Assembly (NCBI RefSeq): GCF_056746865.1
Contig: NZ_JBWKMP010000003.1
Source: a plasmid
DNA length: 64,000 nucleotides
Direction: 5' to 3' (one strand)
The translations under genes and the position numbers were made by a program. Under the pieces are notes generated by a model that saw only the letters and a list, made by a program, of their open reading frames with translations, ran no database searches and was not told where the DNA came from. Within the stretch, counting starts at the first letter, position 1. Each line of letters starts with the position of its first letter. This document shows positions 1 to 64,000 of this stretch, piece after piece.

Positions 1-9
1 ATCGGCGGA

Positions 10-1524
10 GTGTCATTTGATGGCAGCGCCAATATCGACCTGCCTGGCGTGAATAAAACGGGTAATCAGAGCACTACCGGCAATGCTGCAACCGCAACGA
101 AACTTCAGACGGCAAGAACAATCGGCGGGGTGGCATTTGATGGCACTGCCAATATCAACCTGCCGGGTGTGAACATTGCTGGTAACCAGAACACAACAGG
201 TAATGCTGCAACCGCTACAAAACTGCAAACAGCCCGCACAATCAACGGTGTTAAGTTTGATGGTTCTGCGAACATTTCGATACCAACAATTACGTCCAGA
301 GGGCGTGTTACTGCGCTCACCAGTACAACGCAAGGTGCTACTACTGGATTGCAGATGTATGAGGCGTACAACAACGGCTATCCTTCTGCTTACGGGAATG
401 TGCTTCATCTTAAGGGCGCAGCTGCCGCTGGTGAAGGCGAGTTGTTCATAGGTTGGAGCGGTACAAGTGGTGCTCATGCGCCTGTACATGTACGTTCACG
501 ACGAGATGCTGATACAGCCAGTTGGTCTGAGTGGGCGCAGGTCTACACATCGAAAGATTCCATCCCTGGTGTAAATACCACGGGCAACCAGAACACAACT
601 GGGAACGCGGCGTCTGCAACGAAATTACTAACGGCAAGAACTATTGGTGGTGTTTCATTTAATGGCACCGCAAATATCGACCTGCCGGGCGTGAATAAAA
701 CAGGTAATCAGAGCACTACCGGCAATGCTGCAACTGCAACGAAACTTCAGACGGCACGCACAATCGGCGGGGTTTCGTTTGATGGTACAGCAAACATCAA
801 TCTTCCGGGCGTTAATATTGCCGGAAATCAAAATACAAGTGGTAATGCAGCTACAGCGACAAAGTTAAAAACTGCCAGAAAAATAAGTGGAGTGGCTTTT
901 GATGGTTCTGCAGACATCAGATTAACGGCAAGTCATGTTGGTGCGTTACCAACAACAGGTGGTACTGTTACCGGTGAAATTATATCCAGCAGCCAAAATG
1001 CTATACGCCTAACTTATAATAATAACTATGGATTCCTAATAACTAATACTGGATATAGTTTCCAGATATCAACCACTGGGCAAAATGTTAATGGTGATGT
1101 CGTTTACACTCCATTAAAGATAGATGGCGGTGATGGTCGCGTAGAATTAGGACGTGCTGATGGTCATGTAAGGGTTATGGGGAATTTATCTGCCGCTGGT
1201 CAGATTACCCCTGGTAACTATAGTAATTTCAACACGAAATATCAGGCTAAAAACACAGCATATGCCAACATTCATGGATGGCATAAGGATACATCAACTA
1301 AGGTGATGATGCAGTGGGGGTTTATAACAAATTTAACTCCAGGAAGCGTGGTTAAATTTCCGACTGCTTTTCCTGAGGCGTGTGCGGTAGTTGTGATTTC
1401 GCCTCACAGCGGGAATGCTGTCAATTCAATTCTTTATACATACAACCACTCAGCCACTGGTTTTACAGTGAAAAGTAGCTCCACTGATAAAATATATGCA
1501 CAGTATGTTGCTTATGGGTATTAA
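10..1524 (+). CDS. Tail fibre protein, C-terminal portion (5' end lies outside the window)
   Basis: ORF open from the window edge; tandem Gly/Asn/Thr-rich repeats (GVNxxGNQxTTGNAATATKLxTARTIxGVxFDGxANIxLP) typical of enterobacterial phage side tail fibres; immediately followed by a Tfa gene. Confidence 0.8.
   Translation: MSFDGSANIDLPGVNKTGNQSTTGNAATATKLQTARTIGGVAFDGTANINLPGVNIAGNQNTTGNAATATKLQTARTINGVKFDGSANISIPTITSRGRVTALTSTTQGATTGLQMYEAYNNGYPSAYGNVLHLKGAAAAGEGELFIGWSGTSGAHAPVHVRSRRDADTASWSEWAQVYTSKDSIPGVNTTGNQNTTGNAASATKLLTARTIGGVSFNGTANIDLPGVNKTGNQSTTGNAATATKLQTARTIGGVSFDGTANINLPGVNIAGNQNTSGNAATATKLKTARKISGVAFDGSADIRLTASHVGALPTTGGTVTGEIISSSQNAIRLTYNNNYGFLITNTGYSFQISTTGQNVNGDVVYTPLKIDGGDGRVELGRADGHVRVMGNLSAAGQITPGNYSNFNTKYQAKNTAYANIHGWHKDTSTKVMMQWGFITNLTPGSVVKFPTAFPEACAVVVISPHSGNAVNSILYTYNHSATGFTVKSSSTDKIYAQYVAYGY
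19..890 (+). repeat. Internal direct repeats in the tail fibre gene (about 230 bp at 19-250 and 661-890, each made of ~38-codon sub-repeats)
   Basis: Near-identical DNA and protein blocks read directly at both positions. Confidence 0.8.
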
Positions 1525-1555
1525 AAATATAGTTAATTAGAATGAAGGTGCTTAA

Positions 1556-1978
1556 ATGGCAAAGTATTACAGCAAAGAGACTGGTGGTTTCTACGACGAC
1601 AGACTAAAAGAAGATTACGATAAAAACGGTTCATGGCCGTCCGATACTGTACATATACCTGATGACTTATATGATGAATTGTTATCAGGGTATGGCAATG
1701 GGAAAATAATAATTGCAAATGGCGATGGTTATCCAATGTTATCTGACCCACAACCTATGAGCTTAGAGGATAGAGTCAGCATTGCTGAAAACACCAAAAG
1801 TAGTCTTATGAATGATGTGAGCATAAAAATATCAACGCTTCAGGATGCTGTTGATATGGATATTGCCACTGATGAGGAAATAGAAATGTTGACAAAGTTA
1901 AAGAGGTATAGAGTTCTTCTTAATAGAGTTGACACTTCTGTTGATGCAGATATCTCATGGCCTGAGATGCCTGTATAA
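1556..1978 (+). CDS. tfa: Tail fibre assembly protein (Tfa chaperone)
   Basis: C-terminus LQDAVDMDIATDEEIEMLTKLKRYRVLLNRVDTSVDADISWPEMPV matches the conserved lambda Tfa C-terminal motif as I recall it; RBS-like aaggtg upstream; sits directly after the fibre gene. Confidence 0.85.
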   Translation: MAKYYSKETGGFYDDRLKEDYDKNGSWPSDTVHIPDDLYDELLSGYGNGKIIIANGDGYPMLSDPQPMSLEDRVSIAENTKSSLMNDVSIKISTLQDAVDMDIATDEEIEMLTKLKRYRVLLNRVDTSVDADISWPEMPV

Positions 1979-2020
1979 ACAATCATAACAATCCAATCAG
2001 CACTGCTTTTTTGATATTTC

Positions 2021-2047
2021 AAGCCCTCTTTTGTTGAGGGCTTTATT
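2021..2047 (+). terminator. Rho-independent terminator-like hairpin after tfa
   Basis: aagccctc-ttttgtt-gagggctt followed by tatt. Confidence 0.5.
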
Positions 2048-2438
2048 AGTGAGTGCTTTTGTGACCTTTTTTAGTAATACAATCCTTTGGTACAAAAAAG
2101 CCGCCGTCCAGTCAATGACGGCGGGCAAAATGAACACTCAGTTAGTTGTATCTGAGAGGGGGGCATTATATTCACTGAATGACGCTTGTGAAGACTCACA
2201 TGTCATCATTTTGTCCTCAAGAATCAGCTCACATCTTGCGCATTCAAGCGTATTTCTCTTTAAAGCCGTGTTTGGACCATTTTGTTGATACGCGAATTTG
2301 GCATCCTCCACGCTCTGAGTGACGAGGTTTACGGACCACCGGGCCATCATATGCATCCATTTTGTGTGAATGGCATTTAGTCGGGAAATAACAAACTGGA
2401 TAAGTTGAAGCCGCGTTAAACGTCATTTCTGGAGGGGT

Positions 2439-2765
2439 ATGTTTGCAGATTATGAAAATCTGGCTGTAGCAGTCATAACATCCCTGCTGAGTGGAACCGG
2501 CGTATTCCTTCTCGGAGTTAGAGACGGGCGCATTTCTGCGTCACTGCTCAACCTCGCGAGTGAATTGTTTACTGCAGTAACTGCCGGGCTTGCGGGGTTT
2601 TGGGTGGCTGATAGCTATGAATGGCCGGAAGGCATCATTTACTGCGTTGTTCTGATTGCCAGTAACAACGGAAGTGAAATTTTACAGGGCTTGAAGTCCA
2701 GAGCTAGTAACGTCTTGAATCTCTTAAGCGTAATAGCGAGTGGGGGAAAAGGTGGAGAGAAGTAA
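2439..2765 (+). CDS. Small three-TM membrane protein, putative holin (LydA position)
   Basis: 108 aa with three hydrophobic segments; RBS ggagg; first gene of an operon that continues into a DarA-sized gene. Confidence 0.4.
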   Translation: MFADYENLAVAVITSLLSGTGVFLLGVRDGRISASLLNLASELFTAVTAGLAGFWVADSYEWPEGIIYCVVLIASNNGSEILQGLKSRASNVLNLLSVIASGGKGGEK

Positions 2766-3211
2766 TGGGTGACTTTGGAAATTATTTCATTTTTATCATG
2801 GCATTTGTTGCCGTTATTGACCGTTTCTTATTTCGTCGCAAGAGTGTTGATATTTTGAGCATTGGCGAAGCTGTAGTGAAAGAGTCTGCTATAGCGTTTC
2901 CCGTGTCGCTTCGCGTTAAGCGAAGCTGGGTAAGCAATGCACAAATCGAATATTGGTTGCAGGACTTGAAAAATCCATCTGTGGTTATTTCGGGGAAAAC
3001 AAGACCAGTTGACGCATCAAAACGCGGTGAGAGAGAAGAATATTTGCTCATCGACACGAAATATCTTGAGCCAGCGAAGTGGGATCTAAAGGTCACATTG
3101 ACTAACGGTAATTGCCGCCTGAATCCGCTTTATCGCATTTTCCCTATCAATGACTGCATAGAACGTCAGTTTATGATTGAAAAGTGTGAAGGAGACTGGA
3201 ATGTCAAATAA
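2765..3211 (+). CDS. Hypothetical protein (LydB position, possible antiholin)
   Basis: 148 aa, start coupled to the preceding gene, RBS ggtggagag; function inferred only from position. Confidence 0.3.
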   Translation: MGDFGNYFIFIMAFVAVIDRFLFRRKSVDILSIGEAVVKESAIAFPVSLRVKRSWVSNAQIEYWLQDLKNPSVVISGKTRPVDASKRGEREEYLLIDTKYLEPAKWDLKVTLTNGNCRLNPLYRIFPINDCIERQFMIEKCEGDWNVK

Positions 3212-3818
3212 ATCTAATTATGTTCTTCTTAATTATGATGAGTTAAACGAAAAGGGGCTGGCAAAACTCGTCAAAGAAATCGGTAAAGGAGGCTACAAGA
3301 TAGCGAGGGTGATCCCCGCCAGTAATGGCAGGAAGAAAGACGGGATCATGACGCGCACGTTTACCCTTATCGGAATCGATGAGCAGACGATGGACGTTCA
3401 GGTTAATGATACTGGTGATATTTCTGGTGTAAAACTGAACGGAAAAATTGTTCCTTTCAAGCCAGTTAAAACGCTGATGGCTTTAGGGCAATCACTGGCT
3501 GCTTTATTTAATAAAGGCGCATCATCATTTCAGAAATCATTGGCGCGTAAGTTAGCTCGTGCGGCGAAAGATATTGATGATGGGAATAAGAAAATAAAAG
3601 GCGTTAAGTCCAATGCGCAGAAACTAGCAGAGGCAAAGGAATCTCGCGATGCGATCCGCGAGGATATTGAAAGGGCCAAAGAAAAATTAAATCAGGTGCA
3701 AGGTAATTCAGACCGCGCAACAAGAGAAACTGAAATCATTAGAACCGAGATGGCGCAGGAACTGGCGAAAACTCGCGTATTGAAAGAAGAAATAGCGCGC
3801 CTGGAGGAAGATGCATGA
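3201..3818 (+). CDS. Hypothetical coiled-coil protein (Hdf position in a dar-like operon)
   Basis: ATG at 3201 preceded by aaggagac; charged coiled-coil C-terminus; ORF-track start at 3177 is probably an over-extension. Confidence 0.4.
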   Translation: MSNKSNYVLLNYDELNEKGLAKLVKEIGKGGYKIARVIPASNGRKKDGIMTRTFTLIGIDEQTMDVQVNDTGDISGVKLNGKIVPFKPVKTLMALGQSLAALFNKGASSFQKSLARKLARAAKDIDDGNKKIKGVKSNAQKLAEAKESRDAIREDIERAKEKLNQVQGNSDRATRETEIIRTEMAQELAKTRVLKEEIARLEEDA

Positions 3819-5740
3819 TAAAGAAACCTATTCGAATAAATATCCAGTCCACTTTTGCAGATACGCTCACTGGATATACGCCTAATCGTTGGGTGGCGGA
3901 AGATATCACCGAGGATGATTTACTTATCGAGCCTGCGACGCTGGAAGATATCGAGCTGGCCTATATGGGCAACGAAATTTTGGTAACTACCAATGAGGCA
4001 ATGTTCGAAGCTTTAACCACAACAAAATTGCGGTTAGCGCAAACAATGCGAGCATTTGTCCGGGCGCTTAATCGCGGCCTGAATGGCACTGACATTGCTG
4101 CGGGTACGGATGAGGCAGGTGAATATGAAGACGGACGTAATAGTATCGGTGGGGCAATCATTGGGCGCGTGCGCCGGGTTGCTAATATCCCTGTTGTAAC
4201 AGCACAAATACCTCTAACCGATGGACAAACGACAAGCATAATTTTCCATTCTCCAACCGCAGACGGCACAAGAATTAAAGGGGATGACGAGCTGGTTGCG
4301 TTTCAGTTTCTTCTTAACAAAAGAAACGTTACGCATGTTGTTGCGCCAATCGGTGGGCGTGATGTATCTCTGAGCCAGGTGTGTCAGGCGCTTTCTAACC
4401 TCATTGAGCGTAACAGTGCAAAATTCAAAAAAGCAAAGGAGCGCCAGGACAAAATGAAGGCTGATATTGAGGGGTATCTCAATGAAGCCGACAAGCTGGC
4501 AGAAGAACGTTCTGTGCTGATTGAGCAGGTTGAAGACGCACAGCGGGGGCTGGCAGAGAAACGCTCAACACTCAATGATATGCAGAATAAATTAGACGCA
4601 CAAAAAGCCCTTAACGGGGAATTGCAGGCTAAGCGCGATAATTTATTGTCAGCTAAGAGCCAAGGAACTAAAGAGCGTGCCTTCAATGATCAACTGCGAC
4701 ACATAAAACATAATCTTGCTACAGAAGGCCAAACAACGCTGGATAATGGTGCTGTAGTTAAGTATGTCACGTCAGGCAGTGATAGCTTTGTCACGATTGA
4801 GGCACCAGAAGGCAATTTCAGTATTGATGTCAGTGCTGTTAAAGGTGGGAGTTCAGCGGACGCTGCAACCAAATTACTTAAAGCCTATCGTGAACATAAT
4901 GCTGATCAATACAAAGTGGATGTGTTGCCGGGCCAGCCTGAGCCAACTGATCAGCCGCAGCCTGAACAGGAGCCACAACCAGCATCACATCCTGATCCCC
5001 TGGAGGTTGGTAAATATCGCTATGCGCTACAATCTCGCCCGGCGGGTGTTGGTGCGGTTCCTGAAGGAAATAAAGCTGTACTTGACCGTCCTGATCAGGC
5101 TGATCCGTATTACGAATATGCTCGTCACGGAATCATTACGTATGACCGCAAACTGACAGACGAAGAAGTCAGTCAGTACGAATTACGCTATCTGCCTGAT
5201 GACGATGAACTGAGAGGGATGGCGAACGAGCTGGTTGCGTCCAGCATGGTAAAACATATTGATGGCTATGTAGATCTGTTTGGAAGTGACCTGAAAACAT
5301 TCAAGGCGCAAGTTAAAATTCTTTTCCGCAAAGCGTTCCCGAACGTGGCATATCCACTTGGTGATGGGGAGAACCTTTTCATTATGGACGTGTATAACGC
5401 CCTTCAAAATCATTCAAGCGAAGTAAAAACAGATCCTGTAGTTGAGCCAGAATCGCAACCTGCACCAGCACCAGAACAGGAGCCGGAGCCAGAAGAAGCG
5501 GGTGAATCAGCAAGCGAAGCTGACCAGGAAGCAGATAAAGCGCTTGAGTACCTGAAATCCGTTCCGGAGCAGTTCACATCCCGCGATCTGACGGTCATAA
5601 GTGCTGAACTTGATCATGTGCAGGAAGCTGCAAACGCTCTTATCAGTGCTGGTCGATATGACGAGAACGAAGCAACTGTAGGTGCAGCCGTTGACTACCT
5701 GATCAATATTCTGGCTGAAATTCAGCAGGGAGGTGCTTAA
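3815..5740 (+). CDS. DarA-like candidate (large head-associated protein with coiled-coil and Pro/Glu-rich linkers)
   Basis: 641 aa, close to my recollection of the size of P1 DarA; operon context lyd-like, this gene, small gene; two PEPxxQP-type linkers. Assignment is from size and position, not alignment. Confidence 0.35.
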   Translation: MIKKPIRINIQSTFADTLTGYTPNRWVAEDITEDDLLIEPATLEDIELAYMGNEILVTTNEAMFEALTTTKLRLAQTMRAFVRALNRGLNGTDIAAGTDEAGEYEDGRNSIGGAIIGRVRRVANIPVVTAQIPLTDGQTTSIIFHSPTADGTRIKGDDELVAFQFLLNKRNVTHVVAPIGGRDVSLSQVCQALSNLIERNSAKFKKAKERQDKMKADIEGYLNEADKLAEERSVLIEQVEDAQRGLAEKRSTLNDMQNKLDAQKALNGELQAKRDNLLSAKSQGTKERAFNDQLRHIKHNLATEGQTTLDNGAVVKYVTSGSDSFVTIEAPEGNFSIDVSAVKGGSSADAATKLLKAYREHNADQYKVDVLPGQPEPTDQPQPEQEPQPASHPDPLEVGKYRYALQSRPAGVGAVPEGNKAVLDRPDQADPYYEYARHGIITYDRKLTDEEVSQYELRYLPDDDELRGMANELVASSMVKHIDGYVDLFGSDLKTFKAQVKILFRKAFPNVAYPLGDGENLFIMDVYNALQNHSSEVKTDPVVEPESQPAPAPEQEPEPEEAGESASEADQEADKALEYLKSVPEQFTSRDLTVISAELDHVQEAANALISAGRYDENEATVGAAVDYLINILAEIQQGGA

Positions 5741-6108
5741 TGGCTATCTCTGTTTTAGAACGCCTGAAATTAGGTAAAGAGCTATCAGATCTAATGCAGG
5801 CGCAGAAAACCGCGCCAGTATTGCAACGCGTCTCAATTGGTAAGCAGATTGTTGATGTGATGCTTAAACTGGGGCTTGGGGCTGCGGCCCAATCAGTATC
5901 GGATCCGCAGGCGCAGCCAGATACTGTTGCAGGTGACATTCCTAAGATAGTGACAGACTTCCTTGGAGGTGCATTCACAAAGTCCACGCAAATGGAATTT
6001 ATTGATGCGCTACGTGGGATCTCAAACTATGTAGGCGAGTTCCTTACGTTGGAACAGGCTAAAGAGCAGACCATAAGCTGGGTGAAAGCCAACGGTTATG
6101 CAGGGTAA
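5740..6108 (+). CDS. Small hypothetical protein (DdrA position)
   Basis: 122 aa, ATGA-coupled to the upstream gene, followed by a terminator. Confidence 0.4.
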   Translation: MAISVLERLKLGKELSDLMQAQKTAPVLQRVSIGKQIVDVMLKLGLGAAAQSVSDPQAQPDTVAGDIPKIVTDFLGGAFTKSTQMEFIDALRGISNYVGEFLTLEQAKEQTISWVKANGYAG

Positions 6109-6111
6109 TCA

Positions 6112-6139
6112 AAGGGGCTGAAATGCCCCTTTCACTTTC
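6112..6139 (+). terminator. Rho-independent terminator-like hairpin
   Basis: aaaggggc-tgaaat-gcccctttc. Confidence 0.5.
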
Positions 6140-6201
6140 CTGTAAGTCCATAAATCACACACTTTTTACACTTCCTGCTTTCTATGTAAGGGGAGTGTAT
6201 T

Positions 6202-7587
6202 TTGAACAAGTCAGTTACTTCCGCGCTATCCGAAGCAGCAGACATTAACAGTGTTATTGCGCTGGTTTCTTCATTAGAGAGGCGAGAAACACGCCAGGGG
6301 CGCAGTAGTTACGTAGTCACCAGTAAAGGGGCAGAGGTAAAGACGGCTTTTAAGGTCGTTGATGCCAGCAGTCTGATCATTTCGAACAACCTTGACGGTA
6401 CGATTAATCCGGCCTTCCCGGAAGAACTCCAACCACGAGATCGTACCCGGCTATCCAGCAAACTCCAGGTTAACCGTATTGCCTCCAATTTACGCCCGGC
6501 ACAATTAACGGATTCCGGTATGAGCAGCCACGGAGCGCCGATAGTTGGTCCGGACAACGTTGTTGAATCCGGCAACGGAAGGAGTATGGGTATCTGGCGT
6601 GCCTATGAGCAAGGACAGGCGGATGAGTATCGCCAGTACCTGATCGACCATGCGAAAGAGTTTGGTCTGAATCCTGACGAAATTTCGCAAATGTCTATGC
6701 CCGTACTGGTGCGAGAAAGACTCACAGATGTAGACCGCGCTCAATTTGCCCGCGATTCAAACATTAGCGATCTGCAAGAGATGGCAGCAAGTGAAAAAGC
6801 GTATGCGGATGCGCAATTTCTCACTGAGAGCGTCATGGCGCTATTTAATCCTTCAGATGATGGAAATCTGCTGGCGCGGTCCAATGATGCGTTTATTCGT
6901 GCGTTTTTGCGCGAAATTGGCGATACAGCGACGGCAGGCTTGCTTACTGCCGATGGGCGTCCCACGAAACAGCTTATCGATCGCATCCAGAATGCAATTT
7001 TTGCCAAAGCGTACAAGGATGAAAGGCTTGTTCGGTTGGTGGCGGAAGAGCCAGATCCGGAAATGCGTAACATCCTTACCGCATTAAATACGGCAGCCAG
7101 CGATTTTGCGCAAATGCAGTCGCTTTCAGGTGATGTTCACCATGACACGGTAACCGGACTGGTAGACGGTATAGAGCAATTGAATGGTCTGGATAAACAG
7201 GCTATAGCAGCACTCCAGGACGCGATTAACCTTGTTCGTGAAGCCAAAGACAACGGTCAGGCAGTGGAAGAGGTGATAGCCCAGCGCGGACTCTTCGGTG
7301 ATAGCACGCCGGAAGCTGAGGCGTTGGCGCTATTCATCGTGGCAAATAATCGAAGCGCGAAGCGCATGGGGGCTGCATTCAAAAAAATGGCACAAAAAAT
7401 CAACGACGAACTGATTCATAAACAGCAGGCGTTGGGCGATATGTTCGGCGGTGGAGATGTCGATCTACGTAGTATTTTGACCGCTGTTTCTAATGAGATT
7501 GAACTGGAACATGGAGAGGGGAAAGGGCTTAACTTCACGATGTTCGAAGCCAAAACAGAACAAAGCGATTTTGGGCTGGAAACCTGA
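6202..7587 (+). CDS. Hypothetical 461-aa protein, probable TTG start
   Basis: Long ORF with RBS aagggga 8 nt upstream of TTG; no recognisable motif by eye; occupies the slot after the dar-like genes. Confidence 0.5.
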   Translation: MNKSVTSALSEAADINSVIALVSSLERRETRQGRSSYVVTSKGAEVKTAFKVVDASSLIISNNLDGTINPAFPEELQPRDRTRLSSKLQVNRIASNLRPAQLTDSGMSSHGAPIVGPDNVVESGNGRSMGIWRAYEQGQADEYRQYLIDHAKEFGLNPDEISQMSMPVLVRERLTDVDRAQFARDSNISDLQEMAASEKAYADAQFLTESVMALFNPSDDGNLLARSNDAFIRAFLREIGDTATAGLLTADGRPTKQLIDRIQNAIFAKAYKDERLVRLVAEEPDPEMRNILTALNTAASDFAQMQSLSGDVHHDTVTGLVDGIEQLNGLDKQAIAALQDAINLVREAKDNGQAVEEVIAQRGLFGDSTPEAEALALFIVANNRSAKRMGAAFKKMAQKINDELIHKQQALGDMFGGGDVDLRSILTAVSNEIELEHGEGKGLNFTMFEAKTEQSDFGLET

Positions 7588-7698
7588 CCTGGCGACCGGA
7601 CACCCCGGATAACCTCCGGGGGATTCGGTATTTCTTCTTTGAATAGAGCGTTTTTAACAAATACCCCGTAAATACTCGCCCAGCAGGGCGGGGAGCAG

Positions 7699-8130
7699 TC
7701 ACCGCATTGGTGTGACAGATACGGCGATATTTTTATTCAGTTGATGCAGTGCCAGCTCGACAGTTTCAACTTTCGATGAATGTTCGACGTCGAGAAGCCG
7801 ATCAATCTGTGTTCCATTTTTTCCGAGTTTGCGCGCCAACTCTGCTTTGCGTGTGCCGGTTTCTATCATCGCGTTGTGGAGTGCAGCCTTCATTGCTGGT
7901 AGCACTGGCAAAGAGACAACGTACTCACCTTCTTTTGGCTCGCTACCAGTGGGAACAGGTCGGCGTTCTTCAATCTCAATCGCAACCGCTGCGACCAATC
8001 CATAACCAGCCTCAAGCAACGCTTCTTCAACTGAGTCACCCACGGAATTAAACAATGGTAGGTCGCGGCATGATACGACATACGCGCCGGTTTTGTCGTC
8101 GCGCTCCAGTTTTACCGGATAGTTAAACAT
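7699..8130 (-). CDS. hicB: HicB antitoxin
   Basis: N-terminal YPVKLERDDKTGAYVVSCRDLP with a C-terminal HTH-like region, matching the HicB family; directly downstream of hicA on the same strand. Confidence 0.85.
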   Translation of the reverse strand: MFNYPVKLERDDKTGAYVVSCRDLPLFNSVGDSVEEALLEAGYGLVAAVAIEIEERRPVPTGSEPKEGEYVVSLPVLPAMKAALHNAMIETGTRKAELARKLGKNGTQIDRLLDVEHSSKVETVELALHQLNKNIAVSVTPMR

Positions 8131-8160
8131 AGAGAAGCTCCTAGTGAAAAAGGCTGGGGC

Positions 8161-8343
8161 TTAAAGCCCCAGGTCCTTCATTATTTTCTTGCGTAGCGGT
8201 TCAGGCATTTCCTTTGAACCGTGGTCCGGGAAAACCGACCGCTTTCCGTTCAGGTTCACTTTCTGATGACTGCCGCCACCAGGCGCTTTCCTGAACTCTG
8301 CCCCTTGCTGGATTAACCAGCGTTTGAACTCTGAATACTTCAC
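8161..8343 (-). CDS. hicA: HicA mRNA-interferase toxin
   Basis: 60 aa, MKYSEFKRWLIQQGAEFRKAPGGGSHQKVNLNGKRSVFPDHG...LRKKIMKDLGL matches the HicA family consensus. Confidence 0.85.
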   Translation of the reverse strand: MKYSEFKRWLIQQGAEFRKAPGGGSHQKVNLNGKRSVFPDHGSKEMPEPLRKKIMKDLGL

Positions 8344-8575
8344 AAGTTTCCTTATGCAATTTATCCATCATGGGCGATAAGAATAGTAACACAAAAGATA
8401 TAAAACACAACAAAAATGTCTATAAACATAACTTCCTTGTTTGGTGGTTGCGTTTTTGGAAAAGCATTTCCGCATATGAAAAAACATCAGCATATGGTGA
8501 AAACAACGAAAAATTACTGATGAAATCACACACTGGATAAGCTGCCACGAAATCGGAAACCTTTTGCGGTGAATC

Positions 8576-10261
8576 ATGGCAACGAAAGACAAAAACAAGG
8601 GCTTTCTGTCGGCATTGAAGAAAGCCTTCAGCGGTGGTGATGTTACGCCTGCCGATCCGGTCGTATTTGCGAGCGGGCATAGCGTCGTTGCTCGTTCTGG
8701 CCTGTCCGCCTTGCGTCCTGGCATCCTGGGGAGCAATAGCGATGGCATGACAAGCGCGGCGGATACTGTATCTATATCGGCAGAATTACCGAGTGACCGC
8801 CTGCAAAAATACAACATACTGGAGACGATGGCGAAAAGTCCGACTATCTCCACAGCATTAAACATTCACATTGCGCATTCTCTGGCTCCATCAAAAAAAA
8901 CAGGCCTCGCATTTATTCTCTCTCCGAAAAATGGGGCGGATAAGGAGGCTGTAAGTCGATGTGAGGAATTGACCGCTGATTTAAGCTCAATGATTAATGA
9001 TGGCCTGCCATCGTGGGCCATGATCATGGCTATTTTCGGTGTGTCGTATATCCGTCCATATGCAGAGCAAGGGAAGGGGATAACTGGAATTGAGTCGAGC
9101 TATTACACGCTCCCTCATTTCGTTCAGGAGTTTTATCGCGGTAGCCAACTTGTCGGATTCAGCGGTGATTATATTCTGGATACGCATACTTTGCGCAGAG
9201 TTATAACCGAACCGTGGAATCTGGTTTCCATGAAAAACCCGTACTGGACGCCTCAGCATAAAGTAATGCCAGTAACTTACGGCACTAAAGGCTATTCCTT
9301 GCTTAGTGAACAGCAGGACAAGCCGTTAATGGAGACGCAGAACTACGGTACGTCGTTTCTTGAATACAGTTATGAACCCTACCTGAATTTATGTGCCGCG
9401 CTTGCTGCGCTGAAAGCAACGCGAAACAACGCTGCAAAAATTGATCGCCTGATTGCACTCACAACGAACACGATAGATCCGGTAAACGCGGCGAATTATA
9501 CGCGCGGGGTCAGCCAGGCACTGAAGCGTCATAGCGACCTCGTAGCGCAACGGTCGATTAATTCTAATGCTCTCCCATCTGTACTTAACCATCTGATACC
9601 CGTCATGGGGGATGGGAAGAACGGGATCACCATTGATACGCAATCTATACCCGCAGATATCAGTGGTATCGAAGACGTTATGTTTCATCTCCGACAGCTC
9701 GCGGCAAGCCTCGGTATTGACGCAACAATGCTTGGCTGGGCTGATCAGATGAGTGGTGGACTTGGAGAAGGCGGTTGGCAGCAAACAGCTATCCAGGCCG
9801 CCTTACGCGCGAACTGGATCAGACAGGCCGCCCAGCGGACTATTTATCGGCTTCATGACATTCACCTCGCTTATAAATACGGGAAGGTTTACACCGAAAA
9901 AAACCGTCCTTATGACGTGCAATTCAACTCAATGAACACAGCTATCCAGGAAGAGGAAAACCGAGAGCTGGATGCGCGCGCCAACTTCGTAGCTGTCATC
10001 TCGCAAATAATGGACCAGATCCAGAACAACCCGAAACTGGCGGGTAGCGACGCGTTTATGCGTTATCTGTTCACCGAACAGCTTCGTATCGACGATGACA
10101 CTCTCAACGTAATGATCCAAGAGTTTAAGGCGAATGAATCAGAGCAAAACAACGAGCATGGTATGTACGAATCCGCGCCGTTGTCGTCCGGTGACGATCC
10201 GGAAAACTGGACGCAAGAACAATTAATCAACTTTGCAAAATTTGTGATGAGCAATAATTAA
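8576..10261 (+). CDS. Putative portal protein (Prt-like)
   Basis: 561 aa ORF immediately upstream of a protease/scaffold-like gene; assignment by size and synteny only. Confidence 0.4.
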   Translation: MATKDKNKGFLSALKKAFSGGDVTPADPVVFASGHSVVARSGLSALRPGILGSNSDGMTSAADTVSISAELPSDRLQKYNILETMAKSPTISTALNIHIAHSLAPSKKTGLAFILSPKNGADKEAVSRCEELTADLSSMINDGLPSWAMIMAIFGVSYIRPYAEQGKGITGIESSYYTLPHFVQEFYRGSQLVGFSGDYILDTHTLRRVITEPWNLVSMKNPYWTPQHKVMPVTYGTKGYSLLSEQQDKPLMETQNYGTSFLEYSYEPYLNLCAALAALKATRNNAAKIDRLIALTTNTIDPVNAANYTRGVSQALKRHSDLVAQRSINSNALPSVLNHLIPVMGDGKNGITIDTQSIPADISGIEDVMFHLRQLAASLGIDATMLGWADQMSGGLGEGGWQQTAIQAALRANWIRQAAQRTIYRLHDIHLAYKYGKVYTEKNRPYDVQFNSMNTAIQEEENRELDARANFVAVISQIMDQIQNNPKLAGSDAFMRYLFTEQLRIDDDTLNVMIQEFKANESEQNNEHGMYESAPLSSGDDPENWTQEQLINFAKFVMSNN

Positions 10262-10274
10262 CCGGAGGGAAATA

Positions 10275-11273
10275 ATGCAATCACTGAATACCGTTACGGA
10301 TCGCTTCTCCCTGGTAGAGAAAATCCGCAAACACACACCTCAGAACAATCGCAATTACGTTATCCAGTCGGTACGAGACACATTCAACTCGCCAGAAACA
10401 AAAGAGCGTATCGCACTGGGTGAGATGTATGGTTATTACGGTCATGGTCGCCGGGCGATGCACTATAACAAAACGAAAAGCCTGGACTTGCCGGAAGTCT
10501 CTGTTGTGATGGTAGATGGGAAGCCTGTTGTATTGGAGAACGTGCCGTCAAACAGGACTATCGACATTTCAATTGACGACAACGGCATTGTTACCCATAC
10601 ACAGGAAATACTGGATACGGACACCGGACGTATTGTTCAGGGTATGATTAATTCTGGCGCAGGTGGTTGGTCATGGGCTACATCTGGTCCAGATTACTCT
10701 GTATCCCTGGTAAAGTCTTTTCACGGTTTTGATTACGTAACTGTGCCTAACTATATCAGCCTCGACAAGAAAAGCCTGATGCTTGAATCAGCAGAAGAAC
10801 GCGACGCGGCGATTCATGCGGCACTTATCGAACAAGGTTTTACCGATAATGCTGCTACGGATCTGGTTCACCACTTTTCAGCAATGAAGAGTCAGCAAGC
10901 CATATTCGAATCAGCACAACGTGAAGTTCTGGAGTCGGAACTGATACATCTTGAAGTGGAAAATATGCAGCTTCGCGACAAACTACGCGACCAGGCCGCG
11001 ATGATGGAAAGCCAGGGGGAGAACGCGAAGAAATGCCGCCGTATTTTGCGTGATGCTATCCAGGAAATGCCTGTTTTTATCAGCGCAGAACAGCGCCGGG
11101 CGCTCTGCCGTATGCAGTCAGAGGATGATGCACGCATTGTCGCAGCGATGCTTGAATCCCTGGGGGCTAATGCCACTTATGGTCTGCCAATATCAGCCAA
11201 TAAACAACAAGAAATACCGGTGAAAGAGAACAAGACGGTGACTCCGCTGATCTTTGTGTCTAAGAGGATGTGA
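10275..11273 (+). CDS. Putative prohead protease / scaffold (Pro-like)
   Basis: 332 aa; globular N-terminal region followed by a coiled-coil C-terminal segment typical of protease-scaffold fusions; coupled to the upstream gene. Confidence 0.4.
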   Translation: MQSLNTVTDRFSLVEKIRKHTPQNNRNYVIQSVRDTFNSPETKERIALGEMYGYYGHGRRAMHYNKTKSLDLPEVSVVMVDGKPVVLENVPSNRTIDISIDDNGIVTHTQEILDTDTGRIVQGMINSGAGGWSWATSGPDYSVSLVKSFHGFDYVTVPNYISLDKKSLMLESAEERDAAIHAALIEQGFTDNAATDLVHHFSAMKSQQAIFESAQREVLESELIHLEVENMQLRDKLRDQAAMMESQGENAKKCRRILRDAIQEMPVFISAEQRRALCRMQSEDDARIVAAMLESLGANATYGLPISANKQQEIPVKENKTVTPLIFVSKRM

Positions 11274-11387
11274 GCTAAAAGCTAGCTTAATTTTCTAACA
11301 CAGTGTGTTTTTATACACTGTTGATCCGACGGCACGTGATCGAGTAGGATCGCGGTCACTGCTCCGGTAGCGACTGCCAAAAAAAGC

Positions 11388-11412
11388 AAAAGCCGCTGAG
11401 TAGCGGCTTTTG
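11388..11412 (+). terminator. Rho-independent terminator
   Basis: aagccgct-gagt-agcggctt followed by tt. Confidence 0.55.
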
Positions 11413-11472
11413 GGTGTATAAATCCACTGGCATAGATTTATACGGTAGATAGATTTTTCACGGAACTATCTG

Positions 11473-12435
11473 GTGAGTATTTTAAATTCAGTTTCAGTTA
11501 CTTTCAACACTTCTGAGTATAAAAACAACACTGAATACCACAAAAAAATCAAAGGTCATCAGTTGAGTTTTTTTGCTCGTCATAGCGGTTTTCTTTCCCC
11601 TTCACATAGCGCCATTATTGCCGAGTTCGCCAACCTGGCCGGAGCTACCGATGAATACATGATCCGTCGCTCATATGCGGATATGTCCGAGATTACAGGA
11701 CGCAGTATTTCTACTGTGCGCCGGGCATTTGCCGAAGCGACGAAGTGCGGAATGCTTGTTAAACAGCATCAGGTAGCGAATAACAATGCTCAGGTGTGTA
11801 ACGTGTACCGGTTTACAACACAATTTCTCCACTTCATTCATGTAGCAATGGAGATAGGGAGTAAGCAGGGCATCAAATTTGCCAACGCCACAAAACTGGT
11901 TAAGCAGTTGATTTCAAAGGTTCGTTATTTTTTTGAAACTGGGAACCCCCTGTTCAAATTGAACAAGTCCCCCCATGTTCAAAATGAACAGCCAATAGAA
12001 AATAAGAGTCACTCTATAGCCAAAAGAAGAGAAAGATCATGCGCGGTTCAGCCAAAGGCTTCACCAGCAGATAGTTCTCAAGCGGATAATGGGGGGCTGG
12101 ATAAAAAACCAGTAATCAGGGAAGAACATACCAACCACTGCCTGGCGGCGGCAAAAGCGAGAGCTGCAAAGCGTCGTTCAGATGAGGGGCACGCAAAACG
12201 GCAGGCTCTGTATCGTACCGCTGAAAAGCTGGCAAAAAAATTTGCATGGATACGTAGTGCCGCTACAGCAGTGAATAAGCCTAAACAATCCAGTGCCCTG
12301 GATTTCTCAATGGATTATTCTGGCTCCCAGGGGTGTGCAACCATTTGTGAAGCCTTTGACCTGATGAAACAGCGTGGCTATCGGTCTGAATTTGACCGGG
12401 AAGACTGGTCAATTCCGGAGGGCTTTCGGGGATGA
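11473..12435 (+). CDS. Hypothetical protein with a winged-helix/HTH-like segment
   Basis: 320 aa ORF, GTG start by ORF track; segment MSEITGRSISTVRRAFAEATKCGML resembles a DNA-binding helix-turn-helix. Confidence 0.4.
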   Translation: MSILNSVSVTFNTSEYKNNTEYHKKIKGHQLSFFARHSGFLSPSHSAIIAEFANLAGATDEYMIRRSYADMSEITGRSISTVRRAFAEATKCGMLVKQHQVANNNAQVCNVYRFTTQFLHFIHVAMEIGSKQGIKFANATKLVKQLISKVRYFFETGNPLFKLNKSPHVQNEQPIENKSHSIAKRRERSCAVQPKASPADSSQADNGGLDKKPVIREEHTNHCLAAAKARAAKRRSDEGHAKRQALYRTAEKLAKKFAWIRSAATAVNKPKQSSALDFSMDYSGSQGCATICEAFDLMKQRGYRSEFDREDWSIPEGFRG

Positions 12436-12492
12436 TGTTGCGATTGACTGTACAATAACCGTGCGGCGGGAATTTCATCGCTCGAAAATGTA

Positions 12493-12522
12493 TGTTAGGA
12501 AATTAAATTGATGTTTCTAATC
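12493..12522. promoter_or_regulatory. Operator-like inverted half-sites (TGTTAGGAAA ... TTTCTAATCA)
   Basis: Member of the dispersed TGTTAGAAA/TTTCTAACA motif family. Confidence 0.45.
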
Positions 12523-12575
12523 AAGAATGTATGATTTACATTGTCACTAAAAAACAGCATTTGATAAAAATTCTG

Positions 12576-12604
12576 TTGATCTTTCTAATGTTCAGGCTTA
12601 TATT
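12576..12604 (+). promoter_or_regulatory. Sigma70-like promoter with an operator motif in the spacer, driving the immI-like module 1
   Basis: TTGATC, 17-bp spacer containing tttctaatg, then TATATT. Confidence 0.45.
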
Positions 12605-12611
12605 CATGCCG

Positions 12612-12850
12612 TCGTAGCAAATTCTGCGACCAGGTTTGACAGCCTGAATACTTACGCGGACAACCGCACATTTCCGATATTGCGGTATTTTTGTGTCCGT
12701 AAAACCACGTTACGCCCGAATTATGGTGGGGCGTGATGGGGAGGCTTCGGCCTGCTGGTTTCGTAAGTGCCAGTCTGTCAACCCTGTCACGTCCTGCCAC
12801 CTGTTTGACAGCGGGTCGCAGGTTGTTTATCAACTTACGAGGCCGTAACT
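12612..12850 (+). ncRNA. Candidate c4-like antisense RNA / structured leader upstream of the icd-like gene
   Basis: About 240 nt without an ORF between promoter and icd-like start; tttgacag (12632, 12811) complementary to ctgtcaac (12773); P1 immI uses a C4 antisense RNA at the equivalent position. Confidence 0.35.
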
Positions 12851-13075
12851 ATGGTTAATGCCAATCATTGCTCACGTCCAGAATTCATCTGGCGTTTCCA
12901 CTCCCTGCAAAAACATTGTGATCACTTCGCAATTGCCGCAACTGAAAAAGAAGCCCGTTCTCTGATCCCTGATCAGTATGGCGTTCTCACTGGTCGTTTC
13001 TCTACTTCCCCACAACCAAACACTAATCCCTGGTATCGCAATATTACCAATCCCGGCATTGCGGAGGCTCACTGA
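12851..13075 (+). CDS. Icd-like small protein (immI-like module 1)
   Basis: 74 aa; paralogous to 54810-55025 (shared EFIWRF...AATE.EAR motif); stop overlaps the start of the antirepressor-like gene. Confidence 0.55.
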   Translation: MVNANHCSRPEFIWRFHSLQKHCDHFAIAATEKEARSLIPDQYGVLTGRFSTSPQPNTNPWYRNITNPGIAEAH

Positions 13076-13782
13076 TGGATATCTGCATTCTCGAAAAACT
13101 ATCAATGACCAGCATTGAGATTGCGGAGCTGGTGGGAAGTCAACACTCTGACGTTAAACGTAGTATTGAGCGTATGGTTGCTCGAAGCATTATCCGAAAA
13201 CCGCCAATGGCTGTTTTCGAAAAAATCAATAACTTAGGATTGCGTCGTGGCGTTGAGGCTTACGTCTTCGAAGGCGAGCAAGGCAAACGAGACAGCATTA
13301 TTGTCGTTGCGCAGCTCTCTCCCGAATTCACCGCCCGGCTGGTGGACCGCTGGCGCGAACTGGAAGAACAAGTACGCCAGCCGTTGACCGAAATAGAGAT
13401 GATCGCTGCAATGGCTGCGAATGCAGTTCAGCAGCAAAAGCGGCTTCATGCTGTTGAGTCAAAGGTTAGCCAGGTCGCTGAAACCGTCGAGCAGATCAAG
13501 AAAGGCAACATACCAGAAGGCTACATTGGCTACCGCCAACTGGCGGCGAAATGCGGCCTGACTGAAGCCAAATGCCGTAACCTGGTCAACGCTTACCGGA
13601 TCCCCACAGATACGCATGAGTTTTTGACGCCAGAGGGGGTATTGTCGCGTCGTACTATTGTGGCCTTATCTCCCTTCATGAATGCCTTTACCCTGATGAT
13701 GTCGGAGGCTGAACACCGAGGAAAACGCTGGTATCACCCAAGGATGGGGCAATTCCAGGTAATCGGTTGGGGAGGCGAGTGA
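13075..13782 (+). CDS. Antirepressor-like protein (Ant/Rha-KilA-type N-terminal domain), module 1, possibly truncated
   Basis: Paralogous to 55025-55966 over the N-terminal and middle regions (identical block EGEQGKRDSIIVVAQLSPEFTARLVDRWRELE); ORF ends early compared with the paralog. Confidence 0.6.
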   Translation: MDICILEKLSMTSIEIAELVGSQHSDVKRSIERMVARSIIRKPPMAVFEKINNLGLRRGVEAYVFEGEQGKRDSIIVVAQLSPEFTARLVDRWRELEEQVRQPLTEIEMIAAMAANAVQQQKRLHAVESKVSQVAETVEQIKKGNIPEGYIGYRQLAAKCGLTEAKCRNLVNAYRIPTDTHEFLTPEGVLSRRTIVALSPFMNAFTLMMSEAEHRGKRWYHPRMGQFQVIGWGGE

Positions 13783-13979
13783 TGGACATCATGCAGGCGG
13801 TAAAAAAAATCGGGGAAGGACAGGCTGAAGTGTGCCGCCGTAAAGCATGGAGTGTTGGTGTATGGGTCTGGCCTGATAATAGCTCTACTACTGGATGGTT
13901 TTGTATTAATGGATACCAGATCCGGGAAGTCGATTTATCGACGGCGGATGCAGTCGGTAATGATTGGATCGTAACTTGA
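13767..13979 (+). CDS. Separate-frame ORF matching the C-terminal DUF2829-like part of the antirepressor paralog (frameshifted ant or ant2-like)
   Basis: CRRKAWSVGVWVWPDN...ADAVGNDWIVT aligns with the C-terminus of 55025-55966; overlaps the 13075-13782 ORF by 16 nt in another frame. Confidence 0.4.
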   Translation: MGRRVMDIMQAVKKIGEGQAEVCRRKAWSVGVWVWPDNSSTTGWFCINGYQIREVDLSTADAVGNDWIVT

Positions 13980-13987
13980 AGTGTGAT

Positions 13988-14012
13988 GCCCCGGCTTGGC
14001 CGGGGCTTTTTT
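13988..14012. terminator. Bidirectional rho-independent terminator between ant-like (+) and the peptidase gene (-)
   Basis: gccccggc-ttg-gccggggc followed by tttttt. Confidence 0.6.
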
Positions 14013-14496
14013 ATGCCTCATTAGTTGAGGTTGCTGCGTCTCCGACTGGTAACAGAGCTGTATTGCGTGGTTCGCCAGCAGGCCAGCGATAGCCAGACAC
14101 TCTTGATGTTGGGAATGCGCGAATATTAACAGCATCCCCCTGGTTCCCACCCAAGACAAGCAGATCGCCATTGGCGCGGTGTCCGACAACAAAGCCTACA
14201 TGCCCACCGCCTGCGCGAGTAAATACAACGATACATCCGTATGCCGGTGTATCTAATTTCTCGCCCCAATCCAGATAGGATTTTGCCGACTCAAATCTTG
14301 TTGAGCGGATACCTACACGTTCCAGCATTGCACCAACAAATGCAGCGCACCACGGCGTTTCGTCGTCTTTAATTCCGCTGCGCTTAATATCCCGCCAGAA
14401 CTGAACGATCTCAGGATTGTGTTTCGCTCCTTTTATTTCGGTGACTCCAATATTTTTACGGGCCTCAATAAGCCAGCGAGGTTCAATGTTTGCCAT
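14011..14496 (-). CDS. NlpC/P60-CHAP-like protein (TIGR02594-type), putative cell-wall peptidase
   Basis: 161 aa; conserved Cys in PWCAAFV and His in GGGHVGFVV, consistent with a papain-like Cys-His peptidase. Confidence 0.55.
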   Translation of the reverse strand: MANIEPRWLIEARKNIGVTEIKGAKHNPEIVQFWRDIKRSGIKDDETPWCAAFVGAMLERVGIRSTRFESAKSYLDWGEKLDTPAYGCIVVFTRAGGGHVGFVVGHRANGDLLVLGGNQGDAVNIRAFPTSRVSGYRWPAGEPRNTALLPVGDAATSTNEA

Positions 14497-14633
14497 ATAT
14501 TTCTCCCGCTCATGGGTTAATAAGTAGGCAAACTATGGTGAGTATGTGATTTTGACGGTAGTGTCGTTCATCCCTGAAAATAACATTCTCCATACCCTCT
14601 CAAACCGAACCGCTTAAGGCGGATTTAACGGTT

Positions 14634-17600
14634 TTGAGGGGGCTTCCTTTGGACAAAATAATTGATTCAATTAGCCAGGCCACCAGCATTGGGGCGCTGA
14701 TTGAAATTGTTAGTCGGTTGCATAAACCGCGAGCTGTAGTGACCTTTGGCGTTAAGAAAGTCGATGGCGTCAGTATTCAGAAAACACGCCGGACAGCAAA
14801 CAACGCCGCAGTAGATCTTCTTAATTCCCTTCCGCCCGGCTTCGATGGAGCGAAATTAACTGACGAACAGCGTCAGATTCTTGCCGGGTATACCGGTGAA
14901 GGCGGCCTGACAGATGGTGAGGGCAGCCAATACGAATACTATACGCCACAGTTTATGGCAGAAGGTATATGGGATCTCTTCGGCGACTACGGTATTGATA
15001 GCGGTCACGTACTGGAACCGTCAGCAGGCACAGGTATTTTCCAGGAGACAAAACGGCAGGGCATGATAATGACCAGCGCCGAACTGTCTCCGATCTCCGG
15101 TCGAATAAACCAGCTTTTGCACCCGGAAGATGATGTGAATATCGGGGCGTTTGAGGCGCTGGCGGCGAAAGATGCAATGTATGACCACGCAGTTGGTAAC
15201 GTACCGTTTGGCGAAGGGCGTTCCGGCGTCGCCGGGCTTGATCCGGCATATGCAAACGAGAAGAACGTTGGCAATTATTTTGTGCTGCGCACGATCGACA
15301 AGGTTAAGCCTGGTGGGCTAATTGTATTGGTGGTGCCGAATGGCATGACCGATGGTACGAAATACAAAAAATTGCGCGATAAAGTCAGCCGTAAAGCGGA
15401 ATTTTTGGGCGCGCATCGTATGCCTTCTGGTACGTTCAGCGAATCCGGTACAGATACCGTGGTGGACGTATGGGTATTGCGTAAACACCCGGAAACCTTC
15501 CTGGAGATGATCCCCGACACGGATGATGCAACGCTCAAATCGGCAAACGTCCTTTGGGATACCTTCCTCAAAGGGAAATGGTTTACAACCGAAGGGAAGC
15601 GATTTGTTTACGGCGACATGGAACGCACCAGCTTCCGCAATACCCTGGTGGTGAAAAAGGACGGTCGTGTATCCAATGAGTCGATGAAAACCGCGTTATC
15701 ACGCCGCTTTGAAAGCCGTATTAATTGGGATTTGCTCGGAGTAACTACCCAGGCATGGCAGGGCGCAAAAGTAGGGGATAAGCGTCTTGTAGGCGGTATC
15801 TGGCATGAGTTTGATGGCCTGAAATGGGTTAAGGACACGACAACCAAATCCTCCGCGCTTGATGTAAGTCGATATGGTGTTTCGACGTTTGGCGATCTGC
15901 AGATCGCGTTCCAGTCAACAAACGGGATTCTGGCTTTGTCATGGGACCAGATATCGGCGATCGCGTCCGACTATCCATCGGTTGTCAGTGATGAAGTGGC
16001 AGCAATGATTCGCTTTGCTGGCAAACAGCGAGAAAAAGACAGGGAGCGCGTTATGCGCGGTGCGTTGATAGGGCAGTTGATCAACAAGGCACTTGATTTG
16101 CGTAACCTGGGGGTGAACGTTGATGACAAACTGGCAGATGCATCCCGCCTGGCGGCAGCAGAAGTTGCGAAGTATGGACCACCGCACGCGATTAAGCTGA
16201 ATGGGCTTGCTGAAGCTGGCGCTAAAAACTGGATGACGTTCACTGGCAATGTGAAACAGGATGGTTCCACTTCTGACCTTCTGGCAGGGCGACTTGATGT
16301 AACGGATGGTGCTGCCGGTATTGACTTTACACGTCCGGAACAAGTGATAGCACATCTTTTCAGTGATGTAGCCCTTAATCCTATAACGCTGGGCGACTTT
16401 CGTGAGGCGTTTGCTGGTGAACTGCCAGAGGACGACGACGCGGCCCTTGAATACCTGGCGAAATTTGATGATATCGCTATTGATGGGTATGGCTGCCTGC
16501 TGCCGATGGACCGCGCCACCAGCGGCGATATTGTAACCAAAACAGCATTGCTGGTGGGCTGGCGTGATGCATCAACAGGTGAGCAGAAAGCGAACTTTGA
16601 GCGTCAGTTGGCGAAAATCGAAGAGAAACGCATTTTCACGCCACTAAATAAAGTCACCGTTAATCTGAACGCCCGCTGGCTGGATCGCCGCTTGATAAAA
16701 GAGTTCCTGGCAGAGCAGGGCTATGACGAGTTTAAGTACACTGAACCTGATCTGAAGGTCGTCGATGGCATTCTGGTATCTCCGGACGATTACGAAGGTA
16801 AGGACGGGGTATTTACCGGCTATCAGCTACGAACCGTAAACGGCAAAAACGGGAATGAGTTCAAGAAGGCCAACAATAAAGACGGCTTCCTGAACCAGTT
16901 AGAAAACTACCTGAACGGTGTTAAACCGCGTGGGCAGAACGCTAACGAGTACCTGGATAAAATTGCTCAACTGGAAGTTAGCTTTAACGACTGGTTACGC
17001 ACCCACCCGCAGGCGGATCAGATAGCCCGTGACTATAACGACGCATTCAATGGCTTCATTCCGTTCACGCACTCTAACGCACCGCTTGGCCTGGAAGGGA
17101 TTAGTGGAAAGCGCATTCCTCTGACTTATCAGAATGAAGAAGTTCGTCGCTTGTCAGAAGATGGGCGCGGCATCATGGGATTTGGTACCGGGCTGGGTAA
17201 AACCACGACCGCGCTTGCGCTTGAGGCGTATAACTTCGAAACAGGTCGTACTAAACGCACGTGTATTGTTGTTCCGAAGGCGGTTTATCAGAACTGGTAT
17301 CACGAGGCACAGAGCTTCTACAGTGCTGATGCCTTCGCCAATATGATGTTTATCGGTCTGGATGAAGTTCGTGATGACAGCGGAAATATTCTGACCGCTC
17401 CGGTGCTTGATGAAAATGGCGAACCCCGCCTCGACAGTAACGGGCAGCCTCTTACCAGAAATGTTGTGAAAGAGTCCGCCAGCGCCGTTATCGTTCAGCG
17501 CATGAACATGATCCCGTCGTCAAATTGGCGAACGGTCATCATGACAAAAGAACAATTCGCGTCTATCCCGCTACGAGAAAAAACCATCGAGGAGAACTCA

Positions 17601-20600
17601 CAGCAAGCTGTCTTTAATGCTGTGGAAATGGGGCGTCTTGACCTGGCGTCTGGTAAACACCGTGATGCGCAGAAGAAGAACAAGATTAAGGATCAGGCCG
17701 CGAATACCGGTACAACGAAGAAGCAGAATATCCCGTACTTTGAGGATATGAACTTCGATAGCGTGATAGCCGACGAGGGGCATAACTACCGCAACTCCTT
17801 TAATGCCGGGCGTGAAGCGGGACAACTGGCATATTTGCCTAACCCGGCAGTATCCAAGATGGCCCGCGACATGGCTGTAAAAGCTGCGTACATGATGAAA
17901 CGCAACAACGGGCGTGGTGTAGTCATGCTGACGGCAACACCGCTGGTGAACAGTCCGATTGATGCCTTCAACATGCTGTCTACTGTCATTCCGCAGGAAG
18001 AGTGGATGCGCATGGGCATCATTACGCCTGATGATTTCGTTCGTGTGTTTGGTAAAACAGCCACAGTTCAGGTCCAGAAAATTTCCGGGGAAGTGGAAGA
18101 GAAGCAGGGGCTGGTTGGCTTCCAGAACCTTGATGGCCTGCGTGGTATTTTCCATCGCTGGACTACTCTGAAGACTGCTGCGGACGTCGGGGCGACGGTT
18201 AAAATCCCTGATATTGTCGAGAATACCTTGCAGATCCCGATGACAGGGGAGCAGGAGGCTGCTTATGAAGAGCTTCGTAAGCGTGCACAGGAGTTAAGTA
18301 GTAAAGATGCGCTGACGGTTGATGAAAACGGGCATATCACAAACGAAAAACCGGATGATTTCATCTTCTCCATCATCCGCGACATGGATAAGGTTGCTAT
18401 AGATCCGGATCTGTATGCCAGTGCGATTACATTCCAGTTCCCCGTTGAGCTTGCAGACAAGGTAAAAGCTATTGCTGATGCCCTGCCAAAAGTAGCTGGC
18501 GGTAAAGTGGCAGATGATGCAGACGAGGCCGAAGAAGACGGCGCTGGTGGGCTGGTTAGTACGCGCACCAGTAAGGTAGTGAAGACCACCTTTAGTGAAC
18601 ATCCGGCGCATGTTGAAATACGTGCCAGCATTGAACTGGAAGCTGAAATACTGAAGGCCATTGCTGCCGCCGGGATTGATATGCAGCAGGTATCACACCC
18701 AATCCCGCCGAAGTATGCCGCGCTGATCGAAAACCTTCGTGAAGGTCTGAAGAACGGTAAACAAATTGTCTTCATTGATGAAAAAGCCCAGCACCAGAAG
18801 CTGCGCCGTATTATCGCCAGTGCACTGCAAATGCCGGAGCAGGAGATAGGCATTATCAATGCGACGACCGTTAGCCAGGCTGGCGGCATCAAGCTGAAGA
18901 AGGTGAATAAGCCGACTGAACCTACTCCGAATAAAAACGGTGAATACAAAGAAGGGGCATGGGAAACCTACTACAGCAAACTTGCCCAATATGAGGATTA
19001 TCTCTCAGCTAAAAATGATGCTGGCCTTGAGGGTATGGAAGGCATTGCCGCCGACTATAACGAAGGGCGCACGCGCATAATTATCTGTAACAAGAAGGCT
19101 GAAGTAGGTATTAACCTGCATATCGGGACAACCGATATCCACCACCTGACACTACCCTGGACACCAGCCAGTATCGACCAACGAAATGGGCGCGGTGCGC
19201 GCGTAGGTTCACCGCAAGAGAAGGTCAATGTTCACTACTATTGTGGCAAAGGCACATTCGACGACTTCCGTCTGGATACGCTGAAACGTAAGAAAGACTG
19301 GATCAAGATGGTAATGACCTCCGACATGTCAGAGATCGCCAATGGTGATGCGGATGATGCTGATGAACGCGCCATTATGCTGGCGGCAAACCCGGAAGAA
19401 CGCCGCGCAATCATGGCTCGCCAGGCGCAAGAGCGTGAAGAACGTCTGAAACTGAAAGCACAGCGCGAGGCCAACAATGCTCTCGATATCTACCTGAAAG
19501 CGGCAAACGCCGCTGGAAAAGATATCGGCATGATGGAGACAGAACTGAAAAGCGCGATGGAACAGATAGAGTATTACCAGCGAAATCTTGACGACCTGAT
19601 AAAAGCGGGTACGAACAGGAATGGGCAAAAATTCGCGCTTGAGCAGTTGAGTAGCTACAGAAAACGTGCGCGGGTGCTGCGGTTTGCGATCACCAGGGCA
19701 AAAGACGCGGATACCATAATGAAACGCTCTCGTGGTGATGTGGAGCGCGCTATTAAGTCTGGTGTGCTGGATATCAGTATCGATGTTATTCAGAACCCAC
19801 AGGAATATATGCGCACTGACAAGAATATCCTGTTGCATAAAGGTAGTTATTACCGTGCAGTCATTGATGATCGCGAAACAACAGCGATTGTCCGGGTGGA
19901 AAAAATTGACGGTGAAAAAGCACAATACCTCTGCCGTATCGCCTGGCTGGATAGAGCAAGTCGTTACGCTCGATCACCGGGGTCAATCGTTACATTGCCG
20001 TTTGACTCTGTGATTGAAGCGGTAACTTTTGAAGAGGGGGTAGCTGAATCGCGCGCAACGGCTGCGCGTGGTGTTCAGTGCCACCAGCTATCAACAATAC
20101 TTACTCGCGATCAGTTCTATGATGCTATTCGCAATGGGGTAATGAATGTTATTGCTGGTAAACCTGGTAATGCATGGGGCGGTGGGTCAGCTATTAAATA
20201 CTGGGCATATCGCACAGATGATGGTCAGATCGCGCTGTCATCGGCCTATGATGGCGTGATAGGCCAAAAAATCGGGCGAGCATCGGATATAGCACCTGAA
20301 CGATGGATATATCCAGATGGCAACGATGAGGCGCTGAAGCGTGAAGTGGCAAAAATACAAGCCAGTGATAACCCGCTGAATATCGTGGACGGCGAGGGAT
20401 TCCTCCAGGCATTGTATGGGTATGATTACATCCAGGGAATGCAGGCATGGGGCGCACAGGCAACGATGGATGATGTTGTCCAGGAGTTCGAAAACTGGAT
20501 GGCTGGGCGTGGTCTGTCAGGTCGTTCGCTTAATAAAGTCACTTCTGAAGATATTCTTAGCTTGTTCCGCAAACCGTCCGGAGAAGGTCTGGAATCATTC

Positions 20601-27424: not shown

Positions 27425-28000
27425 ATGTTAACGGCGAACGATAACGCGTATTTAGAAGATGATCTCGTTTTGAGTGACTTTATAGGGCGACGAGAATGCT
27501 GGACGCAAAAGCGCGAGGAGCTTTATGCAGCGTTAGTTCGTAAAGGCGTCAACATCGAAACCGCACAGAACGGTGATATGACAGTGGTAAGTGTTGGACT
27601 GCACGGCGTAAGTGTGTCAGCAATCAATCATGAGCCGTACATTGCGTTATCCGAGTCGATGGTAAGGTTAGTTAAGTTCCTGAAGTACACAGAAGCGAAT
27701 AACGTGCTCATCGCCAAAAAGAACATCCCGTTCTCATCGGCCTTTTACTGGATGATGAAGGGGCTTGATGCCCGGCGAACATCATGGCCTAAAGGGAGCT
27801 ATATATCGATGCTCCGTGGCAGTGTTGGTAGCAAAGAAAAGCTCGTCGAATTCCTGCCGGAAGAGGCATTCGATATTGTTGAAGGTTGTGATGTGATGGT
27901 TATGCCTCGCCTGGTAATGATGAATGGGGATTTACAGGCGCAGACAGACTGGTTTGCAACTGGAGTTGATATTATCGCTACTGACTGGGAGGTTTTTTGA
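27425..28000 (+). CDS. Hypothetical protein with a C-terminal DUF2829 (Tad2-like) domain
   Basis: C-terminal half carries FYWMMKGLDARRTSWPKGSYISML ... DIIATDWEVF, matching the DUF2829 pattern (G..v.R..W.g ... DllA.DW.iv). Confidence 0.55.
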   Translation: MLTANDNAYLEDDLVLSDFIGRRECWTQKREELYAALVRKGVNIETAQNGDMTVVSVGLHGVSVSAINHEPYIALSESMVRLVKFLKYTEANNVLIAKKNIPFSSAFYWMMKGLDARRTSWPKGSYISMLRGSVGSKEKLVEFLPEEAFDIVEGCDVMVMPRLVMMNGDLQAQTDWFATGVDIIATDWEVF

Positions 28001-28380
28001 TGTACGAGGCTACTAAATTACGCACTGAGGATGCGATGCACATTGGTTGGGACATCATCACCTGCAAGATAACATCATGCAAGGCTACACGCACAGACGC
28101 CGGACACAAGAGCACAATATCAGGTTATGTCGTGATGTCAGTCAGGAGTGTGCGCATACGCTTCAGATGGAAAGCCTGCCAGGTTACATCATCAATGCCG
28201 CTTACCGTCGAGCAGGATTATTTATGCTTACCCGAAATAGACGGAGCGTTGCTGGTGGGCAATAGTGGTCGAAAAGCCGATTTTGAAGCCAGTCTGAAGA
28301 TGGCGCAGGCGGTGATCAACAAACATAAAGGGAAGTGGGAGGCAAAAGTTAAGCATGTTGTTCGTTTATCCCGCTGGTAG
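27997..28380 (+). CDS. Hypothetical protein, start coupled (ATGA) to the upstream gene
   Basis: 127-aa ORF with overlapping stop-start. Confidence 0.35.
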   Translation: MMYEATKLRTEDAMHIGWDIITCKITSCKATRTDAGHKSTISGYVVMSVRSVRIRFRWKACQVTSSMPLTVEQDYLCLPEIDGALLVGNSGRKADFEASLKMAQAVINKHKGKWEAKVKHVVRLSRW

Positions 28381-28410
28381 TGTTAGCAAATTGATATTAA
28401 TTTTCTAATA
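28381..28410. promoter_or_regulatory. Operator-like palindrome TGTTAGCAAATTGATATTAATTTTCTAATA
   Basis: Dispersed motif family member upstream of the lpa-position gene. Confidence 0.45.
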
Positions 28411-28487
28411 CATCATGTTTTTGACAGTCTTCTCAGTATTAACAAGCTGATTATCATCCCCTCGGTCTTTTTCTATCCGGGGGATAA

Positions 28488-28880
28488 ATGGAGCAAATCA
28501 GTAGCGCCGAAATAGCGGATATCATGATCAGGGCTAACTGCTATCTGACGGTCACCGAAATCACCAGCCGTGCAAAAGCACAATATCCTCACCTTCATGT
28601 GTCGCGCGTAAACGTAAATAACATCATACGTTTTTTTGTTCGTTCCAGTCGTGCCATTTGCGAAATAGACGACCGCGTATACCCCCGGAAATATTGGTTA
28701 CATGGCCTGAATGGATACCAGTTCAAGGTGCGCGGGCGCACTCCTGAATTCGGTCGGCTGTTGGTGAAAAACACCAACCGAAAGATAGAAGCTCAATTAC
28801 GAAAGGAGCAGCGTCAGTTGGTGGCGATGACTAACCAGCTATGGAACGCCGCTGTGAAAAAACGTGAGGCTTCCCTATGA
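28488..28880 (+). CDS. Hypothetical regulator-like protein in the Lpa position (immediately upstream of pacA-like)
   Basis: 130 aa, RBS ggggg-ataa-ATG, overlaps the pacA-like start; function inferred from P1 synteny only. Confidence 0.4.
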   Translation: MEQISSAEIADIMIRANCYLTVTEITSRAKAQYPHLHVSRVNVNNIIRFFVRSSRAICEIDDRVYPRKYWLHGLNGYQFKVRGRTPEFGRLLVKNTNRKIEAQLRKEQRQLVAMTNQLWNAAVKKREASL

Positions 28881-30241
28881 CGTTAATTAACTGGGAAGCG
28901 CATCGAGCTAAGTTCCTGGAGTTAAGAGAAGAAACCGGGATCACCATAAAAGAATATTGCGAGCAGCATGACCTCAGCTTTAACACCGCCAGAAAGCATC
29001 TCAATATGAAAAAAAATGAGGTTAAGGCGAAAGCTAAGGCTACCGGGAAAAGTACAAAACAGCGCGCAAAAAGCAGCGCCACCGGCTCAAAAAAAGAGCA
29101 AAAAAAGGCTAATAAAAGCACAGAATTTACAAAAACTGACAAATCGTTGGCTGGTGGACGGTTCCGCGCCATGCCGCAAAAACAAAATGCGGATCACAAA
29201 GAAAAGCCAAGTAATAACAACAAGATACACAAGGATGTGAAGGGATCATTTTGTGATGAAATGGGAGAAATGATCCCTAAAAGCAGCGATAAAGCCCAAC
29301 GAAACAAGGGATCATTGCAAATGATCCCTGATTCATCAGCTCAAAGCACCACTTTGCCTGCCACCAACGTCGCCCGTGAGATGATGAAGAACGGCGCGAC
29401 TGAACATTTACGACTTGCGATACAGATGGCGCAGGAACGAGCAATTCAGTATCAGGCTATCGTTGACCAGGAAGCGGAGCGACTACAGGAAGAGATTGAC
29501 GCCCTCGGTGATACACAGCCAGAGGGGATGCACCCAGGGCAGCGTCTTCTCGGACTGATCAGCGATGCGGCCTACTACATGAATGACTTTATCACCAGGC
29601 TGGCAGCCATCTATCAGAACGAGCAGAAGCTACGCCAGGGGGATGAAAAACTTGCGCAGGGCGCGCGTCAGCAGGCATTCAGGGAGGCTGAGGCCAGAGA
29701 AAAACTGGCGATTGCCCGCCTACAAGCCGAGCAGCGTGGCAAGGAGATTGAGTATCGCATTGGCGCTGACGCACGCGCCGCCAGGGTTATCGCCGCCGCT
29801 ATACGTATGCGTGAGCGCGAGGAGCTGGATGATATAGGTGTTGCTGAATATATCGAGCGGCAGGGCGTCAGTGTCCCGGCTATCCTGGCGGCACGAGCGG
29901 CAAAAGCGATCTCACTTCTGGAGCCTCCGGTTTCTGACGTTAACGATGTTGATGATGAGCAACTGGATAAAGAGGCGAAGCAGTTTGCCGAGCAACAAGC
30001 TGGACTCCCACAATGGCTTGCACAACGCCGGGCTGAAGTAGCGAAAATCGTTGATAGGCTTGGGATGGGGGATTACGACCGGAACGGAGAACGTAAAGCC
30101 GGTGAATTTGAGGCCAATGATGAAGACCTGAATATAGACCCTTCCGCGACGGCTGATATCTACGGTGATTATGACGCGGGGGATACCGGTTTTGATGCTG
30201 TAGATGACGAGATTGCGATAGACCAGCCGGAGGATGACTAA
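28877..30241 (+). CDS. PacA-like terminase small subunit (contains pac-like hexamer cluster)
   Basis: 454 aa immediately upstream of and coupled (ATGA) to the large terminase; HTH-like N-terminus, acidic C-terminal tail; internal cluster of Dam-site hexamers like the P1 pac site inside pacA. Confidence 0.55.
   Translation: MTLINWEAHRAKFLELREETGITIKEYCEQHDLSFNTARKHLNMKKNEVKAKAKATGKSTKQRAKSSATGSKKEQKKANKSTEFTKTDKSLAGGRFRAMPQKQNADHKEKPSNNNKIHKDVKGSFCDEMGEMIPKSSDKAQRNKGSLQMIPDSSAQSTTLPATNVAREMMKNGATEHLRLAIQMAQERAIQYQAIVDQEAERLQEEIDALGDTQPEGMHPGQRLLGLISDAAYYMNDFITRLAAIYQNEQKLRQGDEKLAQGARQQAFREAEAREKLAIARLQAEQRGKEIEYRIGADARAARVIAAAIRMREREELDDIGVAEYIERQGVSVPAILAARAAKAISLLEPPVSDVNDVDDEQLDKEAKQFAEQQAGLPQWLAQRRAEVAKIVDRLGMGDYDRNGERKAGEFEANDEDLNIDPSATADIYGDYDAGDTGFDAVDDEIAIDQPEDD
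29191..29327. promoter_or_regulatory. pac-like site: five GATC-containing hexamers (GGATCA x3, TGATCC x2) including two inverted copies of AATGATCCCT
   Basis: Hexamers at 29191, 29243, 29271, 29309 and 29322; aagggatcatt and aaatgatccct each occur twice. Confidence 0.5.
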
Positions 30242-31749
30242 TGGCTGGTGGTCGTAAGATTAAGTGCGTCACCAGTGATCCACGTTGGCGCGATATGGTT
30301 ATCAGGTATCGATACAACTTTACCCAGGCGGTTGTCGATATTTTTGGGATGTTCCCCTCCCACCAGCAGCAGCAGATCATTCAGTCAGTGCAGGAGACGG
30401 GGAGCAGGACGACCGTTACGTCCGGACACGGAACGGGTAAGTCGTCCCTTACCGCGATGTTGCTACTAATTTTTATGATCCTGTTCCCCGACGCCCGCGT
30501 CATTATTGTTGCGAACAAAATAGGCCAGGTAAAAACAGGCGTATTCAAATACGTGAAACAGTTTTGGGCGAATGCTGTTAAGCGCCACGGCTGGTTACAG
30601 ACCTATTTTGTCCTGTCTGACACCATGTTTTATGAGCGTTCCCGTAAAGGGATATGGGAAGTGCTCTGTAAAGGTTATCGACTCGGTAACGAAGAGGCAC
30701 TGGCGGGGGAGCACGCGGAGCATTTACTGCTAATCCTTGATGAAGCATCGGGCATATCCGATAAGGCGATTAACGTCATGACGGGGGCGTTAACGCAGAA
30801 AGATAACCGTATGCTCATGCTTTCCCAGCCTACGCGTCCAAGCGGTTACTTTTATGAATCTCACCATTCAAGGGCAAAGGCAGAAGGCAATCCGGAAGGT
30901 GTCTGGACGGCAATAGTCCTTAACTCTGAAGAATCACCATTCGTTGAACCGAGCTTTATTCGTGAGAAATTGCTGGAGTACGGCGGCAGGGATTCGCTGG
31001 AGTACATGGTTAAGGTGCTGGGCCAGTTCCCGCGTGCAATTAACGGGTATTTGCTTGGTCGTGATGAGTGCGACCGCGCCGCACGGCGTAAAGTGTTGCT
31101 GGAGAAAGATTGGGGCTGGGTAGCGACCGCTGACGTCGGTAATGGTCGCGATAAATCGGTGCTCAATATATGCAAAGTATCCGGTTATCGTGAGAAACGA
31201 CGCGTTGTGAACTTTAAGATACTGGAGATGCCAGGCACTATGGACCCGTTGGCTTTTGCCGACTTTATCTATAACGAATGCACTCCTGATAAATACCCGA
31301 ACATCACCATTGCTGTGGATGCTGATGGCTTTGGTTCAGATACGTGTGCGCAGCTTGTCCGCCGTGGTGCTAATCCCGTTCGCATCCGTTGGGGTAAGCC
31401 TATGTTTGCGCTAAGAGACAGAGAACGCTTTGTCAATCAGCGTGCTTACGCCAATATTATGGCAGGGGATGCCATTAAATCCGGGCGTATGCGTATCGAT
31501 AGTGACCCCAAAACCGCAGATCAGGCATCAAAAATCCCGTATATGCTTAACGAAGAAGGGAAGGTAGCGATGATGCGCAAGGAGCACATGCGGCAGAAGT
31601 TAAACATCAAGTCACCGGACAGATGGGATACCTACTGCTTCACTATGCTGGTGGATTACGTGCCTGCTAATGAAGACATTGGCGCAGAACTCGCAACATT
31701 CCGCGATCAGGTGTTGGCAGAAGTGGATATTCCTGATATTGACATTTAA
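30241..31749 (+). CDS. PacB-like terminase large subunit
   Basis: 502 aa; P-loop GHGTGKSS, Walker B LLLILDEASG, C-terminal nuclease-like region with VDADGFG; coupled to the upstream small-subunit gene. Confidence 0.75.
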   Translation: MAGGRKIKCVTSDPRWRDMVIRYRYNFTQAVVDIFGMFPSHQQQQIIQSVQETGSRTTVTSGHGTGKSSLTAMLLLIFMILFPDARVIIVANKIGQVKTGVFKYVKQFWANAVKRHGWLQTYFVLSDTMFYERSRKGIWEVLCKGYRLGNEEALAGEHAEHLLLILDEASGISDKAINVMTGALTQKDNRMLMLSQPTRPSGYFYESHHSRAKAEGNPEGVWTAIVLNSEESPFVEPSFIREKLLEYGGRDSLEYMVKVLGQFPRAINGYLLGRDECDRAARRKVLLEKDWGWVATADVGNGRDKSVLNICKVSGYREKRRVVNFKILEMPGTMDPLAFADFIYNECTPDKYPNITIAVDADGFGSDTCAQLVRRGANPVRIRWGKPMFALRDRERFVNQRAYANIMAGDAIKSGRMRIDSDPKTADQASKIPYMLNEEGKVAMMRKEHMRQKLNIKSPDRWDTYCFTMLVDYVPANEDIGAELATFRDQVLAEVDIPDIDI

Positions 31750-31750
31750 A

Positions 31751-31770
31751 AGCCCCGGCGATTCGGGGCT
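31751..31770. terminator. GC-rich hairpin between convergent pacB-like and the repressor-candidate gene
   Basis: agccccg-gcgattc-ggggct. Confidence 0.4.
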
Positions 31771-31786
31771 TGTGGGTGGCTTGCGA

Positions 31787-32824
31787 TTACCAGAGTTTTG
31801 CCGCGTACATCGTTTGTGTGAATGTGTACCCATAGCGTTCTTCAACGCTTTTACCGTATTTTTTCCTGGCTTCAGTAAGGCGGATGCCTGTCAGGTCATC
31901 GCCGGAGGCAATCATAACTTCCAGTAGTTCCAGGTCCATTTTATCCAGCCTTGCCATTGCATCTTTAGCCTCTTGAATTTTCCGGCTAACGATCTGGTGT
32001 ATGGCTGGATCGGCTTCGGCCAGCATTTTATCTGATTTGTTTTTTAAACTCTGATTGCGGATATCAATGTTTCTCAGGATATATGACTTCACGACGTAGC
32101 TTGGCTGCTGCTTTTCCAGATCACGAACCCGATAAAGGTCAAATTCGCCGAGAAGTCCGCACGGAAGCGGTTTAATGCCAGTGTAAATGGTAAGGGTGCG
32201 GCGCTCACCAACGTTGTTAACAACGGGAATCTCTGTGTTTGCTTTTTTTGCAAAGATCAGCGCACCGTGCGTACCCACTCTGAAGCGTGAAAGTCCATTG
32301 TTGCCCTCAATATTGGTGGTAATCACCACATCGGTATAACCTTCTTTTCTTGCGCGGTATACCTCGCCCTCACGTTCAGCGGCGAAGAATCTGCGTTCTT
32401 CTTCAAGCGCACCGACAACCTGTGAAAATATCCTGTTTTTCATGCTTTTCTTTATAGTTTTATCGTATTTTTTCAGCAGGTCTTCGCGCGTAAATGTTCT
32501 CGTTGTGGTTGCGCTTTGCATAACGATGTGCGTACTCTGATTAGTATCCTCAACAATGAATGGGATCGGTAAATAAACCGACTCAACAATGTTTGAGGCT
32601 TTGTCATCATCCTTGCGACACAGATCAACAAAGGCTTTCCATTCGGCTATGCATTTTTCAGCTTCTTCTAATACAGCCGGATCATGTGTTAATGCAACAT
32701 GGCGAAATTCCTCGCCAACATAACTGGTATCATGGAAAACAGAGTTTGCGACCACCAGCTCTTTCCACCTTTCAGCGGTTTGCAGGAACCGTTTGTACTC
32801 ATTCTCGATCGACTTCTTACTCAT
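31787..32824 (-). CDS. Hypothetical 345-aa protein; candidate immunity repressor (P1 c1 position: convergent with pacB, next to lox/cre)
   Basis: Best start is the internal ATG (MSKKSIENEY) with RBS aggaa; an operator motif TGTTAGAAAA lies immediately upstream on the coding strand; no recognisable domain by eye. Confidence 0.45.
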   Translation of the reverse strand: MSKKSIENEYKRFLQTAERWKELVVANSVFHDTSYVGEEFRHVALTHDPAVLEEAEKCIAEWKAFVDLCRKDDDKASNIVESVYLPIPFIVEDTNQSTHIVMQSATTTRTFTREDLLKKYDKTIKKSMKNRIFSQVVGALEEERRFFAAEREGEVYRARKEGYTDVVITTNIEGNNGLSRFRVGTHGALIFAKKANTEIPVVNNVGERRTLTIYTGIKPLPCGLLGEFDLYRVRDLEKQQPSYVVKSYILRNIDIRNQSLKNKSDKMLAEADPAIHQIVSRKIQEAKDAMARLDKMDLELLEVMIASGDDLTGIRLTEARKKYGKSVEERYGYTFTQTMYAAKLW

Positions 32825-32843
32825 TATTCCTACTCGATTTAGT

Positions 32844-32853
32844 TTTCTAACAT
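32844..32853. promoter_or_regulatory. Operator motif TTTTCTAACA in the promoter of the repressor-candidate gene
   Basis: Dispersed motif family member; a second copy at about 32927-32941. Confidence 0.45.
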
Positions 32854-33019
32854 AAAAGTCCTGTGACAAATTTATGCTGAATAACAAGGTGAGTAAAGGA
32901 TAAAACCGCTTTTTTTTGATTGTTCCTATTAGAAAATGTAACCAGGAGCGGCTACCGCATGGCTGACGGATTTGCGAAGTGATCTGGTCGGTGTTTTTTT
33001 GGGAAAAAAGTTCCGATTT

Positions 33020-33053
33020 CTAACTTTAAATAATTGGCATTATTTAAAGTTAG
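33020..33053. promoter_or_regulatory. lox-like recombination site (13-8-13): CTAACTTTAAATA ATTGGCAT TATTTAAAGTTAG
   Basis: Perfect 13-bp inverted arms around an asymmetric 8-bp spacer; same architecture as loxP and 9/13 arm identity to it; 150 bp upstream of the Cre-like gene. Confidence 0.7.
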
Positions 33054-33204
33054 GCTATAATCTCCAGTAAACAGGCAGTATTGACAAGGATGAAAAATCA
33101 TGCCTCGAATCAAAGGCTTGAATTTTGAAAATTAACTTATAACTACCCTGTCAGTTTTCTATTTTTCACGTAGCGTTATCTGTATATAGAGGTTTAATAG
33201 TTTC

Positions 33205-34233
33205 ATGGGTGAACTAGTTATCTCCGGCGGTTCTGGTGGTTTTCTGCGCGATATTGGCACCGAATACCAGGAAGCTGCAAAAAACTTTATGCAGTTCATG
33301 AACGACCAGGGAGCTTATGCTCCAAATACGCTTCGAGATCTCCGTCTGGTGTTTCATTCCTGGGCGCGGTGGTGTAATTCGCGCCAGCGCCCCTGGTTCC
33401 CGATTACGCCGGAAATGGCCCGCGAGTATCTTCTCCAGTTGCATGAGGCCGATCTGGCCTCGACCACCATTGATAAGCACTATGCCATGCTTAACATGCT
33501 GCTTTCGCAATGTGGCCTCCCGCCGCTGTCGGACGATAAAAGTGTGTCTCTGGCCATGCGGCGCATCCGGCGCGAAGCGGCAACGGAAAAAGGCGAGCGA
33601 ACAGGCCAGGCTATACCGTTGCGGTGGGATGATCTGAAATTGCTCGACGTGTTGCTGTCCCGTTCCGAGCGGCTGGTGGACCTGCGCAATCGGGCGTTTC
33701 TCTTCGTGGCATACAATACCCTGATGCGTATGTCAGAAATCTCGCGCATCCGCGTCGGAGATCTGGACCAAACAGGTGACACTGTAACGCTGCATATTTC
33801 ACACACGAAGACCATCACGACCGCCGCCGGACTTGATAAGGTGCTTTCTCGTTACACTACCGCCGTACTGAACGACTGGCTGGAGGTGTCCGGACTTCGA
33901 GAACATCCGGACGCGGTGCTATTCCCGCCAATACACCGCAGTAATAAGGCCAGAATCACGACAACGCCCCTTACTGCACCTGCAATGGAGAAAATATTCA
34001 GCGATGCCTGGGGGTTGCTGAACAAACGAGATGCCACGCCGAACAAAGGAAGATACCGGACGTGGACAGGCCATAGTGCGCGTGTTGGTGCGGCAATTGA
34101 TATGGCTGAGAAACAGGTGTCAATGGTCGAGATCATGCAGGAAGGTACATGGAAAAAGCCCGAAACACTTATGCGATATTTGCGCCGTAGCGGGGCATCC
34201 GTTGGTGCAAATAGTCGCCTGATGGACTCATAA
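33205..34233 (+). CDS. cre: Cre-like tyrosine site-specific recombinase
   Basis: Colinear similarity to P1 Cre as I recall it (SWARWCNSRQRPWFP..., NMLLSQCGLPPLSDDKSVSLAMRRIRRE, WTGHSARVGAAIDMA, C-terminal Tyr in LMRYLRR); ORF-track start is non-ATG. Confidence 0.9.
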   Translation: MGELVISGGSGGFLRDIGTEYQEAAKNFMQFMNDQGAYAPNTLRDLRLVFHSWARWCNSRQRPWFPITPEMAREYLLQLHEADLASTTIDKHYAMLNMLLSQCGLPPLSDDKSVSLAMRRIRREAATEKGERTGQAIPLRWDDLKLLDVLLSRSERLVDLRNRAFLFVAYNTLMRMSEISRIRVGDLDQTGDTVTLHISHTKTITTAAGLDKVLSRYTTAVLNDWLEVSGLREHPDAVLFPPIHRSNKARITTTPLTAPAMEKIFSDAWGLLNKRDATPNKGRYRTWTGHSARVGAAIDMAEKQVSMVEIMQEGTWKKPETLMRYLRRSGASVGANSRLMDS

Positions 34234-34277
34234 ATTAATTTTCTAACAACCTTTTTAGACAGTGCATTTTAATGTAA

Positions 34278-34306
34278 AGTACCCTCGCCTATTGCGGAGG
34301 GTACTT
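34278..34306 (+). terminator. Strong hairpin after cre-like (no T-run)
   Basis: aagtaccctcgc-ctatt-gcggagggtactt. Confidence 0.4.
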
Positions 34307-34650
34307 TGCACAATCGTATTACGGAATCAAAACGCTTCACTGTTGACGGTTACACCATAACCTTCACTGCGGGCGTTAAGCGCGACCAGGCGGTCGTGGT
34401 GTTCGGTGTTATGACCGGACTTGATGCCGTTCCCGTATTTACCCTCGAAAAAAACTGGCGAAATCTGGAGGAAGCTGAACGCTACGTCCGGAAAGTAACC
34501 GTCATTGCTGCTGAAAAACTCCTGGCCCACTATCAGGAAAATTATCGCGCTATGACCGAGAAAATTAACCATGTTTTCACTCGCCCCACCAGCGGCTTCA
34601 TTGCCCCTGATGCGAATGCCGGGCGCTATCCGGCAAGGGGGCGCAAATGA
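34306..34650 (+). CDS. Hypothetical protein (start uncertain, TTG or internal ATG)
   Basis: 114-aa ORF. Confidence 0.3.
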   Translation: MHNRITESKRFTVDGYTITFTAGVKRDQAVVVFGVMTGLDAVPVFTLEKNWRNLEEAERYVRKVTVIAAEKLLAHYQENYRAMTEKINHVFTRPTSGFIAPDANAGRYPARGRK

Positions 34651-35135
34651 AAACTTACTACCCATCCCTGAACTGTTATCCAACCACTAATCCTGAGCTG
34701 TCAGGGAAACTTCTGTCCCTCCTGGCTGATAGTCCTGATGAATGGCATAAGCCTGGTGATATCAACACACAGTTCCCTGAGTACGGGTGTATCCGCACCC
34801 GAAATGAGCTGAAGAACCTCATTGCTCACGGTTTTGTCCGTCACCGTAGCGGGAAAGGCTATCAGTTGGCTATCCCACAAGGAGAGGCAAGAGAACTCTT
34901 TGGCTATCGAGAAAGCCAGACGCAAGCGCGGGTGATCGCAGAAATTATCCGTAATGGCAGCGTCTATGCCCGCAAATTCTGGCTGTCTGGCGGTGGTGAT
35001 GCATCACAGTTCTTGCGTGCTGTGCGATCGCTGGAGGAACAAGGTGTTATCGAGAATACCTGCGTCTCCGTTCCGACCGCTCCGCATATCAAACGCCGGA
35101 TTTATACATTTACCCGGAGAGCTAAAAAGCAATGA
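34647..35135 (+). CDS. Hypothetical protein (162 aa)
   Basis: ATGA-coupled ORF in an operon with dut. Confidence 0.45.
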   Translation: MKTYYPSLNCYPTTNPELSGKLLSLLADSPDEWHKPGDINTQFPEYGCIRTRNELKNLIAHGFVRHRSGKGYQLAIPQGEARELFGYRESQTQARVIAEIIRNGSVYARKFWLSGGGDASQFLRAVRSLEEQGVIENTCVSVPTAPHIKRRIYTFTRRAKKQ

Positions 35136-35626
35136 TTAACGTGAAAGTGAAACGCCTTCATCCGGCGGCAAAACTCCCCGTTTACGCCACCGCCGGATCG
35201 GCGGCGATGGATTTTGTTGCTGTTGAAATAACGCCGGGTATCGATAGCAACGGCGCTATTTCCTCAAGCTGGTGGGTGCATACCGGCCTCGCTATGGCGA
35301 TCCCTCCTGGCTGGTGTCTGAAACTTTATCCTCGTTCCGGATTGGGCTGCAAAAAGCATACGCGCCTGGCTAACTGCGTAGGAATTATCGACTCCGATTA
35401 TCGCGGTGAAATCAAAGCAAAACTGATTACAGATCCCGGTGGTGAAGGCGTTTGCCTCAAGCCAGGAATGGCGGTCATGCAAGGCATTTTTGAGCGTGTT
35501 GAACCGGTATCGCTGGTAGAAGTTGATGAACTCGATGAAACAGAGCGAGGTGCTGGTGGCTTTGGTAGCACATCGGAAGACCGCATTGAAATCAAGCGTA
35601 CACCGCTTCAGTACGCAAAGTTTTAA
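35132..35626 (+). CDS. dut: dUTPase (trimeric dUTP pyrophosphatase)
   Basis: All hallmark motifs: AAMDF, PRSGLG, GIIDSDYRGEI, RGAGGFGSTS. Confidence 0.85.
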   Translation: MINVKVKRLHPAAKLPVYATAGSAAMDFVAVEITPGIDSNGAISSSWWVHTGLAMAIPPGWCLKLYPRSGLGCKKHTRLANCVGIIDSDYRGEIKAKLITDPGGEGVCLKPGMAVMQGIFERVEPVSLVEVDELDETERGAGGFGSTSEDRIEIKRTPLQYAKF

Positions 35627-35640
35627 GTAGAGGAAAGGCT

Positions 35641-36291
35641 ATGAATAACATGCCAACGAAAGAGCTTTTTAAGTTCCTTCCCAAATACAAAGCTCACAAA
35701 AACGTTAGTGCATCGAAAATTAAAAATGTTGTTATTTTCGGAGTAACTGATGCCCCACTTTGGGGCTGCATCGAACTCGTTGAACCAAAAGGGGCAACAG
35801 TTTGTGTTGACGCAATGTTTTTACAAAAACACCGACCAAAAACTGGCGGGTATCTGATCGTTTATGAAAACGGTTATCTGTTCTATGCCCCGGAGAAACC
35901 ATTTGAGGAATGCTATGGCCTGGTTAACGACGCCTCCAAAAATGGAACCACGGTCATCATTACGGATGACAACGGCGTGATGATTAATCTTACTGGGAGC
36001 GTAACTATTTCTGCTGGTGGCATCACCACCCAGCAAGAAGAAATCGACCTTGAAGCAGCCGACTTCTCTGATGCGCTAATGTGGTTGAAGGAAGGCAAGA
36101 AAGTTGCCCGACGCGAGTGGAAAGGCGAAAAGCAATTCTGCTGGTTAGTTCTCGCTGGAAGCGTCAATTTACACGGCATTCACGTTCCTTATGGTGACCA
36201 TTTTGTATTGAAAGATGCACAAAATATGGACAGCGTTTGGTTGCCGTCTGTGGATGATTTACTGGCCTGTGACTGGTTTGTTGTGGAGTGA
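35641..36291 (+). CDS. Two-domain protein with a C-terminal DUF2829 (Tad2-like) domain
   Basis: C-terminal FSDALMWLKEGKKVARREWKGEKQFCWLVLAGS ... VWLPSVDDLLACDWFVVE fits the DUF2829 pattern; N-terminal ~140 aa unassigned. Confidence 0.6.
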   Translation: MNNMPTKELFKFLPKYKAHKNVSASKIKNVVIFGVTDAPLWGCIELVEPKGATVCVDAMFLQKHRPKTGGYLIVYENGYLFYAPEKPFEECYGLVNDASKNGTTVIITDDNGVMINLTGSVTISAGGITTQQEEIDLEAADFSDALMWLKEGKKVARREWKGEKQFCWLVLAGSVNLHGIHVPYGDHFVLKDAQNMDSVWLPSVDDLLACDWFVVE

Positions 36292-36297
36292 TTTAAC

Positions 36298-37104
36298 GTG
36301 GAAAATACCAAGAACATTCAATATCGCTTGCGTAACGGCCTGCTGGTGGATGTAAACGATGATATGTCCCTGCCCTTTGCCACCATTGAGCGAACCATCC
36401 TTACATACCTGGGCTTAGACGAAGAGTTAGATAGTGAGAATGGCATTGCTATCTGGCGTGACGGAAAAACGGGAGTCAGACGTTTTATTACGGCAAGAGG
36501 CATTCAGTGCACACAGGAAGAATTGTTTGAACTGGCGCAGTCTTATGGATGCATCGCGTTAGATCCCCTGTATGACCCAGCCATAGCACAACAACTCATT
36601 CGAGAGCTGTCGCTTTCGGTCACGCCAATAATCTTCCGCCAGGGAACCTTAACCGGCACATGGCGTGTAGAACGCATCTCTAAATATCAGCCATATAATA
36701 TCCATTTGAACGGCACTATTACTGGTGTGGATCAACCAGTAGCAGGTGAAAACAAAGACCTGGAACTTGCAGTAATGATGGCAGCTTGTCGCGTGCTTGG
36801 CCTGGGCAAGCAGATGTTTATCCATTTCCCAAACGGCGCGGAAGGCGAAGTAGAGCTGATTTCCTGCGACTTTTCCTTAACCTGGATGCTTGATGAATTC
36901 CTGGACAAAACAGTATTCCGTGCTGAAGAACTGGATATGTATGTCACCTCAAGTATTCCTAATGACGTGAAAGTTGAGGCCATCGCTACAGCCAGGGCGA
37001 AATGCCGTGCGGCGATTGCAGAACAGGCCAAAGAAGAACAGTCCGATGAAGTCGCGGCAGATGTGGAGGCAGAGGTAGCGGAGGATGCTGATGCTGACGC
37101 CTAA
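36298..37104 (+). CDS. Hypothetical protein with acidic C-terminal tail, coupled to the terminase-like paralog
   Basis: 268 aa, GTG start per ORF track; overlaps the next gene by 20 nt. Confidence 0.45.
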   Translation: MENTKNIQYRLRNGLLVDVNDDMSLPFATIERTILTYLGLDEELDSENGIAIWRDGKTGVRRFITARGIQCTQEELFELAQSYGCIALDPLYDPAIAQQLIRELSLSVTPIIFRQGTLTGTWRVERISKYQPYNIHLNGTITGVDQPVAGENKDLELAVMMAACRVLGLGKQMFIHFPNGAEGEVELISCDFSLTWMLDEFLDKTVFRAEELDMYVTSSIPNDVKVEAIATARAKCRAAIAEQAKEEQSDEVAADVEAEVAEDADADA

Positions 37105-38191
37105 AAACATCACCGAATTACCAGAGTGGAGAGAGCTGGTAAGCAAATATAGCCATGACTGGGCATTAGCAGCAGAAGAGTTGATGGGTGTTAAGTTAAC
37201 CCACCAGCAAAAGCTAATTGTTGAGGCGATTCAACAAAAAGGTTCAGCAGTCAGCGTCACCACTCCTGAAGGGATAGGCCAAAAGACGGTTATCGCTATA
37301 ATTAGTATTCTTTATACAATCCTGATGCCTGAGTCTAAAACGGTTATTGTTTCCCCAAAGTTCTATAATTGTCGCAGGCAAGTTATCCAATACATAAGTA
37401 CGTATTGGGATAGAGTCAGTAACAGAATCCCATTGCTGGGAGAATATTTTAAAGTCGACGGAAACGGCATCAATCATCGTTACCGGGAATATTGGGGCTG
37501 CGAAATTAAGCCATATCACCGAAATTATGAGGAAGGTTTCGGTGGATATTATGCTGAACATCTTTTAATCATTGTTACGGAGGCGGCTCTTGCTGGCGAT
37601 CGGCTATTCAGCATGTTAAGAGCATCGTTAGTAAGTGACGATTCACGTATACTTTTAATGTCCGCTCCTTCAGAGGAGGAGCATGGACACTTTTACGATT
37701 CCCATCATGGTCGTGCAAAATCAGAAGAAAATCCATGTGGTATTTATACAGCCATCAAGCTGAACGCAGAAGATACCCCCATTATTTCACAAGGTTATCT
37801 TGATAACATTGCAGAAATATATGGTGGTAAAAACAGCGATTACTACCGTCGCATGATTCTTGGTGAGTTTCCAGGTATTAGGGAGGCTGTTCTTGAATCA
37901 GATATGCCGAAAACAATGCGCTTTTCGATGCCTGATGGTAGTGAATGGATAATGCCATTACGAGTGATAGCCCGGCATCATGCACAGCACCACGCCAAAA
38001 AACATGGCGTTACAACATTGGAGTGGTTGAAATCGCACACCATTCCACTCTTCACTGCAGATCACAATGCTATCGTTGAGTGGGCAAAAACAATTCCGTG
38101 GGAGAATGTCGCTGAATACGCCCACATGCTAAAACCGCCGAAAGACAGGCAAGAAATTAGCTGGCTGACAGCAGAAAAAATCATTGAGTGA
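37085..38191 (+). CDS. Terminase-large-subunit-like ATPase-domain paralog with degenerate Walker motifs and no nuclease domain
   Basis: Alignable to the PacB-like gene (HQQKLIVEAIQQ / HQQQQIIQSVQE; HGHFYDSHHGRAKSEENPCGIYTAIKLNAEDTP / [33 protein letters not shown]), but P-loop reads GIGQKT instead of GTGKS and Walker B reads VTE instead of LDE; 368 aa without the VDADGFG nuclease region. Confidence 0.6.
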   Translation: MLMLTPKNITELPEWRELVSKYSHDWALAAEELMGVKLTHQQKLIVEAIQQKGSAVSVTTPEGIGQKTVIAIISILYTILMPESKTVIVSPKFYNCRRQVIQYISTYWDRVSNRIPLLGEYFKVDGNGINHRYREYWGCEIKPYHRNYEEGFGGYYAEHLLIIVTEAALAGDRLFSMLRASLVSDDSRILLMSAPSEEEHGHFYDSHHGRAKSEENPCGIYTAIKLNAEDTPIISQGYLDNIAEIYGGKNSDYYRRMILGEFPGIREAVLESDMPKTMRFSMPDGSEWIMPLRVIARHHAQHHAKKHGVTTLEWLKSHTIPLFTADHNAIVEWAKTIPWENVAEYAHMLKPPKDRQEISWLTAEKIIE

Positions 38192-38226
38192 TAGTAGGAA
38201 GCCCGCCTGGTTGAGCGGGCTTCTTT

Positions 38227-38607
38227 TCAAATATTGGAACCATATAGTTCACGTAGTTTATCCGCTACTGAAGATACGGGGATTTCACCAGTTGCAGCCC
38301 CCACCGCAAGTTCCACCAGCACGGGAGAATCATATACCTGTATACCGTTACGGCGTAGAAATAGCAGCGCACTGTTTAGCGCGGTACGCTTATTGGCATC
38401 ATTGAATATATGCCCTCTCGCTGTAGCCACCAGGTAGGTGGCGGAGACTTCGAAAAGGTCGGTGATCTCTTCGTAGGCAACTCTGGCCTGAACTCTCCCG
38501 ATAATGGCCTCTGCCCTGCCCGGATCTGACATGCCAGGCAGGCCGCCGTAGCGGCTTATATTCGCATCATGAAGCGCAATAAGTTCTTCCGGTGATATAT
38601 GCCTCAT
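38227..38607 (-). CDS. doc: Doc toxin (Fic-fold kinase) of the phd/doc addiction module
   Basis: 126 aa; [78 protein letters not shown] matches P1 Doc as I recall it almost residue for residue. Confidence 0.92.
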
Positions 38608-38828
38608 TATCGGTTAACCAGTTCCTTGTTGGTGGAGTCCAGGGTGTCAAACAGGGATGCAAATTCAGCATCCAGCGCCGCTTTTTTGTAGGCTTCGAAA
38701 GTAGCCTTGCTGACAATTACTGCTGGCTCACGGCCTCTGCGGGTGATTTCAACCTCTTCCCCGGCTTCAACATTGTTGAGCACTTCAGAAAGGTTGCCAC
38801 GCGCGGTACGGAAGTTAATGGATTGCAT
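38607..38828 (-). CDS. phd: Phd antitoxin
   Basis: [73 protein letters not shown] matches P1 Phd as recalled; stop overlaps the doc start. Confidence 0.92.
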
Positions 38829-38900
38829 AAACACCTCGTGTACTCGTTATGTGTACACAATTATAAACTTCACAGGCATAAAGCACCAGCACTTTGCAGC

Positions 38901-39290
38901 TTAAATAACCGGACAATCATCAAATTCCCCACTTCGGGCATCATTGATGACATGAGTGATCACACCAAAAACAGCATTACTGCCCGTGTATCCATCGTCA
39001 TCTACTGGTAACGCCTCTTTCTTCCCGGTGCTTAAGTCCTCCAGGTGCTGGCGCGGATACTTCCTGTATCTCTTTATGCGATATTCACCCTCCATAGCGC
39101 ACACAAGCAGAGAACCATCAACCGGAGTAAGCGAGGAATCAACCACCAGCAAAGCACCCTGCAATATTCCCTCACGGTGATGGCTATCAGCTGCCCGCAT
39201 GAAGTAGGTCGCTGAAGGATGTCTAATTATCTGCTGATCAAGAGAAATTCGGCTTTCAACATAATCCGCCGCAGGAGAAGGGAAGCCCAT
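38901..39290 (-). CDS. humD: HumD-like UmuD' homolog
   Basis: GFPSPAADYVESRISLDQQIIRHPSATYF aligns with UmuD; lacks the N-terminal autocleavage segment like P1 HumD; lies upstream of phd/doc as in P1. Confidence 0.8.
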   Translation of the reverse strand: MGFPSPAADYVESRISLDQQIIRHPSATYFMRAADSHHREGILQGALLVVDSSLTPVDGSLLVCAMEGEYRIKRYRKYPRQHLEDLSTGKKEALPVDDDGYTGSNAVFGVITHVINDARSGEFDDCPVI

Positions 39291-39413
39291 AGCGTTTTAC
39301 CTCAATGATACTGTTTATTCATACAGTATACATTGAAAAGGCATAGTTTGTGAAAGCGGGGTTTGTAGGCGCGCCACGCTGGGGGCTAATCACATTTCTC
39401 CCCCATCTTGCCG

Positions 39414-39665
39414 TTATTTTTTTGGTGCATCCTCGTTCTGATACACCGGATCGCTCCCTTTTGGCAACTGGAGGCTTAACTGCCGATAGTGCCGTAACCG
39501 TTCCATGAAATAGGTGCGCAGATTCTCTGGTTGCTCGCGGGCTACCTGTTCAGCTATGACAGGTATGTTCAATCGCTCTTTGTACGCCACACCGCTGGCA
39601 GCCAGATCAACGTTAACCTTATCCCGTTCTTCCTGACTTTTAGCTGCAATATTCCAGTCGCTCAT
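39414..39665 (-). CDS. hot: Hot-like homolog of DNA polymerase III theta subunit
   Basis: [43 protein letters not shown] aligns with E. coli HolE. Confidence 0.8.
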
Positions 39666-39667
39666 AT

Positions 39668-39940
39668 TTAAGGCTCACATTTCCAGATGGTATTCTGAAC
39701 ACCCGAACCGGGCGCAAGATTAGGGTTGGCGTTCGCGCTATGCTGATATACTGCTTTAGACTTCCCATATTGCTGACAGGCTTTATCTGCGGTTTTTTGC
39801 AGGCTATCCAGGCCATACCAACCATCTGACTGTATGCTTACCTTTTCACCGTCGTTGTATTGCACCATTGCACACCCAGATATAGCCAGTATCGCACCGA
39901 CAATAACGCTTTTCCATAAAACTCTATGCAACATATACAA
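39668..39940 (-). CDS. Putative lipoprotein
   Basis: Signal peptide with lipobox LAISGC. Confidence 0.55.
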
Positions 39941-39979
39941 AAATCCCCTCTGTGAATTGAGGGGATTTTAGCATGGTGA

Positions 39980-40615
39980 TCAGATATCGGCCTTATTCGG
40001 AATTTTATCAGCCACCAGCGGCAATAAAGCCTTCGCCATTTCATGAACCAACATGGCATCAATGACGCCTAGCGTATGGCCCGGTTTAATGTTTAATGCC
40101 GCCTCAAGATGACTCCTTTCCAGGCCGCTTTTCTCGGCTTGTTTATGACGATCTGGTGTAATAACTTCGCCCAAAACGCGGCTAATTTTTTCTCGTAATT
40201 GCTGGGTGCCAGCACACTTGATCGCTGTATCGTGGAGACGGTTAACCAGTTCGCGATAAACATGCGGCTTAATGCGGATACGTTCACCGGTGACGCCCTT
40301 TCCTGGCGCTGGCACCGAACTATCCGGATAGTTGCCAGCCTCGTAAGCTACCCGCAGCCAGTGCATGAATGTTTCAGTGGACACACAACCACAGTCCACA
40401 TCGATTTTTCCGCGTTGCTGTTCCAGCCACTGCTCAAAATTCAATCTACACGTATTACTTTCATGTTGCTCTTTTTGTCTCAAGGCCAGCATCTGCTGGG
40501 CTATTTCCAATACTTCATCTGCCGTATATCCAGCACCGTGACCATACATTTCGATACGGGAAATAATCTCTGATATACGCTCTTCAGTGATTCTGGTCAT
40601 TTCTTTTTGCGCCAT
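39980..40615 (-). CDS. Hypothetical protein sharing a ~45-aa segment with the C-terminus of the DUF4406 fusion
   Basis: KPHVYRELVNRLHDTAIKCAGTQQLREKISRVL versus APHIYRELVNALRDIAAVYHGTEQLRERLAHTI in 52539-53150. Confidence 0.5.
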   Translation of the reverse strand: MAQKEMTRITEERISEIISRIEMYGHGAGYTADEVLEIAQQMLALRQKEQHESNTCRLNFEQWLEQQRGKIDVDCGCVSTETFMHWLRVAYEAGNYPDSSVPAPGKGVTGERIRIKPHVYRELVNRLHDTAIKCAGTQQLREKISRVLGEVITPDRHKQAEKSGLERSHLEAALNIKPGHTLGVIDAMLVHEMAKALLPLVADKIPNKADI

Positions 40616-40968
40616 TTCTTTTCACATTCCTTAGTCCATTTTTCAATGTTCATTTTGGCAATATCAGTCATTCCATCACCTAAGAAATACTTTTTCCGGT
40701 ATGTCTTGCACTTAAACCACACTACAACAGCCACCAGCCAGAAAATAAAAGGCCATACAGCAATACCAACGACAGCCGCGATAAAGCCCAATAGCCATAA
40801 ATGAAGCTCTCCAACTTCTGTTTCCGGCAATATTCTTAAAGAATTAAACAGCAGGCTGAACGAATGGTCGTATGCATTGGCGGTATAAGACATGCAATCC
40901 ATATAATTAAAGTCATAGCCTGCGGCTGCCGCCCATAATGGGCGGTCAAGAAAATGTTTTAGTGTCAT
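40597..40968 (-). CDS. Hypothetical membrane protein
   Basis: Two or three hydrophobic helices, basic C-terminus. Confidence 0.45.
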   Translation of the reverse strand: MTLKHFLDRPLWAAAAGYDFNYMDCMSYTANAYDHSFSLLFNSLRILPETEVGELHLWLLGFIAAVVGIAVWPFIFWLVAVVVWFKCKTYRKKYFLGDGMTDIAKMNIEKWTKECEKKWRKKK

Positions 40969-40977
40969 TATATAAAT

Positions 40978-41271
40978 TTAAGGTTCAGACCAGTTATCTT
41001 CAATAGCAATGCTTAATCTTTGTAGCCATTCTGCTAATTTCAGCATTGCTTCTCTTTCGCTTAAACCACGAGGAAAATCATCAAGCGAAATTGTTGGCTT
41101 GAATCCCCCGCAATTATCCATTTCAACTGTCAGATTTTGTTCCAGCACGGTATTTCTTACGCGGCTATTGTGCCGAAGCAAATATACTGAGCGTGATTTA
41201 TTGGTTTTGTGGTCTAGCTTATATTCGGTAAGTATCATCTGGCTTTTGCCATGATTATTACCTCTCCACAT
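40978..41271 (-). CDS. Hypothetical protein (start trimmed to the internal ATG with RBS)
   Basis: ATG (MWRGNN) preceded by tgaggtaag; the longer 129-aa ORF-track version overlaps an upstream small ORF. Confidence 0.4.
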   Translation of the reverse strand: MWRGNNHGKSQMILTEYKLDHKTNKSRSVYLLRHNSRVRNTVLEQNLTVEMDNCGGFKPTISLDDFPRGLSEREAMLKLAEWLQRLSIAIEDNWSEP

Positions 41272-41278
41272 ACTTACC

Positions 41279-41401
41279 TCACTTAATAAAACAACTCCAT
41301 GCGTAGTTGATGATTTTTTCCCACGTAATATAAATCTGCACTCCGGCAGTAAAACCAAAGCCAACAATTGCTGAAAAAATCAAAACATTTACTTTTGACA
41401 T
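41279..41401 (-). CDS. Small hydrophobic peptide (40 aa)
   Basis: MSKVNVLIFSAIVGFGFTAGVQIYITWEKIINYAWSCFIK; below the ORF-track cutoff; stop lies next to the start of 40978-41271. Confidence 0.3.
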   Translation of the reverse strand: MSKVNVLIFSAIVGFGFTAGVQIYITWEKIINYAWSCFIK

Positions 41402-41449
41402 TATAAATTTTCTCTCGGTGTCGTAGGTGATAGCACCATAATTGATAAT

Positions 41450-41683
41450 TTAGTGAGTTAGCAGTTCCATTTTTTTGATGATTTCCGCATGAGCATCATC
41501 GTTATCAACACTTAGCTCGTTTAATGCTTCTCGCACTACATCAACTTCTTCAGGCTGAAAGAAGTCGTCGCGGTAATCACCAAATAGAACCGAAACCAGC
41601 CTGCCACCAGCAACATCAAGATTGGCGCTAACAGGTGGCTCTTTGCCATCCTCAAATTCGACTACAAAAGTTAATTTTCCCAT
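41450..41683 (-). CDS. Hypothetical acidic protein (77 aa)
   Basis: ORF with conserved operon orientation. Confidence 0.45.
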   Translation of the reverse strand: MGKLTFVVEFEDGKEPPVSANLDVAGGRLVSVLFGDYRDDFFQPEEVDVVREALNELSVDNDDAHAEIIKKMELLTH

Positions 41684-41759
41684 CGTTACCCCCAGAAGAT
41701 AAAAATAGCGGCAATCGCCATAGCTACGCCTACAATCGCAAATGCTTCAGGCCAGCTTA

Positions 41760-42017
41760 TTACCTCACCTCCAGTCTCCATACCGCCTGACCAATCCGGC
41801 TGGCATGGGTATCTTTGGATACTGTTCCATCTTTAGCCAGCTCCATAAGAATTTTGCGCAAATCTGCCGAACGCCATTCTTCATCAGGAAATTCCTTCTC
41901 CATTGCCAACCGCAGATTCCAGGTTGCTATCGTGAATGGATATTCCCCGCCGAGAGCTTTCTCTTGCAGGGCAGCACGGGAACGTATCACCTGCAAAACC
42001 TTCTCTTTTACATCCAT
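41760..42017 (-). CDS. Hypothetical protein (start set at the ATG overlapping the upstream stop)
   Basis: Translational coupling with 42017-42715. Confidence 0.4.
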   Translation of the reverse strand: MDVKEKVLQVIRSRAALQEKALGGEYPFTIATWNLRLAMEKEFPDEEWRSADLRKILMELAKDGTVSKDTHASRIGQAVWRLEVR

Positions 42018-42715
42018 CATTTTGCCTCCTGCGGCGGTTCTGGTAGCGGCATCCAGTGTGATGGTATCCACGACGCACCAGGTATTACCCACCCATCATT
42101 AGCGTCAGGATGCCCCGGGATGTAAGTCGCCCATTTCATTCGCCAGTCACCTTTCCTGTCAAACTCCCTGGCAACAAGAACGGCTGTTTTGGTATCCGGC
42201 ATTCGCTCACTACAGCTTATCCAACTATCCGGAATTACCGGATAGTTGCCCGACAGCTTGTTCAACTTGTAAGTCTGGCTTACAGGTTTGGCACCATGAA
42301 GCATGGCGTCGCTCCGCTCTATGCCATCCAGCGCGATTCGCAGTGCCTGAATTGTGGTAGAGCTATCGTTTGGGGCTATTCCATATCGCTCGAATACAGC
42401 TAAATGGTTGCGCATAATCTCAGGCGTAAGCTCTTTGTAAGCATAAGCAAGAGACTCTGATGCATTATCCGGCACAACCGACGCAAGCGCGGCAGCATAA
42501 ACAGGAATAACGTCCACTTGCTCTTTATTGCTTTCATCCGTTAAAGCCCAGAATAATTTCCCGGCCGGATGTTTGAAAATATAAGCAATTGGTTCTGCTT
42601 CCAGCGATGCCAGAGCAATTTCATACGACCGTCGCTCAATATTGTCTCGCACGTCCAGGCTGCTGATACGCTCTTTGATTTCTTTAATCAGTTCTTTGTC
42701 GGTTAAAGTGGTCAT
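42017..42715 (-). CDS. DUF551-like protein
   Basis: C-terminal ...DGWVIPGASWIPSHWMPLPEPP resembles the DUF551 C-terminal motif common in enterobacterial prophages. Confidence 0.5.
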   Translation of the reverse strand: MTTLTDKELIKEIKERISSLDVRDNIERRSYEIALASLEAEPIAYIFKHPAGKLFWALTDESNKEQVDVIPVYAAALASVVPDNASESLAYAYKELTPEIMRNHLAVFERYGIAPNDSSTTIQALRIALDGIERSDAMLHGAKPVSQTYKLNKLSGNYPVIPDSWISCSERMPDTKTAVLVAREFDRKGDWRMKWATYIPGHPDANDGWVIPGASWIPSHWMPLPEPPQEAK

Positions 42716-42725
42716 AAATTATGCC

Positions 42726-42962
42726 TCAGTTGTATCCGATTGGATTAACCGCAACAAGAACGCCATCCGCGAACAAATCTTTAATGAGGTGTTCGCTCGG
42801 CTCGCCTTTTTCGTACTCTTCAATAAGGTAAGTGTCTCCATCTTCATTGATATAAACAGGAAGGATGGAGCCGTTGATAAAGTAGGTTCCGTTGTTATCG
42901 AGGATTTTTGCCTCGGCGATTTGTTTTTTGGTAAAACGCTCTTCTTTTGTCAAAGTTGCCAT
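42726..42962 (-). CDS. Hypothetical protein (78 aa)
   Basis: Internal ATG start MATLTKEERF. Confidence 0.4.
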   Translation of the reverse strand: MATLTKEERFTKKQIAEAKILDNNGTYFINGSILPVYINEDGDTYLIEEYEKGEPSEHLIKDLFADGVLVAVNPIGYN

Positions 42963-42963
42963 A

Positions 42964-43182
42964 TCAGCTTTCCTTATATGGGTTGATTTTGTTGTGCAAT
43001 GTGTTGAACGACGCCCATACCACGTCGTTATACAATTCAATAACTGGCTCAATTATTTTCCCGATTCCCCATACCAGAATTAACGGGGATATCGGTATCA
43101 TCAACACGATAAACAGAATGAGAAACAGAAATTCTGTTATTCGGCTTCTTTGCGGATATTCTTTTCTGAATAATGTTGGCAC
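42964..43182 (-). CDS. Small membrane protein (GTG start)
   Basis: RBS aaggagag 4 nt upstream of GTG; hydrophobic core FLFLILFIVLMIPISPLILVWGIG. Confidence 0.35.
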   Translation of the reverse strand: MPTLFRKEYPQRSRITEFLFLILFIVLMIPISPLILVWGIGKIIEPVIELYNDVVWASFNTLHNKINPYKES

Positions 43183-43183
43183 A

Positions 43184-43405
43184 TCACTCTCCTTTGCCCG
43201 CAGCTTTCGCCTGCTCTTTAGCAAGTCGCTCCGCTTCTCTGAAATCCCAATCCACTCGATGTGCGATATCAATTGCAGAACGCACGGTTCGTTCAATTAG
43301 CGTATCCAGGTTATCAATTGTCATTGCCATATCTGGATTTCGAGATAAAATCTCCGCCCTCTGAATCTGCCAGTTGTTACAGGTTTCAAGTAATGAGTTA
43401 GCCAT
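43184..43405 (-). CDS. Hypothetical protein (73 aa)
   Basis: Internal ATG start MANSLLETC. Confidence 0.35.
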   Translation of the reverse strand: MANSLLETCNNWQIQRAEILSRNPDMAMTIDNLDTLIERTVRSAIDIAHRVDWDFREAERLAKEQAKAAGKGE

Positions 43406-43406
43406 A

Positions 43407-43595
43407 TCACTCTCCTTTAGTGCGCAAGTGGTTTTTCCAGCGGTTTTGCGCCGCGCTGGGCTTTTTGCAAAAACCACAATCCATCATCCCGTAATATTTC
43501 ATCAACCCCATCCGTCGGTTGCTGAGTCTCACCCACTGCCAGACGCCAGGAGCGTTTCTACGAACTAACAGAATCTTTGCTTTACGGTTTTTCAT
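43407..43595 (-). CDS. Small basic protein, copy 1 of a tandem pair (MKNRKAK...)
   Basis: Shares N-terminus MKNRKAK and the DNA block ttacggtttttcat with the upstream copy. Confidence 0.3.
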   Translation of the reverse strand: MKNRKAKILLVRRNAPGVWQWVRLSNRRMGLMKYYGMMDCGFCKKPSAAQNRWKNHLRTKGE

Positions 43596-43768
43596 CTTAC
43601 AGCGTACCCTTTCTTCCGCCTGTTCTGTGACGCAGTAGGCTTACGCTTTGCGGCAAAAGCCACCTGACCAAATGGATGGAGTACCGCTATCTTATGGTTG
43701 CTAATAACCAGCTCCACCACACGCACAGGTCGCTGTAAAAAAAGTCGTTTTGCCTTACGGTTTTTCAT
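43592..43768 (-). CDS. Small basic protein, copy 2 of a tandem pair (MKNRKAK...)
   Basis: 58 aa, stop overlaps the start of copy 1 (ATGA). Confidence 0.3.
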   Translation of the reverse strand: MKNRKAKRLFLQRPVRVVELVISNHKIAVLHPFGQVAFAAKRKPTASQNRRKKGYAVR

Positions 43769-43940
43769 CGCTTTGCTCTCCTGCGTCTCTTTGCTGCTCG
43801 TCGTGCCGCTGCAATACCGGTATGGCGGCGCTTTGGTGCCGGGATGATGTTGTCAGCCATCAGGACATACGGCTTTGCAATTAGCGCAGAAGCCCAAAAA
43901 CGAGTCGGGTACGGTAACAAGCCGATACATGCCACACGCA

Positions 43941-44693
43941 TTACTCACCTCCTTTGATGCGAATGCCTGCGGCGCGGATTGCAGCGATGACTTCAGAAAC
44001 TTTGTATGCCATTACCGTTTGGTAATCATCGTGAAAATCTGTTCGATGAAGCATGCTGCTACGTTCCGGGAGCGATATTTCCCGAGCATCCAGTTCCTTA
44101 ACGCGTTCCTCCAGTTCGTAGACCCTGCATTGTTCTCTATCATCAATCAGATATACCCCAAGACATTCGCTTTCTACCCAACCGCCAAAATCATGATCGT
44201 AACGCTCACATGAAAACTCACCGTCACCGTCCTTTGTTGGAATGGTGTAACTATCTAATGGGCCACCATATGTCGGCACATTTCCCAATGTTGGATGCTC
44301 AATCCACATGAAAAATGCACGTCCGGTTATTGGGCAAATATCTGGCCGCCATTGGTTACGAACAGCCTTGGTTTCGGATAATTCTTCAGCGTGTTGTTTT
44401 ACTTCCTCAAGCTCAACTCTCAGCTTCCCTACCGTTAGCGCAATATCCTCGTTCTCCTGATCGCGGCGTTTTATGTATTGCTGGTTTCTTTCCCGTTCAT
44501 CCAGCAGCGCCAGCACGGTTTCTGGTCCGGTCAGAAATTTGAAGGCGTTGAGCGCATCAATATCCACACCGTAATCTTTAAGTTCCTGTTCACTTAACAA
44601 ATCATCATCAGCTGGCAACATTAACAGGCGTTCCATTGCTGGAATTGCACGTTCCGCCGCCTCACGCAGTGCCTGGTAATTAATTTCGCTCAC
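43941..44693 (-). CDS. ead/Ea22-like family protein
   Basis: Contains [37 protein letters not shown] and C-terminal [10 protein letters not shown], shared with 50855-51529. Confidence 0.55.
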   Translation of the reverse strand: MSEINYQALREAAERAIPAMERLLMLPADDDLLSEQELKDYGVDIDALNAFKFLTGPETVLALLDERERNQQYIKRRDQENEDIALTVGKLRVELEEVKQHAEELSETKAVRNQWRPDICPITGRAFFMWIEHPTLGNVPTYGGPLDSYTIPTKDGDGEFSCERYDHDFGGWVESECLGVYLIDDREQCRVYELEERVKELDAREISLPERSSMLHRTDFHDDYQTVMAYKVSEVIAAIRAAGIRIKGGE

Positions 44694-45352
44694 TGGTTGC
44701 CTCCTTTGCGAAGCTGGGCAGCAAAGTCAACTAACCACTCAGTCATTTCAACCTTCCCTACCAGGTCGGAACCAGGGTGCATACAGCAATCACTCTGCGC
44801 CGCTTTGAAATCCTTACACTCATATTCTTTGGCCACCAGATTTTTTGCAGCTTCTATAGCAGCATCCACCCCCTGCGCCCGCACTTCAGCCAGAAAAGCA
44901 TCGGTAGCTGGAGTTTCGCTGTGGTGTAGGGCATCGTTGATAATCATTGCAGCAACACCAGCCTGCCCTGCATCCGTGACCGACACATGCTCAAGAGTTA
45001 CGGCCATTGCGTGTTTCAGCCCAGCGTTCTCTGCCACCAGCGCAGCGATATTAGTCTCAAGCTCTGAAATTCGGCACGTGGCATCAATATTTGTGTCCTC
45101 CAAGCACTTAATTTCACCAAGCAGCTCCAGTGCAACCTTTGGGTTGAACGCGGCAACATGACGAGCGTTGTTCTCTGCATTTTTCTGTCCATCAAAGCCG
45201 GTCCATTTGATAACGTCTTCACATCGTTCATCACCGGGCGTGTGCACCGCATAAGTACCAGTATCCGTCGAAATAAATGCGACCCATTCGTCTGGTGTTG
45301 CCTTTTCTGCCGCCTCACGCAGTACCTGATAGTCAATTGTCATTCTCGCCAT
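44690..45352 (-). CDS. ead/Ea22-like family protein
   Basis: [14 protein letters not shown] block and C-terminal FAAQLRKGGNQ shared with paralogs. Confidence 0.5.
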   Translation of the reverse strand: MARMTIDYQVLREAAEKATPDEWVAFISTDTGTYAVHTPGDERCEDVIKWTGFDGQKNAENNARHVAAFNPKVALELLGEIKCLEDTNIDATCRISELETNIAALVAENAGLKHAMAVTLEHVSVTDAGQAGVAAMIINDALHHSETPATDAFLAEVRAQGVDAAIEAAKNLVAKEYECKDFKAAQSDCCMHPGSDLVGKVEMTEWLVDFAAQLRKGGNQ

Positions 45353-45966
45353 CCTTCACAGTTGTAATCACTACAGCCTTCAAAATCATATGGGCTGTAC
45401 TGCCAGGTTATTTTTCCGCAATGCGGACAATTCCAACGCACCTTCCCGCTTCGCGACTTCTTTCTTCTGTTCTGCTCTTTCAACCAGTCAGGCATGATCA
45501 AACCTGCGCCCTGAACCATTGTTCTGCGGTTAAAGTTATTGATATTGAACGTCCGGCGCTTTGCTGCATCAGCAATGGAAAATGGCAACCAAACTATTCC
45601 TGGTTCGTTTTTGTTGGCGACGCTAAAGATGGTCGCTTTACTGAAGTCATCTGTTGGCAATCCACCGTGTTGAAGCCAGTAAACATCGTTGCCGTTCCAG
45701 CTACCTTTTTTGTAGGCCACATACGCAGTGCAATCTGACTCAATCAGGCTTTCTGTAGGGATGTACTGGCAATCAACGTGCCACACAGCCATTGCATCCA
45801 CGCTATCAGCGCAAACAGGCTGATCGATATCTCGCCCACAATTCCAGGCTTTTTGGGCTTCTTCCAGCGTGTAAACATGAGCGCGATCGATATCAGAGCT
45901 ATAACCATTGCCGTTATGGCAATGGAATGAGGCGTTATTACCCACAGTTTCACGCAAGCACATCAT
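45340..45966 (-). CDS. Hypothetical protein with a C-terminal zinc-ribbon-like Cys cluster
   Basis: CPHCGK...C..C motif; start trimmed to an internal ATG. Confidence 0.4.
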   Translation of the reverse strand: MMCLRETVGNNASFHCHNGNGYSSDIDRAHVYTLEEAQKAWNCGRDIDQPVCADSVDAMAVWHVDCQYIPTESLIESDCTAYVAYKKGSWNGNDVYWLQHGGLPTDDFSKATIFSVANKNEPGIVWLPFSIADAAKRRTFNINNFNRRTMVQGAGLIMPDWLKEQNRRKKSRSGKVRWNCPHCGKITWQYSPYDFEGCSDYNCEGWRE

Positions 45967-45980
45967 GTAAAAACGGTTAC

Positions 45981-46220
45981 TCACTGGTTGCCTCCTTGGC
46001 GGAGTTGCGCTGCGATGCATGAAAAAAAAGACTCCCGAGTGTGACAGTTAAGAGCTGGTGCGAACGCCGCGTTAAGAACGGCGGCATCACAGCCGTCATC
46101 AATATAGAGCGCAATTTTTTTCTCCAGGCGCGCTTTGGCTTCCTGCAACTGCATACCCCGGCACGCACGCGGGATATAATCAGCAATTTGAGCGATAGCT
46201 TTTTCGTTCTGTTTAAACAT
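45981..46220 (-). CDS. Small protein carrying the Ea22-family C-terminal motif (AAQLRQGGNQ)
   Basis: Motif shared with 44690 and 49817. Confidence 0.4.
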   Translation of the reverse strand: MFKQNEKAIAQIADYIPRACRGMQLQEAKARLEKKIALYIDDGCDAAVLNAAFAPALNCHTRESFFSCIAAQLRQGGNQ

Positions 46221-46416
46221 GCTTCACCTCGATAGGCTTGATGGTGTCTAACAGCAGTCGGCGGCGCGTATTTTCTGCAAAATGGCGGCGTCCAGTTTCT
46301 TTGTGGTAAAACTCGTTTTTGCCGACGACCCACATCCGCTCTGTTTGGTGCAGTTTTTTTACCTTCGGGCCATCTTTGGTGATCACGGTACCGGTATGGG
46401 TTTTTACGATTGTCAT
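46213..46416 (-). CDS. Hypothetical small protein
   Basis: 67-aa ORF. Confidence 0.3.
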   Translation of the reverse strand: MTIVKTHTGTVITKDGPKVKKLHQTERMWVVGKNEFYHKETGRRHFAENTRRRLLLDTIKPIEVKHV

Positions 46417-46499
46417 GCCACTACCTATTCGAACAGATGAACGAGACAGGCCGATGCTCGTCCACCTGAAAAACTGACGATTTGATGCATACTCACGGT

Positions 46500-47228
46500 T
46501 TATTCCTGAATGCGCTTAAACTCGATTACCCACACCCAGGGATTAGCGTTCCAGCTTTCTTCACCATAGATGGATTCCCACAGGCGCTGGAACGCAACCT
46601 TGGCCATTGCGAAATCCCCCTTGGGAGTAAGGAATGTTCCCGGGTGATCAGGAAGCAAACTTCCAGCAGGCGGAACGCCCTCAGCCCTTGCATCGCATTC
46701 GCTGATATCGTTCAACCGTTCAACGCGCACGTTGGTAATTTCCAACAGAATGCGTGATGCCCATCGCGGCATGTGAATTGATGGACGCCACCCACCATCA
46801 AACTTTTCATTCACAGTGTGAGGTTTCCAGTCGGCATCATCGGGTATCGACCATAAGCCGTAATCACCAGGTTTTTGCTCGCAACTGGCCCGATAAATCC
46901 TTGCTGCGTTCTTCTCATCGCCACGACAAAGGTTGTCGTTCCAGTCCACACTGCAACCATCCTCATTGCCTAATATCGCCCATGTTTCACGAACCCAAAT
47001 TCGATCGCCGACGATACCAAATGGGCAATTGAAAACACTGCTTACACCATCAGCCCCGTACCACTGAAAACCTGCACCAATTTTTCTAACCATCACTGGT
47101 GCTTCTGGACCAACTTCCGCAGGCTGATTTTTCATTATCCGCCGCGTCTGCGTTTTCCTTCCTTCGAGGATGGCCCGGACCATCTCATCGTTAAAAATCA
47201 TCCCGCGTTCTTTCATTTTTTGATCCAC
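46500..47228 (-). CDS. ASCH-domain-like protein (start may be the internal MIFNDEMV)
   Basis: EMVRAILEGRKTQTRR resembles the ASCH GxKxxExR signature. Confidence 0.45.
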   Translation of the reverse strand: MDQKMKERGMIFNDEMVRAILEGRKTQTRRIMKNQPAEVGPEAPVMVRKIGAGFQWYGADGVSSVFNCPFGIVGDRIWVRETWAILGNEDGCSVDWNDNLCRGDEKNAARIYRASCEQKPGDYGLWSIPDDADWKPHTVNEKFDGGWRPSIHMPRWASRILLEITNVRVERLNDISECDARAEGVPPAGSLLPDHPGTFLTPKGDFAMAKVAFQRLWESIYGEESWNANPWVWVIEFKRIQE

Positions 47229-47232
47229 TCCA

Positions 47233-48228
47233 TCAGTTATTGAACGTGATCACTCCGCGCTCGATGGCGAAGTCGAAAAGCTGGTTGGCGGCTACGTAAA
47301 GGCGTATGCCATGTGCTTTTTCCCATGCCCGGACATCGTTTTCTGCGCTTCTGGCGCATTCATCGCAAAGAGGAACGGCCCAGCGATCGTGTTCGTTTAA
47401 CGAGCGGGCGCGGTACATGAACGGGTGATTAACTTTGCCTCCGCATCCGATGCACGGACGAGAAATCACAAACCGGAGATAAGCCGGGCTTTTACCGAGA
47501 ACCGCTTTTGGTCGGCGCATATACAGCAGGCCGGAATCCTCATCTACAGACAGGTTGACGATCTGCTCTGCGGTTATGTCCACCAGCTCACGGGTGCTGT
47601 GCTCCCAGGTGATATCCGATTCTTTCAGTGTGCCGGTAGGGATTTCCTGTTTTGGCTGACAAAATGCAATGCGACCGGCTTCATCTGGCAGCTCGTCTTT
47701 CAGATTCCGGCGAATGGCCCAAAAAGTGAGTTCAACCATGCTCAGATCGCGTTCTGGCGGTAGTTTTAACTCGCTCGCAGCCCAGTTCATAACCCAGTTG
47801 GCACGATTCAGGGATAACTGGTCATCCAGCTTGCCGTACCCCTTCATCATGTATTCCGCATCATGCTTCCAGCACAGGCGAACGGCAGAGCCGTTATAGA
47901 AATGAGTGGTTAGCTGGTGGCTGCAATCGCGCTTATCGTGCGCCTGGCAATCGTGGATATTGGAACTTACCCAATGAACAAGCGAATCTTCACCGCCTAA
48001 TGCGTTAAATACGCGCTCGCTTTGAAAAAATGCTTTCAGAGACTGGTTGGCAACCAGCGAATAGTTCAGATCCACTACGCCATCTGGCGTGTTTTCAGCC
48101 TGTTCGCGCGGAAGTGGAGAGATAATGAAACGGCGACCTGCGCCAATGTAGTTGCTGGTGGGCTTGTCTACCGGAAAGACAGCCACACCAGCTCCGTTTA
48201 CGAAATGAGGTGTGATTATTGCACTCAT
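47233..48228 (-). CDS. Hypothetical 331-aa protein with C-terminal Cys-rich motifs
   Basis: CIGCGG...C..C pattern; no confident family. Confidence 0.45.
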   Translation of the reverse strand: MSAIITPHFVNGAGVAVFPVDKPTSNYIGAGRRFIISPLPREQAENTPDGVVDLNYSLVANQSLKAFFQSERVFNALGGEDSLVHWVSSNIHDCQAHDKRDCSHQLTTHFYNGSAVRLCWKHDAEYMMKGYGKLDDQLSLNRANWVMNWAASELKLPPERDLSMVELTFWAIRRNLKDELPDEAGRIAFCQPKQEIPTGTLKESDITWEHSTRELVDITAEQIVNLSVDEDSGLLYMRRPKAVLGKSPAYLRFVISRPCIGCGGKVNHPFMYRARSLNEHDRWAVPLCDECARSAENDVRAWEKAHGIRLYVAANQLFDFAIERGVITFNN

Positions 48229-48270
48229 AATGTATACCGACTCTGTTTTGTTCCGAGCGGTAAAATAATA

Positions 48271-48300
48271 TGTTAGAAAATTAAAATCAATATTCTAACA
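48271..48300. promoter_or_regulatory. Operator palindrome TGTTAGAAAATTAAAATCAATATTCTAACA
   Basis: Inverted half-sites of the dispersed motif, upstream of the minus-strand operon. Confidence 0.55.
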
Positions 48301-48332
48301 CGGTTTTGAGTGCATAAACGATGTGTTCAGGA

Positions 48333-49019
48333 TTACGGCTGGCCTCCCTTCACCTGCTTTAGCGTCAGATTTCCGCAAAAAACCGCGCCAGTGTCTATGT
48401 AGTGCTGGTTCCAGAAAGATTTCGGGCTGTTTACTGGCGTATGCCCGAAAATAAAGCTATCTGCACCAGTGATCATTCCACCAACACCATCAACCGCGTC
48501 ATAAAATCGCTCACGCCGCCAGGTAACATTGAGATCGCTAACAGGTTTACCAAACTGGTATTCGTTATCAGGATAGTCGGCATGGGCTATAACGATAGTT
48601 TCATGCCCGGTGTTCAACTCAATGATATAGGGTAAACGTCTTACCAGCTCCACCAGCGCCCTGGCTAATATTTCCCGATCAGCGTCCAGCATGAAGAACC
48701 ATTGGCCGCCATTCATTAGCCAGTTATTCACGTTGCCTGCGGGGCTTAACGCATCGATCATTAATCGCTCGTGGTTTCCCATAACCGACCGAAACCAGGG
48801 CATCTGCAATAGCTCCAAGCATTCAACATTTTCGGTGCCGCGATCGATAAGGTCGCCAACCGATATCAGTAAATCCTGTGTCGGGTCAAAGTCCACACGA
48901 TGAAGTTCAGACATCAATCTGGTGTAGCAACCATGCAGATCACCAACAACCCATATGTTTCTGTAGCCTGAACCATCAATACGGCCATATAAATTCACTT
49001 CATGCAGCGCCTGGGTCAT
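48333..49019 (-). CDS. Ser/Thr protein phosphatase (calcineurin-like metallophosphatase)
   Basis: GDLHGC ... GDLIDRG ... GNHE motifs. Confidence 0.75.
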
Positions 49020-49327
49020 GCGGCAACCTTCTCCCGCAGCCAGATACAAACCGGGCCATCTTCAGTGTCATGAATAGAGCCAACAAACCATCCTTCGCCC
49101 TCTGGTCGCTCTGGTTCCCAGGCGGCAATATCGGGACCATCTGCGTCCAGATTAAAATGATCTTCATCCATACTGCGAATAGTCCACTGAAGATTATTAT
49201 CCTTCATCCAGGCGTCAAATTCCTCAGTGGATATATATTCACGACCTGCGCAAAACTTTTCATATTCCGGATGTGTCCAGCAGCCATATTCATCACGTTC
49301 TACCGGCATTTCTTTAATGATGCTCAC
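49016..49327 (-). CDS. Hypothetical acidic protein
   Basis: Coupled ORF. Confidence 0.45.
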
Positions 49328-49548
49328 TCTTCATCCTCCAAGTCGGCAACGGCCTCCATCACATCAGAACCGCGAATAACCTCAAAAGCACGGCAGGCCA
49401 TTTCAAACACCTGTTGTTCTTGCGGATGCGGTGACTCCCAATACTTAAAACCAGGTCGATGCTCGTAACCCAACATGGAATAAAAATCGCCAGCAAGTTC
49501 AATCGCTGCATCAACAAGTTCGCGATTTGTCATCGTCTGTTCTGTCAT
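49324..49548 (-). CDS. Hypothetical protein
   Basis: Coupled ORF. Confidence 0.45.
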   Translation of the reverse strand: MTEQTMTNRELVDAAIELAGDFYSMLGYEHRPGFKYWESPHPQEQQVFEMACRAFEVIRGSDVMEAVADLEDEE

Positions 49549-49820
49549 TTTGTTTTCTCCTGTCTGAACATCACTATCATCAGGTCGCCTTTTGTCGCTA
49601 TCCTGGCTGTTGTACCTGGTTCAATGCGGCTAAGCTCAAATGCGTCATAGAACGCTTCTAATGCCTTCTGGCGTAGTTCCTGTTTGCGCCGTTTTTTCCA
49701 CTGTTTTAGGAAAATGGAACCCAGCCATCGCCATGTACGGGACATGATGTAAAGCCAACCGAGAAGTGCCAGACCGGTATTTAGGAGCGTATCGATCGTT
49801 ATTGTCGTGTCGATATTCAC
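49545..49820 (-). CDS. Hypothetical membrane protein
   Basis: N-terminal TM segment. Confidence 0.45.
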   Translation of the reverse strand: MNIDTTITIDTLLNTGLALLGWLYIMSRTWRWLGSIFLKQWKKRRKQELRQKALEAFYDAFELSRIEPGTTARIATKGDLMIVMFRQEKTK

Positions 49821-50584
49821 TGGCTGCCTCCTTTGCGAAGCTGGTCGGCGAACAAACGTACACTAGACGCTTCACTGCGTAGAAACTTAACGGCATAATC
49901 AAAACCACCTCGTTCTGCGTCGTCTGCTCCGTTGTCGAGGTTATCTGCGTACATCTCTACCCCCTGCGCACGTACTTCAGCCAGGAAAGCATCGGTGGCT
50001 GGGGTATCAACACGGATACTGTCGCGCAAGATGAAAAATGCATTGAGCATTCCAGTCTCTGGCACTTCATCCTGATGCTTCTCATACGCATCAAGAGCCT
50101 TCATCATCTCAGCTCCGAATGGTTGAGGGTGCACAGACTTCAGCTCCGCATTCTCCGCCGCCAGCACCGCGCGTTCGCTCTCCAGTTCTGTAATGCGCCG
50201 TCTTGCAGCATCCAGTTCAATCGACAATTTTCCCAACTGCTCTTTATGCTTCTTGTATTCCTGATATGCGTGCCAAGACTGACCTTTGCGCACACTATCC
50301 GTGATATCAGTAATCTGTTCTGGTGTTAGCGTGGTCAGTGGCTGTGCTGGGAAAATCAGCACTTTCCCAGCATCCCAATCAAAACCCACCTGAATTGACT
50401 GAACCTCAACTGATGGTGTTGAACCGATGCGACCAGGCGAATGAACAACGATCGTTACATCCATATCGCGACGATGGCTGTGGTTGTTGGACAAAATACG
50501 ATTCACCAACTCCGAGAATTTGGAAAATTTCATGCTGATTCCCTTTGCTCTTCCTGGATAATGTTGTTGCAATCTTTCACGCAC
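49817..50584 (-). CDS. ead/Ea22-like family protein
   Basis: [14 protein letters not shown] block and C-terminal [11 protein letters not shown]. Confidence 0.5.
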
Positions 50585-50853
50585 TCGTTGCAGATGAAAA
50601 CGTTGTCCCCGGCAATTAACTTTTTAACGGTGTGCTGGGATTTGTTGCAGAAGCTGCAATAAAGCGTTGGACTGGCTGATATGGATGGTGCGCCAGATGT
50701 CAGCCGCGCGATGTCGTTCTTGCGACGCAATATCACACGGCTGCACTCGACCAGCATCTCCGGGGATATATCCTCCTCCGTGGCGAGCGCCTCCAGACGT
50801 TCGAGCAAGCGAAATACTTTTTCCTGGGTGATTGCAGAATGCGATGTGGTCAT
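50530..50853 (-). CDS. ClpX-type zinc-finger domain protein
   Basis: [36 protein letters not shown] matches the ClpX N-terminal zinc-binding domain pattern. Confidence 0.5.
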
Positions 50854-50854
50854 C

Positions 50855-51529
50855 TCACTCTCCTTTGATGCGAATGCCAGCGGCACGGGAGTCATTCCAT
50901 CGCTTTACTTCTTCACGAATTACGTCAATGCATTCTTTCGAATCCATTAGGTAATCTTCATCAAAAAGCCTTTCCTGTTCGTTTTCTATCGCAACAATGA
51001 TTGCTTCAACTAACTTTTGTGCCTGAGAACCACTTTCTAACTCTGCAATGCGCTTCTCTGCGGCTTCCAGCTTCTCGCGCATATCGTCAACGTACTCGAC
51101 CAGAGATCCGCCAGCAGGAATTTCGCACTCCTCGACCAGTTGGAAGTAGATATCAGCTGCGGCCCGTGTGTTGCTATGCCTAGCGTCGCCCATCTCACCT
51201 TCACGAAGAGCATCGCGTTCGGCGGTAAGATTGGCTATTTTGCTGTCTTTGCCTTCAAGCTCAACGCGCAGCTTCCCTACCGTTAGCGCAATATCCTCGT
51301 TCTCCTGGTCGCGGCGTTTTATGTATTGCTGGTTTCTTTCCCGTTCATCCAGCAGCGCCAGCACAATGTGTGGCGTTATCAAGGACTCAAATTCGGCAAC
51401 AGCTTGCTCACCTCGCTTGTAATTCTTAATCCCACCTAAATCTTTCGCGTTCTGTGCCGCCTCACGCAGCGCCAGTGTGTCGATGTCGATGTCGATGTTG
51501 CTCATTGTGCCTCCTCGATTTCGTCCCAT
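50855..51529 (-). CDS. ead/Ea22-like family protein
   Basis: Same conserved block as 43941-44693. Confidence 0.55.
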
Positions 51530-51735
51530 TCCACCCAGGCATTCTCTCCATCAGCATCGATTTCACCTTTGTGACCGCATTTGGAACAAACGGCCTCATC
51601 ACCCGCCCACAAAGAATCTTTGGTTACCGACCATCCTGTTACCCTGGCTTTGCCGTGCTGGCACCTAGGGCAATCATCAAGCCATTCGACTTCGACCGTT
51701 GAAGGACCAAATCCATGTTCAGTTCGGATGCTCAT
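51502..51735 (-). CDS. Small zinc-ribbon protein
   Basis: CPRCQHG ... CSKCGHKG. Confidence 0.4.
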   Translation of the reverse strand: MSIRTEHGFGPSTVEVEWLDDCPRCQHGKARVTGWSVTKDSLWAGDEAVCSKCGHKGEIDADGENAWVEWDEIEEAQ

Positions 51736-52235
51736 GACTGAACTCCTTTGCGAATCTGTTCCGCCCATTCTTCAAGGGATTTCTCCGCATATTCACCGGA
51801 CAGGCCATCAATCGGATGCGGTTCATTAGCCAACTCTTCTTTCGCTGACAAAATCATGCGTGTAACGTCGAAAACTTCACGCAAAGACTTATTGATAAAT
51901 CCGTGATTGAACGCAGCAGCAAGACGGCTTGCGGTGTAGTTAATCCCCTCGTTGCGTGCCTCCGCACGTATTTCAGCCAGGAAAGCGTCGGTGGCTGACA
52001 TATTTCCTGTTGCCTTCATGGCCTTCAAAATAACCAGAACGCCATCTTGCCCAACCAACTCGGAGATAATCTCAGTGTTGTCGCCAACAACCTCACAGAA
52101 TGCCTGAACAGCTTTACGAGCAAGTGCATTCTCCGCCGCCAGCGCCGCGCGCTCTTTCTCAAGTCGGGAAATTTCCGTTACATACTCAGCGTTACGCTCT
52201 GCCAGTTGTGCGGGCGTTAAACCTTCAGACTTCAT
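51732..52235 (-). CDS. ead/Ea22-like family protein ([12 protein letters not shown] block)
   Basis: Paralog of 44690 and 49817. Confidence 0.5.
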   Translation of the reverse strand: MKSEGLTPAQLAERNAEYVTEISRLEKERAALAAENALARKAVQAFCEVVGDNTEIISELVGQDGVLVILKAMKATGNMSATDAFLAEIRAEARNEGINYTASRLAAAFNHGFINKSLREVFDVTRMILSAKEELANEPHPIDGLSGEYAEKSLEEWAEQIRKGVQS

Positions 52236-52542
52236 GCACTCTCCTTTCGAAATAAACGTACTGATTAATCATGCCCAGGGGCATTTCGAACTTTTCTGCG
52301 ATCTCACGGCGGGGAACGCCACACTGATGAAGCTGCCGCGCCAGCTCTATATCGCTCTGCCGGTATTTGGCTGACTGGTGAAAGTCACCTTTCAGAATCA
52401 TGCTGATCCGCAATTGCCGCGCTTTAGTCCTGACAGCACCACCGGTACGCCCGATCAGTCTCCCAATACCCTCGACTGTCATAGTCCCGGCGCACTGGCG
52501 GAGTATCATGATTTCTGCCCTTCCCCATCCCCGCCAGCTCAC
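52225..52542 (-). CDS. Small HTH protein (sigma-70 region-4-like)
   Basis: C-terminal HTH-like RREIAEKFEMPLGMINQYV. Confidence 0.4.
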   Translation of the reverse strand: MSWRGWGRAEIMILRQCAGTMTVEGIGRLIGRTGGAVRTKARQLRISMILKGDFHQSAKYRQSDIELARQLHQCGVPRREIAEKFEMPLGMINQYVYFERRVHEV

Positions 52543-53150
52543 GCAGAACTCCTTCTAACCAAAAGAACGCCATCTTCAGAAACAACGTTGCAGGACTTCA
52601 GGTAATTCATTGCCTCTTTCGGTAATGGATTCTTTGGATCGGCGCTTGCCAGGGATTTCGATAACCTCATGATAAATTTGATCATTACCTTCTGACGGAG
52701 CTTGTGCTCATGGGATGCAGACAGGTAATAGGAAATGGTATGGGCTAAACGCTCACGAAGCTGTTCTGTGCCGTGATATACAGCAGCGATATCACGCAGT
52801 GCATTGACCAGTTCCCGGTAAATATGCGGAGCAACCTGGCATTCAATGTTGGTTGGTGACTCATAAATTACATTCAGCCCCAGCTTTTGAGCCAGCTCGT
52901 GCTCTGCACGAGCGCCAACTGATTCCTCCCACCCCTTGAGCAAATAGACCGCATTAGCCGAACGCACCATTGCAAGGCAAATATCCATGTATTCGCTCTG
53001 GCAGAGGCCAGCAGGTAACAGCGCCGGATTCAGAACAATATGCCCTACCTCCATCAGCTCTTTTGCTTTCGAAAAAAACGCTGTGCGGTTGTAGTCGGGA
53101 TAACCAGTCATCGGACCCGCGATGTAAATTTTCATAATGCGTTTTGACAT
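52539..53150 (-). CDS. DUF4406 (nucleoside 2-deoxyribosyltransferase-like) domain fused to a C-terminal domain shared with 39980-40615
   Basis: MKIYIAGPMTGYPDYN ... LLKGWEESVGARAEHELAQKLGLNV fits DUF4406; C-terminal APHIYRELVNALRD segment is paralogous to 39980-40615. Confidence 0.5.
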   Translation of the reverse strand: MSKRIMKIYIAGPMTGYPDYNRTAFFSKAKELMEVGHIVLNPALLPAGLCQSEYMDICLAMVRSANAVYLLKGWEESVGARAEHELAQKLGLNVIYESPTNIECQVAPHIYRELVNALRDIAAVYHGTEQLRERLAHTISYYLSASHEHKLRQKVMIKFIMRLSKSLASADPKNPLPKEAMNYLKSCNVVSEDGVLLVRRSSA

Positions 53151-53345
53151 CAAAGTTTCCCCAGGAACGTTACGCAAAAGTTAATGAGAGCAAAGAGTTC
53201 AATGCCCAGCTCAAACAACGCCAGGACAGTGAAAAACAGGGCATATAGCAACCCAATTTCTGTACCGGATTGCTGGTGGATTGCACTTATTGCGACAAGC
53301 ATCATGACCTCCTGATATAGCGTCTGAAAAAAGTATCTTCATTTT

Positions 53346-53377
53346 GTGTTAGAAAATCAATTTTGATTTTCTAACAC
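53346..53377. promoter_or_regulatory. Perfect operator palindrome GTGTTAGAAAATCAA-tt-TTGATTTTCTAACAC
   Basis: 15-bp arms are exact reverse complements; sits between the divergent minus-strand operon and the ref-like gene. Confidence 0.6.
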
Positions 53378-53421
53378 TTTTGATCAACCATAGCGGCGAT
53401 GTAGACAAACCGGGTATTTCT

Positions 53422-53997
53422 ATGAAGCAAAGCTATTGGGAGAAACAGACACAAAAAGCCCTGCAAAAACTGGCTGATCCGAAATGGCGGGAGGAACAAA
53501 GGGCAAAGCGTCTTCAGCAAGCTCAACGCCAGCAGCAGCGTGCGCGAGAAAAAGCCGCATCGCCTGAATATCGGCAAAAGAAAATTGAAAAAGCGAAGCA
53601 ATATGAACAGCGAAGAAAAGAGAAGGCCGCTTCTGCTCCTGTCAAAAAAACTCGCGCGTCACGCGGCCTGAAAGGCAGAACACTCACAGCAGATGAGCGC
53701 CGGATACAAACTGCCATCGGTGCTCTCCCCTGCATTGCCTGCCATATGCACGGACAGCATAGCCCTGTGGTATCCCTGCACCACATCTTCGGGAGAACAG
53801 CAGAAAACGCGCATAAATACGTCCTCCCTTTGTGTAAATGGCACCATCAACACGCAGCGCCAGCAGAGATCCGCGAGCAATACCCCTGGTTGGTTCCTGT
53901 TCATGCTGATGGAAAAATAGGCGGCAAAGCAGATTTCAGGCGGCACAATGCTGATGAAATGACGTTGTATCAGATGGTGACTGAATTAATAAATTAA
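53422..53997 (+). CDS. Ref-like HNH-type nuclease with a basic disordered N-terminal region
   Basis: Lys/Arg/Glu/Gln-rich N-terminal ~80 aa followed by Cys/His cluster CIACHMHG ... HHIFG ... CKWHH; same architecture as P1 Ref as I recall it; start could be TTG at 53380. Confidence 0.45.
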   Translation: MKQSYWEKQTQKALQKLADPKWREEQRAKRLQQAQRQQQRAREKAASPEYRQKKIEKAKQYEQRRKEKAASAPVKKTRASRGLKGRTLTADERRIQTAIGALPCIACHMHGQHSPVVSLHHIFGRTAENAHKYVLPLCKWHHQHAAPAEIREQYPWLVPVHADGKIGGKADFRRHNADEMTLYQMVTELIN

Positions 53998-54012
53998 TTT
54001 TCTAACATTTTA
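53990..54012. promoter_or_regulatory. Operator-like motif AAATTAATTTTCTAACATTTTA
   Basis: Dispersed motif family member. Confidence 0.45.
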
Positions 54013-54328
54013 AGTTGAATTGTGAAATTCGCCGTTGTACATTCACAACCGATTGGTACACCGGTCAACTTTTTGAGACAAACCGTTTGGTTTTTCGTAT
54101 GATTGCCGCCGCCATACCAATGGCGGTGCAATATAGGTGGCTGAAAAGCCCCCGTTGACTCACGGTGTTCCAACCTTTATTGCGCCGCCACCAGACCGTG
54201 GAACAGTCGATGGCGGCTCCGAAAGCAAGGAGTCACTACACTATGAACAGCTACTGTCTTTTCCCATCACTCGTTATCCGCCACTCACGCGATAATCTGC
54301 ATTCTTTACTCGCGCTGGGGGTGTCAAA

Positions 54329-54496
54329 ATGACCGTTCGCTATCTCAACTTTCAAATCCAGAACATCACTGGCGGTTGCTATGACTGGTTTGTCACTCTC
54401 GGAAAAGAAGTGATCACCGGGAAGCTGGATGAAGTGAAAGCTAAAGCAATGGCCTACGCCTGCAAGCAAGCCCAAAAGAAGAAAAGAAAAGCATAA
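54329..54496 (+). CDS. Small basic ORF (55 aa), coupled to a 29-codon upstream ORF
   Basis: ATGA overlap with a leader ORF that has RBS aaggag; followed by a terminator at 54603-54624; weak support. Confidence 0.25.
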   Translation: MTVRYLNFQIQNITGGCYDWFVTLGKEVITGKLDEVKAKAMAYACKQAQKKKRKA

Positions 54497-54602
54497 GAAA
54501 ACACACAGTTGCGCCCTGGCATTATCGTGGGGTATATTTCTACGGCACCTTAGAAAAACGGGTGCCGGGATTGGAACCCCGGATAATGTCAAAGGCGACA
54601 CA

Positions 54603-54624
54603 GACGCCGAACGCGTCTTTTTTT
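54603..54624 (+). terminator. Rho-independent terminator
   Basis: gacgc-cgaac-gcgtc followed by ttttttt. Confidence 0.6.
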
Positions 54625-54639
54625 GTGTCATGCCATCGC

Positions 54640-54809
54640 ACAGCCATACTTAGCGTTTAGCTCAGAGATCAATGGTAGTGCTGGCTGGGCTGCCGAAAGG
54701 CAGGCCGGTTCCCTTTGACGCCGGTAGTTCCAACCCAGTCAGTGCTACCGCCATTGAGATTGGAACCTCACGCGGTAGCTCCTTAACTTAGTCAAAGGAG
54801 GCTGCCAAT
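54640..54809 (+). ncRNA. Candidate c4-like antisense RNA / structured leader of the immI-like module 2
   Basis: ORF-free ~170 nt with long-range complementarity (tcaatggtagtgctg / cagtgctaccgccattga; gttccaa / ttggaac) directly upstream of the icd-like RBS. Confidence 0.35.
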
Positions 54810-55025
54810 ATGGCTACTATCCCTACCCCAACTCATTCTGAATTTATCTGGCGTTTCTATTCCTGCCAAAAACACCTTTATATCTGCGTAATGGCTGCTA
54901 CCGAAGCAGAGGCGCGCTCATACCTTCCCGAAGAACCCTGCATTTTTGCTGCTCGCTTCACTCTTGATGCGATGGAGATCCTCAATTACTGGAATCTGCC
55001 AATGAACTGCGTGGAGGTGCACTGA
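54810..55025 (+). CDS. Icd-like small protein (immI-like module 2)
   Basis: 71 aa; paralog of 12851-13075; stop overlaps the ant-like start. Confidence 0.55.
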   Translation: MATIPTPTHSEFIWRFYSCQKHLYICVMAATEAEARSYLPEEPCIFAARFTLDAMEILNYWNLPMNCVEVH

Positions 55026-55966
55026 TGAATCTGTCCATCTCTCAAAAAGCGACAATGACCAGCATTGAGATCGCGGAACTGGTAGGAAGTCGCCCAGATA
55101 GTGTGAAGAGAACTATCGAAACACTGGCTAAAAAGAGTGTGATTCAATTTCCACAATCTGTGGAAATTGAAAATAAACAATCAGTTGGCCCTCGTCGATT
55201 TTCCAAGGCTTACATCTTTGAAGGCGAACAAGGAAAACGAGACAGCATCATTGTCGTCGCGCAGCTCTCTCCGGAATTTACCGCCCGGCTGGTGGACCGC
55301 TGGCGCGAACTGGAGAATGCCCGGGTACAGTTAAAATCCAAAGCCGAAATCCTGGCCGAAATGGCGCAAATGCATCTTGAGCATGAACGCCGGATCAACG
55401 CCGTTAATGCCCAGGTAGCCGAAGTATCGGCACAAGTGTCCAGGGTCACCGAAACACTTGAGCAGATCAAGAAAGGCAATATTCCAGAAGGCTACATTGG
55501 CTATCGCCAGTTGGCGGCAAAATGCGGCCTGACTGAAGCCAAATGCCGCAACCTGGTCAACGCTTACCGGATACCCACTGATACGCATGAGTTTTTAACT
55601 CCCGACGGTTTGCTTGCGCGACGCTCCATTGTGGCCCTGGCCCCCTTCCGGAAAGCCTTTAAGCAGGTTATGTCGGAGGCAGAACCACGTAACAAACGCT
55701 GGTATCATCCCAGGATGGGGCTATTTCAGGCCATTCACCATCCTGTGCCTGAAAGTCCAAAGGCAAACCTGTCGTTGCATACCGCCAGAGAGAAGATTAA
55801 AACAGGGTATGCAACCGTATGCCGTCGAGCATCCTGGCCTGAAAGTGTCTGGGTATGGCCCGAAAGAGGCTCACGGAAAAACTGGCGCACCATTCGCGAC
55901 GGCAAGATCTGTGCGATTGATTTACAGCCAGAAGATGTAGCAGCGACCGACTGGATTGTTAGTTAA
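55025..55966 (+). CDS. Antirepressor-like protein (Ant/Rha-KilA-type N-terminal region plus C-terminal DUF2829-like domain), intact copy
   Basis: 313 aa; N-terminal and middle regions paralogous to 13075-13782; C-terminus CRRASWPESVWVWPERG ... DVAATDWIVS fits DUF2829. Confidence 0.65.
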   Translation: MNLSISQKATMTSIEIAELVGSRPDSVKRTIETLAKKSVIQFPQSVEIENKQSVGPRRFSKAYIFEGEQGKRDSIIVVAQLSPEFTARLVDRWRELENARVQLKSKAEILAEMAQMHLEHERRINAVNAQVAEVSAQVSRVTETLEQIKKGNIPEGYIGYRQLAAKCGLTEAKCRNLVNAYRIPTDTHEFLTPDGLLARRSIVALAPFRKAFKQVMSEAEPRNKRWYHPRMGLFQAIHHPVPESPKANLSLHTAREKIKTGYATVCRRASWPESVWVWPERGSRKNWRTIRDGKICAIDLQPEDVAATDWIVS

Positions 55967-55978
55967 TAGATTTGCCCC

Positions 55979-56000
55979 GGTCATGCCGGGGCTTTAACTA
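55979..56000 (+). terminator. Terminator-like hairpin after ant-like
   Basis: gccccgg-tcatg-ccggggc followed by ttt. Confidence 0.5.
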
Positions 56001-56004
56001 CTAA

Positions 56005-56343
56005 GTGACCGGACACAGCAAAATGTATGCCACGAAAAAAATTGATTTCACTTATTCTTCCGCCACAATTGAGCGGCGCTTCACCCTCATTAGAGAGTTG
56101 GAACTGTCAAAAGTCTGGTATCAAATTCTACTGGATGAAGAGTTCTCACTGATGATAATGGCTGAAAAAGAAGCAATGCCGAATGACCGGCATAAAGTCA
56201 TTGCCAGCCTTGACCTGGTGACAAACAGATACTGGGAGACAGAGGAACTGCGTGAAGCGGGAGTAATTCGTGACCTGATGGAGAGTTCCGTTCCCCGCCG
56301 CTATCGTGCGGGAAACGAAATCTCCGTGATTAAAGGGGCTTAA
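56005..56343 (+). CDS. Hypothetical protein
   Basis: 112-aa ORF; start uncertain. Confidence 0.4.
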   Translation: MTGHSKMYATKKIDFTYSSATIERRFTLIRELELSKVWYQILLDEEFSLMIMAEKEAMPNDRHKVIASLDLVTNRYWETEELREAGVIRDLMESSVPRRYRAGNEISVIKGA

Positions 56344-56732
56344 AGCTCACCAGCACGCTGTTTTTCAAGCGTAGATTTAACATTGGGCGCTTTCCCTTTA
56401 AAAGAATGGAAAGTGCCACATTTTTCTGTTTTAACCTCGCGCAGAGCTTCGCCATCGGCGTTCTGCCATTGATGAGATAACGTCATATCACCGCGAGAAG
56501 GAACATCCAGCGAGTACAACGTGTAAGTTCCCCCCATCTCGGCATACTCCTGGAACACATAGCTCATTACGTCAGATTCAGTTTTCCGGTGCGCGTTATC
56601 GACCTTATTCCCATTCAGAAATATGGCGTTCGGATAGATTTTTATATCAAACCTACCGCACTTCACTTGTAAATTCCCGGCGTGAGCGATCAAAGGGAAA
56701 GCTGCCAATAAAGCAATAGCTAATCTTTTCAA
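56340..56732 (-). CDS. Secreted hypothetical protein
   Basis: N-terminal signal peptide MKRLAIALLAAFPLIAHA. Confidence 0.55.
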   Translation of the reverse strand: MKRLAIALLAAFPLIAHAGNLQVKCGRFDIKIYPNAIFLNGNKVDNAHRKTESDVMSYVFQEYAEMGGTYTLYSLDVPSRGDMTLSHQWQNADGEALREVKTEKCGTFHSFKGKAPNVKSTLEKQRAGEL

Positions 56733-56752
56733 TTCTGCCTCCGCTGCGTAAC

Positions 56753-57373
56753 TTATTGCCCGTATTGTTTACACCATTGCTCTGCCATTTGTGGGGCTAA
56801 AGGCCCAGCCACTGCGCTGTATTCTGCTGTTTTGCTTTGCACGCATGAGGCAGATGGTTTTTTATTGCGCTGTTCCTTGAGTTGTTTTTCATAGGCAACG
56901 ATGGCATCGAAACCAGCTACATCTTCCTCCCTCATGAACCCTTTCTTGATCAGAAACTGCTGACCTTCCGGCACCAATGCTAGAGCATACAACGGCTGCA
57001 ACAGCTCCCCCAATCCTTCCCGGCTATAAACTTGAAACTGCATCCAGCTTTTACTTAACGCTGTCATAGTGTCTTTGGTGGAATAGCCAGCCTTGCGTAT
57101 AGCCTTGTCTAATCGATCTGCTGAATACGCAAACAAACAGAAATCGCCCTTTCCTGTAAACCCCGGTTCAACCGGTTGCAACGTGATATTTTCTTTTTCG
57201 CAAAAGTCTATAAATTCATCAGGTCTATCGGTTTTATAGTCCCGCAATACCTTCAGTCCAGCCTCATACTTTGCAGGTAACGCGCCTGCATAGGCAGCAT
57301 TAAGAGAAACTCCCCCCAATATAACCGCGAGCACTGCTCCCAAAACCCTTAACTTCACAAAACCATCCTTCAT
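56753..57373 (-). CDS. Secreted or periplasmic hypothetical protein
   Basis: Signal-peptide-like LRVLGAVLAVILGGVSLNAAYA; start may be the GTG at 57358 with RBS aagga. Confidence 0.5.
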   Translation of the reverse strand: MKDGFVKLRVLGAVLAVILGGVSLNAAYAGALPAKYEAGLKVLRDYKTDRPDEFIDFCEKENITLQPVEPGFTGKGDFCLFAYSADRLDKAIRKAGYSTKDTMTALSKSWMQFQVYSREGLGELLQPLYALALVPEGQQFLIKKGFMREEDVAGFDAIVAYEKQLKEQRNKKPSASCVQSKTAEYSAVAGPLAPQMAEQWCKQYGQ

Positions 57374-57587
57374 GTAAACAAACTGAAGTTTTATGTTACA
57401 AAAGCAAACATCTACGCCAAAATGACTTAGGCCAAATTCAGCGCGAATAAAAAAATCAAAAAAATTGTTGACACTATTCTGGAAATCACAATCTGGACAA
57501 AATCCATTGCGCAAACGGCTCCCGTTGAAGGTTCTTTTGACGACTAACTTTCAGCCGATGCGCGGTAGGGAGTCATAACGCCAAAGC

Positions 57588-57612
57588 AGGCCGCCATGTG
57601 CGGCCTTTTTTT
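57588..57612 (+). terminator. Textbook rho-independent terminator with no upstream plus-strand gene
   Basis: aggccgc-catgt-gcggcct followed by 7 T. Confidence 0.6.
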
Positions 57613-57638
57613 GTGCCTGCTATCGTGGAGTAAAAGCC

Positions 57639-58292
57639 ATGCAAAAGATCGCAATATTCAGTCTTTCTACTAACAAGCCGCTGATGGCTACGGCAGTCCT
57701 GAAAGACGGCGCGCTTGTAATTGACAAAGTAAAGCCGCTCCCTGCATCTGCTATTGAACAAAAACGAAAAATTCCACCAGCAATTGCCGAGCTGCGTAAA
57801 AGTGAATTTAAGGTGCTGGTTGACGAAATCACGCCAACCATTTCAGCCGGTACAGGTGCCAGCCAGGTAACATTAAAAACACGGCACGCCGACGGCAGAG
57901 CAGCGATCATTGTCGGCATGGAGAGATACCGGGAGCTGAAACTACAAAGGCTGCTATCCCTGCCTGACAAGAACAAAGGGGCATTTGAGATCCCCGACTC
58001 TATCGTCGATACCGAATACAACGGCAACGGTGAAGAGGTTTATCGAGTTAACTGGCAAGATATCCGACCAGAGCACATCCTGATGATTCTGTGCTGCTAT
58101 GCAACGGTATACCACAATGTTGCCAGCGCGGATTACCTGAAACAAATGACAGGAGCGGTAGAGAAAGAAAACAAAGCAGGGATAATGGCCTCGTTCCTGT
58201 CCATTATCAGCGATCAAAAAGCTAAAGCAGGAAATACCCAACCAAAATCGCTGGCCGGGCAAGTAATTGATGAAGATACGGTGATACTTTAA
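57639..58292 (+). CDS. Hypothetical protein (217 aa)
   Basis: ORF with RBS ggag. Confidence 0.5.
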   Translation: MQKIAIFSLSTNKPLMATAVLKDGALVIDKVKPLPASAIEQKRKIPPAIAELRKSEFKVLVDEITPTISAGTGASQVTLKTRHADGRAAIIVGMERYRELKLQRLLSLPDKNKGAFEIPDSIVDTEYNGNGEEVYRVNWQDIRPEHILMILCCYATVYHNVASADYLKQMTGAVEKENKAGIMASFLSIISDQKAKAGNTQPKSLAGQVIDEDTVIL

Positions 58293-58623
58293 TCAACTCA
58301 GTAGCTTTGTTAACTCCCTTAATACCAGGTAGAAGAGTAACAAAAATACTAACGCCAGTATTTGCGTGGTCAACGAGGCGTTCATAAACAGAACAATTAG
58401 CTTTAACAATTCGAGAATAACGTCCATGTCATTCACACTATTTAATTTTTAATCTACAGCCAGCAAACAATGAAGCTGGCCCCCGCATAAAGATTAATGA
58501 AAGTCACTTGTCACCAGTGAGGGGATTTATGAACCACATCCCCCTGAACTGGTGGACTGTCTGTTTCTCGCATTTCACACCCTGCATACAGTTCCCCCCA
58601 GGTTATGACTGTGAGGAACTGTT

Positions 58624-58953
58624 ATGAGTTACAGCAGGCTCGACGATCGATGCATTGAAGACGATGTGCTGCGCGCACTATTCCATCAGGAGATGATCAA
58701 GCGGGTATCGGAGTACCACTCCGATAATTTCCAGTACACGATAAAAATTGATGAGGTTTATCGCTCAGACCTGGCGGCCTATCGCGCCTATGGCAACGCT
58801 GATTTGCGCTGGGTATTTCGCGTGCTGGTGGGCCATGAGTCAGAAATGGAAGAAATGCCGGTCGGGACAACGTTAACTCTTCCTGACGCAGCATGGCTAA
58901 GAAACAAGATTCGCGATTACGCTGGCTCGGCACCGGAGATAGAAAATGCCTGA
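58624..58953 (+). CDS. Hypothetical protein (109 aa)
   Basis: ORF overlapping the next gene start. Confidence 0.5.
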   Translation: MSYSRLDDRCIEDDVLRALFHQEMIKRVSEYHSDNFQYTIKIDEVYRSDLAAYRAYGNADLRWVFRVLVGHESEMEEMPVGTTLTLPDAAWLRNKIRDYAGSAPEIENA

Positions 58954-60142
58954 CTTCCTGAAAAATCAGGACGGGCGATATATCACTGACGGCCTGTCCT
59001 CTAAGGATTTCACACGCGTATTTGAACTCATCAGGAAAGAGCAAAACCGCAAACGCCGCCAGGCGAACAGGACACTCACGCCGGGCAGGCTTAGGAATAA
59101 ATCAGCCGAAGACATTCTTAAGCTGGGGAAAAAGAAAGGCGGCACGTTCTTTACGCGTGACGATCTGAAAGGCTTCGAAAAGCTGCGAAGCAAAGCACGC
59201 GAAAAATATGACAGCAAGACGGCTGGCATTACATACGCACAACTGGTAGCGTCCAGCCAGGCTATCGATATTAAGCGAGCAAATAACGCCGTAGACGACG
59301 GTTCTGGTATCAAAAGAGCTACGCCCGTATCTCTTCGTCACAATGTGATTAATATCCGCGTGGAAGCGTCCGATATATCCGTTCACCAGCACCACATTGT
59401 CCGGGTACGTTTTGAAGAATGGGATCAGATGGTCGATGACATCGCAGAAGACGATAAATCAGCCCTGAAAGTCACAAAATCACTGTGTGCCGGGCGAGTG
59501 TCTTTCGACTGTGACTGCGGTCGCCATCAATACTGGTATCGCTACATCGCCACTGCGGGTAACTTTGCCCTGGCCCCGCCAAAAGAATACGCCTATCCAA
59601 AAGTTCGCAACCCTAAGCTGCAAGGCGTCGCCTGTAAACATGTGATCCACTCAATGACACGACTACAGTCTGCCAGTTGGCAGATGAGTATTGCTCGTGC
59701 GCTACAAAAGGCTGCAACGCAAATTGCATTTGGTGACGATCGCCGCCGTACAACCAAACACTTCTCAAAAGAAGACGAGAAGGAGTTTAATCGCAATCGT
59801 AGCAGTAAAACGAACGTTGAAGCCGCCAAACGCGAATGGAGGCTCTATCAGAAGCGCCAGGCAGCTTTAAGTACAAAACTGGCGAAGGACAACGGCAAGA
59901 TCGACAAGCTACGTGACCAACTGACCAGGGCCAGAAAGTTGTCAGACGCACAGAAAAAACGAGCGGCAGCAAAAGAAGCGGCCTTGCAACGTGAGAAACA
60001 GAAAAACAAGGAGCTTCAGCAACGCCTTGCCGATCAGTTCGCACTGAAGAAGCAGGCGTTCATTGATGCGCTGGTCATGGCAGGAACGTCACCTGGGCAA
60101 GCTGAAAAAATGTTTATGGAGTACGTGAAGAAAGGTTCTTGA
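58946..60142 (+). CDS. Hypothetical 398-aa protein with a Cys cluster and a basic coiled-coil C-terminus
   Basis: CAGRVSFDCDCGRH motif; KR-rich coiled coil. Confidence 0.5.
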   Translation: MPDFLKNQDGRYITDGLSSKDFTRVFELIRKEQNRKRRQANRTLTPGRLRNKSAEDILKLGKKKGGTFFTRDDLKGFEKLRSKAREKYDSKTAGITYAQLVASSQAIDIKRANNAVDDGSGIKRATPVSLRHNVINIRVEASDISVHQHHIVRVRFEEWDQMVDDIAEDDKSALKVTKSLCAGRVSFDCDCGRHQYWYRYIATAGNFALAPPKEYAYPKVRNPKLQGVACKHVIHSMTRLQSASWQMSIARALQKAATQIAFGDDRRRTTKHFSKEDEKEFNRNRSSKTNVEAAKREWRLYQKRQAALSTKLAKDNGKIDKLRDQLTRARKLSDAQKKRAAAKEAALQREKQKNKELQQRLADQFALKKQAFIDALVMAGTSPGQAEKMFMEYVKKGS

Positions 60143-60176
60143 TTGACAACAAAGGCGGTCATACAGACCGCCGAAC

Positions 60177-60557
60177 TCATACACCAACCAGGCTTTCAAG
60201 AGGAATGCCAAACTGGGAATGTAAACGACGAATCATAGGTAACGTTAAATTTCGTGTTCCATTTAGCACTTCGTAAACACGATTTGACTTACCAATCGCC
60301 GGTTCCAGATCCTTCACGGTCAGCCCTTGCTGTTCCATACGGAATTTAATGGCCTCAATAGGTGATGGTGGCTCAATTGGGTAATGTTTTTTCTCGTACT
60401 CCTCAATGAGAAGACACATGACCTCAAAGAAATCACCTTCCGGGGTGTTCATTTCCGGTTCGTTATCGAACATCGGTTCGACCGCACGCAGTGCGGCCTC
60501 ATAATCTTGTTCTGTACGGATAGGTTTAATGTTCATTAATTCCAAAGGAAAGCCCAC
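60177..60557 (-). CDS. Long-form HigA-family HTH antitoxin-like protein, no adjacent cognate toxin
   Basis: C-terminal HTH GKSNRVYEVLNGTRNLTLPMIRRLHSQFGIP and N-terminal PIRTEQDYEAAL region typical of the longer HigA-type antitoxins. Confidence 0.5.
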   Translation of the reverse strand: MGFPLELMNIKPIRTEQDYEAALRAVEPMFDNEPEMNTPEGDFFEVMCLLIEEYEKKHYPIEPPSPIEAIKFRMEQQGLTVKDLEPAIGKSNRVYEVLNGTRNLTLPMIRRLHSQFGIPLESLVGV

Positions 60558-60592
60558 TTGTTAAGTGGGCTTTTTGTATGTGTTTAACTATA

Positions 60593-60931
60593 TCAGGCTG
60601 CTTTTTTATTCAGGTTCCGCTGAGAAATAAATTTTTCAGCAGTATTGATACGACTTAACTCTTCCTGAACGCGCATATCATTTTCGACTTCCCACAGGTC
60701 TACTGCGGTCTGAAGATTAATCCAAAAATCTACAGAAGTATCGAATGCTTTTGCCAGGCGATATGCCATATCCATCGTTAGCTTACGATTGTTATTAACA
60801 AGAGCACTTACGGTGTTACGATGAACATGAAGTATTTCTGCTAACTCGTTGATCTTAAGCTCTAACGGCTCCAGGTATTCGTACAGCAGGATATCACCTA
60901 CAGTCGTCGGTTTTCTGGTTGCCTGTTTCAT
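60593..60931 (-). CDS. higA: HigA antitoxin (Xre-type HTH)
   Basis: TVGDILLYEYLEPLELKINELAEILHVHRNTVSALVNNNRKLTMDMAYRLAKAFDTSVDFWINLQ matches the HigA antidote family; directly downstream of higB. Confidence 0.8.
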   Translation of the reverse strand: MKQATRKPTTVGDILLYEYLEPLELKINELAEILHVHRNTVSALVNNNRKLTMDMAYRLAKAFDTSVDFWINLQTAVDLWEVENDMRVQEELSRINTAEKFISQRNLNKKAA

Positions 60932-61002
60932 TTTTTGCCCTTACTAGCGTGCGTATTAAGTGGACTCTGGTCAGTACCTGGCCCATCCGCCGGGTATTTG
61001 TT

Positions 61003-61305
61003 TTAGTATTTGTGAGGGTCGAGATACAAGTCCTCGGCCTTTCCGTTAACCCACTTAAAAATTAACCTGTATTGCTTATTCACCCTTATTGATGAATAGC
61101 CGTTTAGCTTCCCTGACAATTCCTCATACCGATTACCTGGTGGTGATCTCAAGTCCTTCCAAGTAGTTGCAGCATTGATAATATCCAGCTTCCGCAACAA
61201 TGTAATCTGAATATCAGAAGGTATCTTTTTGTGTGGTATTGAAAATTCAAAAAAATCATCAAGCCACTCATCCCTGAAATTCTTTATGTTAATCTTTTTG
61301 CTCAT
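61003..61305 (-). CDS. higB: HigB toxin (RelE/ParE superfamily)
   Basis: LLRKLDIINAATTWKDLRSPPGNRYEELSGKLNGYSSIRVNKQYRLIFKW matches the HigB killer-protein signature. Confidence 0.8.
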   Translation of the reverse strand: MSKKINIKNFRDEWLDDFFEFSIPHKKIPSDIQITLLRKLDIINAATTWKDLRSPPGNRYEELSGKLNGYSSIRVNKQYRLIFKWVNGKAEDLYLDPHKY

Positions 61306-61468
61306 CGATCATTTTATCCTCCATGATTATTAATGAATGTCATAATGATAGCGCACTGTTGCACCGTGCGCAAGTGCATATTGTAACAATTCCCCTCCTC
61401 CATCCAAAATCACAATCTCCCGAAAATCTTCCTTTCGATACCTGATAAATCGACCTTTGAGGACGCTT

Positions 61469-62263
61469 ATGGGCCGTTTTGATGAATGGCTTGCTGATGA
61501 TGCAAGCCTGATGAGAAAGGGAACAGAACATGACAGCACGCAGAGAGAAGAGACAACGACGGTTGAAGCGAATGAAGGAAGCACAACGGAAAATGGGAAG
61601 GTCAGTACAGGGCCATTCAGTATTCTGGAAGAACACGCTGCCACCGAAGCAGATAGCCGCCATGATAATTGGCCTGATAATGCTGGTGACTCTGTTACGG
61701 AAGTGATTGAACCTGACATCGCCCCCCTACCGGCATCGCTCGCTAACAGAGAACCAAACCAGCAGCTTAAAACCCGATATAACGGACACAAAGCGTTCAA
61801 CGACCAGATCCGCGCCGATTGGATGCTCATTATTGAATCAAGCCCTGACGCATTCGAGGCGCTTTTATATCGCCCGGCTGATGGCACCTATGGCGTCGTA
61901 AACGATGAAACAGGTGAAGAGTCATTCACGCAACTGGACAACAACCAGCGTGAGCTTACCTATCTGGAACCGGAAATCGTATACGTCCTGGACAACCCGG
62001 ACGGAAGGGATTCGTTTCATGCCATTGATGCCGATGGAGAACAGGATGGTCTTGCTGATGAAGTGCTAATCCTGCGTATTGCTGCAAACAACGTACCTGT
62101 TGGTTCAATCCTGGAATGGAACGAAGAAATGGCGAATGGCCTCGCCCGCCGCTGGTGGTACGTGCACCGAATCTTCAGCTACGGAACACAACACGTCGGC
62201 TCCCTTTATTACTGCATCCCGGCCAGGAACTTTGATACCACTCAAAACGGAGTGATCGAATGA
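61469..62263 (+). CDS. Hypothetical protein, first gene of a coupled plus-strand operon (possible virion morphogenesis)
   Basis: ATG at 61469 with RBS gagga; acidic N-terminal region. Confidence 0.5.
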   Translation: MGRFDEWLADDASLMRKGTEHDSTQREETTTVEANEGSTTENGKVSTGPFSILEEHAATEADSRHDNWPDNAGDSVTEVIEPDIAPLPASLANREPNQQLKTRYNGHKAFNDQIRADWMLIIESSPDAFEALLYRPADGTYGVVNDETGEESFTQLDNNQRELTYLEPEIVYVLDNPDGRDSFHAIDADGEQDGLADEVLILRIAANNVPVGSILEWNEEMANGLARRWWYVHRIFSYGTQHVGSLYYCIPARNFDTTQNGVIE

Positions 62264-63027
62264 CATCCAACAAAACTCTCCTGTCCCGCATTGGCGAGTG
62301 GCAGACAACGCGTACTGGAAAATTCCAGACAACTGGTCTGGAAAGAGTGGATAACGCTTTTGCTACGCTAATCAGTGACATTTTTTCTGACGTAACGCTG
62401 GTGGAACCAGCAAAAGAAGAAAGGCGCTTTGCATCATTCCTGAGTCGCCCACCAGCGGAGCGTGTTTATGTTGCCCGTTTTGATAACGCGGTCGAGTTCC
62501 TTAAAGCGGTTCGCCGTGCTAATGCCGGGCAAGGGAGAAAGCCAGAGAATCCGAACATTAATCGCGATGCGCTCCCTCTGATTAATATCTCGCGCTCAAT
62601 GGATATCAGCTATATCAACAATGACCAGCAGATAGACCGCAAAAGCTGTGATCACTTCTGCGAACCTGGCAGCGGTATGCCTTTAGTAGCCCTGGAATAC
62701 ACCCAGGCAAATCTGACGTATGACGTTACATTAATGGCGACGGATAAGGCGACCATGAGTCTGATGTGTAATTCGCTAGGAGCACGTCTTCGCTTGATGG
62801 CAGGAACGCAGTTTGAAGCAACAACCCCGCTGGTACGAGTACCCGTCCCGCTAATTTGCGCGATTCAGGATGCTAAAGACATCAGTTTTACTGATGTTTC
62901 AGCCCCAATTGGGGAAGAGCGTATTTATGCTGCACAAACGGCAATTAGTGTTATAGCAGACGTGATCACCGCCTGGGAGCTGGACGCGAAACGAATTATT
63001 ACTGAAACCTCTCTGAGAATGGGGTAA
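62260..63027 (+). CDS. Hypothetical protein, coupled (ATGA) to the upstream gene
   Basis: 255-aa ORF. Confidence 0.5.
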   Translation: MTSNKTLLSRIGEWQTTRTGKFQTTGLERVDNAFATLISDIFSDVTLVEPAKEERRFASFLSRPPAERVYVARFDNAVEFLKAVRRANAGQGRKPENPNINRDALPLINISRSMDISYINNDQQIDRKSCDHFCEPGSGMPLVALEYTQANLTYDVTLMATDKATMSLMCNSLGARLRLMAGTQFEATTPLVRVPVPLICAIQDAKDISFTDVSAPIGEERIYAAQTAISVIADVITAWELDAKRIITETSLRMG

Positions 63028-63030
63028 GCC

Positions 63031-64000
63031 ATGTCCCAGGAGCTACAGCAATACTTTCTACAGTCCGTTACCATCAACGGAAACAAAGTACCCAGGGAGT
63101 GGATATTCACTGCCGTATATGTGGAAAAGGCAAACCTGCGTGCACCATTGCTGAAACTGGAAATTCACGACATTACCGGCACCATAATTGATGACTGGAA
63201 AACAAAATACGGCGCAGCACTGGTTGCAGAGATGGGAGATCCACAAGGCAATTCAGGCACGTTTAAAACAACTTTTTTCGTAACATCTGCGGTGCTGGCT
63301 GGTGATGTCATCACGGTCATTGCAGTCAGTGAAGACGTTCGGATATTTAAGATCCCCGCCATACGGGCTAACCTGCATACAAATAAAACGCCTGATACCA
63401 TTTTCAAGACGTATACCGGTACACTGAAAATCGCCTCCAGCGCATTGAAACGAAGCTGTACGTACCATCTTTCCGCCGGGGAAAAACCCTCCAAAATGCT
63501 ATCTGAAATGGCCCGCGATAAAGGCGCTTTATGCTGGGCCTGCCGTGGTCAGTTTAACTTTTATACATTAGCTGACCTTATGAAAGCCAAACCATCATTC
63601 ACCTATGAAGGGAACAACCCCAGGGCGGAATACACGATTTCAAAAATGAGGCTTATACAGCAAGAGTATGCCGTTACGGCAAATACTCAGTATCGATTTA
63701 CCGGCTATTCAATGACTGAAGGCTATGTCGAATATGGCGATAGCTCACTTCCAATACGCTATATATCCGATCCGGATATGGAAACTCTGCGCAATATGCA
63801 ATTGTCGCTCGTACCCAAAATGGATATTGAGGTCGCGGGTAATCCCGACATCACGCCGGGAATGGTTATTGAGATCCTCGTGTATCGTTACGACCAGGAA
63901 AATAAGCTGGACGAATCGTTGCCTCGTAAGCTGTTGGTGAAAAACGTAGCCCATTTTGAGGACCGGATCGGCTATACAACACGAATGATATTAGGAGTAC
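63031..64000 (+). CDS. Hypothetical protein, 3' end outside the window (absent from ORF track because no stop is in the window)
   Basis: ATG at 63031 opens a frame that I translated by hand to the window end without a stop. Confidence 0.55.
   Translation, partial: MSQELQQYFLQSVTINGNKVPREWIFTAVYVEKANLRAPLLKLEIHDITGTIIDDWKTKYGAALVAEMGDPQGNSGTFKTTFFVTSAVLAGDVITVIAVSEDVRIFKIPAIRANLHTNKTPDTIFKTYTGTLKIASSALKRSCTYHLSAGEKPSKMLSEMARDKGALCWACRGQFNFYTLADLMKAKPSFTYEGNNPRAEYTISKMRLIQQEYAVTANTQYRFTGYSMTEGYVEYGDSSLPIRYISDPDMETLRNMQLSLVPKMDIEVAGNPDITPGMVIEILVYRYDQENKLDESLPRKLLVKNVAHFEDRIGYTTRMILGV

Follow-up and report, generated by a model that had tools for sequence, protein, structure and literature searches.

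A TIGR02594-family cysteine peptidase gene is the probable endolysin gene of D6-like phage-plasmids

We analysed a 64-kb stretch of plasmid DNA (the window) and concluded that a gene for a small cysteine peptidase, the orthologue of orf16 of phage D6, is probably the endolysin gene of the D6-like (P1-family) phage-plasmids, a reading to which we give a probability of roughly three in four. We favour it because no homologue of P1 Lyz and no other candidate was found in the searches described below, because homologues of the gene lie in holin–endolysin cassettes, and because the gene has a late-promoter-like site and occupies a slot like that of P1 lyz. The reading is thus based on family, conservation, synteny, the upstream motif and the absence of Lyz, and from these we infer the timing of expression, the dependence on a holin, the bond specificity and the lysis role itself. 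The finding is already known both in kind and in this instance, the D6 orthologue being flagged as a putative peptidoglycan hydrolase in public records; what is new here is the argument for an endolysin, the late-promoter-like motif and the analogy with the slot of P1 lyz. The features discussed are listed in Table 1.

Table 1. Positions of the peptidase gene, its neighbours and related features in the window (last row: positions in the D6 record)
Feature	Position	Strand	Remarks
D6-type late-promoter-like motif	2386-2406	+	Upstream of lydA homologue
lydA homologue (holin)	2439..2765	+	tblastn with P1 LydA, E 3e-20
lydB homologue (holin antagonist)	2765..3211	+	tblastn with P1 LydB, E 2e-25
D6-type late-promoter-like motif	6152-6172	+	Upstream of ddrB homologue
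D6-type late-promoter-like motif	8523-8543	+	Upstream of prt homologue
pro	10275-11273	+	Neighbour of peptidase gene
repL	11473-12435	+	Neighbour of peptidase gene
icd	12851-13075	+	Neighbour of peptidase gene, immI module
ant, Rha/Roi-type antirepressor	13075-13782	+	Neighbour of peptidase gene, immI module
orf17 (D6 name)	13782-13979	+	65-aa ORF, PHROG 7385, unknown function; coupled to ant
GC-rich hairpin	13988..14006		Stem 8 bp, loop 3 nt; flanked by stop codons of orf17 (+) and peptidase gene (-)
Peptidase gene (CDS), orthologue of D6 orf16	14011..14496	-	ATG start, 161 aa, 17.5 kDa, pI 8.6; TIGR02594 / NlpC-P60-CHAP cysteine peptidase
C-terminal 25 codons of peptidase gene	14011-14085	-	C-terminal tail
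Catalytic codons of peptidase gene	Cys50, 14347-14349; His99, 14200-14202; Asn118/Gln119, 14140-14145	-	Family alignment
Shine-Dalgarno GGGAGA of peptidase gene	14502..14507	-	5 nt upstream of ATG, read from sequence
Late-promoter-like site of peptidase gene	14532..14552	-	Box AAATCACATACT (14552-14541), 3 nt, -10-like CATAGT (14537-14532)
Equivalent of cargo slot	about 14560-14630		Between peptidase-gene promoter and darB
darB-facing late-promoter-like site	14578-14598	+	AAATAACATTCTccaTACCCT
darB	from about 14634	+	Far side of peptidase gene
lpa homologue (late-gene activator)	28488..28880	+	81% identity to D6 orf4, annotated lpa-like
D6-type late-promoter-like motif	57483-57503	+	Upstream of mat homologue
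P1-type late-promoter pattern	58491-58509	-	AAGTGACTT-tcat-TAATCT; between mat and gene 26
D6-type late-promoter-like motif	61407-61427	+	Upstream of gene 7 homologue
D6-type late-promoter-like motifs, D6 record	72120, 54144, 45511, 38135, 31531, 27747, 25241, 67413

Over the 2.5 kb around the peptidase gene, the window was 98.8% identical to the ~90-kb, non-mobilizable pEC361_3-like plasmids of E. coli and had 92% identity to Escherichia phage D6 (MF356679). The latter, a plasmid prophage of the P1 family, could be aligned with most of the length of the window. The peptidase-gene region was found on more than 100 plasmids. A 681-bp stretch with the gene was present in 96 of 5426 complete E. 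coli genomes (~1.8%), in every case on a plasmid and in none on the chromosome, and D6-like plasmids with the gene are also known from Salmonella, Shigella, Enterobacter, Citrobacter and Leclercia. D6 orf16, annotated as 'putative peptidoglycan hydrolase' (ASR76417.1), has a reading frame and length identical to those of the window gene. It and the 'TIGR02594 family protein' of the more than 100 D6-like plasmids share with the window peptidase the length, the neighbours (icd-ant-orf17 and darB), the promoter motif and the hairpin, at 97% amino acid identity in the case of D6; the differences amount to a few substitutions and, in some plasmids, an extra ORF between the peptidase promoter and darB. 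Pairwise dN/dS values of the gene against its orthologues were 0.03–0.14, and it is therefore a real gene under selection.

The original prediction described a lone gene opposite to its neighbours and convergent with the antirepressor gene. The first part held, the peptidase gene being the sole substantial - strand gene between pro, repL, icd, ant and orf17 on one side and darB on the other, all of them on the + strand. Convergence with the antirepressor gene applies at the level of the operon only, because orf17 lies between ant and the peptidase gene and is the gene that directly faces it. The start codon of orf17 overlaps the stop codon of ant (TGATG), indicating translational coupling, and a sequence related to orf17 is apparently fused to the C-terminus of a second antirepressor in pEC361_3. 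We also considered orf17 as a Tad2-like protein and rejected this, the similarity to the Tad2-like domain of D6 orf114 not being significant. The Tad2-like Thoeris anti-defence domain (PF11195) itself was detected in D6 orf6 (L003 5054-5629, - strand, E 1e-9) and orf114 (L004 38126-38566, - strand, E 8e-23), and the counterparts of these two genes in pEC361_3 carry the PGAP names 'MW1434 family type I TA system toxin' and 'DUF2829 domain-containing protein'.

The GC-rich hairpin lies in the 31 nt that separate the stop codon of orf17 from that of the peptidase gene. A shared bidirectional terminator had been proposed here. Folding showed that the hairpin is indeed shared and stable on both strands (-22 and -19.8 kcal/mol), while the terminator scan called it on the + strand only, where a T/U-run follows the stem; on the - strand, CAUCACACUU comes after the stem and there is no U-tract. 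Judged by these elements, the hairpin qualifies as a canonical intrinsic terminator on the + strand alone, and the term 'bidirectional' is unproven because both the U-tract and the scan call are confined to that strand. A hairpin of different sequence was found just 3' of the peptidase stop codon in three of the four diverged relatives (those from S. dysenteriae, Enterobacter and Leclercia).

The relatives from S. dysenteriae, Enterobacter, Citrobacter and Leclercia lack the immI module (icd-ant-orf17), and in them the peptidase gene, in every case on the opposite strand, directly follows prt-pro-repL. Leftward genes, one for a protein of ~850–1000 aa and one for an acidic 97-aa protein, replace darB in the relatives from Citrobacter and Leclercia (L016 3529-3822 (-) and L017 3519-3809 (-)). 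A terminator closes these leftward genes immediately upstream of the promoter motif that belongs to the peptidase gene, which therefore remains a separate unit. The small ORFs upstream of the peptidase gene in these plasmids were considered as holins and rejected, since their products are acidic and soluble and have no TM segment.

The assignment of the product to the Cys/His papain-like peptidases of TIGR02594 type, which the original prediction had made, was borne out by the profile, the catalytic residues and the predicted fold. Support from the profile search was strong: the TIGR02594 model gave 145.3 bits against a curated cutoff of 70.55 (E 1.2e-42, model positions 2-132 of 132), and Pfam CHAP matched above its gathering score with an E-value of 9e-8. 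Cys50, His99, Asn118 and Gln119 were invariant in 19 homologues down to 47% identity, and the catalytic Cys, the His and the polar third residue stand in the canonical NlpC/P60-CHAP order. The AF2 model (pLDDT 85.5) predicts a papain-like alpha+beta fold with the Cys at the N-terminus of a helix. Structural neighbours were taken from this model because a sequence search of the PDB with the peptidase gave no relative, only a chance match to GAPDH (E 0.11). To our knowledge, neither a solved structure nor a cleavage site defined by biochemistry is available for any verifiable member of TIGR02594. The family comprises 8463 clusters at 50% identity (E <= 1e-3) and was found in 553 phage records. 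That the enzyme might be a cytoplasmic amidase with a substrate that is not peptidoglycan, such as a CHAP amidase of the glutathionylspermidine type or a protein or peptide hydrolase, is extremely unlikely because of the structural neighbours and the lysis-cassette contexts of the homologues.

The C-terminal tail of the peptidase lies outside the limits of both the TIGR02594 and the CHAP models. Of 150 representatives of the family, clustered at 50% identity (P0121-P0270), 42 retained the motif [L/V]-S-x-[N/S]-E-A-COOH through to their final residue, typical endings being LSTNEA, STSEA and SKSEA. The longer pattern reads ...L-P-x-G-x-A-x-S-x-N-E-A-COOH, and the window peptidase ends in S-T-N-E-A-COOH. 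The tail was seen in stand-alone and N-terminally extended members of the family and not in C-terminally extended ones, and Arg132 was conserved in 93% of the tail-bearing members as compared with 51% of the rest. Speculatively, and with a low probability in our estimate, the tail may be functional, either as a pseudo-substrate or latch that would hold a cytoplasmic DL-endopeptidase inactive, or off murein precursors, until the holin fires, or as a docking peptide for a partner.

Homologues of the P1 holin LydA and of its antagonist LydB were found in the window, and LydA would be the partner that gives a cytoplasmic peptidase access to the wall. When the window, D6 and the complete plasmid pEC361_3 were searched by tblastn with P1 Lyz, LydC, LydD and LydE, chance matches only were obtained. 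Two independent annotations, that of the D6 authors and that of PGAP, contained no muralytic gene besides the peptidase gene other than that of the Sit tail transglycosylase, and no muralytic Pfam domain was detected in 20 orphan ORFs of D6 with 105 aa or more, within the sensitivity that profile methods allow. Spanin genes were not identified. The peptidase gene is isolated, ~11 kb from lydA and lydB, and the lysis genes of P1 are likewise dispersed. Since no function is assigned to roughly half of the D6-like ORFs and some phages encode two muralytic activities, we weighed the possibility that the peptidase is an accessory enzyme, widening for instance the range of bonds or hosts, beside an unrecognised main endolysin. 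We regard this as unlikely: tblastn, the PGAP names and the Pfam scan of the 20 orphan ORFs offered no second candidate, and in five genera the gene is always present, at a single position and under strong purifying selection, so that an essential rather than an accessory role fits.

The genomic contexts of the nearest homologues outside the lineage also point to lysis. In the lambdoid E. coli phage vB_EcoM-705R4 (69% identity) the order is Q, a hypothetical ORF, a 3TM holin, the homologue, two small ORFs and terminase; in Providencia PSTCR7 (62% identity) it is the homologue, a holin, two hypothetical ORFs and terminase; and in Pseudomonas P8749 (Septimatrevirus, 42% identity) it is a lipoprotein, a holin, the homologue as endolysin and an Rz-like gene. 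P2-like Aeromonas phages (P05B, phiA051) have a holin, a TIGR02594 protein, a phage protein and an Rz1-like LysC (PMC11292799, PMC10709362). The stand-alone proteins of these five phages have the same size as the window peptidase, 42-69% identity to it and the same C-terminal S-x-S/N-E-A tail; their genes are contiguous with holin and spanin genes, whereas the window gene is isolated and on the opposite strand. Annotations as endopeptidase or endolysin already exist for stand-alone TIGR02594 genes of several phages. ICP1 gp207 combines the same catalytic domain with an N-terminal extension of ~75 residues, a two-part layout typical of endolysins, and a family member of a Rhizobium phage is annotated with a peptidoglycan-binding domain. 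For a D6-like plasmid of Salmonella, a possible part of the orthologue in lysis has already been suggested (PMC6799933).

The original prediction had left the choice between an endolysin and a virion-associated hydrolase used at entry. In the latter case the virion would carry the peptidase in its tail or baseplate, and the enzyme would open the wall locally at DNA injection, which would agree with a late gene and with the occurrence of the domain in tail hubs. The name 'baseplate hub subunit and tail lysozyme', under which RefSeq lists the D6 orthologue, is however due to a domain-level match to PHROG 1259 ('baseplate hub and tail lysozyme'), which is confined to profile positions 987-1146 of 1179 and is the sole source of the 'tail lysozyme' label. 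Compared with that class, the window protein is a bare catalytic domain of 161 aa with no fused structural or attachment module, and its gene, flanked by ant/orf17 and darB, is not part of any tail or baseplate operon. Holins, and not tail genes, adjoin the closest stand-alone homologues; a tail transglycosylase of the P1 Sit type is already present in D6-like phages; and with the peptidase in the virion, no candidate for the endolysin would remain. A virion role is thus disfavoured and in our view quite improbable, while the endolysin half of that choice is well supported by the absence of Lyz or another candidate, the lysis-cassette homologues and the late-promoter-like site.

The P1 late-promoter consensus given in the P1 annotation, AAGTGACTT-N4-TAnnnT, was absent upstream of the peptidase gene, lydA and prt in the window, and for this reason a D6-type motif was derived anew from the sequences of D6 and the window. 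Upstream of both lydA and prt there is a different box, AAATCACAnACT, with a -10-like YAnnnT 3 nt beyond it. In D6, AAATCACAnACT-N3-YAnnnT was found upstream of the homologues of the P1 late operons mat, 23, pmgB/sit, R/S/U, lydA, ddrB, prt and 7, and also upstream of orf16. This motif differs from the P1 -22 box arrangement, although AAATCAC resembles the reverse complement of the P1 box. We trained a position weight matrix on eight sites (prt, lydA, ddrB, mat, 23, 7, R and pmgB), leaving out that of the peptidase gene. Over both strands of the 64-kb window the top score was nevertheless the peptidase-gene site, with 24.7 bits as compared with a maximum of 18.8 in shuffled sequence; the next scores were those of the prt, 7, ddrB, mat and lydA sites, at 21-24.5 bits. 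The site ends 35 nt upstream of the peptidase ATG. In MIN14, PSS10 and S. dysenteriae the motif was kept upstream of the peptidase gene though the flanking intergenic DNA could not be aligned, and recognisable variants were present in Enterobacter and Leclercia. The motif points to probable late, Lpa-type transcription of the peptidase gene, in which the Lpa homologue encoded in the window would be the regulator of the late-promoter-like sites.

The promoter also bears on whether the gene could be a 'moron' expressed in lysogeny, its product being an antibacterial toxin, a T6SS-type effector or a factor that remodels the host wall. T6SS amidase effectors (Tse1/Tae1, Tae3 and the LysM-TIGR02594 effectors of Stenotrophomonas) belong to the same superfamily, and some of them have a TIGR02594 domain; they are delivered by the T6SS and linked to VgrG and immunity genes, whereas no such genes flank the peptidase gene. 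The peptidase has no signal peptide, adjacent immunity gene, VgrG/PAAR or LysM module, a scan for the sigma-70 consensus on the - strand upstream of the gene detected no promoter, and the upstream site matches the motif common to the morphogenesis and lysis operons. We therefore consider such a role very unlikely.

The peptidase further differs from P1 Lyz (gp17), to which it shows no homology, in its N-terminus. Xu et al. are said to have described P1 Lyz in 2004 as a T4-lysozyme-type muramidase exported by an N-terminal signal-arrest-release segment, that is, as a SAR endolysin. In contrast, the cysteine peptidase has no hydrophobic N-terminus, the mean hydropathy of its first 30 residues being -0.54; its maximum KD19 value (1.29) falls in the core, while that of P1 Lyz (2.07) falls at residue 6, and its hydropathy profile revealed no signal or SAR sequence. 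The two proteins nonetheless presumably have the same role and the same holin and antiholin partners, LydA and LydB. Their genes also occupy analogous slots, as P1 lyz-lydD-lydE lies on the opposite strand, convergent with prt-pro, and has its own late promoter, LPlyz.

On the endolysin reading, the gene would be transcribed late from the box and -10 element, probably in an Lpa-dependent manner, as a monocistronic message on the opposite strand that would end at the hairpin just past the stop codon and be translated from the strong Shine-Dalgarno sequence. The peptidase, competent at its active site, would then build up late in infection in the cytoplasm, because it has no signal or SAR sequence, and would reach the murein only once the LydA holin permeabilises the inner membrane, at a time set by LydB. 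There it would cut the stem peptides of peptidoglycan, likely at the gamma-D-Glu-mDAP bond by structural analogy with the nearest folds, and spanins would complete the disruption of the envelope. The peptidase would in this way replace the SAR lysozyme Lyz of P1 in the D6-like lineage, and lysis would be strictly holin-dependent as a consequence of the missing SAR segment.

Among bacterial NlpC/P60 DL-endopeptidases, E. coli MepS, B. subtilis LytE/CwlO and M. tuberculosis RipA/RipB have only 15-20% identity to the peptidase, and they are secreted or lipoprotein housekeeping autolysins. Similar by description, though likened on that ground and not by sequence, are the endolysins Phi1gp518 and Phi3gp1649 of N. 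gonorrhoeae, single-domain NlpC/P60 cysteine peptidases of ~19 kDa (Cys54/His105) from Gram-negative prophages, encoded in an endolysin–holin–spanin cassette. A 2026 preprint whose methods include zymogram and turbidity assays reports that the purified proteins are muralytic, and states that D29 LysA was the only other phage NlpC/P60 endolysin shown to be active (bioRxiv 10.64898/2026.07.09.737475).

For annotation, the RefSeq name discussed above is an over-transfer and the PGAP name 'TIGR02594 family protein' is silent on function, while 'endolysin of D6-like phage-plasmids' is supported. Within the P1 family the result suggests a non-orthologous swap of a SAR lysozyme for a cytoplasmic cysteine peptidase in which the LydA/LydB holin–antiholin pair was kept, and it predicts that lysis by D6-like phages, unlike that by P1, depends strictly on the holin. 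Biochemical tests have covered few NlpC/P60 endolysins of Gram-negative phages, which makes the family a reasonable lead for enzybiotics.

The region between the peptidase-gene promoter and darB is a variable cargo slot, empty in the window and in D6. It holds an ORF for a 165-aa protein with a 'carboxypeptidase-like regulatory domain' in E. coli pMUB-MIN14-1 (L012 2231-2728) and one for a 123-aa hypothetical protein in pPSS-10_3 (L013 2273-2644). In the window, the 137-bp intergenic region contains two late-promoter-like sites placed back to back and divergent, one directed to the peptidase gene and one to darB. The darB-facing site scored 18.6 bits, the seventh best in the window and just below the 18.8-bit maximum of the shuffled sequence; unlike it, the promoter annotated for darB in P1 is of the sigma-70 type. 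A perfect P1-type late-promoter pattern was present elsewhere in the window, on the - strand between mat and gene 26, where it faces a region matching the tiny D6 ORFs orf76 and orf77.

Follow-up and report, generated by a model that had tools for sequence, protein, structure and literature searches.

A divergent Tad2-like domain fused to a dsRBD-fold domain in D6/P1-like phage-plasmids: a candidate sponge for nucleotide immune signals

The gene studied here, ORF1 of a D6-like (P1-related) Escherichia coli phage-plasmid, encodes a soluble two-domain protein whose C-terminal part (~90 residues) is a divergent domain of the Tad2 fold. Tad2 sponges are one main route by which phages silence nucleotide-signalling immunity, and ORF1 adds to this known anti-defence family; it is not a new kind of system. 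From the evidence set out below we infer that the protein most likely acts through an oligomeric Tad2-type pocket that sequesters a nucleotide immune signal.

SPO1 Tad2, a DUF2829 protein of 89 aa, assembles into a homotetramer with two inter-protomer pockets, lined mainly by W25, N26, W73 and D79, in which the Thoeris signal 1''-3' gcADPR is sequestered (bioRxiv 10.1101/2023.05.01.538930). The equivalent pocket of HgmTad2 consists of W21, N22, G23, W87, S90, T92 and D93, and a second pocket, made by an insertion, binds cyclic dinucleotides through R31, D34, S47, F70 and N85 (bioRxiv 10.1101/2023.11.15.567273). The ligands of Tad2 homologs are diverse and include 3'cADPR, His-ADPR, N7-cADPR, cyclic dinucleotides and cUMP/cCMP (PMC12393519). 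Fusions of Tad2 with other sponge domains are frequent (Tal et al. preprint, PMC12265669). One of them, which joins Acb4 to Tad2 in Pasteurella phage Pm86, defeats type I Thoeris as well as type I CBASS, and the Sequestin sponge was discovered via its fusion to Tad2 (PMC12265669). In a DefenseFinder screen, Tad2 was found in 93% of D6 and 56% of P1 phage-plasmids (bioRxiv 10.1101/2025.09.12.675607).

Results

The gene, its element and its family

The 64-kb window, by which we mean the whole stretch of DNA analysed, represents a D6-like phage-plasmid. Its segment 26000-30500 shows 83% nucleotide identity to phage D6 across 95% of its length, and the segment 27000-28500 is 99.8% identical to NZ_CP085065, a 94-kb non-mobilizable E. 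coli plasmid. The features discussed below are the following.

27414..27419, plus strand: Shine-Dalgarno sequence AAGGAG of ORF1, read from the sequence, 5 nt upstream of the ATG
27425..28000, plus strand: ORF1 coding sequence from the ORF list (ATG start, 191 aa plus stop), a two-domain Tad2-like protein
27425..27721, plus strand: N-terminal domain of ORF1 (residues 1-99), with a dsRBD-like alpha-beta-beta-beta-alpha core at residues 30-91
27722..27997, plus strand: C-terminal Tad2-like domain of ORF1 (residues 100-191), of the long-insertion type
28000..28380, plus strand: orf5-like gene, 126 aa, whose ATG overlaps the ORF1 stop (TGATG)
35641..36291, plus strand: ORF2, 216 aa, with an OB-fold N-terminal domain (~residues 10-95), a low-confidence linker and a canonical-type Tad2 domain
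36049-36288, plus strand: Tad2 domain of ORF2 (residues 137-216), near-canonical

ORF1 is the homolog of D6 orf6/gp006, a 'hypothetical protein' with 92% amino acid identity, and matches PHROG 7362 over its full length. Comparison with the D6 gene (dS 0.44) gave dN/dS values of 0.086 overall, 0.119 for the N-terminal domain and 0.046 for the C-terminal domain; the gene is genuine and is kept under purifying selection in D6/P1-like phage-plasmids. An AlphaFold2 model built from a 17-sequence alignment (mean pLDDT 88.4) is globular and has two domains.

A word-indexed homolog search with ORF1 returned close relatives only, and it took an exhaustive scan of 1.84 billion cluster representatives to reach the distant members; this yielded a small family of 18 proteins at E<=1e-3. 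One of the 18, P0012 (4941 aa, 16 matched stretches), was discarded as spurious, being a plant-like tandem-repeat protein in which weak repeats sum. The family includes about ten full-length two-domain proteins with 20-46% identity, together with two single-domain Tad2-like proteins that likewise carry W-P following a conserved Arg. The two-domain homologs belong to a P1-like element in every case whose contig was readable, and they share one site, after pmgS, tciA and tciB and just before lpa-pacA-pacB-c1-cre. The ORF1 gene itself is present in 125 PLSDB plasmids from Escherichia, Salmonella, Shigella, Enterobacter and Pantoea; 123 of them are non-mobilizable, and all but two among the 30 listed measure ~80-97 kb. 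Among phage records the gene occurs only in D6. P1 itself lacks it, which marks ORF1 as an accessory gene and not a part of the core lytic programme.

Around ORF1 the gene order is a four-tRNA-gene cluster, ORF1, the orf5-like gene, lpa, pacA, pacB and c1. Given the overlap of the ORF1 stop with the orf5 start, the two genes are probably translationally coupled. Homologs of orf5 lie directly 3' of the ORF1 homologs in D6 and in two further loci (L004 and L005), with a weak counterpart in a third (L006). The orf5-like product matches PHROG 7004; no Pfam, PDB or PADLOC match was obtained, and no family beyond PHROG 7004 was detected. With the P1 C1-operator consensus ATTGCTCTAATAAATTT, no site was found at <=3 mismatches. 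A candidate operator core derived de novo, a putative C1-operator, was found upstream of lpa and c1 and is missing directly upstream of ORF1. A promoter and terminator scan around ORF1 gave sites no more numerous than in shuffled sequence.

Identity of the C-terminal domain

A sequence-only reading of this DNA had described the C-terminal half of ORF1 as DUF2829-like, quoting two strings that are both present in the protein: FYWMMKGLDARRTSWPKGSYISML at residues 107-130, and DIIATDWEVF at the C-terminal end. Pfam, profile-profile and structure comparison agree with that description, for a family that is now named Tad2-like. By Pfam hmmscan, residues 103-190 match Tad2-like PF11195 (the renamed DUF2829) with E=2.6e-9 over model positions 3-72 of 73, and ORF1 homologs carry precomputed PF11195. 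The profile search, which had been set as the refuting test, thus assigned the C-terminus to PF11195 and to no unrelated fold. A profile of the C-terminal domain family detected the solved Tad2 sequences (HgmTad2, SptTad2, ModTad2 and SPO1 Tad2) at 1.8e-9 to 3.6e-7, scoring best on the long-insertion forms HgmTad2 and SptTad2, and in Foldseek the ORF1 model matched every solved Tad2 (ModTad2, SptTad2, SPO1 Tad2 and HgmTad2/AcrIIA7). Identity is low throughout: the ORF1 domain shares 23-38% with every Tad2 compared, ORF2 included.

The relationship between the two genes of the window emerges at the profile level. BLASTP of ORF1 against ORF2 was not significant as a pairwise comparison (E=0.5), whereas hhalign of the two family alignments matched their C-terminal domains alone, across 91 columns (97.3% probability, E=1.7e-11). 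When local HMMs from each family were run against the 807 ORFs of the window, each found the other ORF only (E=2.5e-8 and 3.6e-6); with no third match, the window holds exactly two Tad2-like genes. What had been noted as a shared small domain therefore belongs to the anti-defence signal-sponge family Tad2, which goes beyond the earlier description.

The public annotation says otherwise. Most of the 125 PLSDB plasmids annotate ORF1 as hypothetical or as a TA toxin, and the RefSeq/PGAP product name on identical and near-identical plasmid genes is 'MW1434 family type I TA system toxin'. A related reading, that ORF1 is an AcrIIA7-like anti-CRISPR, could appeal to the first publication of HgmTad2 under the name AcrIIA7, although Li et al. 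saw no inhibition of Cas9 by HgmTad2 when they tried to reproduce it (bioRxiv 10.1101/2023.11.15.567273). The toxin name goes back to MW1434, whose sole appearance in its source paper is in a table of type I toxins predicted by bioinformatics (PMC6266405). ORF1 is not a small hydrophobic membrane-active peptide; it has 191 aa, is acidic (pI 4.9) and globular, and its maximum 19-residue hydropathy of 1.20, compared with ~1.6 for a membrane helix, predicts no membrane helix. NCBIfam and PADLOC models gave no meaningful match for ORF1, ORF2 or orf5, and hence none that would back the toxin name. On the prediction-only label, the properties of the protein and the failed Cas9 inhibition we reject both readings as most improbable. 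The RefSeq label is not supported, and its correction is useful in its own right.

The putative ligand pocket

Pocket residues were mapped through the profile alignment and the columns of the family alignment (17 sequences). Three codons specify the core of the pocket.

27785..27787, plus strand: W121, equivalent to W25 of SPO1 Tad2 and W21 of HgmTad2, invariant in the ORF1 family
27950..27952, plus strand: W176, equivalent to W73 of SPO1 Tad2 and W87 of HgmTad2, invariant in the ORF1 family
27968..27970, plus strand: D182, equivalent by alignment to the ribose-binding D79 of SPO1 Tad2 and D93 of HgmTad2

The aspartate is kept in 13 of the 17 family members, the remaining four having Ser or Cys. 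In a family that has diverged to 20-25% identity, only eight residues are invariant across the full-length alignment (A106, G113, R118, W121, G132, W176, D187 and W188), and all eight, both pocket tryptophans among them, lie within the Tad2 domain.

Other contacts have changed. P122 occupies the position of the phosphate-contacting Asn (N26 in SPO1 Tad2, N22 in HgmTad2), which is kept in all five solved Tad2 proteins and is a variable column in the ORF1 family. T179 replaces S76/S90, a conservative change, and V181 replaces T78/T92. The pocket motifs accordingly read W-P-K-G and T-x-V-D in ORF1, W-K-G and S-x-D-D in ORF2, and W-N-G and S-x-T-D in the canonical form. The sequence-only reading had also raised possibly different ligand specificities for the two domains, and their pocket residues do differ. 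The HgmTad2 residues that bind cyclic dinucleotides, R31, D34, S47, F70 and N85, correspond to L130, G132, F143, V159 and T174 of ORF1. As far as alignment can tell, the aromatic and acidic core of an ADPR-type pocket is strongly constrained, and part of the canonical contact set is lost. Because the Asn is replaced and the residues through which HgmTad2 binds cyclic dinucleotides are not kept, a ligand is probably not bound in the way that 3'cADPR is in SPO1 Tad2; the candidate ligand of ORF1 is probably non-canonical, and it may be a different signal.

ORF1 thus differs from the characterised Tad2 proteins (SPO1 gp34.65, ModTad2, HgmTad2 and SptTad2) in several respects. These are proteins of 89-104 aa, while ORF1 has two domains and 191 aa, with the W-P-K-G motif, the T78-to-Val change and the low identity described above. 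Unlike them, its family is confined to P1-like phage-plasmids and to a fixed locus.

The N-terminal domain

In the model, the N-terminal domain (residues 1-99, pLDDT ~90) consists of three short helices, three strands and one long helix, and has the dsRBD alpha-beta-beta-beta-alpha fold. Structural matches scoring ~6-7.4 include ADAR2, Dicer, RDE-4, Loquacious, R2D2 and RNase III, and also among the matches are ribosome hibernation factors, release-factor domains and the phage protein 1r7l (6.9). The closest are TRBP dsRBD3 and STAU1 RBD5, both of which are non-RNA-binding dsRBDs. SPO1 Acb4 is matched at 5.6 with 19% identity; it is of the same fold class, with a helical N-terminus, three antiparallel strands and C-terminal helices.

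Despite this likeness in fold, the domain is not Acb4 at the sequence level. No PF13876 (Acb4) match, nor one to dsrm (PF00035), was found by Pfam for ORF1 or for any of 13 N-terminal domains. The N-domain profile run against PDB sequences returned nothing relevant, and 9e4w was not retrieved, even at E<=10. An hhalign comparison of the N-domain family with an alignment of nine diverse Acb4 homologs gave 1.5% probability (E=0.033). BLASTP against SPO1 gp1.3 did align in register over 85 aa (26% identity, E=0.001), for that single pair only. Among the Acb4 homologs collected, the most conserved motif is ENFNxEIG, in the beta3-alpha4 loop, from which the 3'3'-cGAMP pocket is built; throughout the ORF1 family nine residues are deleted at this loop, and none of the Acb4 pocket residues could be assigned a counterpart in ORF1. 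Acb4 (PF13876, SPO1 gp1.3) and the ORF1 domain have only fold and architecture in common.

Classical dsRNA binding was rejected as well, on missing motifs and on charge. The RNA-contact motifs of dsRBDs (the helix-1 Glu, the GPxH loop and KKxAK at the start of helix 2) are missing; helix 2 begins EPYIALSES, and the family alignment has no conserved Lys or Arg there. The domain is acidic to neutral in 10 of 12 members (pI 4.9-7.0), with net charges from -5 to +3. The N-terminal domain is therefore of the dsRBD/Acb4 fold class and by sequence a member of neither family. Only A74 is invariant in it, with G41 and G61 nearly so, and no polar or aromatic residue is invariant, which suggests that the domain has a structural or oligomerising role and not a conserved pocket.

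The closest architectural parallel is the Pm86 fusion, whose sequence we recovered as Pmp13_0045 (185 aa, 100% identical to the Pm86 fusion, an Acb4-type domain followed by Tad2). Both proteins are of similar size and have a ~90-aa domain of three helices, three strands and a helix, a short linker and then Tad2; the junctions are near-identical, KNQIPF in the Pm86 fusion and KKNIPF in ORF1. However, similarity between them is significant in the Tad2 part only (BLASTP E=3e-5; hhalign 95.5%, E=1.4e-8). The N-terminal domains lack significant sequence similarity, and the Tad2 domain of Pm86, in contrast to that of ORF1, keeps the canonical W-N-G. In phage Pokken, a Tad2-like and an Acb4-like gene occur as separate genes, two genes apart.

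The second Tad2-like gene

ORF2 matches PF11195 at residues 141-215 with E=6.1e-18, and its Tad2 domain is 46% identical to ModTad2. Its family is common in P1-like plasmids, where public annotation already reads DUF2829 or Thoeris anti-defense Tad2 family. ORF1 and ORF2 belong to the same element and the same domain family, and both carry Tad2 at the C-terminus of a fusion. They differ in that ORF2 has an OB-fold N-terminal domain, a long disordered linker, a near-canonical Tad2 domain and a different locus, with the order cre-dUTPase-ORF2-isaA. The sequence-only reading had held the two N-terminal domains to be unrelated, and this is borne out by the lack of any sequence alignment between them and by their predicted folds, dsRBD-like alpha/beta in ORF1 versus an OB-fold beta-barrel in ORF2.

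The same reading had proposed that the small domain is reused in modular fashion, and several observations support this. ORF2 corresponds in D6 to gp013, a 146-aa protein without the OB domain, a domain that also exists as a stand-alone gene in many phages. Relatives of ORF2 include a fusion of dUTPase, the neighbouring gene, to Tad2, and a fusion of Tad2 to PF21825, which is the Sequestin sponge; Tad2 fusions are frequent in general (PMC12265669). With 46% identity to ModTad2 on the one side and 23-38% to all Tad2 proteins on the other, ORF2 and ORF1 are not recent duplicates, and judged by sequence the two fusions appear to have arisen independently. Sponge genes commonly occur in clusters, and several Tad2-like genes per element recur elsewhere: four stand consecutively in one locus (L020), and a second is present in L006.

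Within the ORF2 family there are two allele classes, one with W-N-G and S-V-G-D and a long insertion, the other, found in this window, with W-K-G and S-V-D-D and a short insertion, so that pocket residues and insertion length co-vary. The possibility that P1 isaA is a remnant of ORF2 was rejected, as isaA is the next gene in D6 and the ORF2 homolog of RCS47 is a separate pseudogene truncated by IS26.

Discussion

The mechanism that we favour follows the known Tad2 proteins. By analogy with them, ORF1 would probably oligomerise, likely as a tetramer, and W121, W176 and D182 would line inter-subunit pockets. These pockets would bind and sequester a nucleotide-derived signal from a host Thoeris, CBASS or Pycsar-type system, the effector would never be activated, and the phage-plasmid would escape abortive infection. 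The N-terminal domain would most likely serve as an oligomerisation or scaffold module, or else as a second, remodelled binding module, in a role analogous in architecture to that in the Acb4-Tad2 fusion sponge of Pm86.

Several lines of evidence argue for such a sponge: the identity of the domain, the invariance of both pocket tryptophans and the low dN/dS of the C-terminal domain; the occurrence of all homologs found in P1-like mobile elements, which are under attack from host immunity; the recurrence of several Tad2 paralogs per element; and the Pm86 precedent together with the broad ligand range of Tad2 homologs. Against it weigh the loss of the Asn, the Val in place of T78/T92, the Ser or Cys that replaces D182 in four members and the disappearance of the cyclic-dinucleotide residues of HgmTad2. 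The N-terminal domain might also interfere with the helix-alpha1 tetramer interface. The lack of a putative C1-operator motif directly upstream of ORF1, which bears on early expression, counts in the same direction, and the fixed place beside lpa and pacAB could instead mean regulation of the phage's own functions.

On this second view, the Tad2-like domain would have been co-opted to serve the programme of the phage-plasmid itself. It would sense or bind either a nucleotide or a partner and, together with the N-terminal domain of dsRBD-like fold and the product of the coupled orf5, act in activating late genes, in packaging, or in binding RNA or ribosomes. Such a role would fit a gene that is found without exception just before lpa-pacA-pacB-c1, even in P1-like elements that have diverged greatly, and that forms a conserved overlapping pair with orf5; it would also fit the loss of the canonical ligand-contacting Asn and an N-terminal fold that is that of RNA- and ribosome-binding proteins. 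We find it distinctly unlikely, however. That domain has lost KKxAK and GPxH, is mostly acidic to neutral, and has its closest structural matches in dsRBDs that do not bind RNA. Both pocket tryptophans are invariant, as predicted for a ligand pocket, no non-sponge role for Tad2-family members is reported in the Tad2 literature cited here, and the absence of the gene from P1 marks it as accessory.

A different departure from a single-signal sponge would make ORF1 a dual one, its N-terminal domain being a highly diverged Acb4 derivative or an otherwise new signal-binding domain, so that two classes of signal are sequestered. The domain does follow Acb4 in the order of its secondary-structure elements (PMC11722364), and the one in-register pairwise match to SPO1 gp1.3 is in keeping with descent from it. 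The domain order and junction of ORF1 match those of a validated fusion, and the logic of following Tad2 fusions has already yielded Sequestin (PMC12265669). Nevertheless, the failed profile tests, the deletion of the loop that forms the cGAMP pocket of Acb4 and the lack of any invariant polar or aromatic residue make this unlikely. We are similarly doubtful of the broader proposal that both fused N-terminal domains, the dsRBD-like one of ORF1, possibly a remodelled Acb4, and the OB-fold of ORF2, are undescribed modules for binding immune signals. Were it true, each protein would be a dual sponge, three or four signals would be neutralised by two genes, and guilt by fusion to Tad2 would lead to one or two further sponge families.

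Sequestration of a nucleotide signal by the Tad2-like domain is thus the reading that we retain. ORF1 defines a compact, deeply diverged Tad2 subfamily in clinically common phage-plasmids of E. coli, Salmonella and Shigella; in it, an altered pocket goes together with an uncharacterised partner domain of dsRBD-like fold and with a coupled gene downstream. If ORF1 does bind a signal, it would extend the known chemistry of the Tad2 pocket, and if the N-terminal domain binds a ligand too, it would be a new sponge module. Signal binding by ORF1 would also help to explain how plasmid prophages of the P1/D6 type persist and spread in hosts equipped with Thoeris, CBASS or Pycsar.

Genes and sites around ORF1

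On its 3' side, ORF1, which carries a dsRBD-like and a Tad2-like domain, is joined to a small gene by overlapping start and stop codons, and on its 5' side it is preceded by a tRNA cluster. The features concerned, and a long upstream reading frame, are as follows.

14634-21485, + strand: ORF of 2283 aa
26040-26972: four tRNA genes, Asn(GTT), Thr(TGT), Ser(TGA) and Met(CAT), directly upstream of ORF1
28000-28380, + strand: gene of 126 aa, its ATG overlapping the ORF1 stop codon (TGATG)

The 126-aa gene is conserved directly 3' of the ORF1 homologs in D6 (gp005) and in the loci L004 and L005; in L006, a distant P1-like element, the conservation is weak. Searches of Pfam, PDB and PADLOC returned no match for this gene, and its annotation in the RefSeq plasmid record is limited to a 3' fragment of 61 aa. 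The D6 annotation gives three tRNA genes in the cluster, without Met, versus the four in the window. The 2283-aa ORF presumably codes for the anti-restriction protein of DarB type that P1/D6 elements carry; its counterpart in the related locus L003 encodes a 2292-aa product with faint SNF2, ResIII and helicase matches.

The motif ATTTTCTAA(T/C)A occurs nine times in the window as against 1.5 expected, including copies just 5' of lpa and of c1.

11290, 24696, 28400, 32927, 34238, 48271, 53347, 53366 and 53997: sites of ATTTTCTAA(T/C)A

Probably this motif forms the D6-type C1 operator core. No site in the window fits the P1 operator consensus at up to three mismatches.

Variation at the ORF2 locus

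ORF2, the second Tad2-like gene, in which an OB-fold domain precedes the Tad2-like domain, belongs to a family with two allele classes.

35132-35626: dUTPase gene, immediately upstream of ORF2 (35641-36291)
36118-36126 and 36247-36258: ORF2 pocket residues

In most members a long beta2-beta3 insertion goes with W-N-G and S-V-G-D; in the window's allele a short one goes with W-K-G and S-V-D-D. These pocket changes and the insertion length co-vary among the alleles, suggesting a cassette of altered ligand specificity. In some E. coli relatives a single 241-aa protein (P0088) comprises both a dUTPase and a Tad2-like domain, D6 has at the ORF2 locus a Tad2-like gene without the OB domain (gp013, 146 aa), and in the P1-like phage RCS47 (L018, 2333-2966) the ORF2 homolog is a pseudogene cut off by an IS26 insertion.

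Multiple candidate sponge genes in other elements

A metagenomic phage-like contig (L020, 5001-7270) carries four Tad2-like genes in a row (108, 115, 166 and 328 aa), the first with the W-P-K-G variant found in ORF1. In the Stenotrophomonas phage Pokken (L013, 811-1866), which is N4-like, Tad2-like gp42 and Acb4-like gp44 (158 aa) belong to a single operon 5' of the terminase, at a distance of two genes from each other, and have the look of a cluster of sponge genes. L006 has an additional, weak Tad2-like gene of 172 aa (413-931), about 5 kb upstream of that element's ORF1 homolog, and the presence of at least two Tad2-like genes per P1-like element is therefore recurrent.

What the first reader, a model, noticed from the sequence alone, without database searches (positions are those of the whole stretch)
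29191..29327. pac-like cluster of Dam-site hexamers inside the pacA-like gene, with a variant hexamer
Five GATC-containing hexamers (GGATCA/TGATCC) lie within ~140 bp, including two inverted copies of AATGATCCCT. P1 pac is a cluster of TGATCA/G hexamers inside pacA whose cleavage is controlled by Dam methylation. The different hexamer here suggests altered terminase specificity.
Basis: partly seen in the sequence, partly recalled or inferred. Interest (0 to 1): 0.5.

Follow-up and report, generated by a model that had tools for sequence, protein, structure and literature searches.

The report
Predicted packaging site of D6-like phage-plasmid
A tight group of five Dam-methylation sites inside the small-terminase gene of a D6-like plasmid prophage is very probably the site where the phage starts cutting and packaging its DNA, a relative of the phage P1 pac site built from a different, longer recognition word.

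Summary
Five GATC sites lie at 29192-29326 inside a PacA-like gene (28877-30241), and all five sit in GGATCA/TGATCC hexamers. GATC density alone is not significant (P=0.18). The true repeat is an 11-mer, AGGGATCATTT, present four times as two inverted pairs and nowhere else in 64 kb.

The window is a D6-like phage-plasmid with the gene order lpa-pacA-pacB-c1-rox-dre. It carries an exact D6 rox site, and Dre is 94% identical to that of D6.

Across three D6-clade lineages the motif positions stay 87-98% identical. The rest of the PacA linker is only 52-58% identical. The same GATC core is read in three codon phases, so the constraint acts on the DNA.

In all 20 PacA lineages clustered at 80% identity, the same linker carries a dense GATC-hexamer array. 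Almost all lineages, including P1, use TGATCA. Only the D6 clade, an Enterobacter group and one metagenomic lineage use GGGATCATT, and these also differ in the predicted recognition helix (TARK against TARR).

D6 and a near-identical plasmid encode an orthologue of the Dam domain of P1 Dmt.

Verdict: this is a predicted pac site, a new variant of the P1 type. It lacks the upstream hexamer array. Cleavage and Dam control were not tested.

The parts
28488..28880 (+). Lpa-like late-promoter activator gene; its end overlaps the pacA start
   Evidence: phrog_1704 'Lpa-like transcriptional activator', E 2.8e-56. Same position as lpa in D6.
28877..30241 (+). pacA-like gene (small terminase / pacase A subunit, 454 aa) that contains the site
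   Evidence: phrog_1711, E 2e-167. 74% aa identity to D6 PacA. 20% identity to P1 PacA over the full length, E 5e-8. No Pfam, NCBIfam or PDB match.
28877..29020 (+). Coding region of the predicted N-terminal helix-turn-helix of PacA; helix 3 is FNTARKHL, residues 35-42
   Evidence: AlphaFold2 on alignment A4: helices 6-19, 24-31 and 35-42, pLDDT 86-89 in this part. The best structural matches are all HTH domains, but none is significant.
29191..29196 (+). Site 1: GGATCA (cGGATCAc), a weaker copy of the motif
   Evidence: GGATCA(C/T) is kept in all 25 distinct D6-clade sequences. It is absent at the aligned position in the Enterobacter lineage.
29215..29227 (+). TAACAACAAGATA, an IHF-consensus-like element between sites 1 and 2 (weak candidate)
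   Evidence: 7 of 9 matches to WATCAANNNNTTR, at the same position in D6 and HX138, and similar to the annotated P1 IHF site AAACAAAGAGTTA. Matches of this quality are common in shuffles (mean 2.05), so it is not supported statistically.
29241..29251 (+). Site 2: AGGGATCATTT
   Evidence: Exact 11-mer. GATCAT is kept although the encoded residues change from KGSF to RRSL.
29268..29278 (-). Site 3: AGGGATCATTT on the minus strand (AAATGATCCCT on plus)
   Evidence: Exact 11-mer. AAATGATCCC is the longest invariant run in the first 624 nt of pacA across 8 D6-clade and Enterobacter sequences.
29307..29317 (+). Site 4: AGGGATCATTG, the most variable copy among relatives
   Evidence: It reads GGGATCTTC in D6 and AGAGATCAT in the HX138 lineage.
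29319..29329 (-). Site 5: AGGGATCATTT on the minus strand; with site 4 it forms a 10+10 palindrome with 3 nt between the arms (AGGGATCATT GCA AATGATCCCT)
   Evidence: AATGATCCC is invariant in the alignment.
28938..28943 (+). Possible sixth GGATCA (gGGATCAc) inside the HTH coding region (Gly-Ile-Thr); unresolved
   Evidence: Present in all D6-clade sequences at gene nt 63. It can be explained by the conserved G-I-T codons, and it is absent from the Enterobacter lineage.
30241..31749 (+). pacB-like gene (large terminase, 502 aa)
   Evidence: phrog_2 'terminase large subunit', E 4e-41. The N-terminal 260 aa are 59-83% identical to PacB of P1 and other lineages.
31787..32824 (-). C1-like repressor gene
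   Evidence: 80% aa identity to D6 C1.
33021..33052 (+). rox recombination site, about 3.8 kb downstream of the cluster
   Evidence: Exact match to the D6 rox sequence TAACTTTAAATAATTGGCATTATTTAAAGTTA.
33205..34233 (+). Dre-like tyrosine recombinase gene
   Evidence: 94% aa identity to D6 Dre.

Best explanation
The cluster is the packaging initiation (pac) site of a D6-like, P1-family phage-plasmid. It is embedded in the disordered-linker coding part of pacA.

Inferred mechanism, by homology with P1:
1. The N-terminal helix-turn-helix of PacA binds the repeated elements. Here these are about 10-bp asymmetric words, GGGATCATTT, in both orientations, each with a Dam site at its core.
2. With PacB, and probably a host DNA-bending protein, the complex cuts concatemeric DNA in or beside the array.
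3. Headful packaging then runs through pacB and c1 towards rox. This places rox in the terminal redundancy so that Dre can circularise the injected DNA.
4. The invariant GATC cores, together with a phage-encoded Dam orthologue in D6 and in the closest plasmid, suggest that cutting is gated by adenine methylation as in P1.
5. Because the word is GGGATCATT and not the TGATCA/G of P1, the D6-type pacase and the P1 pacase are expected not to use each other's sites.

Shown here: sequence anatomy, homology, position, DNA-level conservation, and the family-wide pattern. Inferred: binding, cleavage, packaging direction, Dam control and specificity.
For: 1. **Homologous genes and order.** lpa-pacA-pacB-c1-rox-dre matches P1 lpa-pacA-pacB-c1-lox-cre. 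The cluster lies 3.8 kb from rox; the P1 cleavage site lies 4.0 kb from lox.

2. **Same place in the gene.** The P1 hexamers and mapped cleavage sites lie at pacA nt 195-351. Here the sites are at nt 316-450, after a lysine-rich insertion.

3. **DNA-level constraint.**
- Motif positions are 87-98% identical between three D6-clade lineages, against 52-58% for the rest of the linker and 75-79% for the C-terminal part.
- All 7 third-codon positions inside GATC cores are invariant, against 31% of linker third positions.
- Hexamer columns are invariant in 22 of 30 cases against 66 of 281 elsewhere in the linker (Fisher 8e-8).
- The core is read in three phases (DH, GS, MIP), and amino acids change around a retained GATCAT.

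4. **Family-wide pattern.**
- In 20 of 20 PacA lineages at or below 80% identity, GATC runs at 8-26 per kb in the linker against 1-9 per kb in the rest of pacA.
- Twelve further pacA genes from other genomes, 10 of them distinct in sequence, were listed but not measured for density. All carry GATC hexamers in the first 560 nt, TGATCA arrays in 11 of the 12.

5. **The word is lineage-specific.** GGGATCATT occurs only in the D6 clade, the Enterobacter group and L077. These have TARK or TGRK in predicted helix 3, where TGATCA lineages have TARR or TVRR.

6. **Uniqueness.** GGGATCATT occurs four times in 64 kb, all of them here.

7. **Dam.** A Dam-family methylase (TIGR00571, 232 bits) is encoded in the near-identical plasmid. 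It is 80% identical to the D6 methylase and 71% to the Dam part of P1 Dmt.

8. **P1 facts used.** A 161-bp pac inside pacA, seven TGATCA/G hexamers, Dam, IHF: PMC10028697 and the NC_005856 annotation.
Against: - No packaging ends, cleavage, binding or methylation data exist for this element or, in what I could read, for D6.
- The layout departs from P1. There is no upstream 12-bp-periodic hexamer array, although the Enterobacter relative has one. The five sites are arranged 1+2+2 with gaps of only 48 and 32 bp, so the cut position cannot be placed by analogy.
- In my recollection of the P1 literature, hexamers on both sides are needed for efficient cutting. The papers held here were not checked for this.
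- GATC density alone is not significant (P=0.18).
- An IHF site is not supported statistically.
- Two IMG/VR relatives each lack one site through a single T-to-C change.
- The helix/word covariation rests on one or two evolutionary events.
- The Dam gene is not inside the window.
Confidence: 0.75

Rival explanations
1. The cluster is a real conserved DNA element but not the pac site. It could be a binding array for another Dam-sensitive or dimeric regulator, a SeqA-type sequestration site, or a hairpin or cruciform acting on pacA/pacB expression or as an antisense terminator.
For: - The inverted pairs give strong folding potential: -13.4 kcal/mol for sites 4 and 5 (z -4.8), and z about -4 for the 99-nt region in three lineages.
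- The simple scan calls a terminator-like hairpin on the minus strand at 29329-29307.
- Palindromic 10+10 sites are typical of dimeric regulators.
Against: - There are no compensatory changes. Site 4 varies (GGGATCATT, GGGATCTTC, AGAGATCAT) while its partner, site 5, is invariant, so the words are conserved and the pairing is not.
- The T-rich tail is not conserved in the HX138 lineage.
- The element sits exactly where P1 pac sits, and the same kind of array is found in every PacA lineage whatever the surrounding genes.
- No promoter-like site lies in the region.
Confidence: 0.1
2. The cluster is only a remnant or an auxiliary half of a pac site. Having lost the upstream hexamer array, D6-type phages recognise or cut mainly at another sequence, and these five sites play only a regulatory or accessory role.
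For: - The D6 clade lacks the 12-bp-periodic left array that the Enterobacter lineage (nt 157, 169, 181) and nearly all other lineages have.
- Other conserved islands exist in the linker, such as AATTTACAnAAAyTGACAA at 29123-29142.
- Single sites can be lost in natural variants.
Against: - D6 is a viable phage with the same five-site layout.
- The five sites are the most conserved nucleotides of the whole 5' half of pacA.
- The motif occurs nowhere else in 64 kb.
Confidence: 0.1
3. The cluster is chance or a by-product of coding: a duplicated peptide unit (KGS[FL]...MIP) in a low-complexity linker that happens to contain GATC.
For: - GATC clustering alone is not significant (P=0.18).
- The protein shows KGSF..EMIPK and KGSL.QMIPD, which could be a peptide duplication.
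- Another GATC cluster in the window (4903-5106) is explained by xDQ/xDP codons.
Against: - The two halves of the supposed peptide unit are exact reverse complements of each other over 11 nt. Protein selection does not produce that.
- Amino acids change (G to R, F to L, L to S) while GATCAT stays.
- Third-codon positions in the cores are invariant.
- The Pro codon's third base, directly after the motif, varies freely.
- At the 9-mer level the chance probability is about 1e-8.
Confidence: 0.03

Closest known systems
Bacteriophage P1 pac site (161/162 bp inside pacA; seven TGATCA/G hexamers; IHF site; Dam-regulated cleavage by PacA-PacB)
   Same: - It lies inside the homologous gene, in the linker after the N-terminal HTH.
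- It is made of several repeated words, each with a GATC core.
- It is followed by pacB, c1 and a site-specific recombination site about 4 kb away.
- A phage-encoded Dam orthologue is present in close relatives.
   Different: - None of the five hexamers is TGATCA/G.
- The word is longer and asymmetric (GGGATCATTT) and occurs in both orientations as two inverted pairs.
- There are five sites, not seven, laid out 1+2+2 and not 4+3.
- No roughly 90-bp central gap separates two arrays, and no upstream periodic array is present.
- An IHF site is not demonstrable.
- PacA is only 20% identical.
Escherichia phage D6 (MF356679 / AY753669) and D6-like plasmid prophages
   Same: - Same gene order.
- All five GATC sites are at identical positions in pacA (nt 316, 368, 396, 434, 447).
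- The rox site is identical, Dre is 94% and C1 80% identical.
   Different: - The window belongs to a distinct sub-lineage: pacA is 79.6% identical in nucleotides and 74% in amino acids, and the linker outside the motifs is only 56% identical.
- Its copies match the consensus better. D6 has AGATCA at site 2 and GGATCT at site 4.
- Neither D6 record annotates a pac feature.
- I could not read the 2018 D6 genome paper, so I cannot say whether the site was noted there.
pacA arrays of other P1-supercluster phage-plasmids (Pantoea, Xenorhabdus, Serratia, Citrobacter, Leclercia, Rosenbergiella lineages)
   Same: They carry a dense GATC-hexamer array in the same PacA linker, usually in two parts.
   Different: They use TGATCA, often 3-7 copies at an exact 12-bp period read as Asp-His or Asp-Gln codons. 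Their recognition helix is NTARR, against NTARK here.

Membership tests
P1-type pac site | Located inside pacA, in the 5' third, downstream of the N-terminal DNA-binding domain | tested here: met
   The sites are at pacA nt 316-450. The P1 hexamers and cleavage sites are at nt 195-351. The HTH is predicted at residues 24-42.
P1-type pac site | Cluster of several hexamers, each containing a Dam site (GATC) | tested here: met
   Five GATC hexamers lie within 137 bp. All cores are conserved in the D6 clade.
P1-type pac site | Hexamer sequence TGATCA or TGATCG | tested here: not met
   None of the five matches. They are GGATCA three times and TGATCC twice, within the 11-mer AGGGATCATTT.
P1-type pac site | Two hexamer arrays (4 and 3) flanking a central region of about 90 bp that holds the cleavage sites | tested here: not met
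   The layout is 1+2+2 with gaps of 48, 24, 34 and 9 bp between GATC cores. The upstream array is absent here, although it is present in the Enterobacter relative.
P1-type pac site | IHF binding site next to the cleavage region | tested here: inconclusive
   TAACAACAAGATA (29215-29227) matches 7 of 9 positions and is conserved in position. Shuffled sequence gives 2.05 such matches on average.
P1-type pac site | Cleaved by PacA plus PacB; the cut end starts a unidirectional headful series | not testable with these tools
   This needs virion DNA end mapping or in vitro cleavage.
P1-type pac site | Cleavage depends on adenine methylation of the GATC sites | not testable with these tools
   Only indirect evidence is available. 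The GATC cores are invariant. A Dam-family gene is present in D6 and in the closest plasmid, but not in the window.
P1-type pac site | Adjacent pacB, and a recombination site with its recombinase a few kb downstream | tested here: met
   pacB is at 30241-31749, rox at 33021-33052 and dre at 33205-34233.
D6-like phage-plasmid | Close homologues of D6 Lpa, PacA, PacB, C1 and Dre, plus a rox site, carried on a plasmid of about 90 kb | tested here: met
   79.6% nucleotide identity over lpa-pacB. C1 is 80% and Dre 94% identical, and rox is exact. pacA is 99.9% identical to that of the 94-kb E. coli plasmid NZ_CP085065.1. All 95 E. coli copies are on plasmids.

The most novel reading that the evidence does not exclude
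PacA and its pac words have co-evolved into at least two non-cross-reacting packaging specificities within the P1 supercluster. One pairs TGATCA with an ...NTARR... recognition helix. The other pairs GGGATCATTT with ...NTARK.... This would let P1-type and D6-type phage-plasmids share a cell without packaging each other's DNA. The D6 branch has also rebuilt the site into a compact, one-sided array of inverted pairs that no longer needs the two-array, IHF-bent geometry of P1.
Probability: 0.35. Interest if true: 0.55.

Novelty: new variant of a known kind. Interest (0 to 1): 0.4.

Why it matters
P1 pac is the textbook case of a methylation-gated packaging site. It is also the working part of P1 phagemid, PAC-cloning and transduction tools.

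A natural second specificity would offer:
- a ready-made orthogonal packaging signal for phagemid delivery systems, with a defined 10-bp word and a candidate recognition-helix change;
- a direct test of how a small terminase reads DNA;
- a basis for predicting which chromosomal or plasmid sequences D6-like elements can mobilise by generalised transduction.

D6-like elements occur in about 2% of complete E. coli genomes (95 of 5426) and in Salmonella and Shigella.

The family-wide view also shows that a cis-acting site can imprint repeated Asp-His, Gly-Ser or Met-Ile-Pro codons on the protein that recognises it.

Tried and rejected
- **GATC-only scan statistic.** Not significant (P=0.18), so the case rests on the longer word and on conservation.
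- **IHF site by consensus.** Matches are no better than in shuffled sequence.
- **RNA or DNA hairpin as the selected feature.** Folding potential is strong, but there is no covariation.
- **Promoter and terminator scan.** No promoter was found. One minus-strand terminator-like call is simply the palindrome of sites 4 and 5.
- **Degenerate extra copies of the 11-mer that might form a hidden left array.** None lies near the cluster.
- **Family and structure searches for PacA.** Pfam, NCBIfam and PDB sequence searches gave no hit. A Foldseek search with the N-terminal model returned only non-significant HTH matches.
- **Literature.**
  - The D6 genome paper (Gilcrease and Casjens 2018, PMC5800970) and the P1 genome paper (PMC523184) are not held.
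  - Five full-text searches found no paper that describes a D6-type pac site. I read passages in five of the papers they returned.
- **tblastn of PacA against phage records.** Only D6 was found.
- **A Dam gene inside the window.** None is present.
- **A contig that starts exactly after the GATC of site 1 (L046).** I treated it as an anecdote. It may come from a GATC-cutting library or an assembly break, and I did not use it as evidence.

Full report
**What is in the sequence.**
GATC occurs at 29192, 29244, 29272, 29310 and 29323. With one flanking base on each side the hexamers are GGATCA, GGATCA, TGATCC, GGATCA and TGATCC. That is one hexamer in two orientations. All five lie in ORF 28877-30241 (+, 454 aa), at gene nucleotides 316-450.

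Four of the five belong to a longer word. AGGGATCATTT occurs at 29241(+), 29268(-), 29307(+, one mismatch) and 29319(-). These form two inverted pairs with 16 and 3 nt between the arms.

**Is it more than chance?**

| Level tested | Result |
|---|---|
| GATC alone | Tightest group of five in the window (131 bp), but 18% of random placements give one that tight somewhere in 64 kb |
| 9-mer GGGATCATT | 4 copies against 0.62 expected; 0 of 100 shuffles reach 4; all within 87 bp, about 1e-8 |

The stronger argument is the longer word.

**What the element is.**
- The closest phage is Escherichia phage D6: 79.6% nucleotide identity over lpa-pacA-pacB.
- pacA is 99.9% identical to that of a 94-kb E. 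coli plasmid, NZ_CP085065.1. Large parts of the window match that plasmid in mosaic fashion.
- The ORF is a PacA homologue: phrog_1711 at E 2e-167, 74% identical to D6 PacA, and 20% to P1 PacA over the full length at E 5e-8.
- It is followed by PacB (phrog_2), a C1-like repressor (80% to D6), an exact D6 rox site at 33021-33052 and a Dre recombinase (94%).
- This is the P1 order lpa-pacA-pacB-c1-lox-cre. The cluster lies 3.8 kb from rox. The mapped P1 cleavage site lies 4.0 kb from lox.
- 95 of 5426 complete E. coli genomes carry this stretch, always once and always on a plasmid. Sixteen are of the window type and 79 of the D6 type.

**Comparison with P1 pac.**
The P1 record places the pac cleavage sites at pacA nt 275-285, next to an IHF site. 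TGATCA hexamers lie at nt 195-232 and TGATCG/TGATCA hexamers at nt 325-351. PMC10028697 summarises the site as 161 bp inside pacA with seven TGATCA/G Dam-site hexamers (HEX4 and HEX3), an IHF site, and methylation-dependent cleavage by PacA and PacB.

The window's cluster lies in the same part of the protein, the linker after the N-terminal domain. AlphaFold2 predicts that domain as a helix-turn-helix with helices at 24-31 and 35-42. Structural matches are all HTH domains, but none is significant.

**Evidence that the DNA, not the protein, is under constraint.**
- In an alignment of eight D6-clade and Enterobacter sequences, the longest invariant runs in the first 624 nt of pacA are AAATGATCCC and AATGATCCC, which are sites 3 and 5.
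- Hexamer columns are invariant in 22 of 30 cases against 66 of 281 for other linker columns (Fisher 8e-8). The sequences are related, so this P value overstates independence.
- Between the three D6-clade lineages, the 46 motif positions are 87-98% identical. The rest of the linker is 52-58% identical and the C-terminal part 75-79%.
- All seven third-codon positions inside GATC cores are invariant in 25 distinct sequences, against 31% of linker third positions.
- The same core is read in three phases: GAT-CAC (Asp-His), G-GA-TCA (Gly-Ser) and ATG-ATC-C (Met-Ile-Pro).
- At site 2 the peptide changes from KGSF to RRSL while GATCATT stays.
- The third base of the Pro codon, directly after the motif, takes all four values.

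**The family-wide picture.**
I collected pacA genes from plasmids, from IMG/VR (80 loci found through PacB) and from species-representative genomes.

- In all 20 PacA lineages at or below 80% identity, the linker holds 8-26 GATC per kb against 1-9 per kb in the rest of the gene.
- Twelve further pacA genes from the species-representative genomes, 10 of them distinct in sequence, were listed without measuring density. All carry GATC hexamers in the first 560 nt, and 11 of the 12 have TGATCA arrays.
- Nearly all lineages use TGATCA. It is often present as 3-7 copies at an exact 12-bp period, followed after 100-160 bp by one to four more.
- GGATCA/TGATCC, with the extended consensus (A/G)GGGATCATTT, occurs only in the D6 clade, an Enterobacter group (53-55% PacA identity) and one metagenomic lineage, L077 (35%).
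- These same lineages have L(S/T)(F/Y)(N/S)T(A/G)RK in predicted helix 3, where TGATCA lineages have LN(P/A)NT(A/V)RR. The covariation is clean, but it reflects one or two evolutionary events.

**Where the D6 type departs from P1.**
- The Enterobacter relative still has an upstream array (TGATCA, GGGATCATTT, GGGATCATTC at nt 157-190) as well as the downstream group. The D6 clade, window included, has lost the upstream array.
- What remains is one weaker site and two inverted pairs within 137 bp. The gaps of 48 and 32 bp are too short to place a P1-like central cleavage region by analogy.
- An IHF-like element (TAACAACAAGATA, 29215-29227) is conserved in position and resembles the P1 site. It is no better than shuffled sequence provides.

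**Dam.**
A Dam-family methylase is encoded in the near-identical plasmid at about 91.9-92.7 kb (TIGR00571, 232 bits against a cut-off of 115). It is 80% identical to the D6 methylase and 71% to the Dam part of P1 Dmt. It is not within the window. With the invariant GATC cores, this makes P1-like methylation control plausible but unproven.

**Rivals.**
1. A structural element. The inverted pairs fold well (z about -4), and a minus-strand terminator-like call coincides with sites 4 and 5. But site 4 varies while site 5 is invariant, without compensation, so the words are conserved and the pairing is not.
2. A remnant. The loss of the left array leaves open that the main recognition or cut site lies elsewhere. 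Against this, D6 is a viable phage with the same layout, the five words are the most conserved nucleotides in the 5' half of the gene, and the word occurs nowhere else in 64 kb.
3. Coding repeat or chance. This is excluded by the exact reverse-complement relation of the two 'peptide' halves and by the synonymous-site data.

**Known or new?**
Neither D6 GenBank record annotates a pac feature. No accessible paper describes a D6-type pac site: five full-text searches found none, and I read passages in five of the papers they returned. The 2018 D6 genome paper is not held, so prior mention cannot be excluded.

I classify the finding as a new variant of the P1 pac type. It fails two defining features of P1 pac, the hexamer sequence and the 4+3 bipartite layout. 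It meets those of location, a GATC-word array and genomic context.

Confidence that this is the pac recognition region is about 0.75. It is lower for Dam gating (about 0.6). That P1 and D6-type pacases do not use each other's sites is roughly an even bet.

Noticed in passing
window 40224-44194: A stretch of 3.97 kb has no GATC at all, at 43-48% GC. The window average is one GATC per 294 bp. It lies among small minus-strand accessory ORFs that match only PHROGs of unknown function, and within a segment (about 38.9-47.1 kb) that has no match in the closest plasmid NZ_CP085065.1. This could reflect avoidance of a GATC-specific nuclease or an origin in a host without Dam.
   Followed up: partly
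window 4903-5106: This is the second-tightest GATC group: five CTGATC(A/C) within 200 bp inside a head-protein gene, three of them exactly 45 bp apart. All are read as xDQ or xDP codons in a Pro/Asp/Gln-rich stretch. It is not a tandem repeat.
   Followed up: partly
window 29123-29142: AATTTACAnAAAyTGACAA is an island of conserved nucleotides (TTACA and TGACAA invariant in 8 sequences) in the otherwise diverged, lysine-rich part of the pacA linker, upstream of site 1. It is not called as a promoter, and its function is unknown.
   Followed up: partly
L046 (IMGVR_UViG_2537562191_000021) position 1: A 23.6-kb D6-type contig from an isolate genome begins exactly at the base after the GATC of site 1 (...CGGATC|ATGAAAATAATG...). 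It could be a packaging-related end, a GATC-cutting library artefact or an assembly break.
   Followed up: no
L009 / L012 / L075 (Enterobacter plasmids), pacA nt 157-190: The Enterobacter relatives keep an upstream array (TGATCA, GGGATCATTT, GGGATCATTC at a 12-bp period) that the D6 clade has lost. They look like an intermediate between the P1-type two-array site and the compact D6-type site.
   Followed up: partly
L098 and L107 (IMG/VR D6-type contigs), pacA nt 396 and 368: Two natural variants have each lost one GATC core through a single T-to-C change (AATGACCCCC and GGAGACCATT). Either single sites are dispensable or these prophages are decaying.
   Followed up: no
L016, L079-L097, L129-L130 (Pantoea-type pacA), nt 154-240: Six or seven TGATCA hexamers at an exact 12-bp period are translated as a (x-x-D-H/Q) repeat. 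This is a striking case of a cis site imprinting a peptide repeat on the protein presumed to bind it.
   Followed up: partly
NZ_CP085065.1 about 91888-92920 (outside the window): A Dam-family methylase ORF sits in a gap of the PLSDB gene table. It is an orthologue of the D6 methylase and of the Dam part of P1 Dmt.
   Followed up: yes

Follow-up and report, generated by a model that had tools for sequence, protein, structure and literature searches.

Introduction

Cre-type tyrosine recombinases act with one monomer on each arm of the target site and with two sites synapsed in a tetramer; the catalytic tyrosine cleaves the DNA, and strand exchange proceeds through a Holliday junction that is then resolved. 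The Dre/rox pair of phage D6 was reportedly described by Sauer and McDermott in 2004. Since 2004-2009 it has served as a standard tool of genome engineering.

Dre recombines rox without cross-reaction to Cre/loxP, and VCre and SCre are likewise without cross-reaction to Dre/rox (PMC3082901; PMC4777119). Dre is nevertheless promiscuous on pox and some other related sites (PMC4957104; PMC10250229). A single nucleotide separates the arms of pox, the target of Panto from Pantoea, from those of rox; the two enzymes, Dre and Panto, are 52% identical and cross-recombine rox and pox (PMC4957104). A palindromic target beside a Cre-type gene, as found at the locus described here, is common to Panto/pox, Vika/vox, VCre/VloxP, Nigri/nox and the YR series, and this arrangement is the logic of published screens for new recombinase systems (PMC10250229). 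In phage P1, Cre/lox keeps the plasmid prophage monomeric, stabilising its inheritance (PMC2409434), and the P1 record names cre 'cyclization recombinase'.

Here, we analyse a palindrome and an adjacent recombinase gene in a 64-kb stretch of plasmid DNA, referred to throughout as the window. The original prediction for this locus described a lox-like site of novel sequence which, together with a Cre-like recombinase, would make up a distinct and potentially orthogonal pair. We conclude that site and gene are, almost certainly, the Dre/rox site-specific recombination module of a D6-like, P1-family phage-plasmid.

Results

The palindrome upstream of the recombinase gene contains rox

Positions 33020-33053 of the window read CTAACTTTAAATAATTGGCATTATTTAAAGTTAG. 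The two arms (33020-33034 and 33039-33053) are 15 nt each and perfectly complementary, and they enclose an asymmetric centre, TGGC, at 33035-33038 (Table 1). Perfect inverted repeats with arms of at least 13 nt and a short spacer occur only three times in the whole 64-kb window, one of the other two being a divergent repressor-operator pair, so the palindrome is not a chance feature. We also considered it as a transcription terminator and rejected this, as it is AT-rich, has no T-run and is absent from the calls of the terminator scan.

The canonical 32-bp rox corresponds to 33021-33052. As the reference for D6 rox and dre we used the GenBank annotations together with subsequent open-access publications in which the rox sequence is given. 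In an alignment of the intergenic regions, these 32 positions match the rox misc_recomb feature of the D6 immC record (AY753669.1, 4909-4940) at 32 of 32, which is the arrangement TAACTTTAAATAAT-TGGC-ATTATTTAAAGTTA. They are the reverse complement of the published rox oligonucleotide 5'-TAACTTTAAATAATGCCAATTATTTAAAGTTA-3' (Chuang et al., PMC4777119) and reproduce the native D6 orientation, '(A)TAACTTTAAATAAT TGGC ATTATTTAAAGTTA(G)', quoted by Suzuki and Nakayama (PMC3082901). Over 34 bp, the sole difference from D6 is the outermost left base, which makes the outermost flanking pair C..G here rather than A..G and gives arms of 15 nt where D6 has 14. When 32890-34300 was compared with phage records by megablast, Escherichia phage D6 alone was returned, and the match falls on the features annotated there as 'dre: tyrosine recombinase' (5093-6121 in AY753669.1) and 'region of crossover (rox) site for Dre recombinase'.

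Much of the geometry originally proposed is borne out. A 34-bp site with perfectly complementary 13-nt arms is present beside a Cre homologue, its end lies 151 nt from the ATG of the recombinase gene (about 150 bp had been stated), and its arms differ from the loxP arm ATAACTTCGTATA at four of 13 positions, namely 8, 9 and 10 and the outer base, position 1. The division into 13-8-13 was borrowed from loxP, whose asymmetric centre is 8 bp, and does not describe the symmetry of this site, with a centre of 4 bp. The 8-bp 'spacer' of that division, ATTGGCAT, does match the published crossover region: Chuang et al. equated precisely these positions, ATGCCAAT in the published orientation, with the loxP spacer, and their mutagenesis of rox suggests a crossover region wider than the 4-bp asymmetric centre (PMC4777119).

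Table 1 Features of the rox-dre locus and predicted C1-type operators in the window. The operators given are those listed among 15 full-length sites.
Feature	Position	Strand	Remarks
Full C1-type operator	11282-11302		
Full C1-type operator	12491-12511		
Full C1-type operator	23449-23469		
Full C1-type operators	24694-24727		Divergent pair, 24694/24707
Full C1-type operator	24844-24864		
Full C1-type operators	28379-28412		Divergent pair, 28379/28392
pacA	28877-30241	+	ORF; order and size as D6 pacA
pacB	30241-31749	+	ORF; order and size as D6 pacB; pacA-pacB are terminase genes
c1	31787-32824	-	Prophage repressor homologue, 345 aa; 80% identical to D6 C1; divergent from dre
Full C1-type operator TCGATTTAGTTTTCTAACATA	32834-32854	+	24.7 bits; 10-30 nt upstream of the opposite-strand c1 start codon
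TTTCTAAC 8-mer	33017-33024	+	Overlaps left end of rox; 7.5 bits; 'half-site' of the original prediction
rox	33020-33053	.	Recombination site; perfect 15-4-15 inverted repeat; inner 32 bp identical to D6 rox
Promoter-like TTGGCA-16-TATAAT	33034-33061	+	11/12 consensus matches, near-consensus sigma-70; reads towards dre
dre	33205-34233	+	Dre allele, Cre-family tyrosine recombinase, 342 aa; 94% identical to D6 Dre
Full C1-type operator ATAAATTAATTTTCTAACAAC	34230-34250	+	25.7 bits; overlaps dre stop codon, upstream of the orf2-orf3-dut operon
Full C1-type operators	48269-48302		Divergent pair, 48269/48282
Full C1-type operators	53345-53378		Divergent pair, 53345/53358
Full C1-type operator	53989-54009		

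The adjacent gene encodes a natural allele of Dre

The recombinase gene is intact, and its product is the same length as D6 Dre and aligns to it without gaps, with 322 of 342 residues identical. This places it in a discrete identity class, the next group being about 45% identical or less, and squarely in the Dre clade; Panto and other Cre-type recombinases are far more distant. Chains of Cre crystal structures (PDB) match residues 22-341 with an E-value of about 4e-72 in HMMER, and Pfam detects a C-terminal Phage_integrase domain (PF00589, 2.4e-16) and an N-terminal SAM-like domain (Phage_int_SAM_1, PF02899, 3.1e-05). NCBIfam gave only sub-threshold XerC/XerD matches to the protein and nothing finer than the superfamily level. 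The catalytic residues R175, E178, K202, H290, R293, W316 and Y325 are invariant in an alignment of the protein with Dre and Cre, and the HMMER alignment to the Cre PDB chains shows the same conserved catalytic motifs. R175, H290, R293, W316 and Y325 carry these numbers in published Dre numbering also (PMC4777119). Cre has been switched experimentally from loxP towards rox by the changes K43R, R259P and G263K (Karimova et al., PMC4957104). At these discriminating positions, where Cre has K43, R259 and G263, the window protein and Dre both have R44, P259 and K263.

These data bear on the proposal of a new recombinase and target, distinct from and orthogonal to every characterised system. The four differences from the loxP arm, the different spacer and the identity of only 41% to Cre could be read in its favour. 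However, the full 32-bp identity to rox, the close match to Dre and the shared specificity residues refute it by sequence identity, and we consider it vanishingly improbable. The functional reading, a lox-like target served by a Cre-like recombinase heterospecific to Cre/loxP, was right, and the pair is Dre/rox; orthogonality would be expected towards Cre/loxP, as published for Dre/rox, but not towards Dre/rox itself. The claim of novelty falls: as judged from these identities, the pair is already known, and neither the site nor the protein is novel. A RefSeq protein, WP_021551777.1, annotated only as 'tyrosine-type recombinase/integrase', is 100% identical to the window recombinase.

Site and gene have both been conserved

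The dre gene of the window is 86.7% identical to that of D6 in nucleotide sequence, with dS of 0.70 and dN/dS of 0.042. Identity to D6 is 82% in the spacer that separates rox from the ATG, and rox together with the next 10 nt forms a run of 42 consecutive identities that includes the sequence TATAAT. No changes (0/32) are seen in rox itself beside a spacer that is 18% diverged; at the identity level of the spacer, 32 identities out of 32 would be expected with P of about 0.002. The exact 32-bp rox starts 184 nt upstream of the ATG in all five Dre-clade loci examined (the window, D6 and three others), and two variant rox sites occupy the equivalent position. The low dN/dS, the conservation of rox and its fixed offset indicate that site and gene are both maintained by selection, as for a working pair. 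The feature is in all likelihood functional, and we infer that this dre allele is active.

The 20 substitutions relative to D6 Dre raise the question of an allele that keeps its cognate site with altered activity or cross-reactivity, for example towards pox or sites of the lox8/lox11 type, on which D6 Dre is also active. Fifteen of them fall within the first 102 residues, inside the part that aligns to the Cre N-terminal domain. In published work, the activity of Cre-type enzymes is tuned by residues adjacent to those that set specificity (PMC7438526), and Dre is promiscuous on related sites (PMC10250229; PMC4957104). On the other hand, all of the substitutions miss the known catalytic and discriminating positions, the cognate site has not changed, and a dN/dS of 0.04 denotes conservative evolution; an allele with altered properties of this kind therefore seems very unlikely to us. 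We thus retain the assignment as a Dre allele acting on rox, for which activity or selectivity could differ quantitatively from that of the characterised Dre.

A repeated motif, very probably the C1 operator, flanks the cassette

The divergent gene upstream of rox encodes a protein with distant homology to P1 C1 (21% identity, E-value 1e-7) and a weak match to NCBIfam phage_rep_C1, below the curated cutoff. An 8-mer, TTTCTAAC, is present in 18 copies in the window, against 1.9 expected; no shuffled sequence reached 18. Eleven of the copies share the extended consensus TAAAATTAATTTTCTAACACA, which reads TGTTAGAAAATTAATTT on the other strand, where its AT-rich half resembles the P1 C1 operator ATTGCTCTAATAAATTT given in the P1 record. 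Operator annotations are absent from the D6 genome record, and the consensus was therefore built from the window itself. A full-length weight matrix scored 15 sites at 18.8 bits or more in the window, while the maximum in shuffled sequences was about 17 bits. Two of these sites flank the rox-dre cassette, and D6 carries the TTTCTAAC core at both equivalent positions (4718 and 6128, locus extract L001). Given its over-representation, its likeness to the P1 operator and the divergent C1-homologous gene, the motif TAAAATTAATTTTCTAACACA is very probably the operator of this D6-type C1 repressor.

One copy of the 8-mer overlaps the left arm of rox, and the original prediction took the letters atttctaac (33016-33024) as an operator-like half-site that hinted at repressor control. 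Those letters are present, and the motif is real and repeated. The copy at rox is at chance level, since shuffled windows give 9-21 sites each at about 8 bits or more, and its flanks group it with the copies that consist of the core only. It is also unconserved, being absent from D6 (TTTTATAAC) and from the loci of plasmids pCREC-TJ2-NDM and pBY63-1 (CTTCTAAC). Weight-matrix scoring thus rejects a full operator of about 17-21 nt overlapping rox: the 8-nt core is there, the flanks are mismatched, and the score is far below the 18.8 bits reached by full sites. The likeness comes from the T-rich flank that precedes the arm, whose first letters are (C)TAAC.

Between c1 and rox, the roughly 130 nt at 32890-33016 have no detectable homology to the equivalent D6 segment, save for a short TTAGAAAA block at about 32930-32937; its other strand, TTTTCTAA, holds seven of the eight operator-core bases. 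A terminator-like hairpin lies on the minus strand at 32955-32938.

A candidate promoter overlaps rox

A near-consensus promoter-like sequence begins within rox. Its -35 hexamer lies across the rox centre, with the -10 hexamer starting 3 nt past the right arm. The TATAAT is in the same position in D6 and in two other Dre-clade loci (L004 and pBY63-1, L007), in one of which the three bases between the right arm and the -10 hexamer differ while the hexamer is unchanged. We regard this element as a candidate dre promoter. Dre bound at rox could then repress its own candidate promoter, a possible form of autoregulation.

Alternatively, the main function of the palindrome could be to control transcription, as a repressor operator or by occluding a promoter of dre, instead of or besides serving as a crossover site. 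This view draws on the overlap of this promoter with rox, which is conserved with D6, and on the operator-core 8-mer across the left arm. There is also a precedent in P1, where an annotated C1 operator, Oc1e, and a promoter, P4cre, lie to the left of lox at a distance of 44-60 nt and the record adds the remark 'may control expression of cra and cre'. An exclusive control role is untenable, since experiments have proven rox to be a crossover site; moreover, the operator-like copy at rox is of chance quality and unconserved, and the full operators next to the cassette lie off rox. We judge this alternative unlikely. The reading of the palindrome as the crossover site of Dre is kept, and it may accommodate a dual role in which Dre also represses its own candidate promoter.

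Distribution and natural variants of Dre/rox

Searching related genomes for the same site recovered it from 130 PLSDB plasmids; of 5426 complete E. coli genomes, 112 carry it, nearly always on a plasmid. Dre/rox had already been noted in E. coli H252 and DEC12A (Karimova et al., PMC4957104). Matches to the 1.4-kb region at 97-99% come from seven PLSDB plasmids of E. coli and E. marmotae with sizes of about 90-94 kb; one of them, NZ_CP085065.1, encodes the 100%-identical recombinase WP_021551777.1. Dre-like proteins of PLSDB, grouped by identity to the window protein, number 7 at 99% or more, 100 at 90-95% (the class of D6 Dre), 85 at 80-90%, 2 at 60-80% and 915 below 60%, where the P1 Cre-like proteins (about 42%) are found.

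Several natural variants were observed. Plasmid pK91 of S. Typhi (NZ_CP029869.1; locus extract L006, 1316-1349) has the same 15-nt arms around a TAGT centre, together with a Dre-like protein that is 88% identical. This variant with its flanks is found in 36 PLSDB plasmids, pK91 included, and may be a natural heterotypic (non-cross-recombining) rox allele. In pCUVET16-559.2 (L008, 1316-1349), one base of the left arm has changed from A to G (CTAACTTTAGATAAT), and the adjacent Dre is of the 94% class. A plasmid of Serratia marcescens (NZ_OW849140.1; L009, 1064-1097) carries the palindrome TAACTTTATATAA-TGGGAC-TTATATAAAGTTA near a 45%-identical recombinase. The arms of this pox-like palindrome are one base off rox despite the distant enzyme, which fits the published finding on pox and rox (PMC4957104).

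Two further plasmids carry exact rox with Dre-like genes of the 87-88% class as isolated cassettes on IncX3/IncY or IncFIB/IncN resistance plasmids. In pCREC-TJ2-NDM (L005, 4001-5216), the pair has IS26 on both sides and macrolide-resistance genes beside the cassette; in pBY63-1 (L007), it is located between IS26 and IS903B. In both plasmids the rox-dre module is captured outside intact phage-plasmids.

The wider locus is that of a D6-like phage-plasmid

The site lies in the intergenic region between c1 and dre, in the gene order lpa-like, pacA, pacB, c1 (opposite strand), rox, dre, two small ORFs and dut. D6 (AY753669.1; MF356679.1) has the same neighbourhood, pacA-pacB-c1-rox-dre-orf2-orf3-dut, as well as the same 32-bp site, recombinase length, -184 offset and flanking C1-type operator positions. 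The differences are the 20 amino acid substitutions, the outermost flanking pair, the segment left of the site and the C1 repressor, which is just 80% identical. In a plasmid that is 99% identical, pacA is annotated as 'DNA pacase A subunit'. P1 Cre/loxP shares the fold family, the catalytic residues and the position between c1 and the recombinase gene beside pacAB. In contrast, coi-imcBA separates c1 from lox in P1, and cra separates lox from cre; neither is present here.

Alignment to D6 covers about 45% of a 25-kb stretch, at 84.5%, and elsewhere there are matches to P1 or SJ46 at 96%. The wider window is a D6-like P1-family phage-plasmid. Its accessory content is mosaic: the region at about 38000-46000, with phd/doc, humD-like and ead/Ea22-like genes, has its matches in P1, SJ46 and RCS47 (about 96%) and in Stx-converting phages (98%) instead of D6, and a type I restriction-modification system adjoins phd/doc in the 99%-identical plasmid. 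Two C4 antisense-RNA loci are present on the plus strand at 12598-12804 and 54545-54755 (Rfam C4 at 12719-12804 and 54668-54755), the first with a c4-a1b1 target element and the second with an isrK-like RNA, and a full C1-type operator precedes each. This suggests two immI-like regions in one element. Three tRNA genes are encoded on the plus strand at 26040-26189 and 26897-26969, and a perfect 13-3-13 inverted repeat, TTCAATTTCCACA / TGTGGAAATTGAA, is found at 55143-55171.

Discussion

By analogy with Cre, the 342-aa recombinase, as a natural Dre allele, would bind both inverted arms of rox, two rox sites would synapse in a recombinase tetramer, and strand exchange would take place over the central region by way of a Holliday junction, with Tyr325 as the nucleophile. 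The presumed roles of P1 Cre/loxP, multimer resolution and circularisation, are expected to extend to this element. Multimers of the plasmid prophage would be resolved to monomers for stable inheritance, as in P1, and terminally redundant infecting DNA could also be circularised, as by P1 Cre/lox. A search in and near pacA for the P1-type pac signature, a cluster of TGATCR hexamers, found none, so that the circularisation role is proposed solely by analogy with P1.

A more speculative possibility, which we think quite unlikely, is that rox works as a regulatory switch. Its embedded dre promoter would be occluded by Dre and, in this lineage only, a C1 half-operator on the left arm might link recombinase expression or access to the site to the immunity state. 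Separately, TGGC and TAGT centres could act as natural 'incompatibility alleles' that block cointegration of co-resident D6-like phage-plasmids.

The locus carries little weight as a discovery, since Dre/rox has long been in use and the exact protein is already in RefSeq. It is useful as a calibration point, in that the original prediction identified a heterospecific Cre-like pair correctly with nothing but the raw sequence. It does show that natural Dre alleles (the 94% and roughly 88% classes) and rox variants (the TAGT centre and single-base arm changes) exist in sequenced plasmids, which could serve as a ready source of heterotypic rox sites or Dre variants. What remains of interest for this family of phage-plasmids is the possible rox-embedded promoter and the natural variation of the rox centre.

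Follow-up and report, generated by a model that had tools for sequence, protein, structure and literature searches.

The gene treated here is already known: it is the annotated dut of phage D6, deposited in 2004 in the immC-region record AY753669 as a 'probable dUTPase' (AAV84952) and present in the complete genome NC_050154 as a 'dUTP diphosphatase' (YP_009914792), and it is annotated in over 100 plasmid records as well. What we say of D6 rests on these GenBank annotations; enzymatic or genetic data for a D6-type Dut were not found in the searchable literature. Phage P1 has no dut; there, pdcA, pdcB and lpa come after doc.

In dUTPases of the homotrimeric type, motif III provides the catalytic base and the sugar gate, and the Gln of motif IV positions the catalytic water. 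The motif IV Arg lies near the beta/gamma-phosphates. In the M-PMV dUTPase this Arg touches the gamma-phosphate through water alone and 'might not be essential', and crystallography finds it mostly disordered (PMC3905902). Some staphylococcal phage Duts have a further element, motif VI (residues about 95-127 of Dut80alpha), which is reported in the work of Penades and Marina to be essential for recognition of the repressor Stl, a requirement that the Vertessy group disputes (both in PMC4914113).

We analysed 64,000 nucleotides of plasmid DNA (contig NZ_JBWKMP010000003.1 of assembly GCF_056746865.1), hereafter called the window, in which an earlier note made from the sequence had pointed to a dUTPase gene at 35132-35626. 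With a probability of about 0.8, this open reading frame is the dut gene of a plasmid prophage of the phage D6 kind, and its product is a classical dUTP diphosphatase of the homotrimeric type that would serve dUTP sanitation of the phage-plasmid DNA. The enzyme would hydrolyse dUTP to dUMP and PPi and so prevent uracil from entering the DNA of the phage-plasmid (roughly 90 kb), in plasmid as well as in lytic replication.

Assignment of the element to the D6-like plasmid prophages

The features of the window on which the assignment and the following sections draw are these:

28877..30241: pacA
30241..31749: pacB
31787..32887, minus strand: c1
33021..33052: rox site, 32 bp
33205..34233, plus strand: Dre-type tyrosine recombinase gene (PF00589, PF02899), first gene of the string
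34306..34650, plus strand: orfA, of unknown function, 114 aa (PHROG 1968); the syntenic counterpart of orf117 in D6
34647..35135, plus strand: orfB, of unknown function, 162 aa (PHROG 6669); the syntenic counterpart of orf116 in D6, with a stop codon that overlaps the start of dut
35132..35626, plus strand: dut, 164 aa plus stop, homotrimeric-type dUTP diphosphatase (open reading frame listing, profiles, PDB matches, AF2 model)
35641..36291, plus strand: Tad2-like gene, 216 aa, with a C-terminal Tad2-like/DUF2829 domain (PF11195, 66.7 bits)
36298..37104, plus strand: isaA-like gene, 268 aa (PHROG 2326), conserved as a neighbour downstream of dut
37085..38191, plus strand: ORF368, paralogous to the N-terminal half of the terminase PacB, without a canonical Walker A
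38227..38834, minus strand: doc/phd, beyond ORF368

The order pacA-pacB-c1-rox-dre is that of D6 as given in AY753669. The rox site is identical to the D6 Dre recombination site, annotated as rox in both AY753669 and NC_050154: it has 0 mismatches to D6, and 100 shuffles gave 0 matches. The recombinase has 94% amino-acid identity to D6 Dre, with a dN/dS of 0.04. A search for P1-type C1 operators (ATTGCTCTAATAAATTT), allowing up to 3 mismatches, gave 0 matches in the window, which fits a repressor of the D6 type with another specificity. When a 6-kb query around dut was compared with the P1 and P7 records, these matched only its phd/doc/humD end, i.e., 12% of the query, in keeping with the suggestion of the earlier note that P1 has no dUTPase. 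Judged by site, gene order and recombinase, the window can be assigned to a phage D6-like (Dre/rox) plasmid prophage and not to P1 proper (Punavirus).

Family and fold of the dut product

The product of the open reading frame is recognised by curated profiles at scores above their cut-offs: PF00692 of Pfam with 50.5 bits (cut-off 22), and in NCBIfam TIGR00576 with 117.4 (cut-off 102.55) and the dUTP diphosphatase equivalog NF001862 with 117.2 (cut-off 103). It also matches PHROG 135, 'dUTPase', at E=6e-61. Among PDB sequences, 58 solved dUTPases match it at E<=1e-3, the best being that of Rickettsia (7n56, E=1e-23). An AF2 monomer model built on a 53-sequence alignment has a mean pLDDT of 87.8 and a pTM of 0.76, and when it was compared with the PDB by Foldseek all 50 of the matches listed were dUTPases, with E down to 9e-13 and TM scores, normalised to target length, of 0.78-0.91 to solved dUTPases. 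The C-terminal motif V arm of the model is extended and has a lower pLDDT, as expected for a flexible arm. The protein is thus predicted with confidence to have the dUTPase beta jelly-roll fold, and profiles and matches together mark the open reading frame as a real dUTPase-family gene. This bears out the claim of the earlier note that a phage-encoded, trimeric-type dUTPase lies here; the homotrimer itself we infer from family membership.

Models of the bifunctional dCTP deaminase / dUTPase (Dcd-Dut) gave no match, since only dut models in NCBIfam (E<=0.01) and only PF00692 in Pfam were hit. Within the window, tblastn found no second dut and no dcd-like gene.

Organisation of the gene string

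Seven genes, dre-orfA-orfB-dut-Tad2-like-isaA-like-ORF368, lie on one strand with short gaps or overlaps, dut being the fourth, so that dut is placed between the recombinase gene, which had been described as cre-like, and doc/phd, as had been noted. The neighbours had also been named correctly as Tad2-like and as a pseudo-terminase: ORF368 is 33% identical to the pacB product of the window over 258 aa. The ATG of dut overlaps the stop of orfB (ATGA), and a GGAGAG stands upstream of dut at 35116..35121. A consensus scan of the region gave two signals that might delimit a transcription unit:

33034..33061, plus strand: candidate sigma-70-like promoter, TTGGCA-16-TATAAT, 11/12 consensus positions, overlapping rox
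38205..38228, plus strand: terminator-like hairpin plus T-rich tail, just after ORF368 and convergent with doc

The hairpin may be the end of a dre-to-ORF368 transcription unit. We propose that dut would be co-transcribed with dre from the putative promoter overlapping rox and translationally coupled to orfB through the ATGA overlap, and that by these two routes Dut might already be made in the lysogen. In the same scan, promoter-like sites of the region were not above chance in number, and neither were terminator-like sites (10 found versus 6.2 +/- 2.9 expected); with consensus matches at chance frequency, joint transcription of dre and dut and expression in the lysogen can only be inferred.

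Two further candidates were rejected. A terminator-like hairpin inside dut (35191..35206) overlaps the codons of motif I and belongs to the class of sites whose count is not above chance. A P1-type late promoter upstream of dre was considered with the P1 late-promoter -22 boxes AAGTTACTT and ATGTGACTT as the comparison; the sequence 'AAGTTAGGC' abuts the TATAAT without the 9-nt gap. Rfam models at gathering thresholds gave no structured RNA at 33000..39000.

Conservation of dut across plasmids and prophages

Among 5,426 complete E. coli genomes, 102 carry dut, always on a plasmid and once per genome, and 98 carry a Dre-type recombinase (at least 80% identity), a ratio of about 1:1. In PLSDB, dut occurs on 129 plasmids (99 of Escherichia, 23 of Salmonella, 6 of Shigella and 1 of Pantoea), almost all of about 90 kb and non-mobilizable, in which the gene is annotated dut; over the dut locus, several plasmids agree with the window at 98.6-99.4% identity. 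A second recombinase variant, with about 79% DNA identity, is found on IncY P1-like plasmids, and in the one IncY example inspected IS26 truncates the string directly behind the recombinase gene, and dut is missing.

The gene order pacA-pacB-c1(minus)-recombinase-orfA-orfB-dut-isaA-like is also that of more distant plasmid prophages, whose Dut proteins have 68% identity to that of the window in a Raoultella-type contig (L006), 52% in an 85-kb Pantoea-type contig (L007) and 50% in a Pantoea agglomerans plasmid (L005). Relative to its D6 ortholog, dut has a dN/dS of 0.127 (0.04 to 0.30 for its neighbours), with residues 56-121 nearly invariant, values that indicate purifying selection. Because it accompanies the Dre-type recombinase at about 1:1, keeps its place in distant relatives and has this low dN/dS, we regard dut as part of the conserved backbone in the wider D6 group.

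The Tad2-like gene is present only in the Escherichia clade and is absent from L005, L006 and L007, and the D6 copy is without residues 21-99. ORF368 is absent from D6 and is found at full length in only 8 of the 5,426 E. coli genomes. On these distributions, the Tad2-like gene and ORF368 are the only neighbours of dut that behave as variable accessory inserts. The proposal of the earlier note that the block around its 'Tad2-like fusion' is an accessory island thus applies to these two genes and not to dut, for which the near 1:1 occurrence with the recombinase (102 versus 98), the synteny at 50-68% identity and the dN/dS all argue the opposite. Conservation across related genomes, which the earlier note had named as speaking against its own proposal, is largely observed: dut is absent from P1 and P7 themselves and is conserved in D6 and its relatives.

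Some natural relatives have a frameshifted or truncated dut (P0005, P0014, P0017). Such damage implies that at least some hosts can maintain the plasmid without an intact dut, as is expected where the host has its own Dut. Another relative (P0004) has a natural dut::Tad2-like fusion, whose junction is a deletion at a 10-bp microhomology (TGCTGGTGGC) that takes out the FGST part of motif V, including the Phe. We considered this fusion as a sign of functional linkage between dut and the Tad2-like gene and rejected it, because the microhomology deletion destroys motif V.

Active-site motifs and the function of Dut

Residue counts refer to an alignment of 115 sequences, i.e., the window protein and 114 database hits, each of at least 135 aa. 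The motifs and the tail are as follows:

35195..35215, plus strand: motif I, GSAAMDF, with Asp27 (D27 in 115/115)
35330..35347, plus strand: motif II, PRSGLG, with Arg68-Ser69 (R68 and S69 in 115/115)
35381..35407, plus strand: motif III, GIIDSDYRG, with the catalytic Asp87 and Tyr90 (D87, D89 and Y90 in 115/115)
35468..35482, plus strand: motif IV, atypical, MAVMQ; Gln117 retained, Ala114 where Arg is conserved
35546..35575, plus strand: motif V, RGAGGFGSTS, with the Arg139 finger and the Phe144 lid (R139 in 114/115, F144 in 111/115)
35576..35623, plus strand: 16-residue tail after motif V, EDRIEIKRTPLQYAKF, from the alignment; pLDDT 46-60

It had been stated that all canonical motifs are intact. 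This is correct for motifs I, II, III and V and for Gln117, and incorrect for the Arg of motif IV, where the protein has Ala114. Motif V keeps R139, G140, G143 and F144 (RGxxGFGS(T/S)), and the Gln117 column holds Gln in 114 of the 115 sequences. Motif IV reads GMAVMQG in the window Dut, whereas solved enzymes read (D/E/M)RIAQ; an adjacent change replaces Ala with Met at position 116. The Arg column holds Arg in 95 of the 115 sequences and another residue in 20: Ala in P0042 and in the D6 clade (10 hits besides the window protein), and Val in six relatives with long tails, among them the Pantoea-type protein P0018 of L007. We do not treat this Arg as family-defining, because it may not be essential (PMC3905902) and is missing from 20 of the 115 sequences in the alignment. 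Its absence is read as a clade-specific deviation and not as evidence of inactivation, and might possibly reduce the activity of the D6-clade enzyme; in our preferred reading, in which Dut remains a sanitation enzyme, the clade-wide loss would tune catalysis without abolishing it.

Variation among close relatives sits mainly in three places, and the core is nearly invariant. The first is the beta-hairpin loop between motifs I and II, which has 12-17 extra residues in the Klebsiella/Raoultella proteins; the other two are the loop at 100-108 and the tail that follows motif V. In its 16-residue form, this tail is confined to the Escherichia D6 clade and is predicted to be disordered.

These traits could also be read as those of a distinct subfamily. 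In that case, D6-type Duts, with their missing motif IV Arg, hypervariable hairpin loop and clade-specific tail, would perhaps be made constitutively with Dre, from a promoter embedded in rox, and have a partly non-catalytic function. We consider this unlikely. If it were true, the role of Dut would extend beyond nucleotide-pool sanitation during lytic growth, e.g., to binding, gated by dUTP, to a regulator of the host, of a satellite or of a phage, or to the shielding of a low-copy plasmid prophage from loss or immunity triggered by uracil excision.

Even less probable is that Dut acts in signalling and, besides or instead of catalysis, binds a partner, for instance the repressor of a satellite or of a prophage, with its specificity coming from the variable loop at the surface (about residues 29-47) and from the C-terminal tail peculiar to the clade. 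The concentration of variation in the motif I-II hairpin loop, the 100-108 loop and the tail, around a nearly invariant core, would suit this reading, and so would the atypical motif IV of the D6 clade, as the motif IV region also influences Stl binding in staphylococcal Duts (PMC4914113). Yet the motif VI insert is absent, the distance from D87 to Q117 being 30 residues versus 29 in E. coli Dut, and the best-matching of the staphylococcal phage Dut structures (4gv8) reaches no more than E=9e-4. Moreover, the partner has no candidate, variation of surface loops between genera is ordinary, and the dN/dS of 0.13 gives no sign of diversifying selection over the whole gene. A PADLOC scan of the six downstream operon proteins, orfA to ORF368, gave no match. 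With neither a motif VI insert nor such a match among the operon proteins, the earlier suggestion of a moonlighting dUTPase finds no support.

Just as improbable as a signalling role is that the loss of the motif IV Arg has made the Dut of this clade a pseudo-enzyme, i.e., a low-turnover dUTP binder kept for a non-catalytic reason. The substitution is certainly systematic, with Ala in every member of the D6 clade and Val in the six long-tailed relatives, against Arg in 95 of 115, and it is accompanied by the neighbouring change to Met116. Nevertheless, all residues whose catalytic role is established (the Asp of motif III, the Arg and Ser of motif II, the Gln of motif IV, and in motif V the Arg of the finger and the Phe of the lid) are invariant or nearly so, the window Dut still scores above the NCBIfam equivalog cut-off, and the residue that was lost is one that crystallography finds mostly disordered and limited to water-mediated contacts (PMC3905902).

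Finally, an anti-defence module formed by Dut and the adjacent Tad2-like protein, directed against uracil-directed restriction or against nucleotide depletion by dCTP deaminases, which raises deoxyuridine nucleotides, is suggested by the PF11195 domain of the neighbour and by the variable inserts of the region and is highly improbable, given that the adjacency is found only in the Escherichia D6 clade, that Raoultella- and Pantoea-type elements have dut at the equivalent place without a Tad2-like gene, that the dut::Tad2-like fusion is a motif V-destroying deletion and not a functional Rosetta-stone fusion, that PADLOC gave no match from orfA to ORF368, and that phages commonly carry dUTPase genes, with 1,945 matching phage records.

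The result places the window among the D6-like (Dre/rox) phage-plasmids and not with P1, and it has little significance beyond correct annotation: dut belongs to the conserved backbone of that lineage, next to the recombinase, and should not be taken for a novel gene of the accessory or anti-defence kind. A plasmid-prophage clade without the motif IV Arg may, in turn, serve as a natural test case for the role of that residue. A residual curiosity is that a dUTPase is retained beside a plasmid-resolution recombinase.

Relation to described dUTPases

Outside the plasmid-prophage group, the nearest phage dUTPases are those of virulent and temperate enterobacterial phages, e.g., Escherichia phages KS_W4 and CSP1C and Cronobacter phage CSP1, with about 50% identity in the catalytic core; they sit in genome contexts unrelated to that of the window. 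Database homologs that are more distant, with an identity similar to that of these three, keep the canonical (D/E)RIAQ motif IV.

The staphylococcal phage Duts of phi11 and 80alpha, which derepress SaPIbov1 by binding Stl, are likewise phage-encoded, of the trimeric type and endowed with motifs I-V. Unlike them, the window Dut has no motif VI insertion, and the similarity to 4gv8 is marginal. We know of no Stl-like partner in Enterobacteria.

With the classical homotrimeric dUTPases (E. coli, M. tuberculosis, human) the window Dut has in common the five-motif architecture, the jelly-roll and the flexible motif V arm. It is 38% identical to E. coli Dut and 33-41% identical to the solved enzymes listed, and it differs from the classical enzymes in the Ala that replaces the motif IV Arg, in the 16-residue tail and in being encoded by a phage-plasmid. 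In sequence, the gene is clearly not a recent copy of a host gene.

The described system that the locus resembles in gene place as well as in protein is that of D6. Its dut is an ortholog at the same place in the gene string, downstream of rox and dre. The two strings differ in that D6 has an internally deleted, 146-aa copy of the Tad2-like gene where the window has the full-length 216 aa, and in that D6 has pdcA where the window has ORF368. The RefSeq dut copies on D6-like plasmids of E. coli and Salmonella are closer still, reaching up to 99.4% DNA identity to the window dut (e.g., NZ_CP085065, NZ_CP104667). The D6 Dut itself has 87.8% protein identity to that of the window, i.e., 20 amino-acid differences, and shares with it both the atypical motif IV and the C-terminal tail.

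Promoter-like site at rox and the fate of the dre-dut string

The string of genes on one strand that begins with dre is preceded by a recombination site in which a candidate promoter is embedded:

33021..33061, exact D6 rox site with a near-consensus sigma-70-like promoter (TTGGCA-16-TATAAT)

Since the -35 element of this promoter covers the rox spacer and the -10 element abuts the right arm of rox, the arrangement suggests that the dre-dut string could be autoregulated through binding of Dre at rox.

A variant of the region is found in the IncY plasmid p1506-1 (NZ_CP059289.1), itself a resistance or metabolic cargo plasmid:

7001..9463 of NZ_CP059289.1, region of a Dre-like recombinase variant (88% protein identity, ~79% DNA identity)

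There a truncated orfA comes after the recombinase gene, with IS26 behind it, so IS26 activity has removed the orfB-dut segment from the string in p1506-1.

RNA genes elsewhere in the window

12598..12804, + strand, C4 antisense RNA locus 1 (c4-a1b1 target element 12598..12650, C4 12719..12804)
54545..54755, + strand, C4 antisense RNA locus 2 (isrK-like sRNA 54545..54623, then C4 54668..54755)
26040..26111, 26117..26189 and 26897..26969, + strand, three tRNA genes (Rfam)

The two C4 loci are separate, and the 64-kb window may therefore hold two antisense immunity modules of the immI type.

Long-tailed Dut proteins

Six of the database homologs of Dut (P0016, P0018-P0021 and P0023) are long proteins of 193-218 aa, with low-complexity C-terminal tails of 45-70 residues that are rich in Thr, Ala, Pro and Ser and close with K-K-T-T-S-K-like sequences; all six have Val at the position of the motif IV Arg. 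One of their genes lies in a Pantoea-type element:

6001..6651 of the Pantoea-type 85-kb contig (L007), gene of the long-tailed Dut P0018

The dut annotated in a Pantoea agglomerans plasmid (L005, 5842..6438) is of comparable length by its annotation (198 aa).

ORF368 and the Tad2-like gene

37085..38191, + strand, ORF368, diverged paralog of the window's own PacB terminase (N-terminal, ATPase half)
35641..36291, + strand, Tad2-like gene, 216-aa product (PF11195 and PHROG 11049)

ORF368 is 33% identical to PacB (30241..31749) over 258 aa, and its protein lacks a canonical Walker A motif (GxxxxGK[ST]). Among 5,426 complete E. coli genomes, just 8 have it at full length and ~37 others have its 3' half alone; D6 lacks it.

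In the Tad2-like protein, the N-terminal domain (PHROG 11049) has no assigned function, and the C-terminal one is a Tad2-like/DUF2829 domain (PF11195). A natural 241-aa dut::Tad2-like fusion (P0004, 15 member sequences), from which the motif V Phe is gone, can be attributed to a 10-bp microhomology, TGCTGGTGGC, that is common to motif V of dut (35546..35575) and the Tad2-like gene (~36040..36060). The Raoultella- and Pantoea-type relatives lack the Tad2-like gene, and the D6 ortholog is internally deleted, keeping residues 1-20 and 100-216.
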